From a virus, in the UHGV virus genome UHGV-0123675: a stretch of 42,627 bases of DNA, one strand, 5' to 3'. Positions 1 through 42,627 of this stretch are shown in pieces. The translations under genes were made by a program, and so were the position numbers. The notes beneath the pieces were generated by a model. That model had not been told where the DNA came from, did no database searches, and was given only the letters and a program-made list of their open reading frames with translations. How positions within the stretch are numbered: the first letter of the stretch is position 1; every line of letters starts with the position of its first letter.

Positions 1-49
1 AGTTAGATAATACATATTAAACCCATGGAAATTATATGGAATTTTAAGA

Positions 50-868
50 ATGGAAATTCATGTGCCTATGGAAGTTGTTGTAAGCGATGGTGAGGAGAGA
101 TTCACAGAACTTGACTTTTATTACGGTTCAAAAGCACTTGAAGGTACGTCAGAAATAATTACTGTTCTAACAAATACTATTCTGAATCGTGAGGTGGTTA
201 CTAAAATCCCATCTATAGAAGGCATAGCTGCATCATTTCGTACCAGTTATGAAGGTTCTTTTAGACAACGTTTTATGCTCAAAATCACTGGTGATCAACA
301 GCGACAAAACTACACCTCCATTGGAGAAGGGGCATTTTTAGATGTAATGTCCTATTATCTTACAAGACCGTTATTAACGCCTTATGTATTTGAATACAGA
401 AGAGCGGCTAGGATTGTAGAAGAACTTCAGCCAGATTATAGATCATTAATGAAAAGACTCTATGGCCCTTTATTAAAACTTCATAAACCAATTGAAGAAC
501 AGAATTATACTGTGGAATTGAAGCGTAGAAGGACAAATCTGGTACGCTATGATCATTCTACATTAGAAAACTTAATCATTGAACGTGCTGATGAGGAGAG
601 GATTATAATTGATGCTTCTATCACAAGATTTAATCGCTTGACTGGTACTGGAAGACTCATACTAGAAGAAGACTCGGATTCTGTAAGTTTTGAACCTGCA
701 TTTCTTTGGAGAGAATTTCCCGCAGAACAAAAACGAAAATTGTCACGAAACTTAGATGTAAATACGGATAATGAAAACTTTACTCGGTTACGTCTAGAGG
801 TGACAACTATCAGAAATTTTCTTGGTGAAATCAAAAAATATAGTCTACATCGAGTTATAATGGATTAA
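50..868 (+). CDS. Hypothetical protein (272 aa), AT-rich cargo gene next to integrase
   Basis: Long ORF with uniform coding character, tightly coupled (stop/start 1 nt apart) to downstream ORF; no motif recognised by eye. Confidence 0.5.
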   Translation: MEIHVPMEVVVSDGEERFTELDFYYGSKALEGTSEIITVLTNTILNREVVTKIPSIEGIAASFRTSYEGSFRQRFMLKITGDQQRQNYTSIGEGAFLDVMSYYLTRPLLTPYVFEYRRAARIVEELQPDYRSLMKRLYGPLLKLHKPIEEQNYTVELKRRRTNLVRYDHSTLENLIIERADEERIIIDASITRFNRLTGTGRLILEEDSDSVSFEPAFLWREFPAEQKRKLSRNLDVNTDNENFTRLRLEVTTIRNFLGEIKKYSLHRVIMD

Positions 869-869
869 T

Positions 870-1604
870 ATGATTAGATATTTCGCATTCTTGGTTATAT
901 TTATTACATGGTTAGTTTATTTCTCGAAATTCTATCCTTGGAATGGTTTTCCAATTGACAAGGCTGAGTGGGGAACATTTGGTGACTTCGTCGGTGGGGT
1001 GACGAACCCTATTTTAACTTTTTTTACAATGGTTATGCTAATTAAGTCTATTAATTTGCAAAAAGAGGCTAATGACAGCATTATCAAACAAAATTCGCAC
1101 ATGCATGAAGTATCTGAAAGGCAGAAGGAGATGGATGACTTACGTTCTTTTGAATCATCATTTTATAGCCTTGCAGAAGTTTCGAGAAGAGAGTTTGATG
1201 CACTCAAAATAGTTGGAAGAAATAAAAAGGTTTACTCAGCAGCAGATGCAGTGGTTTACTTAGAGGGATATTTATTGAATGCTTGCAAGTCAAAAACTTC
1301 TAAAGAATTAACTGAGCAATTTTCTAAATTTGATACAGACTCATCTATGGCAATTTTCTCTGCTGTTCGAAGCTTTTATATTTTGTTTAAATTTACAAAT
1401 GAATCATGCCCTGATAATCATAAAGAAAGATACTATGAGATTGCTAATTACATCATGCCAGTTAAGTTTCTTCATCTGGTATGCTTAGCATACGTATTTG
1501 GGAATTGGAAAATAACTAACGATTTTGAGCGCTATGGTTTTTTCAAACGTAAAGGCTTAGATAAATATGTTTTTAATTTCACATGTGTGAAAAATTATTA
1601 TTGA
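870..1604 (+). CDS. Hypothetical membrane-anchored protein (244 aa; two N-terminal hydrophobic helices)
   Basis: ORF begins 1 nt after previous stop; N-terminus FAFLVIFITWLVYF and ILTFFTMVMLI are transmembrane-like; rest soluble, no recognised motif. Confidence 0.5.
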   Translation: MIRYFAFLVIFITWLVYFSKFYPWNGFPIDKAEWGTFGDFVGGVTNPILTFFTMVMLIKSINLQKEANDSIIKQNSHMHEVSERQKEMDDLRSFESSFYSLAEVSRREFDALKIVGRNKKVYSAADAVVYLEGYLLNACKSKTSKELTEQFSKFDTDSSMAIFSAVRSFYILFKFTNESCPDNHKERYYEIANYIMPVKFLHLVCLAYVFGNWKITNDFERYGFFKRKGLDKYVFNFTCVKNYY

Positions 1605-1609
1605 TTTAT

Positions 1610-2740
1610 TCAGTCTAAAATTATTTTTTTCCATTCTTTACCTCGATCATCGTGATAGCCAGCAGTTTGGTTTGGTGATTTATGTCCCAGTAATTTTTGG
1701 GTATCGACTCCCTGTGCTTCATAAAGCCTTTCCGCCAAAGACCGCTGTTCGTGAAATGTAGCAGGTGTCCCATTACCCCAATCAATTCTGGCTAAATCTC
1801 GTGCTTTACTGAAATTCATTGTCAATGTATTGGATTTAACTTGTGTGCCGCGTTCAGCCTGTGAAGTCGTACGAAAAAAATGTACAAGGTAAGGGCTGAC
1901 TGCATAGTCACGGCAGCGAGCTACAACATCGCGCAGGCTCCAGTTGATTGCATTCAAACGCAGGGAAAGAGGAATAGCTATTTTGCTGCCGGTTTTTTCC
2001 TGTTCGATATGCAGATGATCATCCCATATATCGCTAAATTTCATTTTGGATATGTCACCAAGACGTTGCCCTGTCACAAGGGCAAGCAGCATTGCGTTCC
2101 CCATATACTGTTGTTTCTTATCTGCAATATCGAAAATCTTCTGCCACTCTTCGAGACTAAGTCGTTGTCTGGTAATCTTGCGCCTGGGCTGTTTAGTAGC
2201 AAGGGCAGGGTTGTGACCAGGCGGCACTTCACCGTAGTGTTGGGCCTCTTTGAATACATCGATCAGCACTGAACGAACAACTTGTGCCATTCTTGGTTGG
2301 CCTGCAGATAGATACTCTTCAAGAATTTGAGCAATATCCCTGACATCAACAGAAGATATCAGCTTCATTCCCGCACGTTCTTTCAAAAGTGCAACTGGCT
2401 TGGCTTTTTGTTTATATGTATTCTCCTTGATATCACCTGAAGCTAATCGTTCCTCCTGAATTTTCCAGTACCGCTCAAGCCAGGTAACTGTAGTAATTGC
2501 CTTACCCTTACTGGTAGCAATTCGATCGCTTATAGCCAGTACCTGTCTTGAACGCTGCTCAGCAAGTCTCGCGTTCGCTTCAGTAGCAATTGCTTTAGCC
2601 TCAGCTTCATCAGTACCTAGACTGTGAAATTTCCCAGTTACAGGGTGCTTGTACCTCCAATACACTTTATTGACCTTACGACTGTATAGTGGATATAGGT
2701 TAGGTATTGATACATTATTTTTACGTGGTCTCGCAGCCAT
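1610..2740 (-). CDS. int: Tyrosine recombinase / phage integrase, lambda Int family
   Basis: Translation resembles lambda Int (N-terminal PNLY...YWRY..TGK arm-binding region; C-terminal HELRSL..LLGH...Y catalytic region); start taken at internal Met (MAARPRK) giving the classic 20-bp overlap with xis; the longer ORF runs to 2806. Confidence 0.9.
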   Translation of the reverse strand: MAARPRKNNVSIPNLYPLYSRKVNKVYWRYKHPVTGKFHSLGTDEAEAKAIATEANARLAEQRSRQVLAISDRIATSKGKAITTVTWLERYWKIQEERLASGDIKENTYKQKAKPVALLKERAGMKLISSVDVRDIAQILEEYLSAGQPRMAQVVRSVLIDVFKEAQHYGEVPPGHNPALATKQPRRKITRQRLSLEEWQKIFDIADKKQQYMGNAMLLALVTGQRLGDISKMKFSDIWDDHLHIEQEKTGSKIAIPLSLRLNAINWSLRDVVARCRDYAVSPYLVHFFRTTSQAERGTQVKSNTLTMNFSKARDLARIDWGNGTPATFHEQRSLAERLYEAQGVDTQKLLGHKSPNQTAGYHDDRGKEWKKIILD

Positions 2741-2966
2741 CGCTGAGGATCCTTTGCAATTTTGGTGAATCAGATTTCTTGATAACCGGCGCAGCAAGTT
2801 CTCCAACCAATTCCGCGTCCTCTCTCACTCTCCATAGCCTACCTTGCTTCATGGCTGGTGGAGAAAAGAGGTTTTGCTTAGCGTAACGGCGCAATGTCGA
2901 GACGCTAGGTGGATTACTTCTGTATTTATCAGTTGCCCATTCTTCAAGAGTTAACATCTGAATCAT
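2721..2966 (-). CDS. xis: Excisionase (lambda Xis-like)
   Basis: MLTLEEWA...PPSVSTLRRYAKQNLFSPPAMKQGRLWRV resembles lambda Xis (MYLTLQEWNARQRRPRSLETVRRWVRECRIFPPPVKDGREY); overlaps int 5' end as in lambda; true start may be Met at 2957. Confidence 0.75.
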   Translation of the reverse strand: MIQMLTLEEWATDKYRSNPPSVSTLRRYAKQNLFSPPAMKQGRLWRVREDAELVGELAAPVIKKSDSPKLQRILSDGCETT

Positions 2967-3354
2967 GCGTCATTCTCCATATAACCCAGCTGCACCCGGG
3001 TTTTAACATCAAATATTCGTACGGTTCTCCGCTGCCGTGTATACCGCTACTTTCAGCAGATTAAATCAGTTAACTTTTCCTACGACCCACGGCTTAGAAG
3101 TCCGTTGCTCTCTTTAAGCTAACATCGCAACTGGAAGCGCGCTCCGGTAGCTTTGGATTAACGGCTGACCTTATAGGTTAAGGGACAGAACGCGCTTTCA
3201 TGTTGAGCCTTGAAAAAGGCTGGCGGTTACCGGACAAACGGGAAAACACCGGGCCGCCAGAACAGGGAAGTATTTGTTATTGCTTTGGCCTGCTTTTAAC
3301 CACATCAGGCGCGGTGGTATCTTGGTGTTCTCACACAGCCAAGAAGGAAATAGC

Positions 3355-3609
3355 ATGCGCGGAGTCGTCGTTCATCATGAGCACCGTATCGGTTATATCG
3401 TTATCCGTGACCCTATGGGGGAGTTCACAGTTGCAGAGCTGCTCGGCGGATATGATGTTGAGAAAGGGCACGTCATATCCGGAGATCTCCATAGCCTCGG
3501 AGGCGAAACATTTCTGAATGAGACTGAGGATGAAGATATTGATGTTTTCGTTCAGGGTTATGGCATGTCTGAACAGCAATCAATTCTTATGATCCGACGT
3601 ACTCGCTAA
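3355..3609 (+). CDS. Hypothetical small protein (84 aa)
   Basis: ORF with AAGGA RBS 7 nt upstream of ATG at 3355; overlaps 3' end of convergent minus-strand ORF; no recognised motif. Confidence 0.3.
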   Translation: MRGVVVHHEHRIGYIVIRDPMGEFTVAELLGGYDVEKGHVISGDLHSLGGETFLNETEDEDIDVFVQGYGMSEQQSILMIRRTR

Positions 3610-3781
3610 ACCACTTACGAAACAGAGCACAGCTTTTTAACGTTGCGTTGCAGTAATCAACGGATATGACCTGTCCTTCAGCAAATGGCTGTAGGAGCTC
3701 TTCGTTAATCTGCAACCCTCGTTTTGCAGCTTGTTCTAAGTCTGCAATCTTCTCGAAAAGCGCTTTCGCATTCTTATCCAC
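3587..3781 (-). CDS. Hypothetical small protein (64 aa) in leftward early operon
   Basis: ORF preceded on minus strand by GGAG RBS; lies between cI and xis where leftward early genes are expected. Confidence 0.4.
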   Translation of the reverse strand: MDKNAKALFEKIADLEQAAKRGLQINEELLQPFAEGQVISVDYCNATLKSCALFRKWFSEYVGS

Positions 3782-3876
3782 TGACTATCTCCACACTTAG
3801 GCGAATCATCCGATTATTCATACGCCACTGGCGGCTACTTCGTGGGCGTCCTGCCTGTTCGCTGTTGATGAACAAA

Positions 3877-3940
3877 ATCTAACTTAACTTAGCTTTTAGA
3901 TCAAGGAAAAAAACCAAACTATTCTTAGCTTGATGTTAAG
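3877..3940. promoter_or_regulatory. Putative left operator/promoter region (OL-like) with CTTAGC/TTAGAT-type inverted repeats
   Basis: ATCTAA-N13-TTAGAT inverted repeat at 3877-3901 and CTTAGC...GTTAAG at 3921-3940 share half-sites with the cI-cro intergenic palindromes. Confidence 0.35.
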
Positions 3941-3958
3941 AGAAAGGTTAGAGGTGGG

Positions 3959-4585
3959 TTAAAGCTCGTACTGAACGCCTTTGACAACGCCAATGATCAG
4001 GCAATTACCGTTAATTGAAATGTTTGGATAGCGTGGATTTAAGGGAACTAAGAACTTTTGAGGCCCATCGATGACAAGTTTTTTTATAGTAGCCTCGTTT
4101 GTCCCATCAAGCCTGGCTACGACTATCTTTCCATGAAGTGGCTCTGCATCTGGATCTACTATGACTGTTGCCCCTTCAGGGATTGTCGGGAGGCCATTAG
4201 GGTTTGTCATCGAATCACCTTTAACCTCCAATGCAAAGGAGCTATCCCCTATCCGGAGTGATGTCTCTATCCACTTATCTACTTCGCTGAAAACTTCTGC
4301 TGCTTTACATTCTGTAAACTGTCCAGCCTGAACCCAGGATATCACCGGAATCCTTTGCATCTTGGTTATCAGATTGCCTTCAAATTCAGTGCCATAAAGT
4401 ATGTAATCAATTGAGGTGTTGAAATACTTTGCAAGTTTAGCTAGTGACTCGCCGCCTGGCACATTAACGTCTTTTTCCCAATACCCAACCGCCACATCAC
4501 TAACACCGCAGAACTTACCCAGTTCTTTCTGCGAGGTTTTGGTTATGCGCCTGAGAGCTTTGATGCGCTGACCGACAGTTTCCAT
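3959..4585 (-). CDS. cI: CI-type prophage repressor (N-terminal HTH, C-terminal S24 LexA-like peptidase domain)
   Basis: N-terminus QRIKALRRITKTSQKELGKFCGVSDVAVGYWE is an XRE-type HTH; C-terminus contains GDSM..G and downstream Lys typical of self-cleaving S24 repressors; divergent from cro-like gene. Confidence 0.9.
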   Translation of the reverse strand: METVGQRIKALRRITKTSQKELGKFCGVSDVAVGYWEKDVNVPGGESLAKLAKYFNTSIDYILYGTEFEGNLITKMQRIPVISWVQAGQFTECKAAEVFSEVDKWIETSLRIGDSSFALEVKGDSMTNPNGLPTIPEGATVIVDPDAEPLHGKIVVARLDGTNEATIKKLVIDGPQKFLVPLNPRYPNISINGNCLIIGVVKGVQYEL

Positions 4586-4687
4586 TTGAACACCATAAAT
4601 AAATTAAAAGGCTAAGCAATCTTAGTTTTTATTGACCAAAGTTAGATTGGTTATTAATATCTAATCAAACTTAGCTAAGGAGGCGTT
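4586..4687. promoter_or_regulatory. cI-cro intergenic region with three palindromic operator-like sites (OR-like)
   Basis: CTAAG-caat-CTTAG (4612-4625), TTAGAT-N11-ATCTAA (4642-4664), CTTAGCTAAG (4670-4679) between divergent repressor genes. Confidence 0.5.
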
Positions 4688-4915
4688 ATGACAACCGATG
4701 ATATTGAAAACTACTTCGGAAATACTGAGAAGGTTGCCGAATTTTTTGGAATCACAAGCGAGGCTGTTTACCAGTGGCGTAATAGAACTGGTCGTCTTAT
4801 CCCAAAAGGGCGTGCAGCTGAAGCAGCCTATCGGACCGGGGGGAAATTGGTTTTTCATCCCGACCTTTACGAAAAGGGTAGCGATGCTTCAGTAAAACTC
4901 AAACCACAGGAATAA
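4688..4915 (+). CDS. cro: Cro-like small HTH regulator
   Basis: 75-aa ORF divergent from cI, RBS AAGGAGG upstream; position and size typical of Cro. Confidence 0.65.
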   Translation: MTTDDIENYFGNTEKVAEFFGITSEAVYQWRNRTGRLIPKGRAAEAAYRTGGKLVFHPDLYEKGSDASVKLKPQE

Positions 4916-4925
4916 GGGGGGAGCT

Positions 4926-5477
4926 GTGGGTAACGAACCTATTTGGAAAGTCGAACGTCAGCCAGCCTGGCTGGTGGCGGCGATAAAAAAAACGATCACC
5001 GATCTACCTGGTGGTTATGCCGAGGCGGCGGAATGGTTGGGCGTGACAGAGAACGCATTGTTTAACCGCCTTCGTGTGGATGGGGATCAGATCTTCCCTA
5101 TGGGATGGGCGATGGTGCTACAGAAAGCCGCCGGTGTTAGCTACATAGCAGATGCGTTTTCTCGTCAAACAGATAACGGGATTCATATCCCTGGTGCAGC
5201 ACCAGAAACAGAGAACGAAGAAATTGGCTTAAAGCTGGCTGAGCTGGTGGGCAGGCTTGGGGATCTGGTCAACGCATACCGTCGATACATCGATGATGGT
5301 GTAGTTGATAAAGGGGAGTGGGACAGTCTGAATGAAATCGCCTACCAGTTCCGGGTAACGCTTATGACGTTCCTGAACCTGATTTCACGAGTTTATTGCC
5401 TTCCAGAAAAGAGTGACGCCCGCGAGTGTGCAGCTCCGGGCGCCTTGGCGAACAACTCTTCGAGTATGGAGAAATAA
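4926..5477 (+). CDS. CII-like regulatory protein (phage 186 CII / CP76-like, tentative)
   Basis: GTG start after GGGGGGAG RBS; AEWLGVTENALFNRLRVDGDQ...F segment resembles the HTH region of phage 186 CII-family proteins; position after cro. Confidence 0.5.
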   Translation: MGNEPIWKVERQPAWLVAAIKKTITDLPGGYAEAAEWLGVTENALFNRLRVDGDQIFPMGWAMVLQKAAGVSYIADAFSRQTDNGIHIPGAAPETENEEIGLKLAELVGRLGDLVNAYRRYIDDGVVDKGEWDSLNEIAYQFRVTLMTFLNLISRVYCLPEKSDARECAAPGALANNSSSMEK

Positions 5478-5482
5478 TCCGC

Positions 5483-5809
5483 ATGAGCAGTTTAACGGCT
5501 TTTAACCGTCTACCGCAACTCAGGATGATCCCGGTTTCGGGTACTCCGTGGTTTCGGTATGAACGCAGATTATCAAACCGCTGGGTTCCGTGTAACCACA
5601 GTAGGGCGGTTTCAATTGTGGGGGGCTACAACCGGAGGGCAAAACGCCTGTGCGCGAACTTAACCGAAGGTTCAAAGACCACCGTGGAGTGCCAGTCCGT
5701 GTTATCCGCTGGGAGCCAGAAACACAGCGCGTTATCTATCTGCGAGATGGCTACCCGCACGAATGTTTCAGCCCACTTGAGCAATTCAGGCAGAAGTTCA
5801 GGGAGATAA
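5483..5809 (+). CDS. Hypothetical protein (109 aa), uncertain coding
   Basis: ORF packed between CII-like stop and replication gene start, but low-complexity S/R-rich translation; could be non-coding. Confidence 0.3.
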   Translation: MSSLTAFNRLPQLRMIPVSGTPWFRYERRLSNRWVPCNHSRAVSIVGGYNRRAKRLCANLTEGSKTTVECQSVLSAGSQKHSALSICEMATRTNVSAHLSNSGRSSGR

Positions 5810-5818
5810 CGGACGATC

Positions 5819-6676
5819 ATGAGCACTAAATTAACCGGCTACGTATGGGATGGTTGCGCGGCGTCGGGCATGAAGTTGTCTAGTGTCGCGATCATGGCTC
5901 GCCTTGCTGATTTCAGCAGCGATGAAGGTGTGTGCTGGCCGTCCATTGAAACTATTGCTCGCCAGCTTGGCGCAGGGCCGAGCACTATCAGAACGGCAAT
6001 CGCAAAGCTTGAAAAAGATGGCTGGCTCACGCGCACACAGCGCCGTAATGGTAACCGTAATGCTTCGAACGTGTACCGCCTGAATGTGGCGAAACTTCAG
6101 GCTGCCGCATTTTCTCAACTGTCAGATTCTGACACGTCAAAATCTGACGCATCAAATTTTGACGCCTCAAAAACTGACCCGTCGAAATCTGGCAAAAATG
6201 GCGGTTTTGACCCGTCAGAATCTGGCGGGGATCCGTCAGTAAAATCAACACAAGATCCACAAGTAAGTTCAAAACCCTCTTGTCCGGTTGCGGCGCAACC
6301 AGACCCTGAAGTTGTGATTACCGACCAGGCAATTTTGGTTCTGACCCATTTGAACAAGATCAGCGGATCCCGGTATCAGAAATCCAAAACATCCCTAGAG
6401 AATATCCGCGCCCGACTGCGTGAGGGATACAGCGTTGCAGACCTGCAACTTGTTATCGACCTGAAGCATGAGCACTGGCACGAGAACGACGAGCAGTACC
6501 AGTACATGCGGCCGGAAACGCTGTTTGGCCCGAAGAAATTCGAAAGCTATCTGCAAAGCGCTACCCGCTGGAATCAGAAGGGACGGCCTAAACGCGCTGA
6601 CTGGGGGGCGAAAAAGCGCGATGTGATGGCTTTAGGTCCGGTTGATACAACGATTCCTGCGGGGTTCAGAGGATGA
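5819..6676 (+). CDS. Replication initiator (lambda O-like: N-terminal winged-helix DNA-binding domain, conserved phage C-terminal domain)
   Basis: N-terminal ARLADFSSDEGVCWPSIETIARQLG..STIRTAIAKLEKDGWL is winged-helix like; C-terminus YMRPETLFGPKKFESY matches the conserved phage replication-protein C-terminus; internal iterons. Confidence 0.8.
   Translation: MSTKLTGYVWDGCAASGMKLSSVAIMARLADFSSDEGVCWPSIETIARQLGAGPSTIRTAIAKLEKDGWLTRTQRRNGNRNASNVYRLNVAKLQAAAFSQLSDSDTSKSDASNFDASKTDPSKSGKNGGFDPSESGGDPSVKSTQDPQVSSKPSCPVAAQPDPEVVITDQAILVLTHLNKISGSRYQKSKTSLENIRARLREGYSVADLQLVIDLKHEHWHENDEQYQYMRPETLFGPKKFESYLQSATRWNQKGRPKRADWGAKKRDVMALGPVDTTIPAGFRG
6124..6240 (+). repeat. Tandem ~15-bp direct repeats (iteron-like putative origin) inside the replication initiator gene
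   Basis: ATTCTGACACGTCAA / AATCTGACGCATCAA / ATTTTGACGCCTCAA / AAACTGACCCGTCGA and more degenerate copies; encode an S/D-rich linker. Confidence 0.6.
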
Positions 6677-7992
6677 CGTTAAACAAATATTGCCAGGCGC
6701 TGGCTGCACTACGTAGCCAACCAGCCCACGAATTGAAAGAAGTTGGCGATCAGTGGCGGACACCGGATCTGCTTTTCTGGGGTATCAACGCGCTATTTGG
6801 TCCATTAGTTCTGGACTTGTTTGCTGACGACGACAACGCGAAGTGCCCGGCATGGTACACCGCCGAAGATAATGCACTGACACAGGACTGGTCTGAACGT
6901 CTGGCAGAACTGGGCGGTGCAGGTTATGGCAACCCACCGTATAGCCGTTCGCAGTACCACGAGAAACAGGCGATCACCGGCATGACGCACATGATGAACT
7001 ACGCAGCAGCCCAGCGCGAAAAGGGCGGTCGCTATGTATTCCTGATAAAAGCTGCGCCGAGCGAAACGTGGTGGCCGGAAGATGCCGATCACATTGTATT
7101 CATCCGCGGGCGCATTGGGTTCGATCTGCCAGTGTGGTTTGTACCTGCTGACGAAAAACAAAAACCCACCAGCGCGTTTTTTGCCGGTGCCATAGCTGTA
7201 TTCGATAAGTCATGGCGTGGCGAGCGGTTCAGCTATATCAACCGTACAGAACTGGAGGCAAAAGGGCGTGCGTTTATGGCTTTGGCACAATTTGCTGCCA
7301 GCAAACCTCAACCAGCAACGTCCACACCAACAGTAGCCGGTAAGCCAGAAACAGAGTTGCCACTCACCCAGAACGATATTTTTGATATCAGCGGTGTCGA
7401 AGCGTGGGCATGTGTTAGAGCTGCGTTCGGCGATAAAGAGGAATACACATTCAGTGAATCGAAGTTTGGGCATACCTGGGCGGCGGATTCTGTCGAAGCA
7501 CCGGAATTCACTCAGGTATCACCATTAACGATCGACAAAGCGAAGCTGCTTATTCGTGAGAGTATTTTGTTCGGTGTGGATGAGTGGCTGTTGTCGATTC
7601 AATTCGATGACGCTGCTGCGCGCCTGGATATGTCGGAACGTATTCGCACTGTTGCCCTTGAAGCATCCGGTGAATATGGCATGAACAGTGCTGATTTCAT
7701 TGCAGCTATGGGAAGCCTGGATGTTTCCAGTTGGTCCAATATTCGCCACATCCGCATGCACATCCGTGAGAAAGCTAAACCAGTGGCGGATCCGCTTCCC
7801 GAGTCCCGTATCTGGTCGTTGGAGGTTGGAATTGTATTCGACCAGGTTGATGGCGCTGACATGCTGAATGAATCACAGCAGAACAAGCTGAAAGCCAACA
7901 TCAATCAACTCTGGCTGGAACGAACGGCCACCAGCGAAATTATCACAATTGCGCGTGGTCTTGTTCGCAATATGCGGGGAGTAGCCGCGTGA
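6673..7992 (+). CDS. Phage Dam-family N6-adenine DNA methyltransferase fused to a ~250-aa C-terminal domain of unknown function
   Basis: N-terminal WRTPDLLF...LDLFADDDNAKCPAWYT..NAL..DW...YGNPPYS is the phage Dam-type signature with NPPY catalytic motif. Confidence 0.8.
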   Translation: MTLNKYCQALAALRSQPAHELKEVGDQWRTPDLLFWGINALFGPLVLDLFADDDNAKCPAWYTAEDNALTQDWSERLAELGGAGYGNPPYSRSQYHEKQAITGMTHMMNYAAAQREKGGRYVFLIKAAPSETWWPEDADHIVFIRGRIGFDLPVWFVPADEKQKPTSAFFAGAIAVFDKSWRGERFSYINRTELEAKGRAFMALAQFAASKPQPATSTPTVAGKPETELPLTQNDIFDISGVEAWACVRAAFGDKEEYTFSESKFGHTWAADSVEAPEFTQVSPLTIDKAKLLIRESILFGVDEWLLSIQFDDAAARLDMSERIRTVALEASGEYGMNSADFIAAMGSLDVSSWSNIRHIRMHIREKAKPVADPLPESRIWSLEVGIVFDQVDGADMLNESQQNKLKANINQLWLERTATSEIITIARGLVRNMRGVAA

Positions 7993-8375
7993 AACTGCTC
8001 CTGCCTTTTCCCCCGAGCGTGAACACTTACTGGCGCGCCCCTAACAAGGGGCCGCTAGCCGGTCGTCACCTCATTAGCGCTGATGGCCGTAAATACCAGA
8101 GCGCTGCCTGCGTGGCAATCATTGAGCAATTACGACGCCTTCCAAAGCCATCGACTGAACTTGCAGCGGTAGAAATCACCCTGTACCCGCCGGATGCGCG
8201 CCGCCGGGATATCGATAATTACAACAAAGCCCTGTTTGACGCGCTGACGCATGCGGGTGTCTGGGAAGACGACAGCCAGATTAAGCGCATGCTGGTGGAA
8301 TGGGGACCCGTTGTGCCGAAAGGTCGGGTAGAGATAACGATCAGCAGATATGAACCGGCGGGTGCAGCCGCCTGA
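7989..8375 (+). CDS. rusA: Holliday-junction resolvase RusA
   Basis: GTG start overlapping upstream stop; LPFPPSVNTYW...DARRRDIDNYNKALFDALT..GVWEDDSQI matches RusA family. Confidence 0.9.
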   Translation: MKLLLPFPPSVNTYWRAPNKGPLAGRHLISADGRKYQSAACVAIIEQLRRLPKPSTELAAVEITLYPPDARRRDIDNYNKALFDALTHAGVWEDDSQIKRMLVEWGPVVPKGRVEITISRYEPAGAAA

Positions 8376-8388
8376 TATGGAGAAAAGT

Positions 8389-9072
8389 ATGAGCCAATTA
8401 GCAACAACAGCATTAACCATGTCCAGCAGCGATATTGCTGAGCTGGTGGAATCACGACATGACCATGTTAAACGGTCCATTGAACGCCTGGCAGAGCGCG
8501 GTGTTATTGAACTCCCCCCAATGGGGGAAGTTAAAAATCACCTCAATCAGTCGGTATCGGTTTATCTGATAGGGAAGCGGGACAGTTATATCGTTGTCGC
8601 GCAGCTGTCGCCGGAGTTTACCGCGCGTCTGGTTGATCGCTGGCAGGAGCTTGAGCAGGCACAGCAGCAGACGATTCCTCAATCATTCTCTGAAGCCCTA
8701 CGTCTTGCAGCTGACCTTGCAGAACAAAAACAGCAGTTGACTAACGAACTGGCTGCCGCGGCGCCGAAGGTAGCGTTTGTTGATCGGTACTGTACAGCCA
8801 GTGGGTCAATGTCATTCCGCCAGGTGGCAAAACTGCTTAAGGCCAAAGAGCCAGATCTGCGGTTATTCCTCCTTGAGAACGACATCATGTATCGCCTTGG
8901 CGGAACGATGACCCCACGGCATCAGCATATTGATGCGGGCCGTTTTGAAGTGAAAACCGGCACATCCGTAACCTCAAATCATGCATTCAGCCAGGCACGT
9001 TTCACGGCGAAAGGCGTGCGCTGGATTGGTGGACTGTGGGCAGAACACATTGCCAGGGGGCAGGTCGCGTGA
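8389..9072 (+). CDS. Antirepressor-like protein (Rha N-terminal domain plus KilA-C/ANT-type C-terminal domain)
   Basis: SSDIAELVESRHDHVKRSIERL is Rha-like; C-terminal FRQVAKLL...region resembles antirepressor KilAC; GGAG RBS before ATG 8389. Confidence 0.75.
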   Translation: MSQLATTALTMSSSDIAELVESRHDHVKRSIERLAERGVIELPPMGEVKNHLNQSVSVYLIGKRDSYIVVAQLSPEFTARLVDRWQELEQAQQQTIPQSFSEALRLAADLAEQKQQLTNELAAAAPKVAFVDRYCTASGSMSFRQVAKLLKAKEPDLRLFLLENDIMYRLGGTMTPRHQHIDAGRFEVKTGTSVTSNHAFSQARFTAKGVRWIGGLWAEHIARGQVA

Positions 9073-10064
9073 GAGCTCTGCTTACCCCCGAGATCGCCCA
9101 TCGTATGGGGATTGTGCTGTTCCGTCCCGGTGCGGAACTGATGCACCTCTTCATGCGTGGTCGCGTTTTGCTCGAGCCTGAACCAGAAGAAATGGCGTCA
9201 TTCAGTACCGGGGCTGTTCCGGCAGCCATTCAGCCGCTGGCTGATGATCCGGTAATGCGTCAGGTCTTCGAGAATGAGAGGGTTATTCAGCGTGCCGGTG
9301 GGCTTCCTTCCCTTGAGCAATGGTTGAGTAATCGGTTTGAATGCCAGTGGCCACATTCAACGTGGCACGACAAGAACTTCACAACAATGCGGCACCCACC
9401 AGGAAGTATTCGCCTGTGCTGGCATTGCGATCACACTTTGTCGGGGCAGCATACCGAACAGCTTGCAGGTATAGCGGCAGGAAACCTGGTATCCTGGATT
9501 CTGGAAGTCATTCGGCGTGATTCTGGTTTTCCCGAGTCGCATATCCTGACGCTTCCGGAACTGTGCTGGTGGATGGTCAGAAACGACCTGGCTGATGTTA
9601 TTCCGGAAAGCGTTGCGCACAAAGGGCTGCGCCTTCCGGATGAGAAGATCCGTTCTGTCATGAGGGAAAGCGACATAGTGCCTTCCTCGTCAGCAACCAG
9701 ACTCGTGCAGGAGAAGGCGAAGAAGATCCTCACGCTCTCTGTTGATCCGGAGTCGCCAGAGTCTTTTATGCTCAGGCCAAAACGTCGCCGCTGGATAAAT
9801 GAGACTTACTCCCGCTGGGTTAAAACACAACCCTGTGAGTGTTGCCGACGGCCAGCAGATGATCCGCACCATATCGTAGGGCACGGTATGGGGGGGACAG
9901 CAACAAAAGCCCATGACCTCTTCGTGATCCCTCTGTGCAGAGAGTGCCACGACGAGTTACACGCCGATGTACCGGCATTCGAGCAGAAGCATGGTACGCA
10001 GCTTGAGCTGCTACTGCGTTTTATGGATCGGGCGCTGGCGATCGGCGTAATTGCGACAGCTTAA
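9069..10064 (+). CDS. DUF968-like phage protein with C-terminal Cys/His (HNH-like) zinc-binding motif
   Basis: GTG start overlapping upstream stop; C-terminus CECCRRPADDPHHIVGHGMGG...CRECHDELH; nin-region position before Q. Confidence 0.55.
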   Translation: MRALLTPEIAHRMGIVLFRPGAELMHLFMRGRVLLEPEPEEMASFSTGAVPAAIQPLADDPVMRQVFENERVIQRAGGLPSLEQWLSNRFECQWPHSTWHDKNFTTMRHPPGSIRLCWHCDHTLSGQHTEQLAGIAAGNLVSWILEVIRRDSGFPESHILTLPELCWWMVRNDLADVIPESVAHKGLRLPDEKIRSVMRESDIVPSSSATRLVQEKAKKILTLSVDPESPESFMLRPKRRRWINETYSRWVKTQPCECCRRPADDPHHIVGHGMGGTATKAHDLFVIPLCRECHDELHADVPAFEQKHGTQLELLLRFMDRALAIGVIATA

Positions 10065-10081
10065 GTGTATGGAGAAAAGTA

Positions 10082-10447
10082 ATGCGTGATATTCAGATGG
10101 TTTTAGATCGCTGGGGGGGCTGGGCATCAGCTGATAATTCTGGTGTTGACTATTCCCATATTGCCGCTGGCTTCAAGGGACTTTTACCGCAGACAAGCAA
10201 AACCAGATTGTCATGTACAGATGATGATGCGCTTATCATCGAAGGTTGCCTAGCACGACTAAAAAGCCGAAAGCCATATGAGCATTCGCTTCTTGTCGCT
10301 CATTACCTGTACGGTATCTCGAAGAGGAAGATAGCTAAAGCGCGAAAGAAGGATGAGAAACTGATACGAATTGAGATACAGATGGCTGAGGGGTTTATTG
10401 ATGGTTGCCTCTCGATGCTAGATATTCGGCTAGAAATGGATTTATAG
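10082..10447 (+). CDS. Q: Late-gene antitermination protein Q
   Basis: MRDIQMVLDRWGGWA...IAAGFKGL...DDDALIIEGCLARLK...AEGFIDGCLSMLD pattern typical of the ~120-aa Q family of enterobacterial lambdoid prophages; located before lysis region. Confidence 0.75.
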   Translation: MRDIQMVLDRWGGWASADNSGVDYSHIAAGFKGLLPQTSKTRLSCTDDDALIIEGCLARLKSRKPYEHSLLVAHYLYGISKRKIAKARKKDEKLIRIEIQMAEGFIDGCLSMLDIRLEMDL

Positions 10448-10453
10448 AAAGAC

Positions 10454-10482
10454 AAAAAAGCGGGTTTTAATCCGCTTTTTTG
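10454..10482. terminator. Bidirectional rho-independent terminator between Q and the convergent cargo operon
   Basis: AAAAAAGCGG-gttttaat-CCGCTTTTTT: GC stem flanked by A-run and T-run. Confidence 0.6.
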
Positions 10483-10979
10483 TTTAATGAATCTATGAAC
10501 TCTTTTGTTTTTTTATTATTTTCAGCTCGATGTAATAAGATGCTTTTGAATCGCTGTATTTCGCTATTTATAGAGCTGATAAAAAAGAAAGAATACAGTG
10601 AGGCCGCAATCCCTCCACCGCAGGATGATATGAAATACAAGTAACTCATTGAGTTTTTTGGTATGGCAAACATACCAATTGCTCCTGAAAAAGCAGCCAA
10701 GAGATAAAAAATAATTAAAAATGCGAGGTGTCTTTTTTTTATATCGATAATTGGTCGTAATCTTCTAAGTTCACTATCGGATAATGATATATTTTCGTCA
10801 GCTTCAGACACCTTGAAAAATGCTGCAATGCAATAGCTGAAAGGAAATGCCAGTAAGGTTATGAGTGACCATGGTGCAGAAGTACCACTTAAGTCGATTT
10901 TTTTGGAAGCAAAATAAAAAACAATAAAGCCAATAATAAAGGCGGAAAAGAATCTTAATATAAATTTAAAGAAACTCAT
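10467..10979 (-). CDS. Hypothetical small membrane protein (170 aa, about four predicted TM helices), second gene of cargo operon
   Basis: Four hydrophobic stretches (FSAFIIGFIVFYFA, LITLLAFPFSYCIAAFF, LAFLIIFYLLAAFSGAIGMFAI, ASLYSFFFISSI); 18 nt downstream of the 394-aa gene; AT-rich. Confidence 0.6.
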   Translation of the reverse strand: MSFFKFILRFFSAFIIGFIVFYFASKKIDLSGTSAPWSLITLLAFPFSYCIAAFFKVSEADENISLSDSELRRLRPIIDIKKRHLAFLIIFYLLAAFSGAIGMFAIPKNSMSYLYFISSCGGGIAASLYSFFFISSINSEIQRFKSILLHRAENNKKTKEFIDSLNKKAD

Positions 10980-10997
10980 CTCCGCCTCCCAATAAAT

Positions 10998-12182
10998 TTA
11001 GTTTTTAACTTTTACTTCTCCAGTTTGAACCTTTGAAGCTAACCATTTGTGCATTTGTAAATATAAGTCATTTTCATCAATAAGTCCATTATTATATTGG
11101 ACATTTATTTTTCCAGATAGTTTCAGATCGCTTCCTTTAATAACCCCTCCACCTTGTAGATTGATGCTGATATCTTCATCATCTAAATTCCGGAGTGATG
11201 TCGCCAAAGTATCGAGCACACGCTGTCCATCTTTATTTGTTTTTCGGAAATAAGTTATTTCTAAGTTGACTTGTAAATTTGACTCGTCAAGAGAATCTTC
11301 AAGTTGTAAATTATTAAACCATCCTTCACCAAAAGCGGCTTTCATTATATCACCGCCTTTTCCTGTAGGCATAAATTTAATCTTTTTGACCTTTTCTAAC
11401 GGTTCCCTAGTATTTACAGGAAGGTCAAGTGGGTCGCTAATGTTTTTTAAAGTTACAACGTCATTTGAATCTGCGTTTTTGATTGGTACACTTCCAAGAT
11501 TTATTTTCTTTACAGGGGACTCGTGCATTTTTCTTATGGTGTCCTCTGTCGGTTTATCTTGAAGGACAAGAAAATCATCACCATTAAAGATGTTGCCGAA
11601 TGAATGTATTAACCAATTCAGATGGTTTTCTATATCCTTAGTTCTAAGGGAAGATGATTGAACGATCATCACGTGATTGTCACGAATGCCAAAGTAAAGT
11701 ATTGAATCAACGAATTCTCTTGTTATTTTTTCTTTGTCATGTTCACTTATTGCATCATCTTCGGCTAGCTTTATCTGCTTCGAAGTTATAGCGTTGATGT
11801 CATAGTAATTGACATCATCAGCGATTGTCATAAGAGTTTGGCTTTTACCCTGCTCAAATAAAATAAGTTGTCCGAATAACACTGTTTTGAATGTACTGCT
11901 TCGGTTTACCATTCTGAAACCGCTGTTACTATCAGAAGGATTAATCTGCTCCCTGCGGGTGCTGACTTTGTGAGCAGTGCCATTCTCAGAAATTATTGAG
12001 TCAATGATCTGCTGAAGCGTTGCTGTGCAGTTAGGAATGACCGCGCGTTTATATTGAATGACCTTGCTGCGACTTTCTTTCATTAGCCTTGTTCCTTGTC
12101 TCGTGAACGTAACCATCTGATTAGGTTGATTTTGTTTTGTTGTAATCAACATGGCTAGTAGACGGTAACTGTCTGTAAACAA
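10998..12182 (-). CDS. Hypothetical protein (394 aa), first gene of cargo operon
   Basis: Long AT-rich ORF, no recognised motif by eye; sits in the Q-to-lysis moron hotspot. Confidence 0.6.
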   Translation of the reverse strand: MFTDSYRLLAMLITTKQNQPNQMVTFTRQGTRLMKESRSKVIQYKRAVIPNCTATLQQIIDSIISENGTAHKVSTRREQINPSDSNSGFRMVNRSSTFKTVLFGQLILFEQGKSQTLMTIADDVNYYDINAITSKQIKLAEDDAISEHDKEKITREFVDSILYFGIRDNHVMIVQSSSLRTKDIENHLNWLIHSFGNIFNGDDFLVLQDKPTEDTIRKMHESPVKKINLGSVPIKNADSNDVVTLKNISDPLDLPVNTREPLEKVKKIKFMPTGKGGDIMKAAFGEGWFNNLQLEDSLDESNLQVNLEITYFRKTNKDGQRVLDTLATSLRNLDDEDISINLQGGGVIKGSDLKLSGKINVQYNNGLIDENDLYLQMHKWLASKVQTGEVKVKN

Positions 12183-12278
12183 TAAGATAAATCAAAAAAT
12201 TCAAAAAAGCATTAACGCGGTCCGCATTTTCTAGATTACTGTGTTAAGAGTGGTCACTTAGACACGAACTTAAGCATT

Positions 12279-12306
12279 CCGCACCTCGCTTCGGCGGGTT
12301 TTTTTA
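12279..12306 (+). terminator. Putative rho-independent terminator (plus strand) in cargo intergenic region
   Basis: CCGCACCTCGCTTCGGCGGG hairpin followed by TTTTTTTAT. Confidence 0.4.
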
Positions 12307-12385
12307 TGTCTTTTGCAAAGACTTCTTGCTGCTGTTTACAACCAGAGTTATCTGTATGTCACGCATATAATTTTAGGTAAAAGAC

Positions 12386-12577
12386 ATGCTAAATCAGGAA
12401 GATATGACAGAAACCGCGAAGGCTGTTTTCAATGAGTTAAGCGATAAACCAGCAACGGCTGGGGAGATTGCACAGAATACCCACCTAAGCCGCGAACGTT
12501 GCCAGCTCATCCTCACGCAACTGGTGATGGCGGGGTTATCTGATTATCAGTTTGGATGTTATAAGCGTCCCAATTAA
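12386..12577 (+). CDS. Small winged-helix-like putative regulator (63 aa; PapI/FaeA-like, tentative)
   Basis: ATAGEIAQNTHLSRERCQLILTQLVMAGL resembles the helix-turn-helix of small PapI-type regulators; AGGT RBS. Confidence 0.4.
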   Translation: MLNQEDMTETAKAVFNELSDKPATAGEIAQNTHLSRERCQLILTQLVMAGLSDYQFGCYKRPN

Positions 12578-12922
12578 TGGAGGCTGTTTTTATCTCTAGA
12601 TAGTGTTATTTAAATCAATTGGTTAGTGATTTTCTATTTCTGACTTAAAACTCATTTTTGAGATAACTCATTAGCGAGTAGGATTTTTACCCTACGACAC
12701 ATGGGGTTGTCACGGGCTTTTAATGTCCTCGCTATGCTGCGGGACTGCTGGCGTGTTGCACCTCCCATGCCCTGACGGGCATAAAACAACCAGGCACATG
12801 CTGTGCACACATATAAGGGCTGCTGTGCAAATGCTGATCTTTTGTGAGTGATGTGTTGAATTAATGCTGGTTATTTGAGATTTTATTTTCTTATTCATTA
12901 AAATAGGATAACAGGAGAGCTC

Positions 12923-13189
12923 ATGAACCCCCCCTATGAATTCAGCGTTTACTACGACAAGTTAACGCTAGAGGATATTAACAATGTTGTGGCCTTGGTC
13001 GACCGCAATTTCAAGTTCAACTATCCCGGCACTCGCACATCTGTCACTTTTAACTCTACGTTTTCCAGTGTTGGTATTTCTGTACATAGTACGAGACAAG
13101 TTGCTGAAATGATTAAAGAAAACATACTATCTCGACATAAAGGATGTACTCTCCGCAAAGATGTTCATGAGTCGAAAAGAACTTTTTAG
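12923..13189 (+). CDS. Hypothetical protein (88 aa)
   Basis: ORF with GGAG RBS 6 nt upstream; AT-rich; no recognised motif. Confidence 0.4.
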   Translation: MNPPYEFSVYYDKLTLEDINNVVALVDRNFKFNYPGTRTSVTFNSTFSSVGISVHSTRQVAEMIKENILSRHKGCTLRKDVHESKRTF

Positions 13190-13583
13190 CTCCTAACTCA
13201 TTTCGTTATCAATCGGTATGTTGGGTGTTAGATAGTACCATCACAAGGCTACAAATGGTTGACAATAAAGCCTTCTAGTCAGAAGGCCGCATGATATTTC
13301 CGACAATATATGGGGTTAGTTGGAACCTCATCTACCCGGGCGCTAAGGCACCCAGGAACAGCGAAAGATAATCAGCTGTTTATCGATATCTAGACAATTA
13401 ACTACCAGTTTAATCATGCTGCCGCCATATCCATGGCGGCTTTCTGCTGTGAAAATGGGCGGCTGGTGGGTGTTGTAGCACCCGGCCAGCCATCAGCTCA
13501 TGCTTTCAGGTCACAAGCTAACCAAGGCCCACTGCTTTAGCGCAAAAGCAACGTGAGCCTATCAGAGTTACGCTTACTGATCT

Positions 13584-14635
13584 ATGAAAAATACTGTAAA
13601 AATAAACAGTATTGAGTTAATCAACGCTGATAGCCTGCATTACGTCGCCACCCTCCCGGATAACTCTATTGATCTGATAGTTACGGATCCGCCGTACTTC
13701 AAAGTGAAGCCCAACGGCTGGGACAACCAATGGAAGGGGGACGAGGACTACTTACGCTGGCTTGATAGCTGTCTGGCTGAGTATGCTCGCGTTCTTAAAC
13801 CTGCTGGCAGCATTTACCTGTTTTGCGGTCACCGACTGGCCTCAGATATAGAGATTATGATGCGTGCCCGGTTCAACGTTTTGAATCACATCATTTGGGC
13901 AAAACCATCGGGCCGTTGGAATGGATGTAATAAAGAAAGCCTGCGCGCGTACTTTCCATCTACGGAACGGATTTTGTTTGCTGAGCACTATCTTGGGCCG
14001 TACACAGGTAAAGAGGATGTTTACGAAAGGAAAAGCACAGAGCTAAAGCAGCACATTATGACGCCGCTGATTGATTACTTCCGTAATGCCCGTGAATCAC
14101 TGGGTGTCAGCTCGAAAGAAATAGCTGAGGCAACCGGAAAAAAAAACATGGCGTCACACTGGTTTGGTGCAAGCCAATGGCAACTACCAAATGAAGTGGA
14201 CTATAGAAAATTGCAGGAACTGTTCACGCGGATCGCTATCGATAAGCACATTCAGTTGAAGCTTGAACATCCTCACCACCAGCTGGTGGCTACCTATCAG
14301 TCATTAAACCGCAAGTATTGAGAATTGCTGGAGGAATACAAAACCCTCCGGCGCTGCTTCTCTGTTTCCGCTCTTGTTCCGTATACCGACGTATGGACGC
14401 ATAAGCCTGTTCAGTTTTATCCGGGCAAACATCCATGCGAAAAACCTGCCGACATGCTGAAGCAGATCATTAGCGCCAGCAGCAGACCAGGGGATATCGT
14501 TGCCGATTTCTTTATGGGCTCTGGTTCAACTGTGAAAGCTGCAATAGAACTTGGCCGTCGGCGATCGGGGTAGAACTGGAAGCTGACAGATTTATTCAGA
14601 CCACCGAAGAGGTGGAAAAACTGAGCAAAACATAA
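13584..14635 (+). pseudogene. DNA methyltransferase (DPPY motif IV ... FxGSG motif I, N4/N6 beta-class type) disrupted by an in-frame TGA and a downstream frameshift
   Basis: ORF 13584-14321 (LIVTDPPYF) and ORF 14325-14573 (HPCEKP..DIVADFFMGSGST) are in the same frame separated by TGA at 14319-14321; the expected C-terminus (IGVELEADRFIQTTEEVEKLSKT) continues in another frame from about 14564. Confidence 0.65.
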
Positions 14636-14781
14636 CGATCATCCCGCCCCTGTGGATGTGGTGATCACCATTTTCAGGCACCGGGAATCATCCTTACTTT
14701 TATTTGAACAAAAGAGCCCGGTTGCCTGATTCCACATCCCCTCATTTCTGAGAGGAATCACAGCAATTAAGAGGGGGCTAA

Positions 14782-15168
14782 ATGTCCGATCCGATTTCCG
14801 GTACTGGGCTGGCTGGTGGTGTCCTGACGGGAGCCAGCGTCTATGGATTTCTGTCCGGAACCGATTATGGTGTGGTGTTTGGCGCATTTGCTGGGGCTGT
14901 ATTTTACATTGCAACCGCAGCGGATCTAAGTGCAGCGCGCCGACTGGCATATTTTCTGGTTTCGTATATCGCGGGGATCCTTTGTTCCGGGCTGGTGGGT
15001 TCAAAGCTGGCTCAGGCTACCGGCTACAGTGATAAACCACTGGATGCCATTGGCGCCGTAATCGTTTCTGCTTTAGCCGTCAAAATCTTGACGTTCCTGA
15101 ATAATCAGGATGTCGGCTCGCTGGTGGCGCTGATAACGCGCCGGGGAGGTTCAGGTGGTACAAAATGA
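14782..15168 (+). CDS. Putative holin (multi-TM small membrane protein)
   Basis: 128-aa protein with three hydrophobic helices and charged C-terminus, strong RBS AGAGGGGG, first gene of lysis cassette. Confidence 0.55.
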   Translation: MSDPISGTGLAGGVLTGASVYGFLSGTDYGVVFGAFAGAVFYIATAADLSAARRLAYFLVSYIAGILCSGLVGSKLAQATGYSDKPLDAIGAVIVSALAVKILTFLNNQDVGSLVALITRRGGSGGTK

Positions 15169-15436
15169 CCCATCGGCAACTTTAAATGCATTGCTTTGCG
15201 CTGGGGTAGTGCTGACCCTGATGTTTTATCGCCGTGGCGATTCGCGACATCGACCATGGATATCTCGCCTGGCGTGGCTGCTTACGGTCATCTACAGCGC
15301 AGTTCCGCTGGCATATCTGTGCGGTATCTACCCTTATTCATCGTGGGCCACTATCGGGGCCAACATTATTTTCCTGTCTGTGCTGGTCGCCGTCAGAGGC
15401 AACGTGGCACGCCTGGTTGATCATCTGAGGCAATAA
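15155..15436 (+). CDS. Holin/antiholin-like small membrane protein
   Basis: 93-aa protein with 2-3 hydrophobic helices between holin and endolysin, overlapping both. Confidence 0.45.
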   Translation: MVQNDPSATLNALLCAGVVLTLMFYRRGDSRHRPWISRLAWLLTVIYSAVPLAYLCGIYPYSSWATIGANIIFLSVLVAVRGNVARLVDHLRQ

Positions 15437-16053
15437 TGAACCAATCACAATTTCAGCAGGCGGCTGGTATCAGCGCCGGGCTTTCTGCACGCTGGTTTCC
15501 GCACATTGATGCGGCAATGAAAGAGTTTGGAATCACAGCAGTTAACGATCAGGCCATGTTCATTGCACAAGTTGGGCATGAATCTGCTGGTTTTACCTCG
15601 TTGGTCGAGAGCTTCAACTACTCGGTAGACGGGCTGAAGAAAACCTTTGGTAAACGCCTGACGCCGTATCAGTGTGAAATGCTGGGGCGTGTCGATAGTA
15701 AGCAGGTGGCCCACCAGCCGCAAATAGCCAATCTGGTTTATGGTGACCGCATGGGGAATAACAGCCAGGGTGACGGCTGGAAATATCGCGGTCGTGGCCT
15801 GCTTCAAATCACCGGTCGCGAGAACTACGCCAAATGCGGTGCTGCGCTGAAGCTTGATCTGATCAGCACACCAGAGTTGCTGACACAGGAGAAGCATGCA
15901 GCCCGTTCTGCTGCATGGTATTTCACATTACGTGGTTGTCTGATGTACTCAGGTGATGTTGTCCGTGTAACGCAGATCATCAATGGTGGCCAGAATGGAC
16001 TGGCTGACAGAAATAGTCGTTATAACAAAGCGCGGGCGGCGTTGCTGGTATGA
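15436..16053 (+). CDS. Endolysin, glycoside hydrolase family 19 (chitinase-like) type
   Basis: [10 protein letters not shown] ... [13 protein letters not shown] signature of GH19-type phage endolysins; between holin and Rz. Confidence 0.85.
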
Positions 16054-16583
16054 CAGCGGTCTTTGCTTTTGTTATGGCGCGGTGGAAAACAATCATTGTT
16101 TTGCTGATGTTGGCTGGTGCATTTCTTGCCGGGAACATCTGGAGTGAGCGGGACTGGCAAAAGAAGTGGGCTGACCGCGATAGCATGGAATCTTCACAGG
16201 TAGCGAACGCTCAGACTGCCGCACGCTGGATTGAACAAGGGCGCATAATTGCCCGTGATGAGGCTGTAAAAGATGCACAAGCACAAGCCGCTAAATCTGC
16301 TGCCACTGCTGCTGGCCTGTCTGCCACTGTTAGCCAGTTGCGCACCGAAGCAACAAAGCTTGCCGCCCGCCTGGACGCCGCAAAGCACACCTCAGATCTT
16401 GCCGCTGCCGTCAGAAGCAAAACAGCCGGAGCCAACGCAGGATTGCTTGCCAACATGCTCGGAGATATTGCAGAAGAAGCTAAACGTTATGCTGGAATCG
16501 CTGACGAGCGCTACATCGCTGGGATAACATGTGAACGTATTTATAAAAATTTACTTGAGACGAATAATCAGCAGTTAGAATAA
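16050..16583 (+). CDS. Rz: Rz-like inner-membrane spanin (i-spanin)
   Basis: N-terminal TM ([17 protein letters not shown]) followed by Ala/Gln-rich coiled-coil periplasmic domain; start overlaps endolysin stop (ATGA). Confidence 0.8.
16273..16527 (+). CDS. Rz1: Rz1-like outer-membrane lipoprotein spanin (o-spanin) embedded in Rz in +1 frame
   Basis: Signal peptide with lipobox LLASC, proline-rich mature part, entirely nested inside Rz. Confidence 0.7.
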
Positions 16584-16662
16584 TATAATTTTTATTCGAA
16601 TTCTAATTATAATATTACGTGACTGATGTTTAGATTTGTTGTTGAAAATGCTTCAACTATAT

Positions 16663-16695
16663 AGCAGGTGGTAGCAAGCCACCTGCTAACTTTTT
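16663..16695. terminator. Bidirectional rho-independent terminator after Rz / after convergent cargo gene
   Basis: AGCAGGTGG-tagcaag-CCACCTGCT 9-bp stem followed by AACTTTTTAAAAC. Confidence 0.5.
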
Positions 16696-16709
16696 AAAAC
16701 ACTGTGGTT

Positions 16710-17171
16710 TTATATTACGATGAGTTCATTGCGGGCTAGTGAAGTAAACAGATGCTCAAAAAATTCATCATATAGCCGTTGTGATTGGACTAACACAGGA
16801 TATTGTAGCTCCTCAAAGTTACAGGTTTTTGTTTCGCTGAATGCTACCTGTCCATCTTTGTTAATATAAACATTAAGCAGCTCGATAAAATTATCATCAA
16901 AGCTAGGTGAGCAATAAAAAATTATGTTTTTAATGATTTTTTTATTCGGGTATATGAATTTCTCTCGGTAGTCTATAGAAAGACCGAGGCTGCTTAAATC
17001 TATCTCAACTTTATCATTAATATTGGTTAAATTGAATAACTTGGGTTCGACTTCTTTATAAACAGCTGTGTGTTCAGAATACAATGTGTTGAAGAATCGA
17101 TCTCTTTGGAAGTTTAGAATTTTTCCGTTGTTATCTGTCATGTGACGAATTGTTTCAAAGATATCTTCCAT
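16710..17171 (-). CDS. Hypothetical protein (153 aa), AT-rich single-gene moron between lysis and packaging modules
   Basis: Minus-strand ORF in otherwise plus-strand late region, flanked by AT-rich intergenic DNA on both sides. Confidence 0.55.
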   Translation of the reverse strand: MEDIFETIRHMTDNNGKILNFQRDRFFNTLYSEHTAVYKEVEPKLFNLTNINDKVEIDLSSLGLSIDYREKFIYPNKKIIKNIIFYCSPSFDDNFIELLNVYINKDGQVAFSETKTCNFEELQYPVLVQSQRLYDEFFEHLFTSLARNELIVI

Positions 17172-17543
17172 TAGCTTAACTCCTTTATATAGACGTTGAA
17201 AAAAAGAATATCATTATAGTGGCGTTTTTTTTGTAATCAATATGTTAAATGTGGAACTACTGAAAATAGTACAATTAGGATGTTAATTGTTTATCAAGAT
17301 ATGGTGTCTATTCGTATCTATTTTATAGTTAATTAACTTCAGCCTCTATCATTTGGAATCGGGTATTTAAATATTAATTAGGGTGGGTCCTCCTGGCGAT
17401 TCTGAACACCGAGGGGGCGAGGACACGCGGAAAACGGCTGGTTTTTTGCATTTTATCGGCATCATCATCATTCCCTTAACTTGTTGATATTTCAGTCGTG
17501 AAATTATTCACGATGTCGAAATGGTTAAATATTGTTCATCATC

Positions 17544-18050
17544 ATGGATAACGAACTGAAAAACCTTCGCCTCAACATCAATCAACTTGCAGCGGTGACC
17601 GACCTTCATCGTCAGACGATCTCAAGCAAGCTGAATAACGTTGAGCCTGCTCCGGGCAGTAATTCTCGTCTCAAGCTTTATTCTGTCGTGGATATTCTCC
17701 GGGAACTGCTGGGCCGAACCACGGCACCCGAGCTGGTGGATATCGATAAGATGTTACCGCCGGATCGTAAGGCGTGGTTTCAGTCTGAACGCGAGAGGCT
17801 TAAATTCCAGCAGGAAACAGGTGAGTTAATCCCGGCATCGACAGTGACCCGAGAATTTTCATCAATGGCAAAAGCCGTCGTTCAGGTGCTGGAAACGCTG
17901 CCGGATATTCTTGAACGTGATTGCGCGATGACGCCTGCAGCTGTCGTTCGGGTTCAAAAAGTCATCGATGACCTGCGGGATCAGATAGCCCTGAAGGTTG
18001 AGCAGGCAGATACGCCGCAACAGGAGGACAGTTCGCCAGAAGAGGAGTAA
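17544..18050 (+). CDS. Terminase small subunit (lambda Nu1-like)
   Basis: N-terminal NINQLAAVTDLHRQTISSKLN HTH-like segment as in Nu1, acidic C-terminus, immediately upstream of large terminase; ORF may start at 17532 (TTG). Confidence 0.7.
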   Translation: MDNELKNLRLNINQLAAVTDLHRQTISSKLNNVEPAPGSNSRLKLYSVVDILRELLGRTTAPELVDIDKMLPPDRKAWFQSERERLKFQQETGELIPASTVTREFSSMAKAVVQVLETLPDILERDCAMTPAAVVRVQKVIDDLRDQIALKVEQADTPQQEDSSPEEE

Positions 18051-18053
18051 GCC

Positions 18054-20171
18054 ATGCGACAGGCCACGGCGGCGGAGCTAAGAAAAAACACTGCCGGGAT
18101 CATCAGAGCACCGCGCCGAATGCCTGTAGCGGAAGCCGTACATAAATATATGCGTGTTCCGGTCGGCGTGGGTAACTCCGTTGAGTGGGATCCTAATCTT
18201 GCCCCTTATGTTGTGGAGCCGATGAATTGCCTGGCATCACGCGAATATGATGCTGTCATTTTTGTTGGCCCTGCCCGAACGGGTAAAACCATTGGTCTGA
18301 TTGATGGCTGGGTGGTGTACAACGTTGTCTGCGATCCGTCTGACATGCTCATCATTCAGATGACGGAAGAGAAAGCGCGCGAACACTCAAAAAAACGTCT
18401 GGCCCGAACATTTCGTGTCAGCCCGGAGGTGGCGTGCCGGCTGAGTCCTTCACGCAATGACAACAACGTGCATGACCGGACTTTCCTTGCCGGAAACTAC
18501 CTGAAGATAGGCTGGCCGTCTATCAACATCATGTCGTCCTCAGATTTTAAGTGTGTGGCGCTGACGGATTACGATCGCTTCCCGGAAGATATCGACGGGG
18601 AAGGGGACGGATTTTCGCTTGCTTCAAAACGTACCACCACCTTTATGTCGGCGGGGATGACGCTGGTCGAGAGTTCACCGGGCAGGGAAATCACCAATAC
18701 GAAGTGGCGGAGAAAGTCACCTCACGAAGCTCCTCCCACGACTGGGATCCTGTCTTTATATAACCGCGGCGATCGTCGTCGCTGGTACTGGCCATGTCCA
18801 CATTGCGGGGAATACTTTCAACCGGCCATGGAGGCGATGACAGGTTACCGGGAAACGTCTGACCCGGTAAAAGCCAGTGAAGCGGCGCATATTGATTGCC
18901 CGCATTGTAGCGGCATGATTACCGCCGACAGAAAGCGGGAACTGAACGGAAAGGGTGTCTGGTTGCGTGAGGGACAGACTATCGACCGTGAGGGCAACAT
19001 AACCGGAGAAGCCCGACGCTCGCGCATTGCCTCGTTCTGGATGGAGGGACCTGCGGCGGCATACCAGACATGGGCGCAACTGGTTTACAAATTACTGACG
19101 GCGGAACAGGACTATGAAGCCACCGGCAGCGAAGAAACGCTCAAAACGGTAATTAATACTGACTGGGGGCTGCCTTATCTTCCCCGTTCAGCCAGTGAGC
19201 AGCGACGTGCTGACGTGCTGATGCTGCGGGCAGAAGACTATGGCAAACGACTTGTGCCGCCGAAAGTCCGTTTTCTTCTGGCGTCGGTGGATGTGCAGGG
19301 CGGGAAGAAGCGCCGTTTTGTCGTTCAGATAATCGGGTACGGTGAAAACGGCGAACGCTGGCTGGTGGACCGCTATAACATCCGCCAGTCCCTGCGTTGT
19401 GATGAAAATGGTGAGGCGCAGCAGGTGCATCCCGGATCCTATCCGGAAGACTGGCAACTGCTTATCACAGATGTTCTCGAAAAAACTTATGCGTTGCAGT
19501 CAGACCCTTCGCGACGGATGCCCATTCTTGCAATGGCTGTCGACAGCGGCGGGGAAGATGGGGTAACGGATAACGCCTATAAATTCTGGCGCCAGTGTCG
19601 TCGTGACGGACTGGGTAAACGGGTTTACCTGATAAAAGGTGACAGCACCCGACGCCAGAAAATCATTACCAAAACCCACCCTGACAACACAGGCCGAAGC
19701 GACCGCCGGGCGGATGCGCGTGGTGAGGTTCCAGTATATCTGTTGCAGACGGACCTGTTAAAAGATCAGCTCAGTAACAACCTTGAACGTGAAACCCCAG
19801 GTGCCGGGTATATCCATTTTCCTGACTGGCTGGGGGAGTGGTTCTACGAGGAACTGACCTACGAAGAACGCGGCACGGACGGAAAATGGCGCAAGCCCGG
19901 AAAAGGCAATAACGAAGCCTTTGACCTTTTCTGTTATGCCCACGCCGTCGCTGTCCTGCGTGGTTATGAAAAAATCCGGGACTGGGAACAGCCCCCGGCA
20001 TGGGCTGCCGCTCAGGAGAGTAATTCAAACATCATTGACGGGGAGCGCCCCAGGGAGATTGCTGTGAAAAAAGCGGTACCTGTACGTTCGTCTCCTGTTT
20101 CTGTAACTGAACAGCCCAGCCCGCTTTCTGGTGGCTGGCTGGGTGTCAGTGACAACGGAGGCTGGCTGTGA
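18054..20171 (+). CDS. Terminase large subunit (lambda gpA-like)
   Basis: Walker A VGPARTGKT; CPHCGEYFQP motif paralleling lambda gpA CPHCGEEQY; 705 aa. Confidence 0.9.
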   Translation: MRQATAAELRKNTAGIIRAPRRMPVAEAVHKYMRVPVGVGNSVEWDPNLAPYVVEPMNCLASREYDAVIFVGPARTGKTIGLIDGWVVYNVVCDPSDMLIIQMTEEKAREHSKKRLARTFRVSPEVACRLSPSRNDNNVHDRTFLAGNYLKIGWPSINIMSSSDFKCVALTDYDRFPEDIDGEGDGFSLASKRTTTFMSAGMTLVESSPGREITNTKWRRKSPHEAPPTTGILSLYNRGDRRRWYWPCPHCGEYFQPAMEAMTGYRETSDPVKASEAAHIDCPHCSGMITADRKRELNGKGVWLREGQTIDREGNITGEARRSRIASFWMEGPAAAYQTWAQLVYKLLTAEQDYEATGSEETLKTVINTDWGLPYLPRSASEQRRADVLMLRAEDYGKRLVPPKVRFLLASVDVQGGKKRRFVVQIIGYGENGERWLVDRYNIRQSLRCDENGEAQQVHPGSYPEDWQLLITDVLEKTYALQSDPSRRMPILAMAVDSGGEDGVTDNAYKFWRQCRRDGLGKRVYLIKGDSTRRQKIITKTHPDNTGRSDRRADARGEVPVYLLQTDLLKDQLSNNLERETPGAGYIHFPDWLGEWFYEELTYEERGTDGKWRKPGKGNNEAFDLFCYAHAVAVLRGYEKIRDWEQPPAWAAAQESNSNIIDGERPREIAVKKAVPVRSSPVSVTEQPSPLSGGWLGVSDNGGWL

Positions 20172-20383
20172 CGAAATCAGAAATTCAGCAGATGCTGGTA
20201 ACAGTACGCCAGGCATACCGTGATTCCCTGGACGGGAAAAGTGTGTCTTTTACGGGCGTAAATGGTCGCGCCATAACTAACCATGATCCCGTGGCGCTTC
20301 GCAGAGAGCTGGAATACTGGGAAAAACGCTGGGTTGCCGTGAACCGTCGCGGTGGATCTTTCAAACTCGCCAGATTTAATTAA
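20168..20383 (+). CDS. Head-tail joining protein (lambda gpW-like)
   Basis: 71-aa ORF, GTG start with GGAGG RBS, between terminase and portal as gpW in lambda. Confidence 0.65.
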   Translation: MTKSEIQQMLVTVRQAYRDSLDGKSVSFTGVNGRAITNHDPVALRRELEYWEKRWVAVNRRGGSFKLARFN

Positions 20384-20391
20384 GGTCTTCC

Positions 20392-21903
20392 ATGGGTATT
20401 TTCGACAGAGCACTTGGTGCAATTGCGCCAGGGTGGGCAGTCGCACGCGCCAGAAACAAAATGCTGTTGCAGGCATACGATGCGGCACAGCCTTCCAGGC
20501 TTAATAAAACGAAGCGCGAGAGCCGCGCGGCTGACACTGCTGTTGGTGTTGCAGGTGTATCACTGCGCGAGCAGGCGCGGGCGCTGGATGAAGACCATGA
20601 CATTGTAATTGGTCTGCTGGATAAGCTCGAGGAGCGGGTGATTGGTGCCCAGGGGATTCAGGTTGAACCGCAGCCGCTGGGGCTGAACGGAAAACTGCAT
20701 GAAGAATTTGCGGCAAAGATTTCCGCGCTCTGGTCCGAATGGTCAGTTCGCCCGGAAGTGACCGGGATGTTTACCCGCCCGGAAGCGGAACGGCTGGCGC
20801 TGCGTTCCGCATTGCGTGATGGTGAAATTTTTACCCAGATTGTGAGAGGGCCGGTTGCTGGTCTGACTCACTCGACCAGTGTGCCGTTTTCTCTGGAGTT
20901 ACTTGAGGCTGACTTTGTGCCGATGAACCTGAACAGCACCTCGGGGCAGCAGATCCGTCAGGGTATTATTGTGAATAACTGGGGACGTCCGACAGGCTAC
21001 CGGGTATATAAATTCCATCCGGCCAACATGACGCGTTTTAGCGCAGAACTGAAAACTGTTGCTGCTGAGAATATGCTGCATCTCGCACAGCGAAAACGTC
21101 TTCATCAGTTACGCGGGGTGAGTCTGTTACACGGCGTAATCCGCCGCCTTGGCGACATTAAGGATTACGAAGAGAGTGAGCGCGTGGCCGCAAGAATCGC
21201 TGCTGCGCTGGGCTTTTATATCAAGAGAGGTGATGCCGCTACTTTCCCGCAAGAAGATGACTGGAAGCCGTCAGAAAATAAATACCGCTATTTTGATATC
21301 GCGCCCGGGATGATTTTTGACGATCTGGCACCGGGCGAAGATCTGGGCATGGTCGAGTCCAATCGTCCGAATGTCCATCTTCATGAGTTTCGCAACGGGC
21401 AATTACGTGCTGTTGCCGCCGGAAGCCGGGGAAGCTATTCCAGCATTGCCCGTGACTACAATGGCACATACAGCGCCCAGCGCCAGGAACTGGTGGAAAG
21501 CTATGAAGGCTATAACGTACTGCAGCAATGGTTTGTTGGCCAGCACAGTCGCCCGGTATACCGCGCCTGGCTGGCGATGGCGCTGTTAACGACAGATATC
21601 CCACCGGATGTGGATCGAACAACCCTCTTTAATGCGACCTATCTTGGCCCGGTTATGCCATGGATTGACCCTGTAAAAGAGGCAATGGCATGGCGGGGAA
21701 TTGTGCGCGGTGGTGCGGGAACTGAAGCTGAATGGATCCGCGCCCGCGGGCAATCCCCCCAGGAGGTGAAGCGACAGCGTATGCGTGAAACCGAATTCAA
21801 CCGAGAAAACGGGCTGGTGTTCGACTCAGACGCCGCCAACGATAAAGGAGTGCTCCCTGATGCAGCAAATGATAAGCCCGCCCCGTCGCGGGACGATGAT
21901 TAA
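20392..21903 (+). CDS. Portal protein (lambda gpB family)
   Basis: 503-aa protein directly after terL/gpW; size and position of lambda-family portal. Confidence 0.8.
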   Translation: MGIFDRALGAIAPGWAVARARNKMLLQAYDAAQPSRLNKTKRESRAADTAVGVAGVSLREQARALDEDHDIVIGLLDKLEERVIGAQGIQVEPQPLGLNGKLHEEFAAKISALWSEWSVRPEVTGMFTRPEAERLALRSALRDGEIFTQIVRGPVAGLTHSTSVPFSLELLEADFVPMNLNSTSGQQIRQGIIVNNWGRPTGYRVYKFHPANMTRFSAELKTVAAENMLHLAQRKRLHQLRGVSLLHGVIRRLGDIKDYEESERVAARIAAALGFYIKRGDAATFPQEDDWKPSENKYRYFDIAPGMIFDDLAPGEDLGMVESNRPNVHLHEFRNGQLRAVAAGSRGSYSSIARDYNGTYSAQRQELVESYEGYNVLQQWFVGQHSRPVYRAWLAMALLTTDIPPDVDRTTLFNATYLGPVMPWIDPVKEAMAWRGIVRGGAGTEAEWIRARGQSPQEVKRQRMRETEFNRENGLVFDSDAANDKGVLPDAANDKPAPSRDDD

Positions 21904-23962
21904 TCCCCGTGCCAGTGTGGCTGGTATCGATGCAGCAAACGGTCAGTGCTGGTATGAGATACGCGCCCTGGCTGCAGGACGCGTGGAAATATTTCTCTAT
22001 GACGTGATCGGCGGCTGGGGGATTACCGCTCAGCAGTTCGTCTCCGACTGTAAGGAAGCCGGGGTGTTTGAGGCCAGCGCCGTCGATCTGCATATCCACA
22101 GCCCGGGCGGGGATGTGATGCAGGGATTTGCCATCTTTAACACCTTGTCCCGTCTGAAGGCGAAGCTGGATATCTGGGTGGACGGCGTGGCTGCCAGTAT
22201 GGCTTCAATGATTGTCTGCCTGCCCGGTGCCACGGTGCATATGCCGGAAAATGCCTGGCTGATGGTACACAAGCCGTGGGGCGGGATCGCCGGAGATTCC
22301 GATGATATGCGTGACTACGCTGCCTGGCTTGATCGTAATGAAGCGTTGATGCTCAGTGCCTACATGAACAAGACCGGGCTGGGGCAGGAAGAACTGGAGG
22401 CGATGTTGAAAGCTGAAACTTGGCTTAATGGCGCGGAGGCGGTGGAAAAAGGTTTCGCTGACACGCTTGAACCAGAACTGCAGGCCGCGGCCTGTGTGAA
22501 TCAAAATAAACTGAAGGATTACCAGAATATGCCAGAACAGATTAACAACCTTTTTGGGCCGCGCGCCGAAGCTCCTGTCAGTCAGCCGCAACCCGCACAA
22601 AATCCGGCTCCGCAGGCCGCAAATAACCCAACAACACCGCAGCCAGCCCAGCAACCGCTGGCGGGAAATATCGACATTACCGCGCTGGCCGCCCAGCTCC
22701 AGCAGCAGATGCAGGCGGCGAATACTGAACGAGTCAGCGCAGTTTCCGCTGTGTTTGATGCGTTTCCTGCTTTCGGCTCGCTGAAAGCAGAATGCATCAC
22801 GGATATTTCCTGCTCAGCGGAACAGGCCCGCACCAAATTGCTCAATGCGCTGGCGGCAGGGACGACCCCGAGTGCCGGACCGGGTGCAGTTCACATCCAT
22901 GCGGGTAACGGGAATATTGTTGGTGATTCCATTCGTGCGGCGGTGATGAACCGTGCGGGCTATGCGCAGGCAGAAAAAGATAACGCCTACAACGGGTATA
23001 CCCTGCGCGAACTGGCCCGCGCCTCGCTGGTGGATCGTGGTATCGGTATTTCTGGTGTCGGTACCGCACAGGCGATGGTTGGGCTGGCGTTCACCCACAG
23101 CAGCAGCGATTTCGGCAATATCCTGATGGATGTGGCGCATAAGGCGGCATTGCTTGGCTGGGATGAGGCCAGCGAAACATTCGAACAGTGGACCCGTAAA
23201 GGCACACTGACCGATTTCAAAACCGCGCACCGCGTTGGCCTGGAATCACTGGCATCGCTGCGTAAGGTTCGCGCCGGGGCGGAATATAAATATGTCACCA
23301 TTAAAGATCGCGGTGAGCCGATTGCACTGGCCACCTATGGTGAGCTTTTCAGCATTGACCGCCAGACTATCATCAACGACGACCTGGATATGCTGACGCG
23401 TATCCCGCAGGCAATGGGGCTTGCTGCGCGAGCCACCGTCGGCGATCTGGTCTGGGCTGTACTGACCAGCAATCCGAAAATGTCGGACGGTAAGCCGTTG
23501 TTCCACGCCGATCATGGCAACCTTGTTGCAGCCGATCTAAGTATTGAAGGGCTGGATATTGCACGTAAGGCAATGCTGCTGCAAAAATCCGGCGATCGTC
23601 GTCTGAATATTCGTCCGGCCTACATGCTGACGCCAGTCGCAATTGAGTCACGGGCAAACCAGCTGATTAAATCCGCCAGCGTACCGGGCGCAGACGCGAA
23701 CAGCGGGATCGTTAACCCGATCCAGAACTTTGTGACAGTGGCTTCTGAGGCCCGCCTGGATGACAGCAGCCCGACGGATTATTACCTGACTGCTGCGCAG
23801 GGGCGCGACACCATTGAAGTGGCCTATCTGGACGGTATCGACACGCCATATCTGGAACAGCAGCAGGGCTTCACTGTTGACGGTGCCGCTTTCAAGGTGC
23901 GCATTGATGCGGGTGTGGCCCCGCTTGACTGGCGCGGGCTGGTTAAAGTCACCAAAAAATAA
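21860..23962 (+). CDS. Fused prohead protease (ClpP/S14-like) - linker/scaffold - major capsid protein
   Basis: N-terminal domain with IHSPGGDV...MVHKPWGG ClpP-like Ser protease motifs; Pro/Gln/Ala-rich linker; C-terminal ~400 aa capsid-like domain; start chosen at ATG 21860 after AAAGGAG (longest ORF starts 21785). Confidence 0.8.
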   Translation: MQQMISPPRRGTMINPRASVAGIDAANGQCWYEIRALAAGRVEIFLYDVIGGWGITAQQFVSDCKEAGVFEASAVDLHIHSPGGDVMQGFAIFNTLSRLKAKLDIWVDGVAASMASMIVCLPGATVHMPENAWLMVHKPWGGIAGDSDDMRDYAAWLDRNEALMLSAYMNKTGLGQEELEAMLKAETWLNGAEAVEKGFADTLEPELQAAACVNQNKLKDYQNMPEQINNLFGPRAEAPVSQPQPAQNPAPQAANNPTTPQPAQQPLAGNIDITALAAQLQQQMQAANTERVSAVSAVFDAFPAFGSLKAECITDISCSAEQARTKLLNALAAGTTPSAGPGAVHIHAGNGNIVGDSIRAAVMNRAGYAQAEKDNAYNGYTLRELARASLVDRGIGISGVGTAQAMVGLAFTHSSSDFGNILMDVAHKAALLGWDEASETFEQWTRKGTLTDFKTAHRVGLESLASLRKVRAGAEYKYVTIKDRGEPIALATYGELFSIDRQTIINDDLDMLTRIPQAMGLAARATVGDLVWAVLTSNPKMSDGKPLFHADHGNLVAADLSIEGLDIARKAMLLQKSGDRRLNIRPAYMLTPVAIESRANQLIKSASVPGADANSGIVNPIQNFVTVASEARLDDSSPTDYYLTAAQGRDTIEVAYLDGIDTPYLEQQQGFTVDGAAFKVRIDAGVAPLDWRGLVKVTKK

Positions 23963-23964
23963 CG

Positions 23965-23988
23965 ACCGCCGCCTGGCGGTTTTTTTTA
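23965..23988 (+). terminator. Rho-independent terminator after capsid gene
   Basis: ACCGCC-gcct-GGCGGT stem followed by TTTTTTTT. Confidence 0.6.
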
Positions 23989-24035
23989 TCCCTGAAGGCG
24001 GCGCTGGTCGCCTTTTCCTTTTATGGAGAAAAAAC

Positions 24036-24371
24036 ATGGCGAATAACTATCAGCAGGACGGTACCACACTGGATTATCACAATGCGGGTGTTGATGCCGT
24101 TTCATCCGGTGCGCTGGTGGCGGTCGGCGGAATTGCCGGGGTGGCACACAGCGATATTCCAGCAGGCGAGTGGGGAACACTGCATATGGCCGGTGTTTTT
24201 GTGCTGCCTAAAGCGGCAGAAGAAATTGCGGCAGGCCAGAAGCTGTATCTGGCTGGCGGCAAGCTGACGGTGGCAAAAGGCGATGATGCAACGCCAAACC
24301 CGGTTGTTGGTTCCGCCTGGGGAGCAGCTGAGGCGGATGCTGCTGATGTTGCCGTCCGCCTGGGGTTCTGA
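24036..24371 (+). CDS. Small head-associated protein (DUF2190/decoration-like, tentative)
   Basis: 111-aa ORF with GGAG RBS directly after capsid gene terminator; Gly/Ala-rich. Confidence 0.45.
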   Translation: MANNYQQDGTTLDYHNAGVDAVSSGALVAVGGIAGVAHSDIPAGEWGTLHMAGVFVLPKAAEEIAAGQKLYLAGGKLTVAKGDDATPNPVVGSAWGAAEADAADVAVRLGF

Positions 24372-24727
24372 TGAGCCGGTTCCGGGAGCGTTTGGCTAAA
24401 GCAGATGCCCGGATTAACCGGGCGTTTGCCGAAGAAGTCCCTGCATGCCTGCAAACGGGTGAAGGCCCGCGTCTGGTGACCGTGATTTTTGAATCACCGG
24501 ATGCGCTGTCGGGTGTACCGGGGGGCGGGGAAATTCAGAACCATTCCCCGGCGTTCAGTGCAATGACTGCGGATATTTCCGGTCTCGAAAAACATGACGG
24601 TGTGGTTATCAATACTATCCCTTACCGGGTGACACATATCGGCGCGGATGAAGAAGGGCGGACCCGCGTCACGCTGGCATATGGGGAACCCGGCAAAACA
24701 CAGCCTCAGATCGATAAATGGAGCTGA
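24371..24727 (+). CDS. Putative head-tail connector / head completion protein
   Basis: 118-aa ORF in head-to-tail junction position; start overlaps upstream stop. Confidence 0.45.
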   Translation: MSRFRERLAKADARINRAFAEEVPACLQTGEGPRLVTVIFESPDALSGVPGGGEIQNHSPAFSAMTADISGLEKHDGVVINTIPYRVTHIGADEEGRTRVTLAYGEPGKTQPQIDKWS

Positions 24728-24728
24728 T

Positions 24729-25385
24729 ATGGCGCGGGAGTCTCGACTGCGGCGGGATTTACCCGTCGATATTGATGTGGATGTTATCTGGCGAATTGCG
24801 GACAGTATCGGTGCGACGCAAAAACAGTTCCGTGCAGCATACTCGCGCGCGCTCAGGCGTACTGCCGCCACGCTGCGAAAGAAAGCGATGGCGGATCTGA
24901 AAGACGGGCTGGCCCCACGCAGTATGGATCTGGTCCGGCGCCGTCTGCTGTCTTTTCGCCTGGACAGGGGATCGCAACTGGATAACTTCCGGCTCTGGTT
25001 CGGGCTGAATGCCATTAAGGTGAAAGACCTTAAAGGACGAATCAACGGGCGGCTGCGACCGCACCATACCCGGCGTGACCGCAACACGGGGCGTTTTATT
25101 AAAGCGCGCCGCCAGGCAGAAAACGCCGGATTTTCCCCGAAAGGTAATCTGCTGAGCGAACGGTCGTTTGAAAACGGGGAGGTGTCCCGTTCAAAACGGG
25201 ATAATCGCCGGACGGTGGTTATTCGCGATCCCCAGACCCGCCGGACACGCGAAGCAGAAATGGATATCTACGAACCGATGCTGAACTACATCGAAGACAA
25301 CGCATTTGCGGAAGCGATGGAGATTTTTATGCATCACTTTGAAACCGACATTCGCGGGCGCGTAAAAGCCCGTATTTCTGTCTGA
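24729..25385 (+). CDS. Putative neck / tail completion protein (Arg-rich, 218 aa)
   Basis: ORF between head and tail modules; function from position only. Confidence 0.4.
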   Translation: MARESRLRRDLPVDIDVDVIWRIADSIGATQKQFRAAYSRALRRTAATLRKKAMADLKDGLAPRSMDLVRRRLLSFRLDRGSQLDNFRLWFGLNAIKVKDLKGRINGRLRPHHTRRDRNTGRFIKARRQAENAGFSPKGNLLSERSFENGEVSRSKRDNRRTVVIRDPQTRRTREAEMDIYEPMLNYIEDNAFAEAMEIFMHHFETDIRGRVKARISV

Positions 25386-25396
25386 GGTAACGAACG

Positions 25397-25951
25397 ATGG
25401 CCGAGCCACTGTTGCTGGGGCGGTATCACGATGCTGTGACTGACGCATTAAAAAAAATCGGATGGGTGCGTGATGCCGGTGCGTATCCGGAAAGAAATGT
25501 TCCCCGCTTTTCGGGCCTGATCACGCCCGCGGTGTATTTCTCGATTAACAGCTGGGAACAGGGCGGAGGAAATGAGGGACAACTCAGCGTTAATTTAACC
25601 TGTGATCTCTTCGTGGTGGTGGATGCCGCCGGGTCGGGTGTGAGTCAGCCTGAAATCTTTGTCAGAACCGCTGCGGCCGATATTACCCAGTGGATTGACG
25701 GGCAGCAGTTTGGTCTGGGCCATATTGAGCCTGCGGTATTCACCACGGCTGAACGCGATGAGTTTGATCCGCGAATGGATGATTATCTGGTCTGGCGTAT
25801 TTCATTCACCCAGGCGGCTGCATTTGGTACTGACCCCTTTGCAAACAATGGCATGCCTCTGAAGCAGTCCTGGCTGGGTGCTGCACCTGATACGGGCCGT
25901 AATCACGTGGATAACTATCAGCTTATCTGGGAGGCTCAGCCCGATGAGTGA
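25397..25951 (+). CDS. Putative tail completion protein (184 aa)
   Basis: ORF immediately upstream of baseplate spike gene; function from position only. Confidence 0.4.
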   Translation: MAEPLLLGRYHDAVTDALKKIGWVRDAGAYPERNVPRFSGLITPAVYFSINSWEQGGGNEGQLSVNLTCDLFVVVDAAGSGVSQPEIFVRTAAADITQWIDGQQFGLGHIEPAVFTTAERDEFDPRMDDYLVWRISFTQAAAFGTDPFANNGMPLKQSWLGAAPDTGRNHVDNYQLIWEAQPDE

Positions 25952-26561
25952 TATCGCAGGCGACCTGCAGCGCAGACTGGCGAACCTTGTCCGGCGCGGC
26001 GTTATCCACTCCGTCAGGCACGATCGCATCCCAAAATGCCGGGTGGATTTGGGGGATATCATCACGACCTGGCTGCCGTTGTGCCAGGGCTTTTCCGGAA
26101 CTAACCGCGCTGATTCAAATCCTTATGCCGTGGGGGATGCGGTTACGGTCCTGTCCGAAGCCGGAGAGCTCAACAACGGACGGGTGTTTCCCGGCTGGAA
26201 CACGGGAAAGCTGCCAGTGCCGGAAGGAAGTGACAGCGAGCACATTACCCGTTACAGCGACGGGACCGAGATCCGTTATGACAGGAACGCGCATGCCCTG
26301 ACGATTACGCTGGCTGATGGTGGAACTTACAAAATTGTCGGTAAAGGCACGCTGGATGGTCCGGTTGAAATTACCGATACCCTGACAGTTCATGGCAAAA
26401 CCCAGATTAATGCCGACACGTCGGTTGCAGGGAATATCGGGGCGTCAAAGGAGATAACGGATAAATCCGGCAGCATGAGCAAGATACGTGAAGTCTTTAA
26501 CAACCACGATCACCGCGGCGACAGCGGCGGGCTCACCGATAAACCTAATCAGAAAATGTGA
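25944..26561 (+). CDS. Baseplate spike protein (P2 gpV-like)
   Basis: C-terminus HNHDHRGDSGGLTDKPN parallels P2 gpV HTHKHPGDSGGTTGSP; start ATG 25944 overlaps upstream stop. Confidence 0.7.
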   Translation: MSDIAGDLQRRLANLVRRGVIHSVRHDRIPKCRVDLGDIITTWLPLCQGFSGTNRADSNPYAVGDAVTVLSEAGELNNGRVFPGWNTGKLPVPEGSDSEHITRYSDGTEIRYDRNAHALTITLADGGTYKIVGKGTLDGPVEITDTLTVHGKTQINADTSVAGNIGASKEITDKSGSMSKIREVFNNHDHRGDSGGLTDKPNQKM

Positions 26562-26582
26562 CCTGCTGCGGCAGGTTTTTTT
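26562..26582 (+). terminator. Hairpin plus T-run (terminator/attenuator-like) upstream of sheath gene
   Basis: CCTGC-tgcg-GCAGG followed by TTTTTTT then GGAG-A-rich-ATG. Confidence 0.45.
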
Positions 26583-26599
26583 ATGCCTGGAGAAAAAAC

Positions 26600-28069
26600 A
26601 TGTCTCAGTTACATGGCGTTGAAACTATTGAACTCACCTCGGGTACGGTGGCGGTTACCACGATTCAGACCGCCATTATCGGCCTGGTGGGAACTGCACC
26701 TGATGCGTCGGGGGGAACAGCCGCATCGGGATCATCCGGTACACCCATTCTAGATAACGTTATCGACTTCACGGCAACCATTAAGGGGCGGGAAGGCAAT
26801 GTCATCAATGTCGCTGCGCTGGCCGGACAGCCGGCAGCCGAAAATCCTGCTGCGGTTGTGACGTCAGCAAGCTGGGATCCTGAATCGCTGACACTGAACA
26901 TCACGCTGGGTTGTGATGAGCACGGTGTTATCACGGCTAAACCTGGAGAAGTTGCTGAGGCTGTCGGTGGTGTTGATGGCGTAAAAATCAGTGCGAGCGG
27001 GCGCGGTGACGGGATTGTCCAGCCCTTCAGCCTGCAATTAGCGGGGGGTGAAGATGAACCCTTTCCACTCAATACGCCGGTGGCGGTCATCGGCACCACG
27101 CTGTTATCCCGCCTGGGTGAAAAAGGTACGCTTAAACAGGCACTGACTGATATTAACGATCAGCGTAATGCGCTGACGGTGGTGGTGCGTGTGGCGGATG
27201 AAAACGATGTGGCAAAACGACGCGCGGCGGTACTGAAGGGGATTGGCACCCTGTCATCAGCGAAATCTGTTACGACGTACCAGCCGCGTATTGTGATTGC
27301 GCCGGAATTCAGTGAGGACGATGCGGTTGGTAAGGGGCTGGAAACCGTGGCCGGGAAATTGCGCGCCGTTGCCTATGTTGACTGCGCCTCCGGTGCGACG
27401 CTGCAGGAAGTGGTACAGCGTCGCCAGTCCTATGGCGCACGAACTGAACTGTTGCGCCCGCGGGTCCAGGCGAGTGATGCAGATGGCCAGCTGGTTTATC
27501 GCCCTTACTCTGCATTTGCTGCCGGATTACGCGCCCGCATCGACTTTGAAAAAGGCTGGTGGTGGAGCAAGTCGAACCAGAACATCAATAACATCCTCGG
27601 TGTTGAGCAGATCGATGAATTTATCCTCGGGGATGAGAACTGCGATGCAAACCTGCTCAACATGCAGAACGTGTCCACCATTATCCGCCGGGCGGGTTTT
27701 AAACACTGGGGGAACCGCCTGTGTGCAACCAATCCTCAGTGGCGTTTTGAATCTGTACGCCGTACAGCTGATGTTATTGAGGACAGCATTCAGGAAACCA
27801 TGCTGGAGTATGTTGACCGCCCACTGGACCGGGAAAATGCGGATGACATTATCGGTACCATCAATGCCTATATGCGGCAACTGGTCGGTCTTGGCGCCAT
27901 ATTCGGTGGGCGGGCCTGGCTGGATGAAGAACTGAACACCGCGGAAACCATGGCGTCGGGTGTCCTGTACATCAACTATGACTTTGGTCCGAAATCGCCG
28001 ACTGAACTTATCAGCCTGCGCGTCCGGGTGAACAATAACTATGCGCTTGAGGAGATGCTTGCAGCATGA
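26600..28069 (+). CDS. Contractile tail sheath protein (P2 FI-like)
   Basis: ~490-aa protein followed directly by FII-like tube gene; start ATG 26600 after GGAGAAAAAAC. Confidence 0.85.
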   Translation: MSQLHGVETIELTSGTVAVTTIQTAIIGLVGTAPDASGGTAASGSSGTPILDNVIDFTATIKGREGNVINVAALAGQPAAENPAAVVTSASWDPESLTLNITLGCDEHGVITAKPGEVAEAVGGVDGVKISASGRGDGIVQPFSLQLAGGEDEPFPLNTPVAVIGTTLLSRLGEKGTLKQALTDINDQRNALTVVVRVADENDVAKRRAAVLKGIGTLSSAKSVTTYQPRIVIAPEFSEDDAVGKGLETVAGKLRAVAYVDCASGATLQEVVQRRQSYGARTELLRPRVQASDADGQLVYRPYSAFAAGLRARIDFEKGWWWSKSNQNINNILGVEQIDEFILGDENCDANLLNMQNVSTIIRRAGFKHWGNRLCATNPQWRFESVRRTADVIEDSIQETMLEYVDRPLDRENADDIIGTINAYMRQLVGLGAIFGGRAWLDEELNTAETMASGVLYINYDFGPKSPTELISLRVRVNNNYALEEMLAA

Positions 28070-28572
28070 GCGATAAAAACACACTACGCGTCTGGACCTT
28101 CTTCCGGCAGGGGATCCGTATTCAGGGGGCGCATGAATTTACGCCGCCGTCTCTGGCTATTGTTAAAACGGATTTGCGTACCGGCGCACAGGATGCGCCA
28201 ACTCCGGTTGATGACGGCATGGAAGCACTGACCTGTCAGGTTAAATTTTATGGGATAGATACGGATATGCTGGCCAGCTTTGGTTTTGTCAGCGGCAGTC
28301 GTTCACGCTTTACGGCTTATCAGGGCTATCTCGGTAACGGCACTGCGCGCGGTACGGTTGAGGAAATCGAGGGGTTTGTACAGACCGTCACGCCGGATGC
28401 GCGCAGTAAGGACACGCTTTCCGAAAATGCCGTGACGGTTGATATTGCCGTCAGCTACTACCGTCAGTCACTGGACGGGCGCGAACTGTTTGCCATCGAC
28501 ACAGAGCGTTTCGCCCGCCGGGTGAATGGCGTTGATGTGCTTTCTGGCCTGGCTGCCAAAGTGCGTCTCTGA
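28066..28572 (+). CDS. Tail tube protein (P2 FII-like)
   Basis: C-terminus YYRQSLDGRELFAIDTERFARRVNGVDVL parallels P2 FII YFRLTMDGKELVEIDTINMIEKVNGVDRL. Confidence 0.85.
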   Translation: MSDKNTLRVWTFFRQGIRIQGAHEFTPPSLAIVKTDLRTGAQDAPTPVDDGMEALTCQVKFYGIDTDMLASFGFVSGSRSRFTAYQGYLGNGTARGTVEEIEGFVQTVTPDARSKDTLSENAVTVDIAVSYYRQSLDGRELFAIDTERFARRVNGVDVLSGLAAKVRL

Positions 28573-28596
28573 TTTTACTGTTATCCCACCACTGTA

Positions 28597-28619
28597 ACGG
28601 CCTGCGGGCCGTTTTTTTA
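28597..28619 (+). terminator. Hairpin plus T-run after tail tube gene
   Basis: ACGGCC-tgcg-GGCCGT followed by TTTTTTTAT. Confidence 0.5.
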
Positions 28620-28630
28620 TGGAGCATCCT

Positions 28631-28930
28631 ATGAGCTTTCCTGGTGAAACCCGCGTTATAAAACTGTATTCCCCCGTATCACTTGATAGCGGGGTTGTGA
28701 TCGATGAAGTCACCATGCGTGAACCGCTGGTTCGCGATCGCATCACTCATGCCAAAGACCGCGGCAACGAAGAAGAGAAAGAAGCCCGCATGATTGCGCT
28801 GCTGTGCAATCTCAGTGAACAGGATCTCTGGCTGATGACGGCGGCAGATTATTCACAGCTGCTGGATGCCTTTAACGTTTTTATGCTCCCGCCCGCGAAG
28901 CGACCGAAGGCGGGCTCCTCCGGGCAATAA
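28631..28930 (+). CDS. Tail assembly chaperone (P2 gpE-like)
   Basis: ~100-aa ORF between tube and tape measure; start ATG 28631 after GGAG (ORF track starts at 28619). Confidence 0.65.
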   Translation: MSFPGETRVIKLYSPVSLDSGVVIDEVTMREPLVRDRITHAKDRGNEEEKEARMIALLCNLSEQDLWLMTAADYSQLLDAFNVFMLPPAKRPKAGSSGQ

Positions 28931-29058
28931 GATTTCTGGGGCGGCGGCTGCATTTTCCGATGGCGGAATACCTTGATATGCCGTTCAGCACTTTCTCTGA
29001 TTTTTTGACTGACGAACTGGAGACGATAAACCGTGGGCGGAATAAGCCAGAACCTTAA
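28631..29058 (+). other. Predicted -1 programmed frameshift product of the tail chaperone (E+E'-like), slip at the T-run near 28878-28884
   Basis: The -1 frame is open from 28876 to a TAA at 29056-29058 and opens exactly at the GTTTTTA run inside the chaperone gene; extension has no start codon of its own. Confidence 0.45.
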
Positions 29059-30958
29059 GGCCGTGATTACCTTTGGCGGGAACCTGGATAATTCATGGAA
29101 ACGATCTGCAGATGGTCTGCAAAAAAGCCTGAAAGATGTCGGAAAGCAGTCTGAACGACTGACAAAAGACCAGACCAGACTGGCAGCAGAAATCAAACGC
29201 GCCAAACTGGCCGGTGAAAGCCTGGGGGATTTGAAGCGCCGCTATACCGATGTTTCCAGGGAAATCCGCAAAACGGAGGCGGAGCAGCAGAAACTGAATG
29301 TACAGATGCAAAAAGCACAGCGCATTCAGGCATTCAAAGGAGCCGGTAAAGGTCTGTTCCGGCGCGGTCTGGGGATCGCCGGGCAGGTGGGCGGGATGTT
29401 TGGATCCGGGTTGGCTATTGGCGGTGGCGGTGTGGTGGCTTCAGCTCTTGGCACACTGATAGCGCCAGCTGCCACCAATGCTGAAACGGCAACCCGCACT
29501 AATGTCGCAAAAAGTTACGGCGTGGACGTGGCCACGTTTAATGCCTGGGATTCTCTGGCGAAGCAGTACGACATGAATGCGGAAAACATTGGCGATCTCT
29601 TTGAAGAGTATCTGCACAAATCCGGAGAGTATAAACAGAACGGTAAGCAGGGCTCGCTGCAGGATGCGTTTGAAACGCTCGGGTTCAAAGCGGGGGATTT
29701 TGCCGGGCTCAACGATATGGCGCAGTTCGACAAAATTGTTGAACGGGCGCTCAGCCTTCAGGACGAGTCAAAAGCCTCCTTCGCACTGGATTCTCTTTTT
29801 GGCGGGGAAGCGAGCAAACTGCTGATGCTTATCAAGCAGTCTGGCCGGAGCTACCGCGACCTGATGGACGAACAGCGGCGCTACAACCTTGTGACCAAAG
29901 AGGGGGCAGATGGGGCGGTTGCAGGGAATCAGGCTATCAATAATCTCCGCACTGTTTTCTCTTCTGCGGTTGCTGAAATTTCCGGGCAACTGGGAAATGA
30001 GCTTGCGCCTGATATCCGTAATCTGACGAATGATCTTGCCGACTGGTTCAAAGGTGGCGGGATCAAACGCATTGTGACTTTCCTGCGAAACGACCTTTAT
30101 CCCGGCGTTCTGTCGTTCGGGCAGGGGGTGGTTTTTGTCGGCAAAATTATTTACGCGCTGGCTAAAAAACTGTCCTGGTTGCTGCCGGATGAACGAAATG
30201 ATCAGCGCGATGTACTGAAAACACTGGCTGGTAATGGAATGAATATGGCTCGCCTCCGAGCTGAGCAGACAGGCCAGGGAGAATGGTTTACGCAGCAACT
30301 GGCAATTCATCCTGACTTGCCAGAAAAAGTAAAAGAGTCATGGAATGATACCCGCGGATGGTTCGGTCCTGACAGCGACGATGAGGCGTTTAACAAATCG
30401 CTTGATAAATACCTGTCACCGGAAGGCGGCGATTCGCTTTTAAACTGGAATGCGGCGCTACAGCAAAACAAGGACCATGTAGCGCAAACCGTTAAAGAGG
30501 ACCCGGAAAGCAGTGCCGAAGCCAGGGATAATTACGCGCATGAGCCGGTAACGTTTGCCAGTCAGTGGAAAAGAGAGCCATCAGGGCTGACGGACAGCCT
30601 GGGGGAAGGAGAAAGCGCCCGCGCAGGGGATAAGTATCCGAATGATCTCCTTCTTCCCGTCGTGCAGCAGGACAGGAATGTTACGACAACAAACAGATCA
30701 CCTGCTGAGCCGGTCATTTTGAAAGACGAGAGCACGGGTGGTTACTGGGAAAGCCTGCTTCAAAAAATGGATGTACTGGATAAGCAGCCGCCATCACGGC
30801 AGATAACTGATAACCGCAAATTTGAATACCACTTCGAAATTAATGCTGCGCCGGGACAGGATGAGAAAGCCATTGCCGATGAAGTGACCACGGTGACGAA
30901 AAACAATTCTGCTTTTAATGGTGATAACAGCCTTCTGGATGGGGGACTTGTCTGGTGA
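29033..30958 (+). CDS. Tail tape measure protein
   Basis: 641-aa Gly/Ala-rich, coiled-coil-prone protein after chaperone gene; GTG start. Confidence 0.85.
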   Translation: MGGISQNLKAVITFGGNLDNSWKRSADGLQKSLKDVGKQSERLTKDQTRLAAEIKRAKLAGESLGDLKRRYTDVSREIRKTEAEQQKLNVQMQKAQRIQAFKGAGKGLFRRGLGIAGQVGGMFGSGLAIGGGGVVASALGTLIAPAATNAETATRTNVAKSYGVDVATFNAWDSLAKQYDMNAENIGDLFEEYLHKSGEYKQNGKQGSLQDAFETLGFKAGDFAGLNDMAQFDKIVERALSLQDESKASFALDSLFGGEASKLLMLIKQSGRSYRDLMDEQRRYNLVTKEGADGAVAGNQAINNLRTVFSSAVAEISGQLGNELAPDIRNLTNDLADWFKGGGIKRIVTFLRNDLYPGVLSFGQGVVFVGKIIYALAKKLSWLLPDERNDQRDVLKTLAGNGMNMARLRAEQTGQGEWFTQQLAIHPDLPEKVKESWNDTRGWFGPDSDDEAFNKSLDKYLSPEGGDSLLNWNAALQQNKDHVAQTVKEDPESSAEARDNYAHEPVTFASQWKREPSGLTDSLGEGESARAGDKYPNDLLLPVVQQDRNVTTTNRSPAEPVILKDESTGGYWESLLQKMDVLDKQPPSRQITDNRKFEYHFEINAAPGQDEKAIADEVTTVTKNNSAFNGDNSLLDGGLVW

Positions 30959-31425
30959 GTGAAATTATCCCGATATTTGAAGATTCCGGCCAGCGCAGTG
31001 CAGGCGCATTACGGGGTGGGCAGGAAGCCCGCGTCATGATGATGCTGGGGAATTTCGCCTTTTCGATTGATACAGCGGCTTATCATCAGCTCACCCGTGA
31101 GGCCAGCTGGCGCTGGAGTGAACAGGAACGCATCGGCAAACAGGACCTTCTTCAGTACACCGGAAAGCCCGGGCGTACTGTCAGGCTCGAAGGGCAGTCT
31201 CACGCCTTTTTCCGTAAAGGGGTGGAAGGGGTGAATGATTTATTTGATCTTGCCGAACAGGCGAAACCGCAGCAGCTTGTCAGCGGAGAGGGCGATGTAC
31301 TGGGGTGGTGGGTGGTGACCGACTTTTCAGACACGACGAGTAAGTTTTTACCGGGTGGTGGTCACCGAAATAAAAACTGGACGATGACGCTAAAACACTA
31401 TGCCGACGATCTATCAAACCCGTGA
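30955..31425 (+). CDS. Tail protein (P2 gpU-like)
   Basis: Internal MMMLGNFAFS... resembles P2 gpU N-terminus (MMMLG); true start may be ATG 31036. Confidence 0.7.
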   Translation: MSEIIPIFEDSGQRSAGALRGGQEARVMMMLGNFAFSIDTAAYHQLTREASWRWSEQERIGKQDLLQYTGKPGRTVRLEGQSHAFFRKGVEGVNDLFDLAEQAKPQQLVSGEGDVLGWWVVTDFSDTTSKFLPGGGHRNKNWTMTLKHYADDLSNP

Positions 31426-31615
31426 CGGAGATGTACTGGATGCAATTTGTGCCGTGCATTACGGTACTGAAAATCTTTCAGACTCAGTGACTCAGGTTCT
31501 TGAAGCCAATCAGGGGCTGGCGGATAAGGGGGCTATGTATCCTTCCGGCCTGTATATCACACTGCCGGATCTGGTGACGCCTGTAGCGGAATCGCCATTC
31601 AGTTTATGGGATTGA
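31400..31615 (+). CDS. Tail protein X (P2 gpX-like, LysM-like)
   Basis: GDVLDAICAVHYG...VLEANQGLA resembles P2 gpX GDTLDAICVRYYG...VLAANPGLA. Confidence 0.75.
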   Translation: MPTIYQTRDGDVLDAICAVHYGTENLSDSVTQVLEANQGLADKGAMYPSGLYITLPDLVTPVAESPFSLWD

Positions 31616-31616
31616 T

Positions 31617-32735
31617 ATGGCAGATCAGACAGCGATGCCGGAATATGCTCCGGCTTTCAGCATTCAGGCCGAAGGGAAAGATATAACCCGGGTGCTGCAA
31701 CAATGCCTGAGTGAACTGACCCTGACGGATTATGGTGGGGCAACAGCGAAAGCCGATGAACTGAAAATCAGCCTCATCTCTGAAACGCTGGCGCTTCCCA
31801 CTAAAGGTGCCCGGCTTCGGGTTGCTCTGGGATTCAATGACCAACTGATCGATAAAGGCTGGTTTGTTGTCAGTGGTGTCTCGAGCAGCGGCCCGCCGAG
31901 GCGTATTGAGCTTTATGCGACCGCCGCGCCGATGAACGCCCAGAAACAACCCGGAGATGTGACAAGCCAGAAAACCCGGAGCTGGGATAACCTTCGCCTT
32001 GCCGATATTGTCAAAACAGTGGCCACCGATAACGGACTTATTCCCCGCGTGGCCGACGCGCTCAAAGATATTCATATCAATCACATCGATCAGGTGGCGG
32101 AATCCGATGCCAACCTGCTCGCAAGGCTTGCACGTGACTACAACGCAGTGAGCAAACCATCGGGAGGCTACTGGCTTTTTTTACAGCAGGGGGCCACGGC
32201 AACGGCTTCAGGAAAACAGACTGGCGGGATCACCATCACACCGGATGAAGTATCAAACTGGTCCTACAGTGAAGGTGAGCGGGGGAGTTCGACGGGGAAA
32301 GCTGCGGGGAGCGGAGGTAAAGCCAAAGAGAAAATCGGCGTGCGTTATTACGACGAGGAGGACGGCACGACAAAGACCTCCTCTGTTGAACATGATGGCC
32401 CGGCGATGACCAATCCCTATACCCAGTCGGAGAAAAACACCGCCGAGCAACAGGCAAACTCCAGGAAAACACAGGCGAAGCGTAACGAGCAGAAAATGAC
32501 GCTCACGGGGCCATGTCGCCCTAAACATGTTCCGCTGACAGCAGAAGCAGGTGTGTCGACTTCCGGTTTTGGTTCCCGTGAGGATCGGGCCTGGGTGGTT
32601 GAGTCTCTGGTCTTTTCTCTGACGTCAGCAGGATTCAGCTACACCTACAACCTTGTCGTGGATATTCGTAAACCCGCAGCGGCTTCGAAAAAATCAGAAA
32701 AGCAGGACAAAAAAGGCCCGTCCTACTTCGGTTAA
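31617..32735 (+). CDS. Tail protein D (P2 gpD-like late control/baseplate hub protein)
   Basis: 372-aa protein following U and X genes, size and position of gpD. Confidence 0.75.
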   Translation: MADQTAMPEYAPAFSIQAEGKDITRVLQQCLSELTLTDYGGATAKADELKISLISETLALPTKGARLRVALGFNDQLIDKGWFVVSGVSSSGPPRRIELYATAAPMNAQKQPGDVTSQKTRSWDNLRLADIVKTVATDNGLIPRVADALKDIHINHIDQVAESDANLLARLARDYNAVSKPSGGYWLFLQQGATATASGKQTGGITITPDEVSNWSYSEGERGSSTGKAAGSGGKAKEKIGVRYYDEEDGTTKTSSVEHDGPAMTNPYTQSEKNTAEQQANSRKTQAKRNEQKMTLTGPCRPKHVPLTAEAGVSTSGFGSREDRAWVVESLVFSLTSAGFSYTYNLVVDIRKPAAASKKSEKQDKKGPSYFG

Positions 32736-32774
32736 CCCTCCCGCCATCCGGCGACTCAGCAACGGAATTTAATC

Positions 32775-33128
32775 ATGAACGGTGTAAACAACCGGACCGG
32801 AAAACGCCTGTCCGGCGTCGCCCATTTGCGGCAGTCCGTCAGCGACATACTGACCACTCCCATCGGGAGCCGGGTTCTTGTTCGGGACTATGGCAGTGAT
32901 CTGTTTTCGCTGGTGGATAACCCCCGGGATGATTTGACCCGACTACAAATAATCGCTGCGTCTGCGACCGCACTGGCCCGGTGGGAGACGCGGCTGAAGG
33001 TAACACGTGTGCTTGTTTCCTTTCCTGAAGGGGAGTCCGGCTGTGTGCTGGATATCGAGGGGATCAACAAGGAAACCAATTTACCTGTCAGAACGGGAGA
33101 CATAACGATTTATGGCAAGCAGCTATGA
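32775..33128 (+). CDS. Baseplate assembly protein W (gp25/gpW-like)
   Basis: 117-aa protein with DILTTPIGSRVLVRDYGSDLFSLVDNP motif characteristic of gpW/gp25 family. Confidence 0.8.
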   Translation: MNGVNNRTGKRLSGVAHLRQSVSDILTTPIGSRVLVRDYGSDLFSLVDNPRDDLTRLQIIAASATALARWETRLKVTRVLVSFPEGESGCVLDIEGINKETNLPVRTGDITIYGKQL

Positions 33129-34032
33129 CGTGATCAACCTGTCCGAACTGGACGTACCGGATGCCATTGTGGTGCCTGATGCAACTGAAATCTTCACCCG
33201 GTGGCTGGTGCGGCTGAGGGAACTTGATAAGCAGTTTGATGCGCTGGTGGAATCCGATCCGACGTTTAAACAGGGGGAGGTGAATGCCTACCAGCTGACG
33301 CTGGCGTTTCAGCGGGTTAATGATGCCGTGCGGGCGGTATTTCTCGCGAGTGCAAAAGAGGCTGACCTTGACCAGATAGGTGCCGCATTCAACGTTAAAC
33401 GGCAGGTTATTAAGCCCGGAGATCCGCTTGCCATTCCGCCAGTGGAGCCTGAACTGGAAGACGATGCGGCATTTCGTGAACGTATCCAGCTTTCATGGGC
33501 GCAGCTGAATACAGCAGGCGCGCGCAACTCATACCGCTTTCATGCGAAGTCTGCCGATACGGATGTGCTGGATGCCGATGCCTATGGGCCGGAAACCCAT
33601 AACCGGCCCGGCTACGTTGATGTCTATGTCCTGTCACGTACCGGGGATGGGGCGGCGGGGCAGCCCCTGCTTGATAAGGTTAACAGCACACTGAATGCGG
33701 ATGAAATCCGCCCGTTAACGGACTACGTGACGGTTAAAAGTGCCACGATTGCAAACTATGCCGTTACGGCAGAGCTGGAGATCCCGGAAGGACCAGACGC
33801 CAGTACGGTGCTGAATAATGCCATCGATGTTTTACGGTCATACACCACGCTTTCCCATCGGATTAAAACCGTCGTCCCGTTATCCGCCATTTATGCCGCG
33901 CTGCAGCAATCCGGTGTGGTCCGGGTAAGGCTGATTTCTCCGGTAGCAGATCTGGAAGCGGAACCGGGTAAAGCGCCCTGGTGTACCGCCATTAATGTCA
34001 CCCGCAGGGAGGTAAGCAGCAATGACGGCTAA
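33112..34032 (+). CDS. Baseplate assembly protein J (P2 gpJ-like)
   Basis: 306-aa protein; RVNDAVRAV, DVYVLSR, LSAIYAALQ segments parallel P2 gpJ. Confidence 0.85.
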   Translation: MASSYDVINLSELDVPDAIVVPDATEIFTRWLVRLRELDKQFDALVESDPTFKQGEVNAYQLTLAFQRVNDAVRAVFLASAKEADLDQIGAAFNVKRQVIKPGDPLAIPPVEPELEDDAAFRERIQLSWAQLNTAGARNSYRFHAKSADTDVLDADAYGPETHNRPGYVDVYVLSRTGDGAAGQPLLDKVNSTLNADEIRPLTDYVTVKSATIANYAVTAELEIPEGPDASTVLNNAIDVLRSYTTLSHRIKTVVPLSAIYAALQQSGVVRVRLISPVADLEAEPGKAPWCTAINVTRREVSSNDG

Positions 34033-34585
34033 GTTTCGATCTCTGCTACCTCCTGGTGCATTTCATGAAGAGCGGGCGCAGGAGCAGGCCAGCGCTGAGC
34101 AGATCGCCACCCTCGATACCAATATGGTGCGCAAGTCCAAAAATCCTGACACCTGTCCGGCACATCTTCTCCCCTGGCTGGCCTGGGAGCATGCCGTTGA
34201 TTTCTGGGATGACGGCTGGACGGAGGCGCAAAAGCGACAGGTGATAAAGGATGCCGCTTATGTTCATCAGCACAGGGGAACGGCCGGGGCGGTACGCCGT
34301 TCTCTCGGGTCAGTGAACCTGCCCACGATCGTGGTTGAGTGGTGGGAAGACACCCCGCGCGCTGAACCTTACACCTTCCGGATCGAAGTACAGAGCAGTG
34401 AGGGGGTCAGTGACGCTCTCTATCATCAGATCCGCCAGCTTACCGAGCGGGCCAAGAACCTGCGCAGCTATCTGAGCAAAATCGATGTGATGGCGAATGT
34501 GGGTATGGACGGGGCTTTTTATATTTCGGGTGCGACAACAGCGCATATCGATGTGGACATTTTTGCCGGGGAATCTCATGGCTGA
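34022..34585 (+). CDS. Baseplate/tail protein I (P2 gpI-like)
   Basis: NPDTCPAHLLPWLAWEHAVDFWDDGWTEAQKRQVIKDA parallels P2 gpI NPDTCPANLLPWLAWAFSVDRWDEKWPEATKRAVIRDA. Confidence 0.8.
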   Translation: MTAKFRSLLPPGAFHEERAQEQASAEQIATLDTNMVRKSKNPDTCPAHLLPWLAWEHAVDFWDDGWTEAQKRQVIKDAAYVHQHRGTAGAVRRSLGSVNLPTIVVEWWEDTPRAEPYTFRIEVQSSEGVSDALYHQIRQLTERAKNLRSYLSKIDVMANVGMDGAFYISGATTAHIDVDIFAGESHG

Positions 34586-36350
34586 TTACTACTCAATTAT
34601 CACTAACCGGGGTAAAGAACTGGAGGCGGAGGCGCTTGCCAGTGGTCGCCTGATTGTACTGACTCACTTTGTGGTGGGTGACAGTAGTGGCAAGCAGGTC
34701 AAACCTGATCCGTCGCAAATCCGGTTAATCAATGAAACGTACCGGGGAGATATCGCTGAGCTGGTGGTGTCCCCGGAGCAGTCCACACAGTTAATGGCAA
34801 AAATCGTCCTGCCGACCGGGGTTGGTGGATTCACCGTTCGCGAAGTCGGTTTAATGACTGACGCCGGAGAGCTTTACGCGGTGGCAAACTGCCCATCGAT
34901 CGATAAGCCGGTTGGTGGTGTCAGCGTTAATATGCAGTTTCGCCTGGCAGTATCAGATACCTCAAATATCACGCTGAATGTTGCAACCGGCGACGGGTTA
35001 TTTCTGCGTATTGACCAGTACCTGAAAGAGATAAAAGCGCGGGGCGCGGAAGCACAAAAAACATCGCGTGAATCCATTGGTGTCCTCGATAGCACAACAC
35101 AACAAAGAGGGCTGGTTCAACTTAGCAGTTCGGTGAACAGCACCAGTGAAACGCAGGCCGCCACCCCGGCAGCAGTTAAGATCGCAATGGATAATGCGAA
35201 TGCGCGACTGGCTAAAGACCGGAACGGCAGTGATATTCCTAATGTCGCATTATTTCTACAAAACCTTGGCCTGGTAGAAACGATAAATCGAGCAGCCGGT
35301 TCGCTGCAAAAAAATCAGAACGGCGCTGATGTACCGCAACCGGATTCGTTTGTACGTAATATCGGTGCCGGGCGAGCTTTCAGTGGCTCAGTCAGTATTG
35401 GTGGAGGCGGTAACTGGACAACAGCGGACTTTATCGTCTGGCTTGAAAATCAGGGGGCATTTAATCATCCCTATTGGGTATGCAAAGGTTCATGGTCCTA
35501 CGGTGATAACAGGGTTATTACGGATACGGGATGCGGGAATATCAGTCTTGCTGGCTCGGTAGTTGAGGTTATGGGAGTGCGTGATGCGATGACTATTCGT
35601 ATCACCACGCCAACCACCACAGCAGGAAATGGAACGCCTTCCGCTCAGTTTACCTACATCAATCATGGTGATGGTTACTTGCCAGGCTGGCACAGGGATT
35701 TTAATACAGCAAATCCTCCTTATGAGTATTACCCCGTAGGCGCACCCATACCATGGCCTTCGGATATACCGCCTGCTAACCATGCGCTTATGCAGGGCCA
35801 ATCGTTTGATAAATCTGCCTATCCATTACTTGCTGTGGCATATCCTGTGGGGGTTATTCCTGATATGCGTGGTCAGACGATAAAAGGCAACCCAACAGGT
35901 AGAGGGGTATTAACACAAGAACAGGATGGTATTAAGTGGCACGATCACGGCGCAACGATCGCAAGTACCGATCTTGGAAGCAGGGATACAACCGGGTTTG
36001 ATTATGGCACCAAATCGGTATCAGTTTTTGACTACGGTACTAAATCAACAACCGGCGCGGGGGCTCACAATCACCCTATATCCGGGAGAACGCAGTTTGG
36101 TCAGGCAGGGGATGTCGTTGCAATGTCCAATACTGGCTCTGACAGAACAAACTGGGGAGCTGTTGGTGGCGTTGGCGACCATGCTCACGCCGTAGGAATT
36201 GGTGCACATGATCACGTGGTGGGTATTGGAGCGCATGCTCACTCTGTTTACATTGGCGCGCACAGCCATGGTGTGACGGTTTCACCATCTGGTCAGGCTG
36301 AAAACACTGTAAAAAATACGGCATTTAATTATTTAGTGAGGCTTGCATAA
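34578..36350 (+). CDS. Tail fibre protein (P2 gpH-like N-terminus; His-rich GxGAHxH repeats at C-terminal tip)
   Basis: GLVQLSSSVNSTSETQAATPAAVK matches the conserved gpH motif; start ATG 34578 overlaps gpI stop (ORF track starts 34497). Confidence 0.85.
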   Translation: MADYYSIITNRGKELEAEALASGRLIVLTHFVVGDSSGKQVKPDPSQIRLINETYRGDIAELVVSPEQSTQLMAKIVLPTGVGGFTVREVGLMTDAGELYAVANCPSIDKPVGGVSVNMQFRLAVSDTSNITLNVATGDGLFLRIDQYLKEIKARGAEAQKTSRESIGVLDSTTQQRGLVQLSSSVNSTSETQAATPAAVKIAMDNANARLAKDRNGSDIPNVALFLQNLGLVETINRAAGSLQKNQNGADVPQPDSFVRNIGAGRAFSGSVSIGGGGNWTTADFIVWLENQGAFNHPYWVCKGSWSYGDNRVITDTGCGNISLAGSVVEVMGVRDAMTIRITTPTTTAGNGTPSAQFTYINHGDGYLPGWHRDFNTANPPYEYYPVGAPIPWPSDIPPANHALMQGQSFDKSAYPLLAVAYPVGVIPDMRGQTIKGNPTGRGVLTQEQDGIKWHDHGATIASTDLGSRDTTGFDYGTKSVSVFDYGTKSTTGAGAHNHPISGRTQFGQAGDVVAMSNTGSDRTNWGAVGGVGDHAHAVGIGAHDHVVGIGAHAHSVYIGAHSHGVTVSPSGQAENTVKNTAFNYLVRLA

Positions 36351-36934
36351 TGGCTTTTAAAATGACCGATACCAACCGCGTTATTACTATTTACAACCTT
36401 TCATCAGCAACGAATGAGTTTATCGGTAAGGGGGATGGGTTTATTCCGGCTAATACAGGCTTACCTGCGTATAGTACTGATATAGCACCGCCAAAAGTGA
36501 AGGCGGGGTTCGTTGCTGTTTTCGATATTCAGACCAATAAGTGGTCGCAAGTAGAAGACCACCGGGGAGAGACCGTTTATGACATCAGCACAGGTAGACC
36601 CACTGTTATTGAGACGCTGGGGTCCCTGCCTGATAATGTTGTATCAGTGGCTCCCGAAGGAGGATATGTTAAATGGGACGGCACACAATGGGTTCATGAT
36701 GCAGAAGCGGAAAAAGCATTTTTTCAGGGACAGGCTGCGCAGGAAAAAGCAAACCTGTTGATGATTGCAACATCTGCTATTGCTCCTCTCCAGGATGCAG
36801 TTGATCTGGACATTGCGACGGAAGACGAATCGAAAGCACTTCTTGCATGGAAAAAGTATCGTGTAATGCTTAACCGAATTAACCCCGAAGATGCTCAAAA
36901 CATCATCTGGCCTGAATCTCCATTGCCCATATAA
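36350..36934 (+). CDS. Tail fibre assembly protein (Tfa chaperone)
   Basis: 194-aa protein directly after fibre gene with conserved C-terminal IAPLQDAVDLDIATEDE...WKKYRVMLNRI tfa signature. Confidence 0.85.
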   Translation: MAFKMTDTNRVITIYNLSSATNEFIGKGDGFIPANTGLPAYSTDIAPPKVKAGFVAVFDIQTNKWSQVEDHRGETVYDISTGRPTVIETLGSLPDNVVSVAPEGGYVKWDGTQWVHDAEAEKAFFQGQAAQEKANLLMIATSAIAPLQDAVDLDIATEDESKALLAWKKYRVMLNRINPEDAQNIIWPESPLPI

Positions 36935-36950
36935 CAGACTTAAGCAAAAC

Positions 36951-36978
36951 AATGCCGGGACTGATTAGAATCGGCATT
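36951..36978. terminator. Possible hairpin terminator between convergent tfa and HtrL-like genes
   Basis: AATGCCG ... CGGCATT 7-bp inverted repeat; loop long and T-run weak. Confidence 0.3.
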
Positions 36979-36998
36979 GTTCATACCTCAATTAAAAA

Positions 36999-37856
36999 TT
37001 ATTTACCTATAAGAGAGACCTTTAATCTTCTTAATAAAGTAATTACATCTTTCCTTCCGAATAGTTTAAACAGATTAAACCAGCGGTTCTTACCCAGGTA
37101 ATTTAGTTTTATTAATTTAGGGTTGTAATGATAGCACATTATAAAAAAACCCTGATCGTCATCAACTATATTATTTCTGAGTGTTTTTATTTGGCACTGA
37201 CAAACCAGTTTGTAAAACTCTTTCCATTTCTTTTGTGTTGCTACAATTGCCCCACCAATAATATAGGAACGATTGTTAATCATGTGGTCAAAAACCTGAT
37301 GGATAGTTTTGACGGCCAAGCCTTTTTTAACTGTAAAGAAATTTACTTTGTTGCGGTCAAATGGATAGTCCCATCGAGATAACCCTCTGGTTACGTCTGC
37401 ACTGCGACAGTAACCAAAGTCAACCCATGCAACCATATCATCATTCACAAGATTTAACTCTATAGCTCTGTTTACAAAATATGTTTTCAGATTGCAAACC
37501 AGTGCATAGTCTGGGGACCAGTATTCGGGGTTTATCAACTGGCGAGTTTCAAGTTTGCTTATGAACTCGTTATCTTTTTGAATCCGCGCAATTATTTTTT
37601 TGATGTGTTGAAATTTTTTATTAATATCTAAAGCCACTACAACAGTATTTTTCCCATTTCTGATTGCTTCAATTTTTGGTTTAAGTTCACTGGATGTGAA
37701 AATGACCATGTCATTATCCAATTCAGACAGATTTTCAAAGTACTGAATATAGGTATCAGCTGTTCTCTCTAAGTGAGGAGAGAAACCTTTATTACTCGTC
37801 CAGTCTCCTCGTCCTATATCGAAAAATGCTGTAACAATGGTAATAGATGAGTTCAT
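36999..37856 (-). CDS. HtrL/YibB-family-like protein (285 aa; tentative), AT-rich cargo gene
   Basis: N-terminus SITIVTAFFDIGRGDW resembles the conserved start of HtrL/YibB-family proteins; AT-rich, minus strand downstream of tail fibre genes. Confidence 0.5.
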   Translation of the reverse strand: MNSSITIVTAFFDIGRGDWTSNKGFSPHLERTADTYIQYFENLSELDNDMVIFTSSELKPKIEAIRNGKNTVVVALDINKKFQHIKKIIARIQKDNEFISKLETRQLINPEYWSPDYALVCNLKTYFVNRAIELNLVNDDMVAWVDFGYCRSADVTRGLSRWDYPFDRNKVNFFTVKKGLAVKTIHQVFDHMINNRSYIIGGAIVATQKKWKEFYKLVCQCQIKTLRNNIVDDDQGFFIMCYHYNPKLIKLNYLGKNRWFNLFKLFGRKDVITLLRRLKVSLIGK

Positions 37857-38342
37857 TTTTAAGCAATCCGTGTTTTATACCTATCCAATAACTACAAGAA
37901 TGTTGAATACATATTTTTTTTGATATCAGTCATATGGAAACATTCTATCAGTATCAACATGAGGCGGGAAGCATCATGTGATATTAAAACTTATAAGCAA
38001 CGGATGTACAAAATAACTGGTTGTGGCAAGGGATTATTTAATGGTGAATAATTTTCATTGGTATTATTTTTCTTGAAATTGTCGCTTTGTTCTAAGATAG
38101 GATAACAATAGGTTGCTGAATCATATCAAGCAGTGTTCCTTTGCCGATATTTTGAGTAATAACGGAAATCATTAAAGATGACCTGACTGGCCAATTGATG
38201 GTGAACCGTAACGAGAGTTGCCGCAACCACACCGTATGCAAGAGCATGATTGCGGCCGACTGGCGAACGTTCGATAGTGCGAGTATTGAATGATTGCCAG
38301 TCACGGCGGATTGTACTTAAGCAATATGACGGTTCAAGGCGT

Positions 38343-38585
38343 TTAATCTGAAACCAGCCACATTTCAGCCTCTTCAAACATTTCCTGAACAGTTCGGCTT
38401 ATCTGTTCCTTCTCATGCTTGCTGGCGTCAGTGTTGATCGCCGGCAGTGTCATCATCGGTTTAACCCGGACATCAGCATCGGGGAAGATCCGGTGAACCC
38501 TCTTGGTCAGTTCGCCCAAAATGATATCTTTTGCACCGGGCAGACCATCAAAATTCCTTTTGTCATAAACGAGTTCCACGAACAT
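38343..38585 (-). CDS. dinI: DinI-family DNA-damage-inducible protein
   Basis: 80-aa protein; ELTKRVHRIFPDADVRV ... EQISRTVQEMFEEAEMWLVSD parallels E. coli DinI (ELSRRIQYAFPD ... QRISEILQETWESADDWFVSE). Confidence 0.85.
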   Translation of the reverse strand: MFVELVYDKRNFDGLPGAKDIILGELTKRVHRIFPDADVRVKPMMTLPAINTDASKHEKEQISRTVQEMFEEAEMWLVSD

Positions 38586-38600
38586 TGATTATTGCTCCTT

Positions 38601-38620
38601 TACTGGATGGATATACAGTA
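38601..38620. promoter_or_regulatory. LexA-box-like operator (SOS box) between divergent dinI-like and UmuD'-like operons
   Basis: TACTGGATGGATATACAGTA matches the consensus TACTGTATATATATACAGTA at 17 of 20 positions (CTG-N10-CAG spacing), overlapping a second palindrome ACAGTAT..ATACTGT and a TATACT -10-like hexamer. Confidence 0.6.
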
Positions 38621-38659
38621 TTTATACTGTGTTTTTATCCGGTGTTCAAGAGGGGTTAA

Positions 38660-38902
38660 ATGATGCCACGACGTAGCGATATTGAAATAGCCTGGTATGC
38701 TTCGATACAGCAAGAACCGAATGGCCGGAAGACTGTCACCACACAGCGATTTGTCCAGGAACTGAGCAAGGTTAACTGGAACTGGACGATGAAGCAGGCC
38801 AACGAATGGATCGAGTGGTATGTGACAACATTCCGCGATGTATCAACGCAGGAAGGCGAGAACCGTACTTTTCAGTTGTTCAATCCAAACGGAGGACTGT
38901 AG
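38660..38902 (+). CDS. Hypothetical protein (80 aa) co-operonic with UmuD'-like gene
   Basis: ORF with AGAGGGG RBS; stop 2 nt before the UmuD'-like start. Confidence 0.45.
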   Translation: MMPRRSDIEIAWYASIQQEPNGRKTVTTQRFVQELSKVNWNWTMKQANEWIEWYVTTFRDVSTQEGENRTFQLFNPNGGL

Positions 38903-38904
38903 CC

Positions 38905-39294
38905 ATGGGCTTTCCTTCACCTGCCAGTGATTACGTTGAAAAAAGGATTTCGCTCGATCAGCAGCTTATAAGCCAGCCATCAGCAACTTATTTCATGCGG
39001 GCATCACGTTCACATTTCAGGGAAGGAATACTACAGGGGGCGCTGCTTGTTGTGGATGCGTCACTTACTGCCTGTGATGGCTCATTGCTGATATGTGTAA
39101 TTGACGGGGAATTCAGGATCAAGAGATATCGAAAGCATCCTCAACCCCACCTAATTAATCTGGAGAACGGGAGAAGGGAGGCGCTGCCAGCAGATGATGA
39201 CGGTTACAGTTCTGCACCCGCTATATTCGGGGTGATCACGTACATCATTAATGATGCCAGGAACGCGGAGTTTGATGACTGCCCGGTGATGTGA
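38905..39294 (+). CDS. UmuD'-like protein (S24 peptidase fold, lacks the N-terminal propeptide; HumD-like)
   Basis: GFPSPASDYVEKRISLDQQLISQPSATYF ... DGEF.IK parallels E. coli UmuD residues 25 onward ([29 protein letters not shown]); start ATG 38905 with GGAGGA RBS falls exactly at the UmuD autocleavage site; the longer ORF from 38806 overlaps the upstream gene. Confidence 0.8.
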   Translation: MGFPSPASDYVEKRISLDQQLISQPSATYFMRASRSHFREGILQGALLVVDASLTACDGSLLICVIDGEFRIKRYRKHPQPHLINLENGRREALPADDDGYSSAPAIFGVITYIINDARNAEFDDCPVM

Positions 39295-39384
39295 ATAGCT
39301 GAAACTTTACGGTAAAGCCGATGTTTTGTGTCGGGGTTTTTCCCCGATAATTCCCCATTGCTTCCCCGTTCAGAGAACAGGCAT

Positions 39385-39412
39385 AAAAAACCAGCCGTAA
39401 CAGGCTGGTTCT
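39385..39412. terminator. Bidirectional rho-independent terminator (after UmuD'-like gene; on the minus strand directly 3' of the tRNA fragment)
   Basis: AAAAAA-CCAGCC-gtaaca-GGCTGG-TTCTT. Confidence 0.5.
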
Positions 39413-39423
39413 TAAGGGATTTT

Positions 39424-39470
39424 TGGTCGGCACGAGAGGATTTGAACCTCCGACCCCCGACACCCCATGA
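39424..39470 (-). other. tRNA-Pro-like 3' fragment (anticodon-arm to CCA end only), probable attachment-site relic
   Basis: Minus-strand sequence ...TCATGGGGTGTCGGGGGTCGGAGGTTCAAATCCTCTCGTGCCGACCA has a tRNA-Pro-type T-arm and acceptor 3' strand ending CCA; no complementary 5' acceptor strand or D-arm upstream, so not an intact tRNA. Confidence 0.65.
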
Positions 39471-39560
39471 TGGCAAGCTACCGTCTTAAGAGCTATTCTG
39501 CACCAGAAGCTGACGTTGCTTACATAGTGTTATGCTTGTTTATGGGAGCAAGTCACCGAT

Positions 39561-39938
39561 TTAGGCTTTTATTTTGCGATGAACACCAGCCATGAGGCTA
39601 TGCTTCTCTTCTAAATCTACGTCAGATGTCCATACAGTGTTATTGCGGCTCCTGCGAACAGAGGCAACGATCTTACGCTTAATTTCTTTTGGAGACATGT
39701 TCTTGGCTTGGCCAGCAAGAACATAGTCTCTGGATGCTTTCTCTACTGTTTTCAGTAAATTATCAGTGAGGAGTTGTCCGGCGTTACGACATCTGCGAGT
39801 GTTAAACCGCACAGCGAATCTCAGCACATCCTGATAATCAGAGCGGACAATTTCAGTTTTGAGCATCTGTTGCACACGTTTTTGGGCAGTTGTCGAGTTG
39901 CCCAAGTGTTTAACTGCCGCTAGCTTACTTGGTCTCAT
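39561..39938 (-). CDS. Hypothetical basic protein (125 aa)
   Basis: Minus-strand ORF in AT-rich island; Lys/Arg-rich; no recognised motif. Confidence 0.5.
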   Translation of the reverse strand: MRPSKLAAVKHLGNSTTAQKRVQQMLKTEIVRSDYQDVLRFAVRFNTRRCRNAGQLLTDNLLKTVEKASRDYVLAGQAKNMSPKEIKRKIVASVRRSRNNTVWTSDVDLEEKHSLMAGVHRKIKA

Positions 39939-40004
39939 ATAACCCTCCTAACATTCTTCTCATAAGTATTTTATCATAACTGTTCACAAAATACTCAGTG
40001 CGTT

Positions 40005-40586
40005 CTATCTGATCAGTTTAGTTAACAGCTTAGCCCGGGGATTATTATTCCGCTTTACTCGAGCTTTGTCTGCAGCGTTTAGGAAATAGCCAAACGATTG
40101 ATATCTATTGATAAGTTCCTTATCAGGCCGACTTATATTGACCTGGCTTATACCATATGCATCAGCGAAGCTCTCTGAAATAATCAGGGCAATCGGCATG
40201 ACGAAACCTTTCAGGGGATGGTCATTGGGATTTCCTTCGAGGTAGCGAAGGGTTATGCAGAGCCGATTTTTTGAACGCCTCCCAAGCATCAACCCGCAAA
40301 GAAATTCGCGGCATCGAATACTTACATCAATGCGCTTGGTTTGGTTACTCCTTTCCTGGCTCCAGTTGAAGTCAATAAATTGACGTTTTTCTGGCAGACG
40401 CCAACTACTACTAGCCTCTTCTGAATCTATATAATAAATATGACCCAATTTGATTTCATCAACCGGAAGTTGGCTACTAAAGTTCTCAGTAATGGAAACC
40501 ATAGCATCCGCAATTGCCATGGAATAGATTAACTCATGATTTAGCTCTTCACCGGCAGAAAGGATGCCAGCTTGTACCGACGCCAT
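40005..40586 (-). CDS. Hypothetical protein (193 aa)
   Basis: Minus-strand ORF 66 nt upstream of the 125-aa gene; no recognised motif. Confidence 0.5.
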   Translation of the reverse strand: MASVQAGILSAGEELNHELIYSMAIADAMVSITENFSSQLPVDEIKLGHIYYIDSEEASSSWRLPEKRQFIDFNWSQERSNQTKRIDVSIRCREFLCGLMLGRRSKNRLCITLRYLEGNPNDHPLKGFVMPIALIISESFADAYGISQVNISRPDKELINRYQSFGYFLNAADKARVKRNNNPRAKLLTKLIR

Positions 40587-40823
40587 ATCAACTCCCTTTT
40601 TATTATTGTTACAATAACCTGCAACTTAAAACATTTTATTGATGTATAAAGCAAACACTGATGTCAGTTCCTCGCCCAGTGCTGGCAGTAGTATTTGATT
40701 GTGTGCTGCACGAGAAAACTGTCAGATCATACCTAAACTAATACATATGTATTAACTCTTATTGGATCTGACACTGGTACGGCACAGGGCTAAAACTGAT
40801 CTTACAGGCACATCTATCCAATT

Positions 40824-41918
40824 TCAGTCATTAAGGTACTTAGTATTCCCTTCACAAAATCCACAGCCAACCAGTCCACTCATTTCACTAACTGATGTAG
40901 AGCTTCCACCACAGTAGCCGCAAGTACTGATTGAATCATGAAAAACAAGGCAGTTCGTGCACAGATATCCACCTCCGTACTCACATACCGTCTCATAGCC
41001 GTCACAATCGGAACAACTTGCTGGAAGGCCTGAATAACTAATATCTTCTGGTTTGCCGACCCATTCATCCAGCAAATCGTATCTGGATGATGAGTAATTG
41101 CAGTTGTTGCAATTGAAATTCGTTTCACCGGTAGCGTTCAGATCCTGCCTTACTCCGCAACTAGGGCATGTAACTTCGACATAAGGATCAGATCTGCAGC
41201 CGCAGACTAAGCAATTTGCTTCGTGAAGAGTATTTCCTCTCTCCTCATTGATGGATATATCAACGGCAGCATTTTTACTGCAAGCACGACAGTTTGAGAT
41301 CGTGCATCCCTGTTTTCTGAGATCATCGAGTGTAGGCTGTAAATAACGAAATTTTGCATTAGCATAAAACAACGAACTTTCGAGCATACGATCCTCATCT
41401 GATGCCAACTTTGAGTTTAGAGGTTCTCCAAAAAGATAGAACCACTGATCACGCATAAAACGGTTAAGCGCAAACCAAGCGTCAGCCTGTTCATCAAGGA
41501 TTGTCTTCACCTGAGTGTCGGTAAAGTCGGAATGATAAAAATGAACCACACGGTTGCGGTGGTCTTTAACTTTTTTGAATACAGCGATGGTTTCTTTCGG
41601 TAGGGGATTTTGAAGTACATCACCTAACCGCTGACAGGTTTCATCGTATGTGACCGACTGGAAATCACCGGCAAGGTATTTTGCGCGCTCAATTTTCCTC
41701 CCGGAGCACACCAGACTCCAGTGTTCGTGTACTAGCGGCACTTTCAGCATGATCTCTACCGCGGTCCAGAAACTGACAATCGAAAATTTTGGCTTGGAAG
41801 CCTCTAGTTCTTCGCGTGCCTTATCTAGAAACTCCAGACCGTTGTTGATCAGAGCTTGAACGTCTTTAGATACAAACGATTCGTCATTGTACTGGAAGCT
41901 GTATTTTTTATTTTTCAT
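40824..41918 (-). CDS. Hypothetical protein (364 aa) with HEPN-like RNxxxH motif and Cys-rich (multi-CxxC) C-terminal region
   Basis: N-terminal helical region contains KDHRNRVVHFYH (R-N-x3-H); C-terminal ~150 aa contains at least ten CxxC/CxC pairs suggestive of several zinc ribbons. Confidence 0.55.
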   Translation of the reverse strand: MKNKKYSFQYNDESFVSKDVQALINNGLEFLDKAREELEASKPKFSIVSFWTAVEIMLKVPLVHEHWSLVCSGRKIERAKYLAGDFQSVTYDETCQRLGDVLQNPLPKETIAVFKKVKDHRNRVVHFYHSDFTDTQVKTILDEQADAWFALNRFMRDQWFYLFGEPLNSKLASDEDRMLESSLFYANAKFRYLQPTLDDLRKQGCTISNCRACSKNAAVDISINEERGNTLHEANCLVCGCRSDPYVEVTCPSCGVRQDLNATGETNFNCNNCNYSSSRYDLLDEWVGKPEDISYSGLPASCSDCDGYETVCEYGGGYLCTNCLVFHDSISTCGYCGGSSTSVSEMSGLVGCGFCEGNTKYLND

Positions 41919-42409
41919 GGCTATATAACCTGTTTATTCATCCGGTACCCATTGTAAATGCCCTACTTAAACGGAGCACTAATTTTTAGAAATCTTCCAG
42001 CTGGCTGATTATATCTTGGACTAGCCCCATTTGACTAATACACCTGTGTGCTGCGTCCATCAGTTGAACTCACAGCTCCTAGCGGACATTCGCAACATTA
42101 AATTCTTCACCATTTAGATTGTCTAATAGTGATAACCTTTTGAATAATCAAGAGTGACAATATTAAATTATTGGCGAAAAGATGATGTAACGTATTGATA
42201 AAGCATGATAACACGCATGATTTAAAATCCCTTTATCGTGAAAGGGCTGATAGGTACAGGCACTTGTTTTTGCCCTATATAACGGTTATCAAAATCCAAA
42301 AACACACATTGATAATCAATCGGTTAGGGGAATGCTGCAAACTAGTTGATTTACAATAAAATTATAGAATTATTTTTATTTATCATGTGGTTGTATATGA
42401 AGCATCTAA

Positions 42410-42577
42410 CTACTGCTGCGCCACATGGGTTGGGTCGAAGCGGCTGACCTGATCGTTAAAGGTATGGAAGGCGCGATCAACGCCAAGACCGTAACCTATG
42501 ACTTCGAACGTCTGATGGATGGCGCTAAACTGCTGAAATGTTCAGAGTTTGGTGACGCGATCATCGAAAACATGTAA
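42410..42577 (+). pseudogene. icd: 3' fragment of isocitrate dehydrogenase gene (icd), attachment-site duplicate
   Basis: Translation [54 protein letters not shown]-stop matches the Icd C-terminus; an in-frame TAA lies immediately upstream and the preceding DNA is unrelated AT-rich sequence. Confidence 0.8.
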
Positions 42578-42599
42578 TCCAGATTCTGGGTTGTGTGAG

Positions 42600-42627
42600 A
42601 ACGGGAGCCGAGAGGTTCCCGTTTTTT
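42600..42627 (+). terminator. Rho-independent terminator downstream of the icd 3' end
   Basis: AACGGGA-gccgagaggt-TCCCGTT followed by TTTTT. Confidence 0.6.

Follow-up and report, generated by a model that had tools for sequence, protein, structure and literature searches.

An orphan proL attachment half-site, very probably a relic, at the edge of the cargo region in an icd-integrated enterobacterial prophage

Introduction

Mosaic exchange and relic attachment sites are well-established phenomena in phages, and the locus described here is a new documented example; in the literature that we searched, no description of this orphan proL site came up. Among the described systems, the closest are the phages that integrate at proL, represented by the free phage Flotzy (PP925827) and by the prophages at proL in E. 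coli 100181 and CX21. In these phages, the attachment-site core covers the tRNA from its anticodon loop through CCA, and behind it come a trailer, a CCAGCC hairpin and GGGGAA repeats, with an adjoining UmuD/HumD-DinI cassette. The order in Flotzy is integrase, P arm, core, P' arm, UmuD-like gene, DinI and tail fibre. The second system is the icd module of e14 and phage 21, which has the integrase IntE, a phage-borne icd 3' end and cargo between the attachment site and the integrase; in e14 this cargo consists of ymfD, ymfE and lit. In e14, mcrA adjoins icdC; this comparison concerns the icd site and not the proL relic. The third is the moron, an autonomous unit of gene, promoter and terminator in a prophage.

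In the present study, we analysed a window of 42,627 nucleotides, which is the whole stretch of virus genome UHGV-0123675 presented above, with the interval 39385-39470 as the feature of interest. The window shares with the proL phages the core from anticodon loop to CCA, a similar trailer, the CCAGCC hairpin, the GGGGAA repeats and the adjoining cassette in the same orientation. Unlike them, it has neither a P arm with the conserved distal motifs nor an adjacent proL-type integrase, and carries cargo and an icd attachment site instead. With e14 and phage 21 it shares the IntE-like integrase, the phage-borne icd 3' end and the cargo between attachment site and integrase. We conclude that the feature is very probably the orphan half (core plus P' arm) of a proL attachment site, left as a relic after exchange of the integrase/attachment module.

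Results

The feature and its surroundings on the side of the SOS genes comprise the following parts:
39424-39470, minus strand: probable former attP core, from the anticodon stem/loop to CCA, with 47 nt of identity to the 3' part of proL
39471-39495, minus strand: decayed tRNA continuation toward the 5' end (D-arm region), without a tRNA fold, seen by BLAST and local alignment
39414-39423, minus strand: trailer from CCA to the terminator, its first 8 nt equal to the native proL trailer
39385-39413, minus strand: intrinsic-terminator-like hairpin with T6 (CCAGCC/GGCTGG, extendable to 11 bp)
39340-39368, minus strand: three (C/T)GGGGAA repeats with 11-nt spacing, unique in the window
39329-39384, minus strand: remaining P' arm spacer, common to proL-integrated relatives (96% or 87-89% identity)

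Read on the minus strand from 39470 to 39424, the core is TCATGGGGTGTCGGGGGTCGGAGGTTCAAATCCTCTCGTGCCGACCA, which is identical at 47 of 47 positions to positions 31-77 of E. coli K-12 proL, the gene of tRNA-Pro(GGG). The original prediction of a 47-nt tRNA-Pro 3' part on this strand was correct, and a search for a matching tRNA 3' end returned this full-length identity. Its naming of proK has to be replaced by proL (anticodon GGG); proK and proM were each considered as the source gene, and neither sequence is identical to the fragment. The same 47-nt block is present at attL and attR of proL lysogens and, as in the attP of a phage that uses a tRNA gene, it is the 3' part of the target tRNA from the anticodon stem/loop onward. 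The core is single-copy in the window, since each half of TCATGGGGTGTCGGGGGTCGGAGGTTCAAATCCTCTCGTGCCGACCA occurs once with up to 3 mismatches, and 100 dinucleotide-preserving shuffles gave 0 matches to it with 3 mismatches permitted. The left core half-site reads GCTTGCCA in the window and GCGCACCG in proL, so that 4 of 8 positions differ.

The fragment had been described as lacking the 5' half of the tRNA. This is nearly right, but the absence is not clean: the BLAST alignment to native proL runs 12 nt past the 47-nt core with 4 mismatches, and local alignment follows decayed tRNA homology up to about 39495 (TAGC..GGTAGC..CC). A graded series of homologous flanks was found at loci L017, L029, L050 and L084, all negative in ARAGORN. 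No complete cloverleaf is seen by the tRNA finders in the window. ARAGORN called no tRNA in its whole length, and Rfam gave no tRNA at the gathering threshold and none at E<=10 within 39300-39620, while the positive controls L008 and L085 were called as tRNA-Pro(ggg). A complete tRNA on re-examination of the 5' side was rejected on the basis of these searches and working controls, and 39424-39470 is thus free of an intact tRNA, in agreement with the original prediction. In the window, as in most of the orphan copies, a perfect 3' half stands beside a heavily decayed 5' half.

Downstream of the core, the 8 nt after CCA (AAAATCCC, 39416-39423) are those of the native proL trailer. The hairpin consists on the minus strand of CCAGCC (39408-39403), the loop TGTTAC, GGCTGG (39396-39391) and T6 (39390-39385). 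RNAfold extends it to an 11-bp stem, in which the upstream AAGAA pairs with the T-run, and the G+C-rich 6-bp stem, 11 bp in total, with its T6 has the structure of an intrinsic terminator. The hairpin is also able to form on the plus strand. It was not listed by a simple consensus terminator scan of the window, probably because the stem extends into the T-run. The native terminator of proL in E. coli K-12 is CCAACC-CTTAC-GGTTGG, of which the window hairpin is a diverged homologue; the CCAGCC type also follows the rebuilt proL at attL of lysogens and is found in Flotzy. Judged from sequence, the predicted terminator at 39385-39413 is a variant of the proL terminator that belongs to the phage. 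The clean terminator noted earlier after the fragment is thus upheld by sequence, by RNAfold and by homology to proL.

The triplet of GGGGAA repeats, for which 0 occurrences are expected by chance in the window, lies at the same place in functional attL or attP sites (L008, L009, L085, L033, L093) and is kept in most orphan copies. By analogy with lambda P'1-P'3, the (C/T)GGGGAA repeats are probably the arm-type binding sites of the proL-type integrase. The window thus has a P' arm that is homologous to those of working sites and carries the putative binding sites. Within the P' spacer and directly after humD, there is also a second terminator-like hairpin with a T-run, on the plus strand (39318-39334), which overlaps the palindrome GGGGAAAAACCCC.

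Working proL sites were sought in E. coli genomes with a chimeric query made of the 5' part of proL, the window fragment and its downstream sequence. The fragment, the terminator and about 90 nt beyond matched the DNA 3' of an intact proL, at 96% identity in three E. coli strains and at 87-89% in many others. The match ends on the window at about 39336 in E. coli 100181 (96%) and at about 39329-39333 in the 87-89% matches. In E. coli 100181, the left junction at proL belongs to a prophage with Mu-like baseplate genes, pinE, DinI and UmuDC, and attL consists of an intact proL followed by the window-type CCAGCC terminator and spacer (96% identity). At the right junction, 40 kb off, there are a 398-aa arm-binding integrase, two small cargo genes and the P arm; attR then holds the displaced host proL 3' half with the host CCAACC/GGTTGG terminator, followed by the yejO flank. 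The rebuilding of proL by the phage core and hairpin is visible at these lysogen junctions. Hairpin and spacer of the window are of the attL type and not of the host type found at attR, and therefore the window copy is phage-borne (core and P' arm). A phage-borne, attP-like tRNA 3' end had been proposed for this position, and both the proL lysogen junctions and the attP of Flotzy bear it out; the suggested comparison with relatives at tRNA-Pro led to prophages at an intact proL with the same core, terminator and P' arm. Other integrase types, together with host tRNA variants (GTCAGG in the variable region), occur at the anticodon-loop site of proL in L058 and L070/L079, and at least two integrase families appear to target proL.

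The side of the core where a P arm would be expected is different. The sequence 39471-39580 is unlike the P arms of L010, L018 and Flotzy, and the chimeric attR query found no E. coli lysogen with a P arm matching the window flank. The flank 39471-39560 differs from the P arms that accompany known proL integrases.

The integration module now present in the window is of the icd type:
1610-2740, minus strand: the sole integrase of the window, lambda-type with an arm-binding domain (Pfam; 86% to e14 IntE)
41919-42627, plus strand: the attachment site in current use, attR of the prophage, with an icd-type P arm (about 42165-42410), the icd 3' fragment and a terminator

The integrase, which probably starts with the Met at 2740, has 86% identity to e14 IntE, as against only 25% to the proL-type integrase; a cognate integrase for the proL site was not found in the element, whose only integrase is IntE-like. 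The icd 3' fragment corresponds to the ORF 42425-42577, and the P arm before icd is common to E. coli icd prophages. The IntE-like integrase and the duplicated icd 3' end at the junctions are those of an e14-type icd prophage, and both the terminal icd fragment and the lambda-type integrase had been recognised in the original prediction. The end of an ENA contig matches the window at 100% identity. In CP101082.1 (L011/L012, 2180680-2222694), tandem copies join the window end to the window start across 53 nt, with the icd fragment repeated. The contig identity, the tandem junction and the icd end together show that the window is a prophage integrated at icd, and that its host is an enterobacterium but not E. 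coli; in a single genome-collection scan, the only match was Citrobacter braakii ATCC 51113.

Several further observations concern this module. CP101082.1 holds two copies of the right end of the window 25.6 kb apart, one of them joined to the left end in an attP-like tandem junction, and the copy between the two right ends is without most tail genes. The duplicated icd attachment segment (42578-42627; L011/L012) continues past the icd stop through a terminator hairpin, so that the icd attP, like the proL attP, supplies the terminator for the rebuilt gene. Between attL and the integrase (50-1604), two ORFs of 272 and 244 aa are AT-rich (GC 0.34) and matched nothing in Pfam or PADLOC; their position is that of ymfD, ymfE and lit in e14, and they may form a second cargo slot.

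The relic lies between the following genes:
38343-38585, minus strand: DinI (Pfam), in the SOS cassette adjoining the P' arm
38660-38902, plus strand: 80-aa protein with no Pfam match, in the same cassette
38806-39294, plus strand: S24-peptidase/HumD-like protein (Pfam), in the same cassette
39561-41918, minus strand: variable cargo of three co-oriented ORFs, on the other side of the relic from the SOS cassette; by the ORF list 40824-41918 (364 aa), 40005-40586 (193 aa) and 39561-39938 (125 aa)

The same SOS genes stand beside the site in nearly all related loci and in Flotzy. The 80-aa protein is presumably msgA-like, a label that draws on the annotation 'virulence protein' in phage Chris1. 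Between the tail-fibre assembly gene and dinI, there is an AT-rich gene (GC 0.35) of the HtrL_YibB family (36999-37856, minus strand), at the position of which several relatives have a pin-type invertase.

In the cargo, the 364-aa ORF was identified as HEC-08 (PADLOC, E 4e-163), a HEPN (DUF3644) and zinc-ribbon protein with a reported role in anti-phage defence. The 193- and 125-aa ORFs have no family match, and they accompany HEC-08 in every contig that encodes the 125-aa protein. A promoter-like site (42037-42008, minus strand) precedes the cargo operon, transcription of which would run on through the relic to its terminator; the relic hairpin is the only strong hairpin with a T-run downstream of the cargo on the minus strand. 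Different cargo occupies the same position in L001, L006, L007 and L017, and the cargo beside the relic in relatives includes a GIY-YIG protein, a DUF262 protein, an HNH endonuclease, a porin, SRAP and others. The GC content is 0.43 in the cargo as compared with 0.51 in the phage body. The relic is positioned at the joint between the conserved phage genes and a cargo hotspot. As in morons, the cargo genes have their own promoter-like site, are ended by a predicted terminator and lie at a prophage end; unlike in morons, the terminator was recycled from an attachment site and not brought by the cargo.

The spread of the site was examined by two scans. Scanning IMG/VR with the tRNA 3' end gave 64 loci, among which the proL-type integrase was found only beside one family of P arms, and those loci are attR or a complete attP. 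The P' arm and humD/dinI stand without a proL-type integrase at 20 other loci or more, counting only those with an upstream sequence of at least 1.5 kb; the 80-aa ORF is often present at them as well, and some have an IntE-like integrase and an icd attachment site a few kb upstream. A second scan was anchored on the hairpin, which leaves the tRNA part unbiased, and gave 43 sites: one with an intact tRNA, 31 with a perfect 3' half and about 11 with substitutions or indels in the tRNA part. Of the orphan copy in L006 only about 30 nt are left, and the whole relic segment is missing from a related icd prophage. With about 11 of 43 copies decayed and one relative without the segment, the site is therefore dispensable and decaying, as a relic would be.

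Orphan copies were also found in E. coli prophages at ssrA and icd, and in one beside a tRNA-like gene near yodB. In Gifsy-2 (L092, NC_010393, 44227-44334), a decayed proL fragment, the hairpin and GGGGAA repeats lie unannotated between sseI and the right end, 1.5 kb from the prophage end; Gifsy-2 integrates between pncB and pepN. Gifsy-2 and the E. coli ssrA and icd prophages resemble the window in that the relic stands between the tail-fibre/cargo region and the prophage end while integration takes place elsewhere. They differ from it in the state of the copy, as in Gifsy-2 the hairpin is damaged and an internal stretch is deleted, and the E. coli ssrA and icd copies have a T-to-G change, whereas the window copy is perfect. 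One type of icd prophage, seen in L007 (8031, 9203), L083, L088 and L090, carries a pair of orphan proL fragments, each with a terminator, at a distance of 1172 nt. In L007, the one of these whose annotation was examined, each fragment follows its own cargo gene, one encoding a hypothetical protein and the other an HNH endonuclease, in a cassette-like manner.

Discussion

The original prediction offered two readings, and the first, an ancestor integrated at tRNA-Pro that later acquired an icd integrase/attachment module, agrees with what was found: relatives integrate at proL and the window carries the icd module. In the proL phages, as the lysogen junctions show, integration replaces the 3' half of proL by the phage core, and the phage hairpin terminates the rebuilt gene. 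In the lineage of the window, the integrase and the P arm would have been exchanged for an e14-type icd module with cargo, while the core and the P' arm stayed joined to the SOS cassette. The break would lie at the core, as the last homology common to all these phages. This order of events and the place of the break are what the arrangement of the sequences suggests. Today, the DNA at 39385-39470 is most likely inactive as an attachment site, to judge from its sequence. Its hairpin, a predicted terminator, probably ends the convergent cargo operon of HEC-08 and the two further ORFs and insulates it against humD, and perhaps it also ends the humD transcript.

One finding speaks against a simple relic. 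A perfect 3' half next to a heavily decayed 5' half is unlike purely neutral decay since one origin. The contrast could have arisen if the 5' part had decayed while the site was still in use and the integrase had been lost recently and repeatedly. Alternatively, recombination with working copies could account for it.

The relic explanation has to be weighed against the possibility that the orphan site still serves as a recombination joint, either through a proL-type integrase acting in trans from a co-resident or infecting phage or through homologous recombination in the tRNA/terminator block of about 100 nt. We consider this unlikely. At such a joint, an incoming phage might dock, or cargo and integrase modules might be swapped, and the site would have persisted for promoting exchange, which we likewise doubt. 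Many unrelated flanks do meet the tRNA within a few bases of the anticodon loop, at positions of about 29-33, where crossover would be expected; yet the common junction position is explained equally well if the flanks are remnants of former P arms. The window core and its three P' arm-type repeats are intact, and in L017 and L029 the identity to the tRNA reaches back to position 23, so that a complete attB-like core may be preserved there, but the left core half-site of the window has the four differences from proL given above. The double copies 1172 nt apart in L007, L083, L088 and L090, in L007 each behind a cargo gene, are what accretion would give. No recombination product was observed, however, and about a quarter of the copies are decayed and one relative is without the site. 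In its widest form, with orphan attL-like half-sites in many enterobacterial prophages as shared docking and exchange joints that move defence and virulence cargo or entire integrase modules between co-resident prophages, the proposal is improbable to a similar degree.

The second original reading, that 39.5-42.4 kb was separately acquired and stacked at the prophage end as a mobile element integrated at a tRNA-like site, did not hold up and is in our estimate very improbable. The lower GC content of the cargo and its differences among related prophages would fit such an element. Against it, the segment encodes no integrase or transposase, on the right it borders on the prophage's own icd P arm, and the window holds no second tRNA core, so that a nested element with its own recombinase and direct repeats of the attachment core is not seen. 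Variable cargo in a hotspot is the better description of the segment.

Just as improbable is an origin of the fragment in host DNA, by which a proL lysogen, excising aberrantly, would have carried off the displaced proL 3' half and host terminator. Clear homology does link the hairpin to the native terminator of proL, here that of E. coli; the host copy at attR, though, has CCAACC/GGTTGG and host downstream sequence, whereas the CCAGCC/GGCTGG type with GGGGAA is that of the phage side at attL and of Flotzy, and no host genes follow the fragment. Given the phage-side hairpin type and the GGGGAA repeats, we reject a host-derived fragment of the attR type.

Finally, a functional RNA, such as a tRNA-like 3' tail or tRNA half that is processed from or stabilises the cargo mRNA, would form the 3' UTR of the cargo transcript and could draw on the T-arm hairpin of the predicted fold (z = -2.7), but it is scarcely credible, because no tRNA or other Rfam family reaches threshold, substitutions in the would-be 5' strand of the acceptor stem mostly break pairing across the copies (a reading of the flanks), and many copies have indels.

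Conclusion

As a relic of a proL attachment site, the locus gives a direct view of a temperate phage changing its chromosomal address, with the integration module swapped and half of the old site left behind. The conceptual gain is small unless the site is recombinationally active; if it does act as a joint, both the junctions of unrelated flanks with the tRNA at the anticodon loop and the tandem sites of the L007 type would find an explanation. The proL relic is a landmark in many enterobacterial prophages, whatever their insertion site, and marks where the SOS cassette ends and the defence or virulence cargo starts. Such a landmark helps to draw the boundaries of prophage and cargo, and guards against the miscalling of prophage ends or tRNA pseudogenes.

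Follow-up and report, generated by a model that had tools for sequence, protein, structure and literature searches.

An attR-proximal cargo slot of an icd-integrating prophage carries HEC-08 and a candidate two-gene module with a GNAT-fold protein

We examined one end of a 42,627-nucleotide viral DNA (UHGV virus genome UHGV-0123675; hereafter, the window). The original prediction, read from the sequence without database searches, had placed three minus-strand genes between the 3' fragment of a tRNA-Pro gene and the 3' fragment of icd. All of these features are present. The three open reading frames encode proteins of 364, 193 and 125 aa, with 237 bp separating the 364-aa gene from the 193-aa gene and 66 bp separating the latter from the 125-aa gene. 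The region had also been called an AT-rich island. Its GC content is indeed below that of the whole window (42.9% at 39561-41918 versus 49.0%), but the AT-richness is only mild. The features discussed below, in the order of their coordinates, are:

39384-39410, minus strand: terminator-like hairpin, AACCAGCC-TGTTAC-GGCTGGTT followed by a T-run, read from the sequence; just downstream of the tRNA fragment and the two-gene cassette
39424-39470, minus strand: tRNA-Pro 3' fragment, 47 nt, anticodon loop to CCA
39561-39938, minus strand: 125-aa ORF; helical, basic partner (pI 10.8), always encoded behind the GNAT-like gene, at a distance of 53-70 bp among the close relatives inspected
39585-39602, minus strand: codons for residues 113-118 of the 125-aa protein, HSLMAG, a short conserved C-terminal motif in which S114, M116 and G118 are invariant
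40005-40586, minus strand: 193-aa ORF; GNAT-fold, acyl-CoA N-acyltransferase-like protein of an undescribed family with the signature W..W..LCGL..LEGxP..HPLKG..Y..G[FY]
40587-40749, minus strand: cassette upstream region, with a Shine-Dalgarno sequence (AAGGGAG), a conserved leader and promoter-like hexamers
40720-40773, no strand assigned: imperfect palindrome between the modules, with 27-nt arms and perfect 9-bp ends (TGTCAGATC/GATCTGACA)
40824-41918, minus strand: 364-aa ORF; HEC-08 gene, with an N-terminal HEPN domain (DUF3644-type) and C-terminal zinc ribbons
40854-41291, minus strand: codons for residues 210-355 of the 364-aa protein, eight CxxC pairs, which could supply four Cys4 zinc-ribbon sites
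41532-41561, minus strand: codons for residues 120-129 of the 364-aa protein, HRNRVVHFYH, the predicted catalytic HEPN Rx4-6H motif (R121, H126)
41919-42409, no strand assigned: intergenic region upstream of HEC-08, with a promoter-like site and conserved prophage-end (attR arm) DNA; function inferred
42410-42577, plus strand: icd 3' fragment encoding the Icd C terminus; duplicated at attR by the icd-integrating prophage that occupies the whole window

The icd fragment aligns with the partial "isocitrate/isopropylmalate family dehydrogenase" pseudogene of RefSeq that ends E. coli e14-like prophages, and a lambda-type (tyrosine) integrase lies at the other end of the prophage (1610-2806). Together with the variable cargo beside the icd fragment, these are the marks of an icd-integrating prophage. 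Perhaps the icd fragment was instead the relic of a second element, as the earlier claim of two att relics implied? In Citrobacter braakii CP101082, the right end of the window is joined to its left end across 53 bp, which places prophages in tandem there. This junction rules out a second element: the icd fragment is the attR of the same prophage. In E. coli, the slot beside the displaced icd 3' fragment holds a different cargo, an HNH endonuclease. A search of genome DNA found no E. coli genome that covers the region, and the protein identical to the 364-aa one is that of C. braakii; for these reasons we reject E. coli as the source of the prophage, which most likely comes from Citrobacter. 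The element e14, also integrated at icd, carries lit near attL and mcrA beside the icd pseudogene. The window prophage shares this integration site and layout, but its cargo consists of HEC-08 and a pair of genes for a GNAT-fold protein and its partner (the GNAT pair), and its backbone differs, being that of a complete 42-kb myovirus-like prophage.

The 364-aa protein had been described as joining an HEPN-type N terminus to a Cys-rich C terminus without matching any named system. A PADLOC check overturned the last of these statements. The PADLOC HEC-08 profile matches residues 6-363 of the protein at profile positions 6-357 of 358 (E = 4.1e-163), and the protein also matches phrog_37794 (E = 7e-210) and is 100% identical to a protein of C. 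braakii. The description of the domains was sound. The PADLOC DUF3644 model matches residues 17-163 (E = 4.4e-69), although the Pfam DUF3644 model gave no match, and KDHRNRVVHFYH at residues 118-129 contains R121-x4-H126. These two residues are invariant among 37 family members, along with H120, N122, R123, V125, F127 and H129, as expected of a predicted HEPN active site. There are 21 cysteines, and the same 37 proteins keep eight CxxC pairs (C210/213, 236/239, 251/254, 270/273, 302/305, 320/323, 333/336 and 352/355), which probably form zinc ribbons; matches of this C-terminal part to zinc-ribbon entries in Pfam and among PDB sequences are weak. Judged by these sequence matches, the 364-aa protein is almost certainly HEC-08.

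HEC-08 (Hma-embedded candidate 08) is model PDLC04162 of PADLOC-DB v2 and belongs to an experimentally validated family (Payne, Hughes, Fineran & Jackson, bioRxiv 10.1101/2024.01.29.577857). In that study, the homologue from E. coli ECOR52 protected E. coli against several phages as a single gene, mutation of H128, the equivalent HEPN histidine, abolished defence, and the homologue was found to resemble SO_3166 (PDB 5YEP). The window protein and PDLC04162 agree from end to end, in being encoded by one gene, in size (about 365 aa), in the DUF3644-type HEPN domain with Rx4H at the N terminus and in the four zinc ribbons at the C terminus. The window protein shares, however, no more than 52% identity with the ECOR52 protein that was tested (over 354 aa; E = 2e-129), and it sits at a prophage attR rather than inside an Hma or restriction-modification (R-M) locus. 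Infection would be followed by RNA cleavage by the HEPN domain; sensing or nucleic-acid binding may fall to the four zinc ribbons. Upstream of the gene, a promoter-like TAGTCA-18-TATAAT on the minus strand (42037-42008) agrees with the consensus at 10 of 12 positions, and a 90.6% match to E. coli prophage ends covers 42166-42578. The expectation of a defence gene at the att-proximal cargo position of a prophage integrated at icd is thus borne out by the HEC-08 match. In itself the match brings little beyond a further setting for a validated defence gene, the attR slot of a prophage most likely from Citrobacter.

Two other HEPN groups invite comparison, in both cases by their published descriptions. 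The EC042_2821-type family overlaps DUF3644, is fused to zinc ribbons and occurs in R-M operons (Anantharaman et al. 2013, Biol Direct 8:15, PMC3710099); as described in 2013 it also includes wHTH and restriction-endonuclease fusions, which the window protein lacks. NCBI labels proteins of the HEC-08 family "hsdR", probably because the EC042_2821-type family sits in R-M operons. We flag this label, since the family consists of HEPN/zinc-ribbon proteins and not of type I restriction subunits. The Ishtar proteins (ist1/ist2) of Acinetobacter are stand-alone immune proteins directed against conjugation, and their HEPN domain (DUF4145 or DUF3644) is N-terminal; they act on plasmid RP4, and their C-terminal domain, of no known function, is described as beta-sheets and three helices (bioRxiv 10.64898/2026.07.06.735840). 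HEC-08 likewise stands alone and has an N-terminal HEPN domain, and its homologues are common on conjugative plasmids, but it has zinc ribbons, which the Ishtar description does not mention. We found HEC-08 without the GNAT pair on 188 plasmids, with 111 of the 188 hits on conjugative ones. A tblastn search of sequenced phages did not find HEC-08.

Could the locus be a single three-gene defence system in which the GNAT pair serves the HEPN protein as accessory or regulatory subunits? The genes are neighbours on the same strand, an IMG/VR prophage has all three at 98.9% identity, and C. braakii carries them in two copies. However, the ECOR52 homologue of HEC-08 works as a single gene, HEC-08 occurs on plasmids without the pair, and at least seven other contexts have the pair but no HEC-08. 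Homology to the Enterobacter cassette is limited to 39503-40749, so that the breakpoint at 40749 parts the two modules, each of which has an upstream region of its own. In front of the cassette, promoter-like sites lie at 40755-40726 and 40725-40698, and the upstream block with its Shine-Dalgarno sequence is kept in Citrobacter, Enterobacter and Klebsiella. The centre of the palindrome (40746/40747) coincides with the breakpoint; an operator, a terminator or a recombination scar are candidate roles for it. On the distribution and the homology breakpoints we reject a single three-gene system, to which we assign a very small probability. Because of the same breakpoint and the separate distributions, HEC-08 and the GNAT pair very probably are two independent modules, in agreement with the earlier suggestion of one single-gene and one two-gene unit. 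Co-occurrence of homologues follows the same division: the members of the GNAT pair are strictly linked and found in mobile and defence contexts, but HEC-08 and the pair also occur apart.

In the 193-aa and 125-aa proteins nothing had been recognized, and database models alone would leave it so. Pfam, NCBIfam, PHROGs and PADLOC returned nothing usable for the 193-aa protein, the sole match being a weak one to phrog_4350, and Pfam models (Acetyltransf_1 and related models) matched neither the protein nor 39 distant relatives. Its structure, however, is predicted with confidence and follows the alpha/beta order of the GNAT fold (b1-a1-a2-b2-b3-b4-a3-b5-a4-b6). The sequence register fits GNAT motifs A and B, with matches to GNAT sequences in the PDB reaching only E = 1-2. 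Among 135 distant representatives, the canonical GNAT tyrosine of helix a4 (YxxxGF), the usual general acid, is kept (Y162, 97%), as are G166 (93%) and F/Y167 (95%). The position of the pyrophosphate loop (b4-a3) holds a conserved H-P-L-K-G in place of Q/R-x-x-G-x-G/A (L125, 91%; G127, 83%), and with so atypical a loop the sequence does not assure cofactor binding. The nearest structural neighbours are protein or peptide acetyltransferases, among them RimI, NatD, GCN5 and the C-terminal-lysine acetyltransferase PA4794. Compared with RimI, NatD/Naa40, Naa50, GCN5 and PA4794, the 193-aa protein has only 7-15% sequence identity, an extra long N-terminal helix, invariant W62, W75 and LCGL motifs that are not typical of them, and the atypical pyrophosphate loop. 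We conclude from the predicted structure that the 193-aa protein has a GNAT fold and is a divergent, acyltransferase-like enzyme. Its family comprises 462 representative clusters.

The 125-aa protein, in turn, is a conserved basic partner. It adjoins the GNAT-like gene, always downstream, in every Enterobacterales locus examined. The same four databases gave nothing usable for it, and the predicted structure, a four-helix core (pLDDT about 85) with disordered termini, had no informative fold match; a sequence-profile search of the PDB returned 0 matches. The partner diverges faster than the enzyme. Partners are uniformly basic (pI 9.5-11.6); in one lineage the partner carries HTH_37 at its C terminus, an architecture like that of antitoxins, and in another it is a TPR protein. 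The C-terminal tail of the 125-aa protein is both conserved and predicted to be disordered. A similar tail motif stands near the C terminus of otherwise unrelated distant partners in 8 of 21 lineages versus 36 of 1823 control ORFs (p ~1e-9 to 9e-9), for a motif that was defined post hoc and is absent or different in 8-13 of the 21. Lysines often follow the motif, although no lysine position is conserved throughout the distant partners.

As a 1.25-kb cassette without HEC-08, the GNAT pair lies at the ends of P2-like prophages in E. coli, at Klebsiella prophage ends and beside a P2-like integrase, as well as in Yersinia islands, an E. coli ssrA island, an Enterobacter ABC-3C island and a Proteus flagellar locus. 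The cassette is mobile, moving among prophage ends, att-site islands and defence islands. Genes in its neighbourhoods include HEC-08, ABC-3C/PDC-M68B, CBASS, MazEF, RES, retron RT-Toprim, HigB and Panacea; this association with defence islands comes from roughly a dozen contexts and is a listing, not a statistical enrichment. A close-alignment search for the pair found only three genome loci and four viral loci, and the family of the 193-aa protein is rare in E. coli, with 9 of 5426 genomes by DNA search. Distant relatives were not found in viral contigs, and tblastn with the GNAT protein gave no match among 50,697 sequenced phage records. A literature search on the accessions and on GNAT-based defence systems found no description of the pair.

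What might the cassette do? In the GNAT/RHH type II toxin-antitoxin (TA) systems (TacAT, AtaRT, KacAT and ItaRT), a C-terminal segment of the antitoxin blocks the active site of the toxin. The cassette resembles them in strictly pairing a small GNAT-fold enzyme with a small cognate protein on mobile elements, and a block of the active site of the same kind is the model that we propose, by analogy, for the conserved tail of the 125-aa partner. The differences are nonetheless plain. The gene order is reversed, with the enzyme first and the partner downstream; the partner has no RHH/DUF1778 domain or Pfam match, and the upstream RHH antitoxin of those systems is missing; and the enzyme, set beside the GNAT/RHH toxins, matches no Pfam acetyltransferase model. 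The cassette thus differs in gene order and partner type from all known GNAT TA pairs. Our tentative reading, drawn from sequence, structure prediction and this analogy, is that the GNAT pair may serve as a TA-like module or in defence, the enzyme being the effector. The target of the 193-aa enzyme would be a protein or a component of translation, which it would acylate; the partner would restrain the enzyme by placing its C-terminal peptide in the substrate or acyl-CoA groove, and infection or loss of the element would free the enzyme.

A neighbouring reading gives the pair no part in immunity. The partner, basic and probably a nucleic-acid binder, would be the substrate of the acetyltransferase, modified for instance at a tail lysine, and prophage or host gene expression would be tuned in this way; or the partner would be harmful and neutralized by modification, as in type VII TA systems. 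The likeness to protein and peptide acetyltransferases, the basic charge of every partner and the lysines that trail the tail motif all suit an enzyme and its substrate. The lack of a lysine position common to distant partners does not, the HTH and TPR variants look more like regulators or sensors than like substrates, and the neighbourhoods are rich in mobile elements and defence genes; we consider this reading unlikely. More improbable is a phage tool for counter-defence or superinfection, in which the acetyltransferase would inactivate a host or rival-phage protein by analogy with the anti-CRISPR AcrVA5. The placement of the pair as a moron, at the ends of four or more different prophage types, would fit such a tool, but the bare cassette also lies between core genes and in non-phage islands, the phage records yielded no match, and a strictly linked, dedicated partner is unexpected for a simple anti-defence enzyme. 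Decay of the two genes into nonfunctional remnants is effectively refuted. There is a frameshifted copy in Proteus sp. FME41, and three E. coli genomes hold truncated remnants; yet both genes are under purifying selection (dN/dS of 0.08-0.32 across genera), the fold of the 193-aa protein is predicted with confidence, the Shine-Dalgarno sequence is conserved, and the family is large.

We tentatively retain the TA-like or defence reading of the GNAT pair. The full explanation, a ~42-kb icd-integrating prophage, most likely from Citrobacter, whose cargo slot beside attR holds two independent accessory modules, the second of them TA-like, has in our estimate a probability of about one half. HEC-08 is already known; the GNAT cassette is a new candidate module, and the main value of the locus lies there. 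Its enzyme fold is confidently predicted but invisible to Pfam, NCBIfam and PADLOC, and its proteins are annotated only as "hypothetical protein". It has a strict two-gene architecture and a recognizable partner motif and recurs in cargo slots, in att-site islands and beside defence or toxin genes. We would venture, with no more assurance than for the TA-like or defence reading, that it may be the founding Enterobacterales example of an undescribed family (~460 clusters) of acetyltransferase-based two-gene conflict modules, in which a hypervariable basic partner, recognized by a divergent GNAT through a short C-terminal peptide, either controls that enzyme or is its target, and HTH or TPR sensors replace the partner in some lineages. 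Such modules could be a new kind of TA or abortive-infection system or, possibly, be type VII-like, with the enzyme modifying the partner. Should the pair prove to be a TA or defence system, it would bring an acyltransferase effector class and a new type of regulator to bacterial immunity and give defence-finding tools a new model.

The tRNA-Pro fragment beside the cassette went unreported by ARAGORN and Rfam because it is a 47-nt 3' fragment only, and the consensus scan did not report the terminator-like hairpin next to it. The fragment is nevertheless identical over 47 of 47 positions to the annotated tRNA-Pro gene in 5426 of 5426 complete E. coli genomes. Other lambdoid phages, Gifsy-2 among them, carry the same fragment with its flank close to their ends.

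Three minus-strand ORFs occupy the right end of the window, at exactly the coordinates that had been claimed. They are listed here with the hairpin read directly from the sequence after the neighboring tRNA fragment:

39410-39384, minus strand: hairpin, then a T-run, following the tRNA-Pro fragment
39561-39938, minus strand: basic partner gene, 125 aa
40005-40586, minus strand: GNAT-fold gene, 193 aa
40824-41918, minus strand: HEC-08 (Hma-embedded candidate 08) gene, 364 aa

The original prediction described these genes as an AT-rich island between two att relics. Their GC content is indeed lower than that of the window, but only mildly (42.9% versus 49.0%). The tRNA-Pro 3' fragment is real: positions 39424-39470 are identical at 47 of 47 nucleotides to the annotated tRNA-Pro of every complete E. 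coli genome, and ARAGORN and Rfam failed to detect it because only the 3' part of the tRNA is present. Together with its flank (39330-39470), it is found at 82-85% identity near the ends of other lambdoid phages, including Gifsy-2 (44227-44334 of 45840); Escherichia phages Phi06_2987, Eeyore and Flotzy also hold it near their ends. Such recurrence suggests that the segment is either an element conserved at phage ends or the remnant of an old attP. The icd 3' fragment (42410-42577) does encode the Icd C-terminus and aligns to RefSeq-annotated partial icd pseudogenes at E. coli prophage ends, but it is not the relic of another element. In Citrobacter braakii CP101082, just 53 bp separate window position 42627 from position 1, a consequence of the tandem arrangement of two deleted derivatives of the window's prophage. 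Hence, the fragment is the attR duplication of this prophage itself, and the intact icd is immediately to the left of the window. The two derivatives (loci L061 and L062, CP101082.1, 2.18-2.23 Mb) carry copies of the three-gene block 25.6 kb apart and lack window 9251-13805, 17479-24805 and most of 26464-36426.

We conclude that the window is essentially one prophage, with these landmarks:

1610-2806: lambda-type integrase
3959-4585: CI-like repressor
near 34.5-36.9 kb: tail-fibre genes

ORFs between the repressor and the tail-fibre genes have sizes compatible with lysis and structural genes, and the C. braakii loci aligning to 13.8-17.5 kb contain holin, endolysin and DUF2514 genes. Past the tail-fibre genes come, in order, an HtrL/YibB gene, DinI and a truncated UmuD-like peptidase. 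In the counterpart E. coli slot, which runs from the conserved tRNA-fragment region to the icd pseudogene, an HNH endonuclease takes the place of the three genes; the slot therefore holds variable cargo.

Was the 364-aa protein a HEPN protein of no named system, as proposed? The HEPN reading was right, since the N-terminus fits the PADLOC DUF3644 model (E = 4e-69), while Pfam's own DUF3644 model did not match. However, the PADLOC HEC-08 model matches the protein over its whole length (E = 4e-163). Judged by its sequence, the protein is thus a member of HEC-08, a named and validated system, and this part of the locus is of a known kind. It is 100% identical to a C. braakii protein (genome CP101082). 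In the preprint that described HEC-08 (Payne et al., bioRxiv 10.1101/2024.01.29.577857), seven of nine candidates (all but HEC-01 and HEC-09) lowered plaquing by orders of magnitude for two or more phages, and mutating the histidine of the HEC-08 Rx4-6H motif (H128) abolished defence. Against the tested ECOR52 sequence from Table S2 of that work, the window protein shows 52% identity over 354 residues (E = 2e-129), with motif and cysteines aligned. In 37 family members, H120, R121, N122, R123, V125, H126, F127 and H129 are invariant, as are eight CxxC pairs, which suffice for four Cys4 sites. Anti-phage activity of a single protein, dependent on the HEPN histidine, is established for the family. 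HEC-08 would cleave RNA on infection, and its zinc ribbons may sense or bind nucleic acid.

The HEC-08 family comprises 363 clusters and is widespread in Enterobacterales. Plasmids carry it too, in 188 records (111 conjugative), where it is often preceded by a 255-aa tyrosine recombinase and neighbored by RES, HEPN-Toprim or restriction genes. NCBI and UniRef label most members (our proteins P0175-P0294) "hsdR", although they are really 360-aa HEPN/zinc-ribbon proteins; elsewhere the label is "TFIIB-type zinc ribbon-containing protein" or "Zn ribbon nucleic-acid-binding protein". The "hsdR" label looks like a systematic misannotation, which probably stems from the frequent placement of HEC-08-type proteins in restriction-modification operons. 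The DUF3644-overlapping HEPN family EC042_2821 is frequent in such operons (Anantharaman et al. 2013, PMC3710099). Ishtar proteins, which clear plasmid RP4, are likewise stand-alone DUF3644/DUF4145 HEPN proteins (2026 preprint, bioRxiv 10.64898/2026.07.06.735840), but their C-terminal domain, as described, is unlike that of HEC-08.

The suggested split into a HEC-08 unit and a two-gene unit is upheld by homology breakpoints and by the occurrence of the pair without HEC-08. Homology to an Enterobacter genome is limited to 39503-40749 (91.5% identity), which covers both genes and some 160 bp ahead of them. An IMG/VR prophage has 39332-42433 in common with the window (98.9%) and a different upstream region with full umuDC and a SRAP gene. 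The center of the following element coincides with the HEC-08/GNAT-cassette breakpoint at 40749:

40720-40773: imperfect palindrome, 27-nt arms, perfect 9-bp termini TGTCAGATC...GATCTGACA

The cassette's own leader and Shine-Dalgarno sequence are conserved across Citrobacter, Enterobacter and Klebsiella. Elsewhere the pair keeps its gene order, with a 53-70 bp gap and no HEC-08, in the following settings:

E. coli P2-like prophage ends, beside ogr
Klebsiella prophage ends, after umuDC
Yersinia islands, beside CBASS, MazEF, RES and integrase genes
adjoining a P2-like integrase
six E. coli genomes, directly after ssrA, both genes annotated "hypothetical protein"
Enterobacter, directly following an ABC-3C/PDC-M68B candidate defence system
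Proteus, a bare insertion between flagellar genes

Selection on both genes is purifying (dN/dS 0.08-0.32), with faster divergence in the partner gene than in the enzyme gene. In one Klebsiella GNAT-pair prophage (L009, OW967882.1), two tandem 494-aa RVT_1 reverse-transcriptase genes (1691-5085) lie just upstream of umuD. In the ssrA island of E. coli STEC1590 (L069), the 377-aa hypothetical protein WP_063119745 (10813-11946) adjoins the pair; it resembles Peptidase_C92, a permuted papain-like amidase family, weakly and below the Pfam cutoff (E = 1e-4).

The two smaller proteins had been described as showing nothing recognizable. The 193-aa protein indeed matched nothing in Pfam, NCBIfam or PADLOC, but its AlphaFold2 model, built from a 19-sequence alignment, is confident (pLDDT 83.8, pTM 0.82) and resembles protein acetyltransferases. 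Among 1.84 billion representative proteins, a profile search found 462 relatives at E <= 1e-3, mostly of 170-190 aa, and 0 of 40 sampled relatives had a Pfam match. Weak matches to PDB sequences are in the correct GNAT register: LEGxP..HPLKG lines up with the pyrophosphate loop V-x-P-x-x-RGxGxG, and Y162..G166-F/Y with YxxxGF. Among 135 distant representatives, conservation is high at Y162 (97%), W62 (98%), W75 (97%), L96-C97-G98-L99 (90-98%), E117 (80%) and P154 (96%). These conserved residues and the GNAT register suggest that the enzyme probably keeps catalytic capacity, with an atypical CoA loop.

The 125-aa partner (pI 10.8) is predicted to have a four-helix core, at moderate confidence, and disordered termini; structure and sequence searches gave no informative relatives. 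We examined 46 loci with a GNAT-family member, 33 of them metagenome loci found by a degenerate DNA pattern. Distant enzymes, too, are followed by a small basic ORF (58-157 aa, pI 9.5-11.6), unrelated in sequence save for a short motif 5-15 residues ahead of the C-terminus: SLMAGV in the window and GPLAGS, GVMAGS, TIMAGP, PVLAGA or PVMAGK elsewhere. Strict [LIVMP][LIVMA][AS]G is present within the last 22 residues in 8 of the 21 lineages of partners, versus 36 of 1823 ORFs taken from those loci as controls (p = 9e-9), and a looser pattern in 13 of 21 versus 147 of 1823 (p = 1e-9); these p-values are indicative only, since the motif was defined after examples had been seen. The protein downstream of the enzyme has a C-terminal HTH_37 domain in one lineage and is a TPR_12 repeat protein in another. 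Neighbors of distant members include a retron RT-Toprim, RES, HigB, a Panacea-domain antitoxin, a DNA methylase, integrases and plasmid TrfA. We conclude that the cassette is independent and that it represents a GNAT-fold family of some size, without annotation, whose partner is distinctive.

What might this cassette do? It is best explained as a toxin-antitoxin-like or abortive-infection module, because a small enzyme is joined to a small, fast-evolving cognate protein with a conserved disordered tail, because HTH and TPR partner variants exist and the minimal unit inserts between core genes, and because the cassette resides in cargo slots and defence islands. The GNAT enzyme would be the effector, and the partner may restrain it through its C-terminal peptide, by analogy with TacA, AtaR and KacA, whose C-terminal segments restrain their GNAT toxins. 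The cassette falls outside that family, however: its partner is downstream and is not an RHH/DUF1778 protein, and no acetyltransferase sequence model matches its enzyme. The chief alternative is an enzyme-substrate pair; in a type VII-like form of it, the enzyme would modify a basic partner that is harmful. The likeness to protein acetyltransferases fits both the enzyme-substrate and the toxin-antitoxin-like model. We regard the cassette as a credible candidate acetyltransferase-based conflict module, of a variant that would be new.

Four further loci of the prophage were noted:

50-868 and 870-1604, plus strand: a pair of neighboring ORFs (272 and 244 aa), lying between the integrase and the attL/icd side
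13584-14321, plus strand: phage DNA methyltransferase, 245 aa (PADLOC MTase_II, E = 7e-91)
36999-37856, minus strand: HtrL/YibB-family gene (Pfam E = 9e-86)
38806-39294, plus strand: truncated UmuD-like S24 peptidase ORF, with no umuC or SRAP gene after it

A related IMG/VR prophage, L024, holds a complete umuD-umuC-SRAP set in the interval from DinI to the tRNA fragment (3287-5772); the window therefore has a deletion whose end is at the tRNA-Pro fragment. The paired ORFs matched nothing in Pfam and PADLOC scans and are 99.8% conserved in C. braakii; lying in the slot that holds lit in e14, they are a possible further cargo or defence candidate. We noticed no restriction gene adjoining the methyltransferase, which is probably an orphan anti-restriction methylase. 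The HtrL/YibB gene, just past the tail-fibre assembly gene in the most AT-rich part of the right end (32-38% GC), is probably an LPS-related moron.

Follow-up and report, generated by a model that had tools for sequence, protein, structure and literature searches.

The window, by which we mean the whole stretch of 42,627 nt analysed here (UHGV virus genome UHGV-0123675), most likely represents an e14-type temperate prophage integrated at icd, the isocitrate dehydrogenase gene, in a Citrobacter chromosome, and the icd fragment at its right end most likely represents the displaced chromosomal icd 3' end at attR; we put the probability of this reading at roughly 0.93. An e14-like integration into icd with an attR scar had been proposed in a first-pass annotation of the sequence, and this proposal was supported by an intact icd to the left, a direct repeat, orthologues of IntE and XisE and a junction nucleotide identical to that of e14. 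Judged from its sequence, the integrated element of ~42.7 kb looks intact and has a myovirus-type late region. Integration at icd has long been known for e14, for phage 21 and for the lambda-like NC-SV and similar phages, the 3' end being supplied by the phage and an icdC-type pseudogene being left at attR (PMC6379469, PMC13626634, PMC12803456).

The icd fragment and its terminator

The features at the right end of the window are the following:

41919–42413, no strand: P arm of the prophage att site, AT-rich and non-coding (GC 31–37%), ending in CATCTAACTAC at the junction; conserved in E. coli
42414–42577, + strand: icd' pseudogene at attR, comprising the final ~165 bp of the isocitrate dehydrogenase gene with its TAA stop (translation, K-12 icd match, start nucleotide as in K-12 icdC)
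42597–42627, + strand: predicted intrinsic terminator of icd, chromosomal type, its 13-pair hairpin closed by a GAGA loop and its T-run cut by the window end (fold, relatives)

The presence of an icd 3' fragment at this end was borne out by an icd frame that is open from 42410 to 42577, with the translation stopping at TAA (42575–42577), and by a match to E. coli K-12 icd of 94.5% identity over 165 nt (E = 7e-69), in which window 42414–42578 aligns with the 3' end of the K-12 gene (L012 1711–1875). The fragment had been described as the last 168 bp of icd. That length holds for the open frame, but homology to icd begins only at 42414, 4 nt inside the frame, which leaves the canonical ~165 bp of e14 icdC; translation gives 55 residues from 42410 and (L) + 53 residues from 42414. 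The four preceding nucleotides, CTAC (42410–42413), belong to the phage arm, native icd having ATGA there (native ATGATGCTG versus CTACTGCTG in the window). The first nucleotide of the icd homology is identical to that in e14 (K-12 icdC), and the junction, CATCTAACTA followed by (A/C)TGCTGCGCC, agrees with K-12 icdC, CATCTAACTA being found in e14 attR as well.

As had been noted from the sequence alone, the fragment is preceded by in-frame stops (TGA at 42398–42400 and TAA at 42407–42409) and by AT-rich, non-coding DNA that ends in ...GAAGCATCTAACTAC and is unrelated to icd. The GC content is 31–37% over 42050–42424 versus 50% in the icd' fragment, with the jump at the junction. The fragment is not part of a full-length icd, as the sequence upstream of it, which lies within the window, is phage DNA. 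We place the right boundary of the prophage at 42413/42414, and the ORF of 50–55 codons at the end of the window reads as a pseudogene of the icdC type and not as a true gene. For annotation, this sets the right boundary of the prophage, its target site and the e14-type specificity of its integrase, and flags the terminal ORF as a pseudogene.

A terminator downstream of the fragment had also been claimed, and the claim is supported by the 13-pair hairpin (42597–42626), which runs into T6 and is clipped by the end of the window. The whole 50 nt fold with -24.5 kcal/mol (z = -4.8), and 0/200 shuffled sequences were equally stable. The same element, a GC-rich hairpin and U-tract after the stop codon, stands behind the intact icd in three other loci (L002, L029, and L031) and is a predicted terminator. 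A consensus terminator scan of the window did not list it, probably because its T-run is clipped by the window end, and an Rfam scan of the whole window at the gathering threshold found no family. The 3'UTR of the window reads ...GTTGTGTGAGAACGGGAGCC-GAGA-GGTTCCCGTTTTTT, and that of the icd-linked copy at attL ...GTTGAATGAGAACGGGAGCC-ATTT-GGTTCCCGTTATTATTATTAGG, the attL type being marked by the loop ATTT and TTATTATTATTA.

The left end, the integrase and the crossover

The left flank lies outside the window; its sequence was taken from public contigs that match the ends of the window rather than from the record of the window itself. Contigs extending leftwards were found by the exact protein sequence of the first ORF (50–868). 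The following features of the left end, and those paired with it, are referred to below:

1–49, no strand: putative inner end of the P' arm (L004 alignment)
50–1604, + strand: two cargo ORFs of 272 aa (50–868) and 244 aa (870–1604), between attL and int and co-oriented with icd (phrog_13337 and phrog_8999, unknown function)
1610–2740, - strand: lambda-family tyrosine integrase of 376 aa, IntE orthologue, open frame reaching 2806 (Pfam Arm-DNA-bind_1 1.4e-36, Phage_integrase 1.4e-17)
2721–2966, - strand: excisionase, XisE orthologue (Pfam Exc 3.1e-12; 85% amino acid identity to XisE over the full length)
42284–42294, + strand: GGTTATCAAAA, candidate arm-type integrase site, 130 bp left of the core (exact motif copies)
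42414–42423, + strand: putative crossover core TGCTGCGCCA, where the attP/attB homology starts on the left (overlap of shared runs in related lysogens)
42414–42623, + strand: direct repeat of 210 bp that recurs at attL at the end of the intact icd (L004 5684–5893; 95.7% identity, 9 mismatches, no gaps)

A 464-kb metagenome scaffold (L004) is 100% identical to window 1–6868, and three further contigs (L005–L007) are 99.5% identical. In all four, the usual neighbours purB, hflD, mnmA, nudJ and rluE precede, in this order, an intact icd of 416 aa (Iso_dh), followed by a spacer of 153 bp, the 272-aa ORF, the 244-aa ORF, int, and xis. The intact icd that had been predicted left of position 1 is thus present in L004, with its 416 codons ending 104 bp left of the window (L004 5952 = window 1). 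The integrase shares 86% amino acid identity with IntE of e14 over the full length and 59% with Int of phage 21. The proposal that the int at the left end of the window is the icd-proximal int agrees with the IntE orthologue and xis lying near the intact icd in L004. Three P' arm-type motifs and the phage-borne icd' copy are located 3–268 bp left of window position 1 (motifs at L004 5914–5948), and the window appears from this alignment to lack about 270 bp of the left att region.

The 210-bp repeat consists of ~165 bp of icd coding sequence and 45 bp of 3'UTR including the hairpin. Two slightly different icd 3' copies had been anticipated, and the 9 mismatches over 210 bp agree with this. The allele markers that distinguish the attL and attR copies lie at 42478, 42529, 42544, and 42594–42613. 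The coding differences amount to 3/165 and are all synonymous, and both icd copies therefore encode the same C-terminus. The homology includes the terminator and extends beyond the 165 coding bp.

The alignment of the two copies had been suggested as a means of defining the crossover core. It did bound the crossover, but in the window's own genome only to 64 bp (42414–42477), over which the attL and attR copies show no difference. Shorter identical runs from the start of the homology were obtained from related lysogens: 11 bp in K-12 (ATGCTGCGCCA) and 16 bp in E. coli PCP07014 (TGTTACGCCATATGGG), a complete chromosome carrying the same prophage type between icd and iraM. Beyond the 16-bp run, the attL copy of PCP07014 is Citrobacter-like and the attR copy E. 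coli-like. The two runs overlap in TGYTRCGCCA, 10 nt corresponding to window 42414–42423, and we infer that the exact crossover point lies at this TGCTGCGCCA. In the classical scheme for e14 and phage 21, associated with Hill et al. (1989) and Wang et al. (1997), a phage that inserts within a gene carries the 3' end of that gene from the crossover onward. In reanalysed evolution experiments, excision of e14 is reported to turn icd into the icdC allele from codon 366 (PMC13626634). Codon 366 lies directly right of the putative core, and the conversion from this codon fits the classical logic of a phage-carried 3' end.

In the proposed model, attP would carry the last ~165 bp of icd together with the icd terminator hairpin, and the IntE orthologue would recombine attP with icd at the short core TGCTGCGCCA, at the 5' edge of the homology. 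After integration, attL would consist of the 5' part of host icd, the core, and the 3' end and terminator supplied by the phage, such that the icd at attL would stay intact with its C-terminus unchanged. The other junction, attR, would consist of the phage P arm, the core, and the pre-existing 3' end and terminator of the chromosomal icd, and would be what is found at 42414–42627. The attR fragment would be a promoterless pseudogene of the icdC type.

The P arm is ~91% conserved where it adjoins icd' in E. coli prophages at the e14 site, and in complete E. coli chromosomes the same P arm and icd' are followed by iraM-bluF, which is the e14 attR site. The motif GGTTATCAAAA occurs without mismatch at -130 in the window, in e14 (K-12), in E. 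coli Ecol_545 and in L008 (CP101082.1), and at -129 in L003. A triplet of the same motif is present in the P' arm, at +230/+241/+254 here versus +231/+242/+255 in e14. By analogy with lambda and phage 21, the GGTTATCAAAA motifs are putative Int arm-binding sites, and the arm-site consensus of phage 21, YYTTCCCCAAAA, was absent near either att end. When viral contigs were scanned for the P-arm/core junction, 5 were retrieved, whereas the P' arm gave no hit as an exact pattern. On one IMG/VR contig (L018, IMGVR_UViG_3300039322_000257), an e14-type P arm and an E. coli-type icd' are followed directly by three repeats of the CTTCCCCAAAA type, the phage 21 arm consensus, and two different icd-targeting prophages appear to stand in tandem there. 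The prophage studied here has an intact int, an intact xis and two intact att sites, and prophages nearly identical to it are found in hosts whose icd differs by ~4%; the element may still be competent for excision.

Chromosomal and phage-linked copies of the icd 3' end

The 3'UTR and terminator of the window were compared with attR fragments near other prophages, with unoccupied icd sites and with an intact icd. The unoccupied sites (L029–L031) have the full icd of 1251 nt followed directly by the terminator and an MFS-transporter flank, L029 and L031 being complete and the L030 locus truncated. No mismatch was found to the attR fragments of L003 (0/45) and L032 (0/49), the latter carrying yet another P-arm variant, and few were found to the unoccupied sites (2–3/49) and to the intact icd of C. 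pasteurii (L002, 2/45). The icd-linked, that is P'-linked, 3'UTR has 7–11/49 mismatches to the chromosomal references and is near-constant (0–1 differences) in five carriers of the prophage, a constancy which indicates that it travels with the P' arm of the phage. Based on these comparisons, the copy in the window has the chromosomal type of 3'UTR and terminator. The MFS-transporter flank was also seen in L003 and L026 (MFS/IclR in L026).

Compared with CP101082.1, the phage DNA of the window that ends at the core differs at 5 positions in 5684 bp, and the 214 bp that follow differ at 8, the first of them at 42436. Such a step in divergence at the core is expected if the DNA right of it belongs to two different host chromosomes. 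The 165 coding bp were tried as a test of which copy is native and were uninformative, the window and attL copies both being 5–10/165 from the alleles of unoccupied sites. The claim that the fragment is the displaced original 3' end of icd is thus upheld by the 3'UTR and the chromosomal linkage, but not for the coding parts, which are recombination mosaics.

The prophages of L004 and L005 differ at 8/3047 positions and the 5' regions of their host icd at 56/1289, and between their attL icd' copies there are 6/165 coding differences (last ~30 bp before the stop) and 0/45 in the 3'UTR. The phage-linked icd' has thus in part come to resemble host alleles, presumably because the repeats undergo homologous exchange, and either copy may have been altered in this way after integration. 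A further observation concerns CP101082.1, in which a derivative of the prophage with internal deletions is present twice in tandem at about 2.18–2.22 Mb (L025/L026/L008), the copies being 25.6 kb apart; the derivative is without the window regions of about 17479–24805, 26464–33764, and 34049–36426. At the internal junction of CP101082.1, the icd' is identical to the attR copy of that genome as far as the T-run, beyond which P' arm sequence follows; this suggests an unequal homologous exchange between icd' repeats. The same junction (right end, icd', left end; L008/CP101082.1) was considered as a direct read of attP and rejected, as it belongs to a tandem derivative, its icd' is identical to the attR copy of that genome, and it gives no clean information on the phage-borne allele.

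These data bear on the possibility that the fragment, though at attR, is a mosaic that arose when the 210-bp repeats exchanged sequence with each other or with incoming alleles, through RecA-dependent recombination or gene conversion, the duplication being kept as much by homologous recombination as by Int. We regard this as possible but rather doubtful. It would account for the identity of the two copies over their first 64 bp and for the low number of differing coding sites (3/165), for attL copies of 99.7%-identical prophages in different hosts that differ by 3.6% and track host divergence to ~30 bp before the stop, and for the tandem junction of CP101082.1, which is the product expected of unequal homologous exchange. 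It is, however, compatible with a site-specific origin, and the copies of PCP07014 and K-12 diverge right after a core of 10–16 bp, as after a clean Int event, while the 3'UTR of the window is cleanly chromosomal. On the broader role of the repeats, we tentatively propose, with the balance still somewhat against it, that the 210-bp icd' repeats are an active substrate for homologous exchange that rewrites the icd 3' end of the phage to resemble the allele of whichever host it occupies and occasionally makes tandem arrays, as in CP101082.1. Such exchange, if real, would explain both the host-level icd' differences among near-identical prophages and the Citrobacter-like phage copy carried by Citrobacter-derived phages even within E. 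coli.

Right of the fragment, the contigs that are 100% identical to the right end of the window (L013–L015) pass through the T-run into 134 bp and then end. These 134 bp match the left end of IS200C at 95–96% and are without P' arm DNA; since the contigs run into an IS200-like end, the DNA right of the fragment is not the P' arm of the prophage. The right host flank in the identical contigs was read only as far as this end. We consider it very improbable that the fragment is instead the phage-borne icd' copy; the window would in that case be a free phage genome, or a circularly permuted one, cut open at attP, or it would stop at an internal junction within a tandem lysogen. Free phage genomes such as phage 21 and many lambda-like coliphages do carry icd', and the CP101082.1 junction joins the same right end via icd' to the same left end; however, apart from the IS200-like continuation, the 3'UTR of the window is of the unoccupied-site type and differs from the P'-linked type, and the left end of the same strain abuts an intact icd. 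Just right of 42627, the IS200-like left end (GTGCACAGAAAACCCCCAGCTAGGCTGGGGG...; L013 1–134, reverse strand) directly adjoins the terminator T-run of icd, and it is probably the reason why short-read contigs and the window stop there. The same IS200 junction behind the icd' terminator was observed in E. coli Ecol_545 (L001) and in the IMG/VR contig L021.

It is likewise very improbable that icd' was left by an earlier prophage, or by some older rearrangement unrelated to the present prophage, which would then merely adjoin it: icd has been hit repeatedly, with an icd' beside a degraded siphovirus-like remnant in C. braakii ATCC 51113 and an e14-type prophage end followed by phage-21-type arm sites on one IMG/VR contig, but the junction agrees to the nucleotide with e14 attR, the adjoining P arm has been conserved along with integrases of the IntE type in both E. 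coli and Citrobacter, and the other prophage end abuts an intact icd at the matching point.

Cargo genes and relation to known icd-integrating elements

Cargo genes between int and att, as in e14, had been anticipated, and two ORFs were indeed found in the slot of ymfD/ymfE/lit. The 272-aa and 244-aa ORFs gave no match in Pfam, PADLOC, or NCBIfam. The 244-aa ORF has an N-terminal hydrophobic region; the protein that takes this slot in the PCP07014 prophage, annotated as 'putative phage abortive infection protein', is weakly similar to it, with 22% identity and E = 3e-6. In relatives, the slot between attL and int holds ymfD/ymfE/lit (e14), a DUF262 gene and a hypothetical gene (vB_EcoM-689R6), or an Abi-like gene (PCP07014). 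The 272-aa and 244-aa ORFs may be an uncharacterised two-gene defence or abortive-infection module. A weak promoter-like site precedes the two ORFs. In the attL copy of the terminator (L004 5870–5905), the hairpin is kept and the U-tract is interrupted (UUAUUAUUAUUA versus UUUUUU(U) at native sites), such that it might stop transcription less efficiently ahead of the co-oriented cargo ORFs. Read-through from icd into these ORFs, considered because of the broken U-tract UUAUUAUUAUUA, was unsupported, as the copy still qualifies as a terminator.

Cargo genes were also observed near the right end. A 364-aa gene beside attR (40824–41918, - strand; phrog_37794) matches the PADLOC candidate defence family HEC-08 over its full length (E = 4e-163), has an N-terminal DUF3644, and occupies the slot that holds mcrA in e14 and an HNH endonuclease in the Ecol_545 prophage. 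A moron-like cluster (36999–39294) comprises an HtrL/YibB-family gene (36999–37856, E = 9e-86), a DinI-family gene (about 38343–38585) and an S24 (UmuD/HumD-like) peptidase gene (38806–39294). The prophage thus adds uncharacterised cargo at both of its ends.

Of the known elements, e14 of K-12 (attL in icd, attR = icdC) has the same target, start of homology, ~165-bp icd' and GGTTATCAAAA layout as the prophage, as well as cargo between attL and int and a defence-type gene beside attR (mcrA in e14, the HEC-08 candidate here). However, e14 is a defective remnant of 15.2 kb in E. coli, whereas the prophage measures 42.7 kb, carries genes for terminase, portal, protease-capsid, sheath, and baseplate, and has a Citrobacter host, a Citrobacter-like phage-borne icd' and terminator, and unrelated cargo. 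As no Rfam family was found in the window, there is no sign of a C0293-like sRNA in it. Phage 21 and its relatives (4A7, ev207, and NC-SV) share the icd target (PMC12803456), and the attP of phage 21, according to the annotation of OL657228.1, has the same layout as that of the prophage, with an icd' pseudogene, a terminator, three tandem arm sites, and int. In contrast to the prophage, phage 21 is a siphovirus of lambda-type layout with int directly beside attP and without cargo, its Int is 59% identical, and its arm consensus is not found near the prophage att site. Based on integrase identity and arm sites, we would not assign the prophage to the phage 21 type, and those of its features that could be compared are as expected of the e14 type.

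Similar arrangements were seen in vB_EcoM-689R6 (ON470584.1) and in the prophages of PCP07014 and Ecol_545, which have the same order of icd, cargo, e14-type int, and xis. In Ecol_545 and PCP07014, a P arm ~90% identical to that of the window adjoins icd' at the e14 attR site. All three differ from the prophage in having an E. coli host and other cargo (DUF262, Abi-like, gtrABC, and HNH), and the nucleotide identity is ~87% in int and 83–91% in the att region. The late structural region of Citrobacter phage Chris1 (ON041214.1) is 94.4% identical over 72% of window 17500–42400; the Chris1 genome is not among the matches to icd', and its integration module probably differs from that of the prophage. 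The e14-type icd module, known mostly from a defective E. coli element, is extended by these results to an apparently complete myovirus-type prophage of Citrobacter, and the current understanding of the mechanism of icd integration is unchanged.

A degraded remnant was observed at the same target in C. braakii ATCC 51113 (L003 1–6310), with a truncated terminase, portal and tape-measure fragments, and a Lom/Ail-like outer membrane protein. It abuts an icd' that starts at the same nucleotide, with GGTTATCAAAA at -129, and its presence at icd indicates that this gene has been hit recurrently in Citrobacter.
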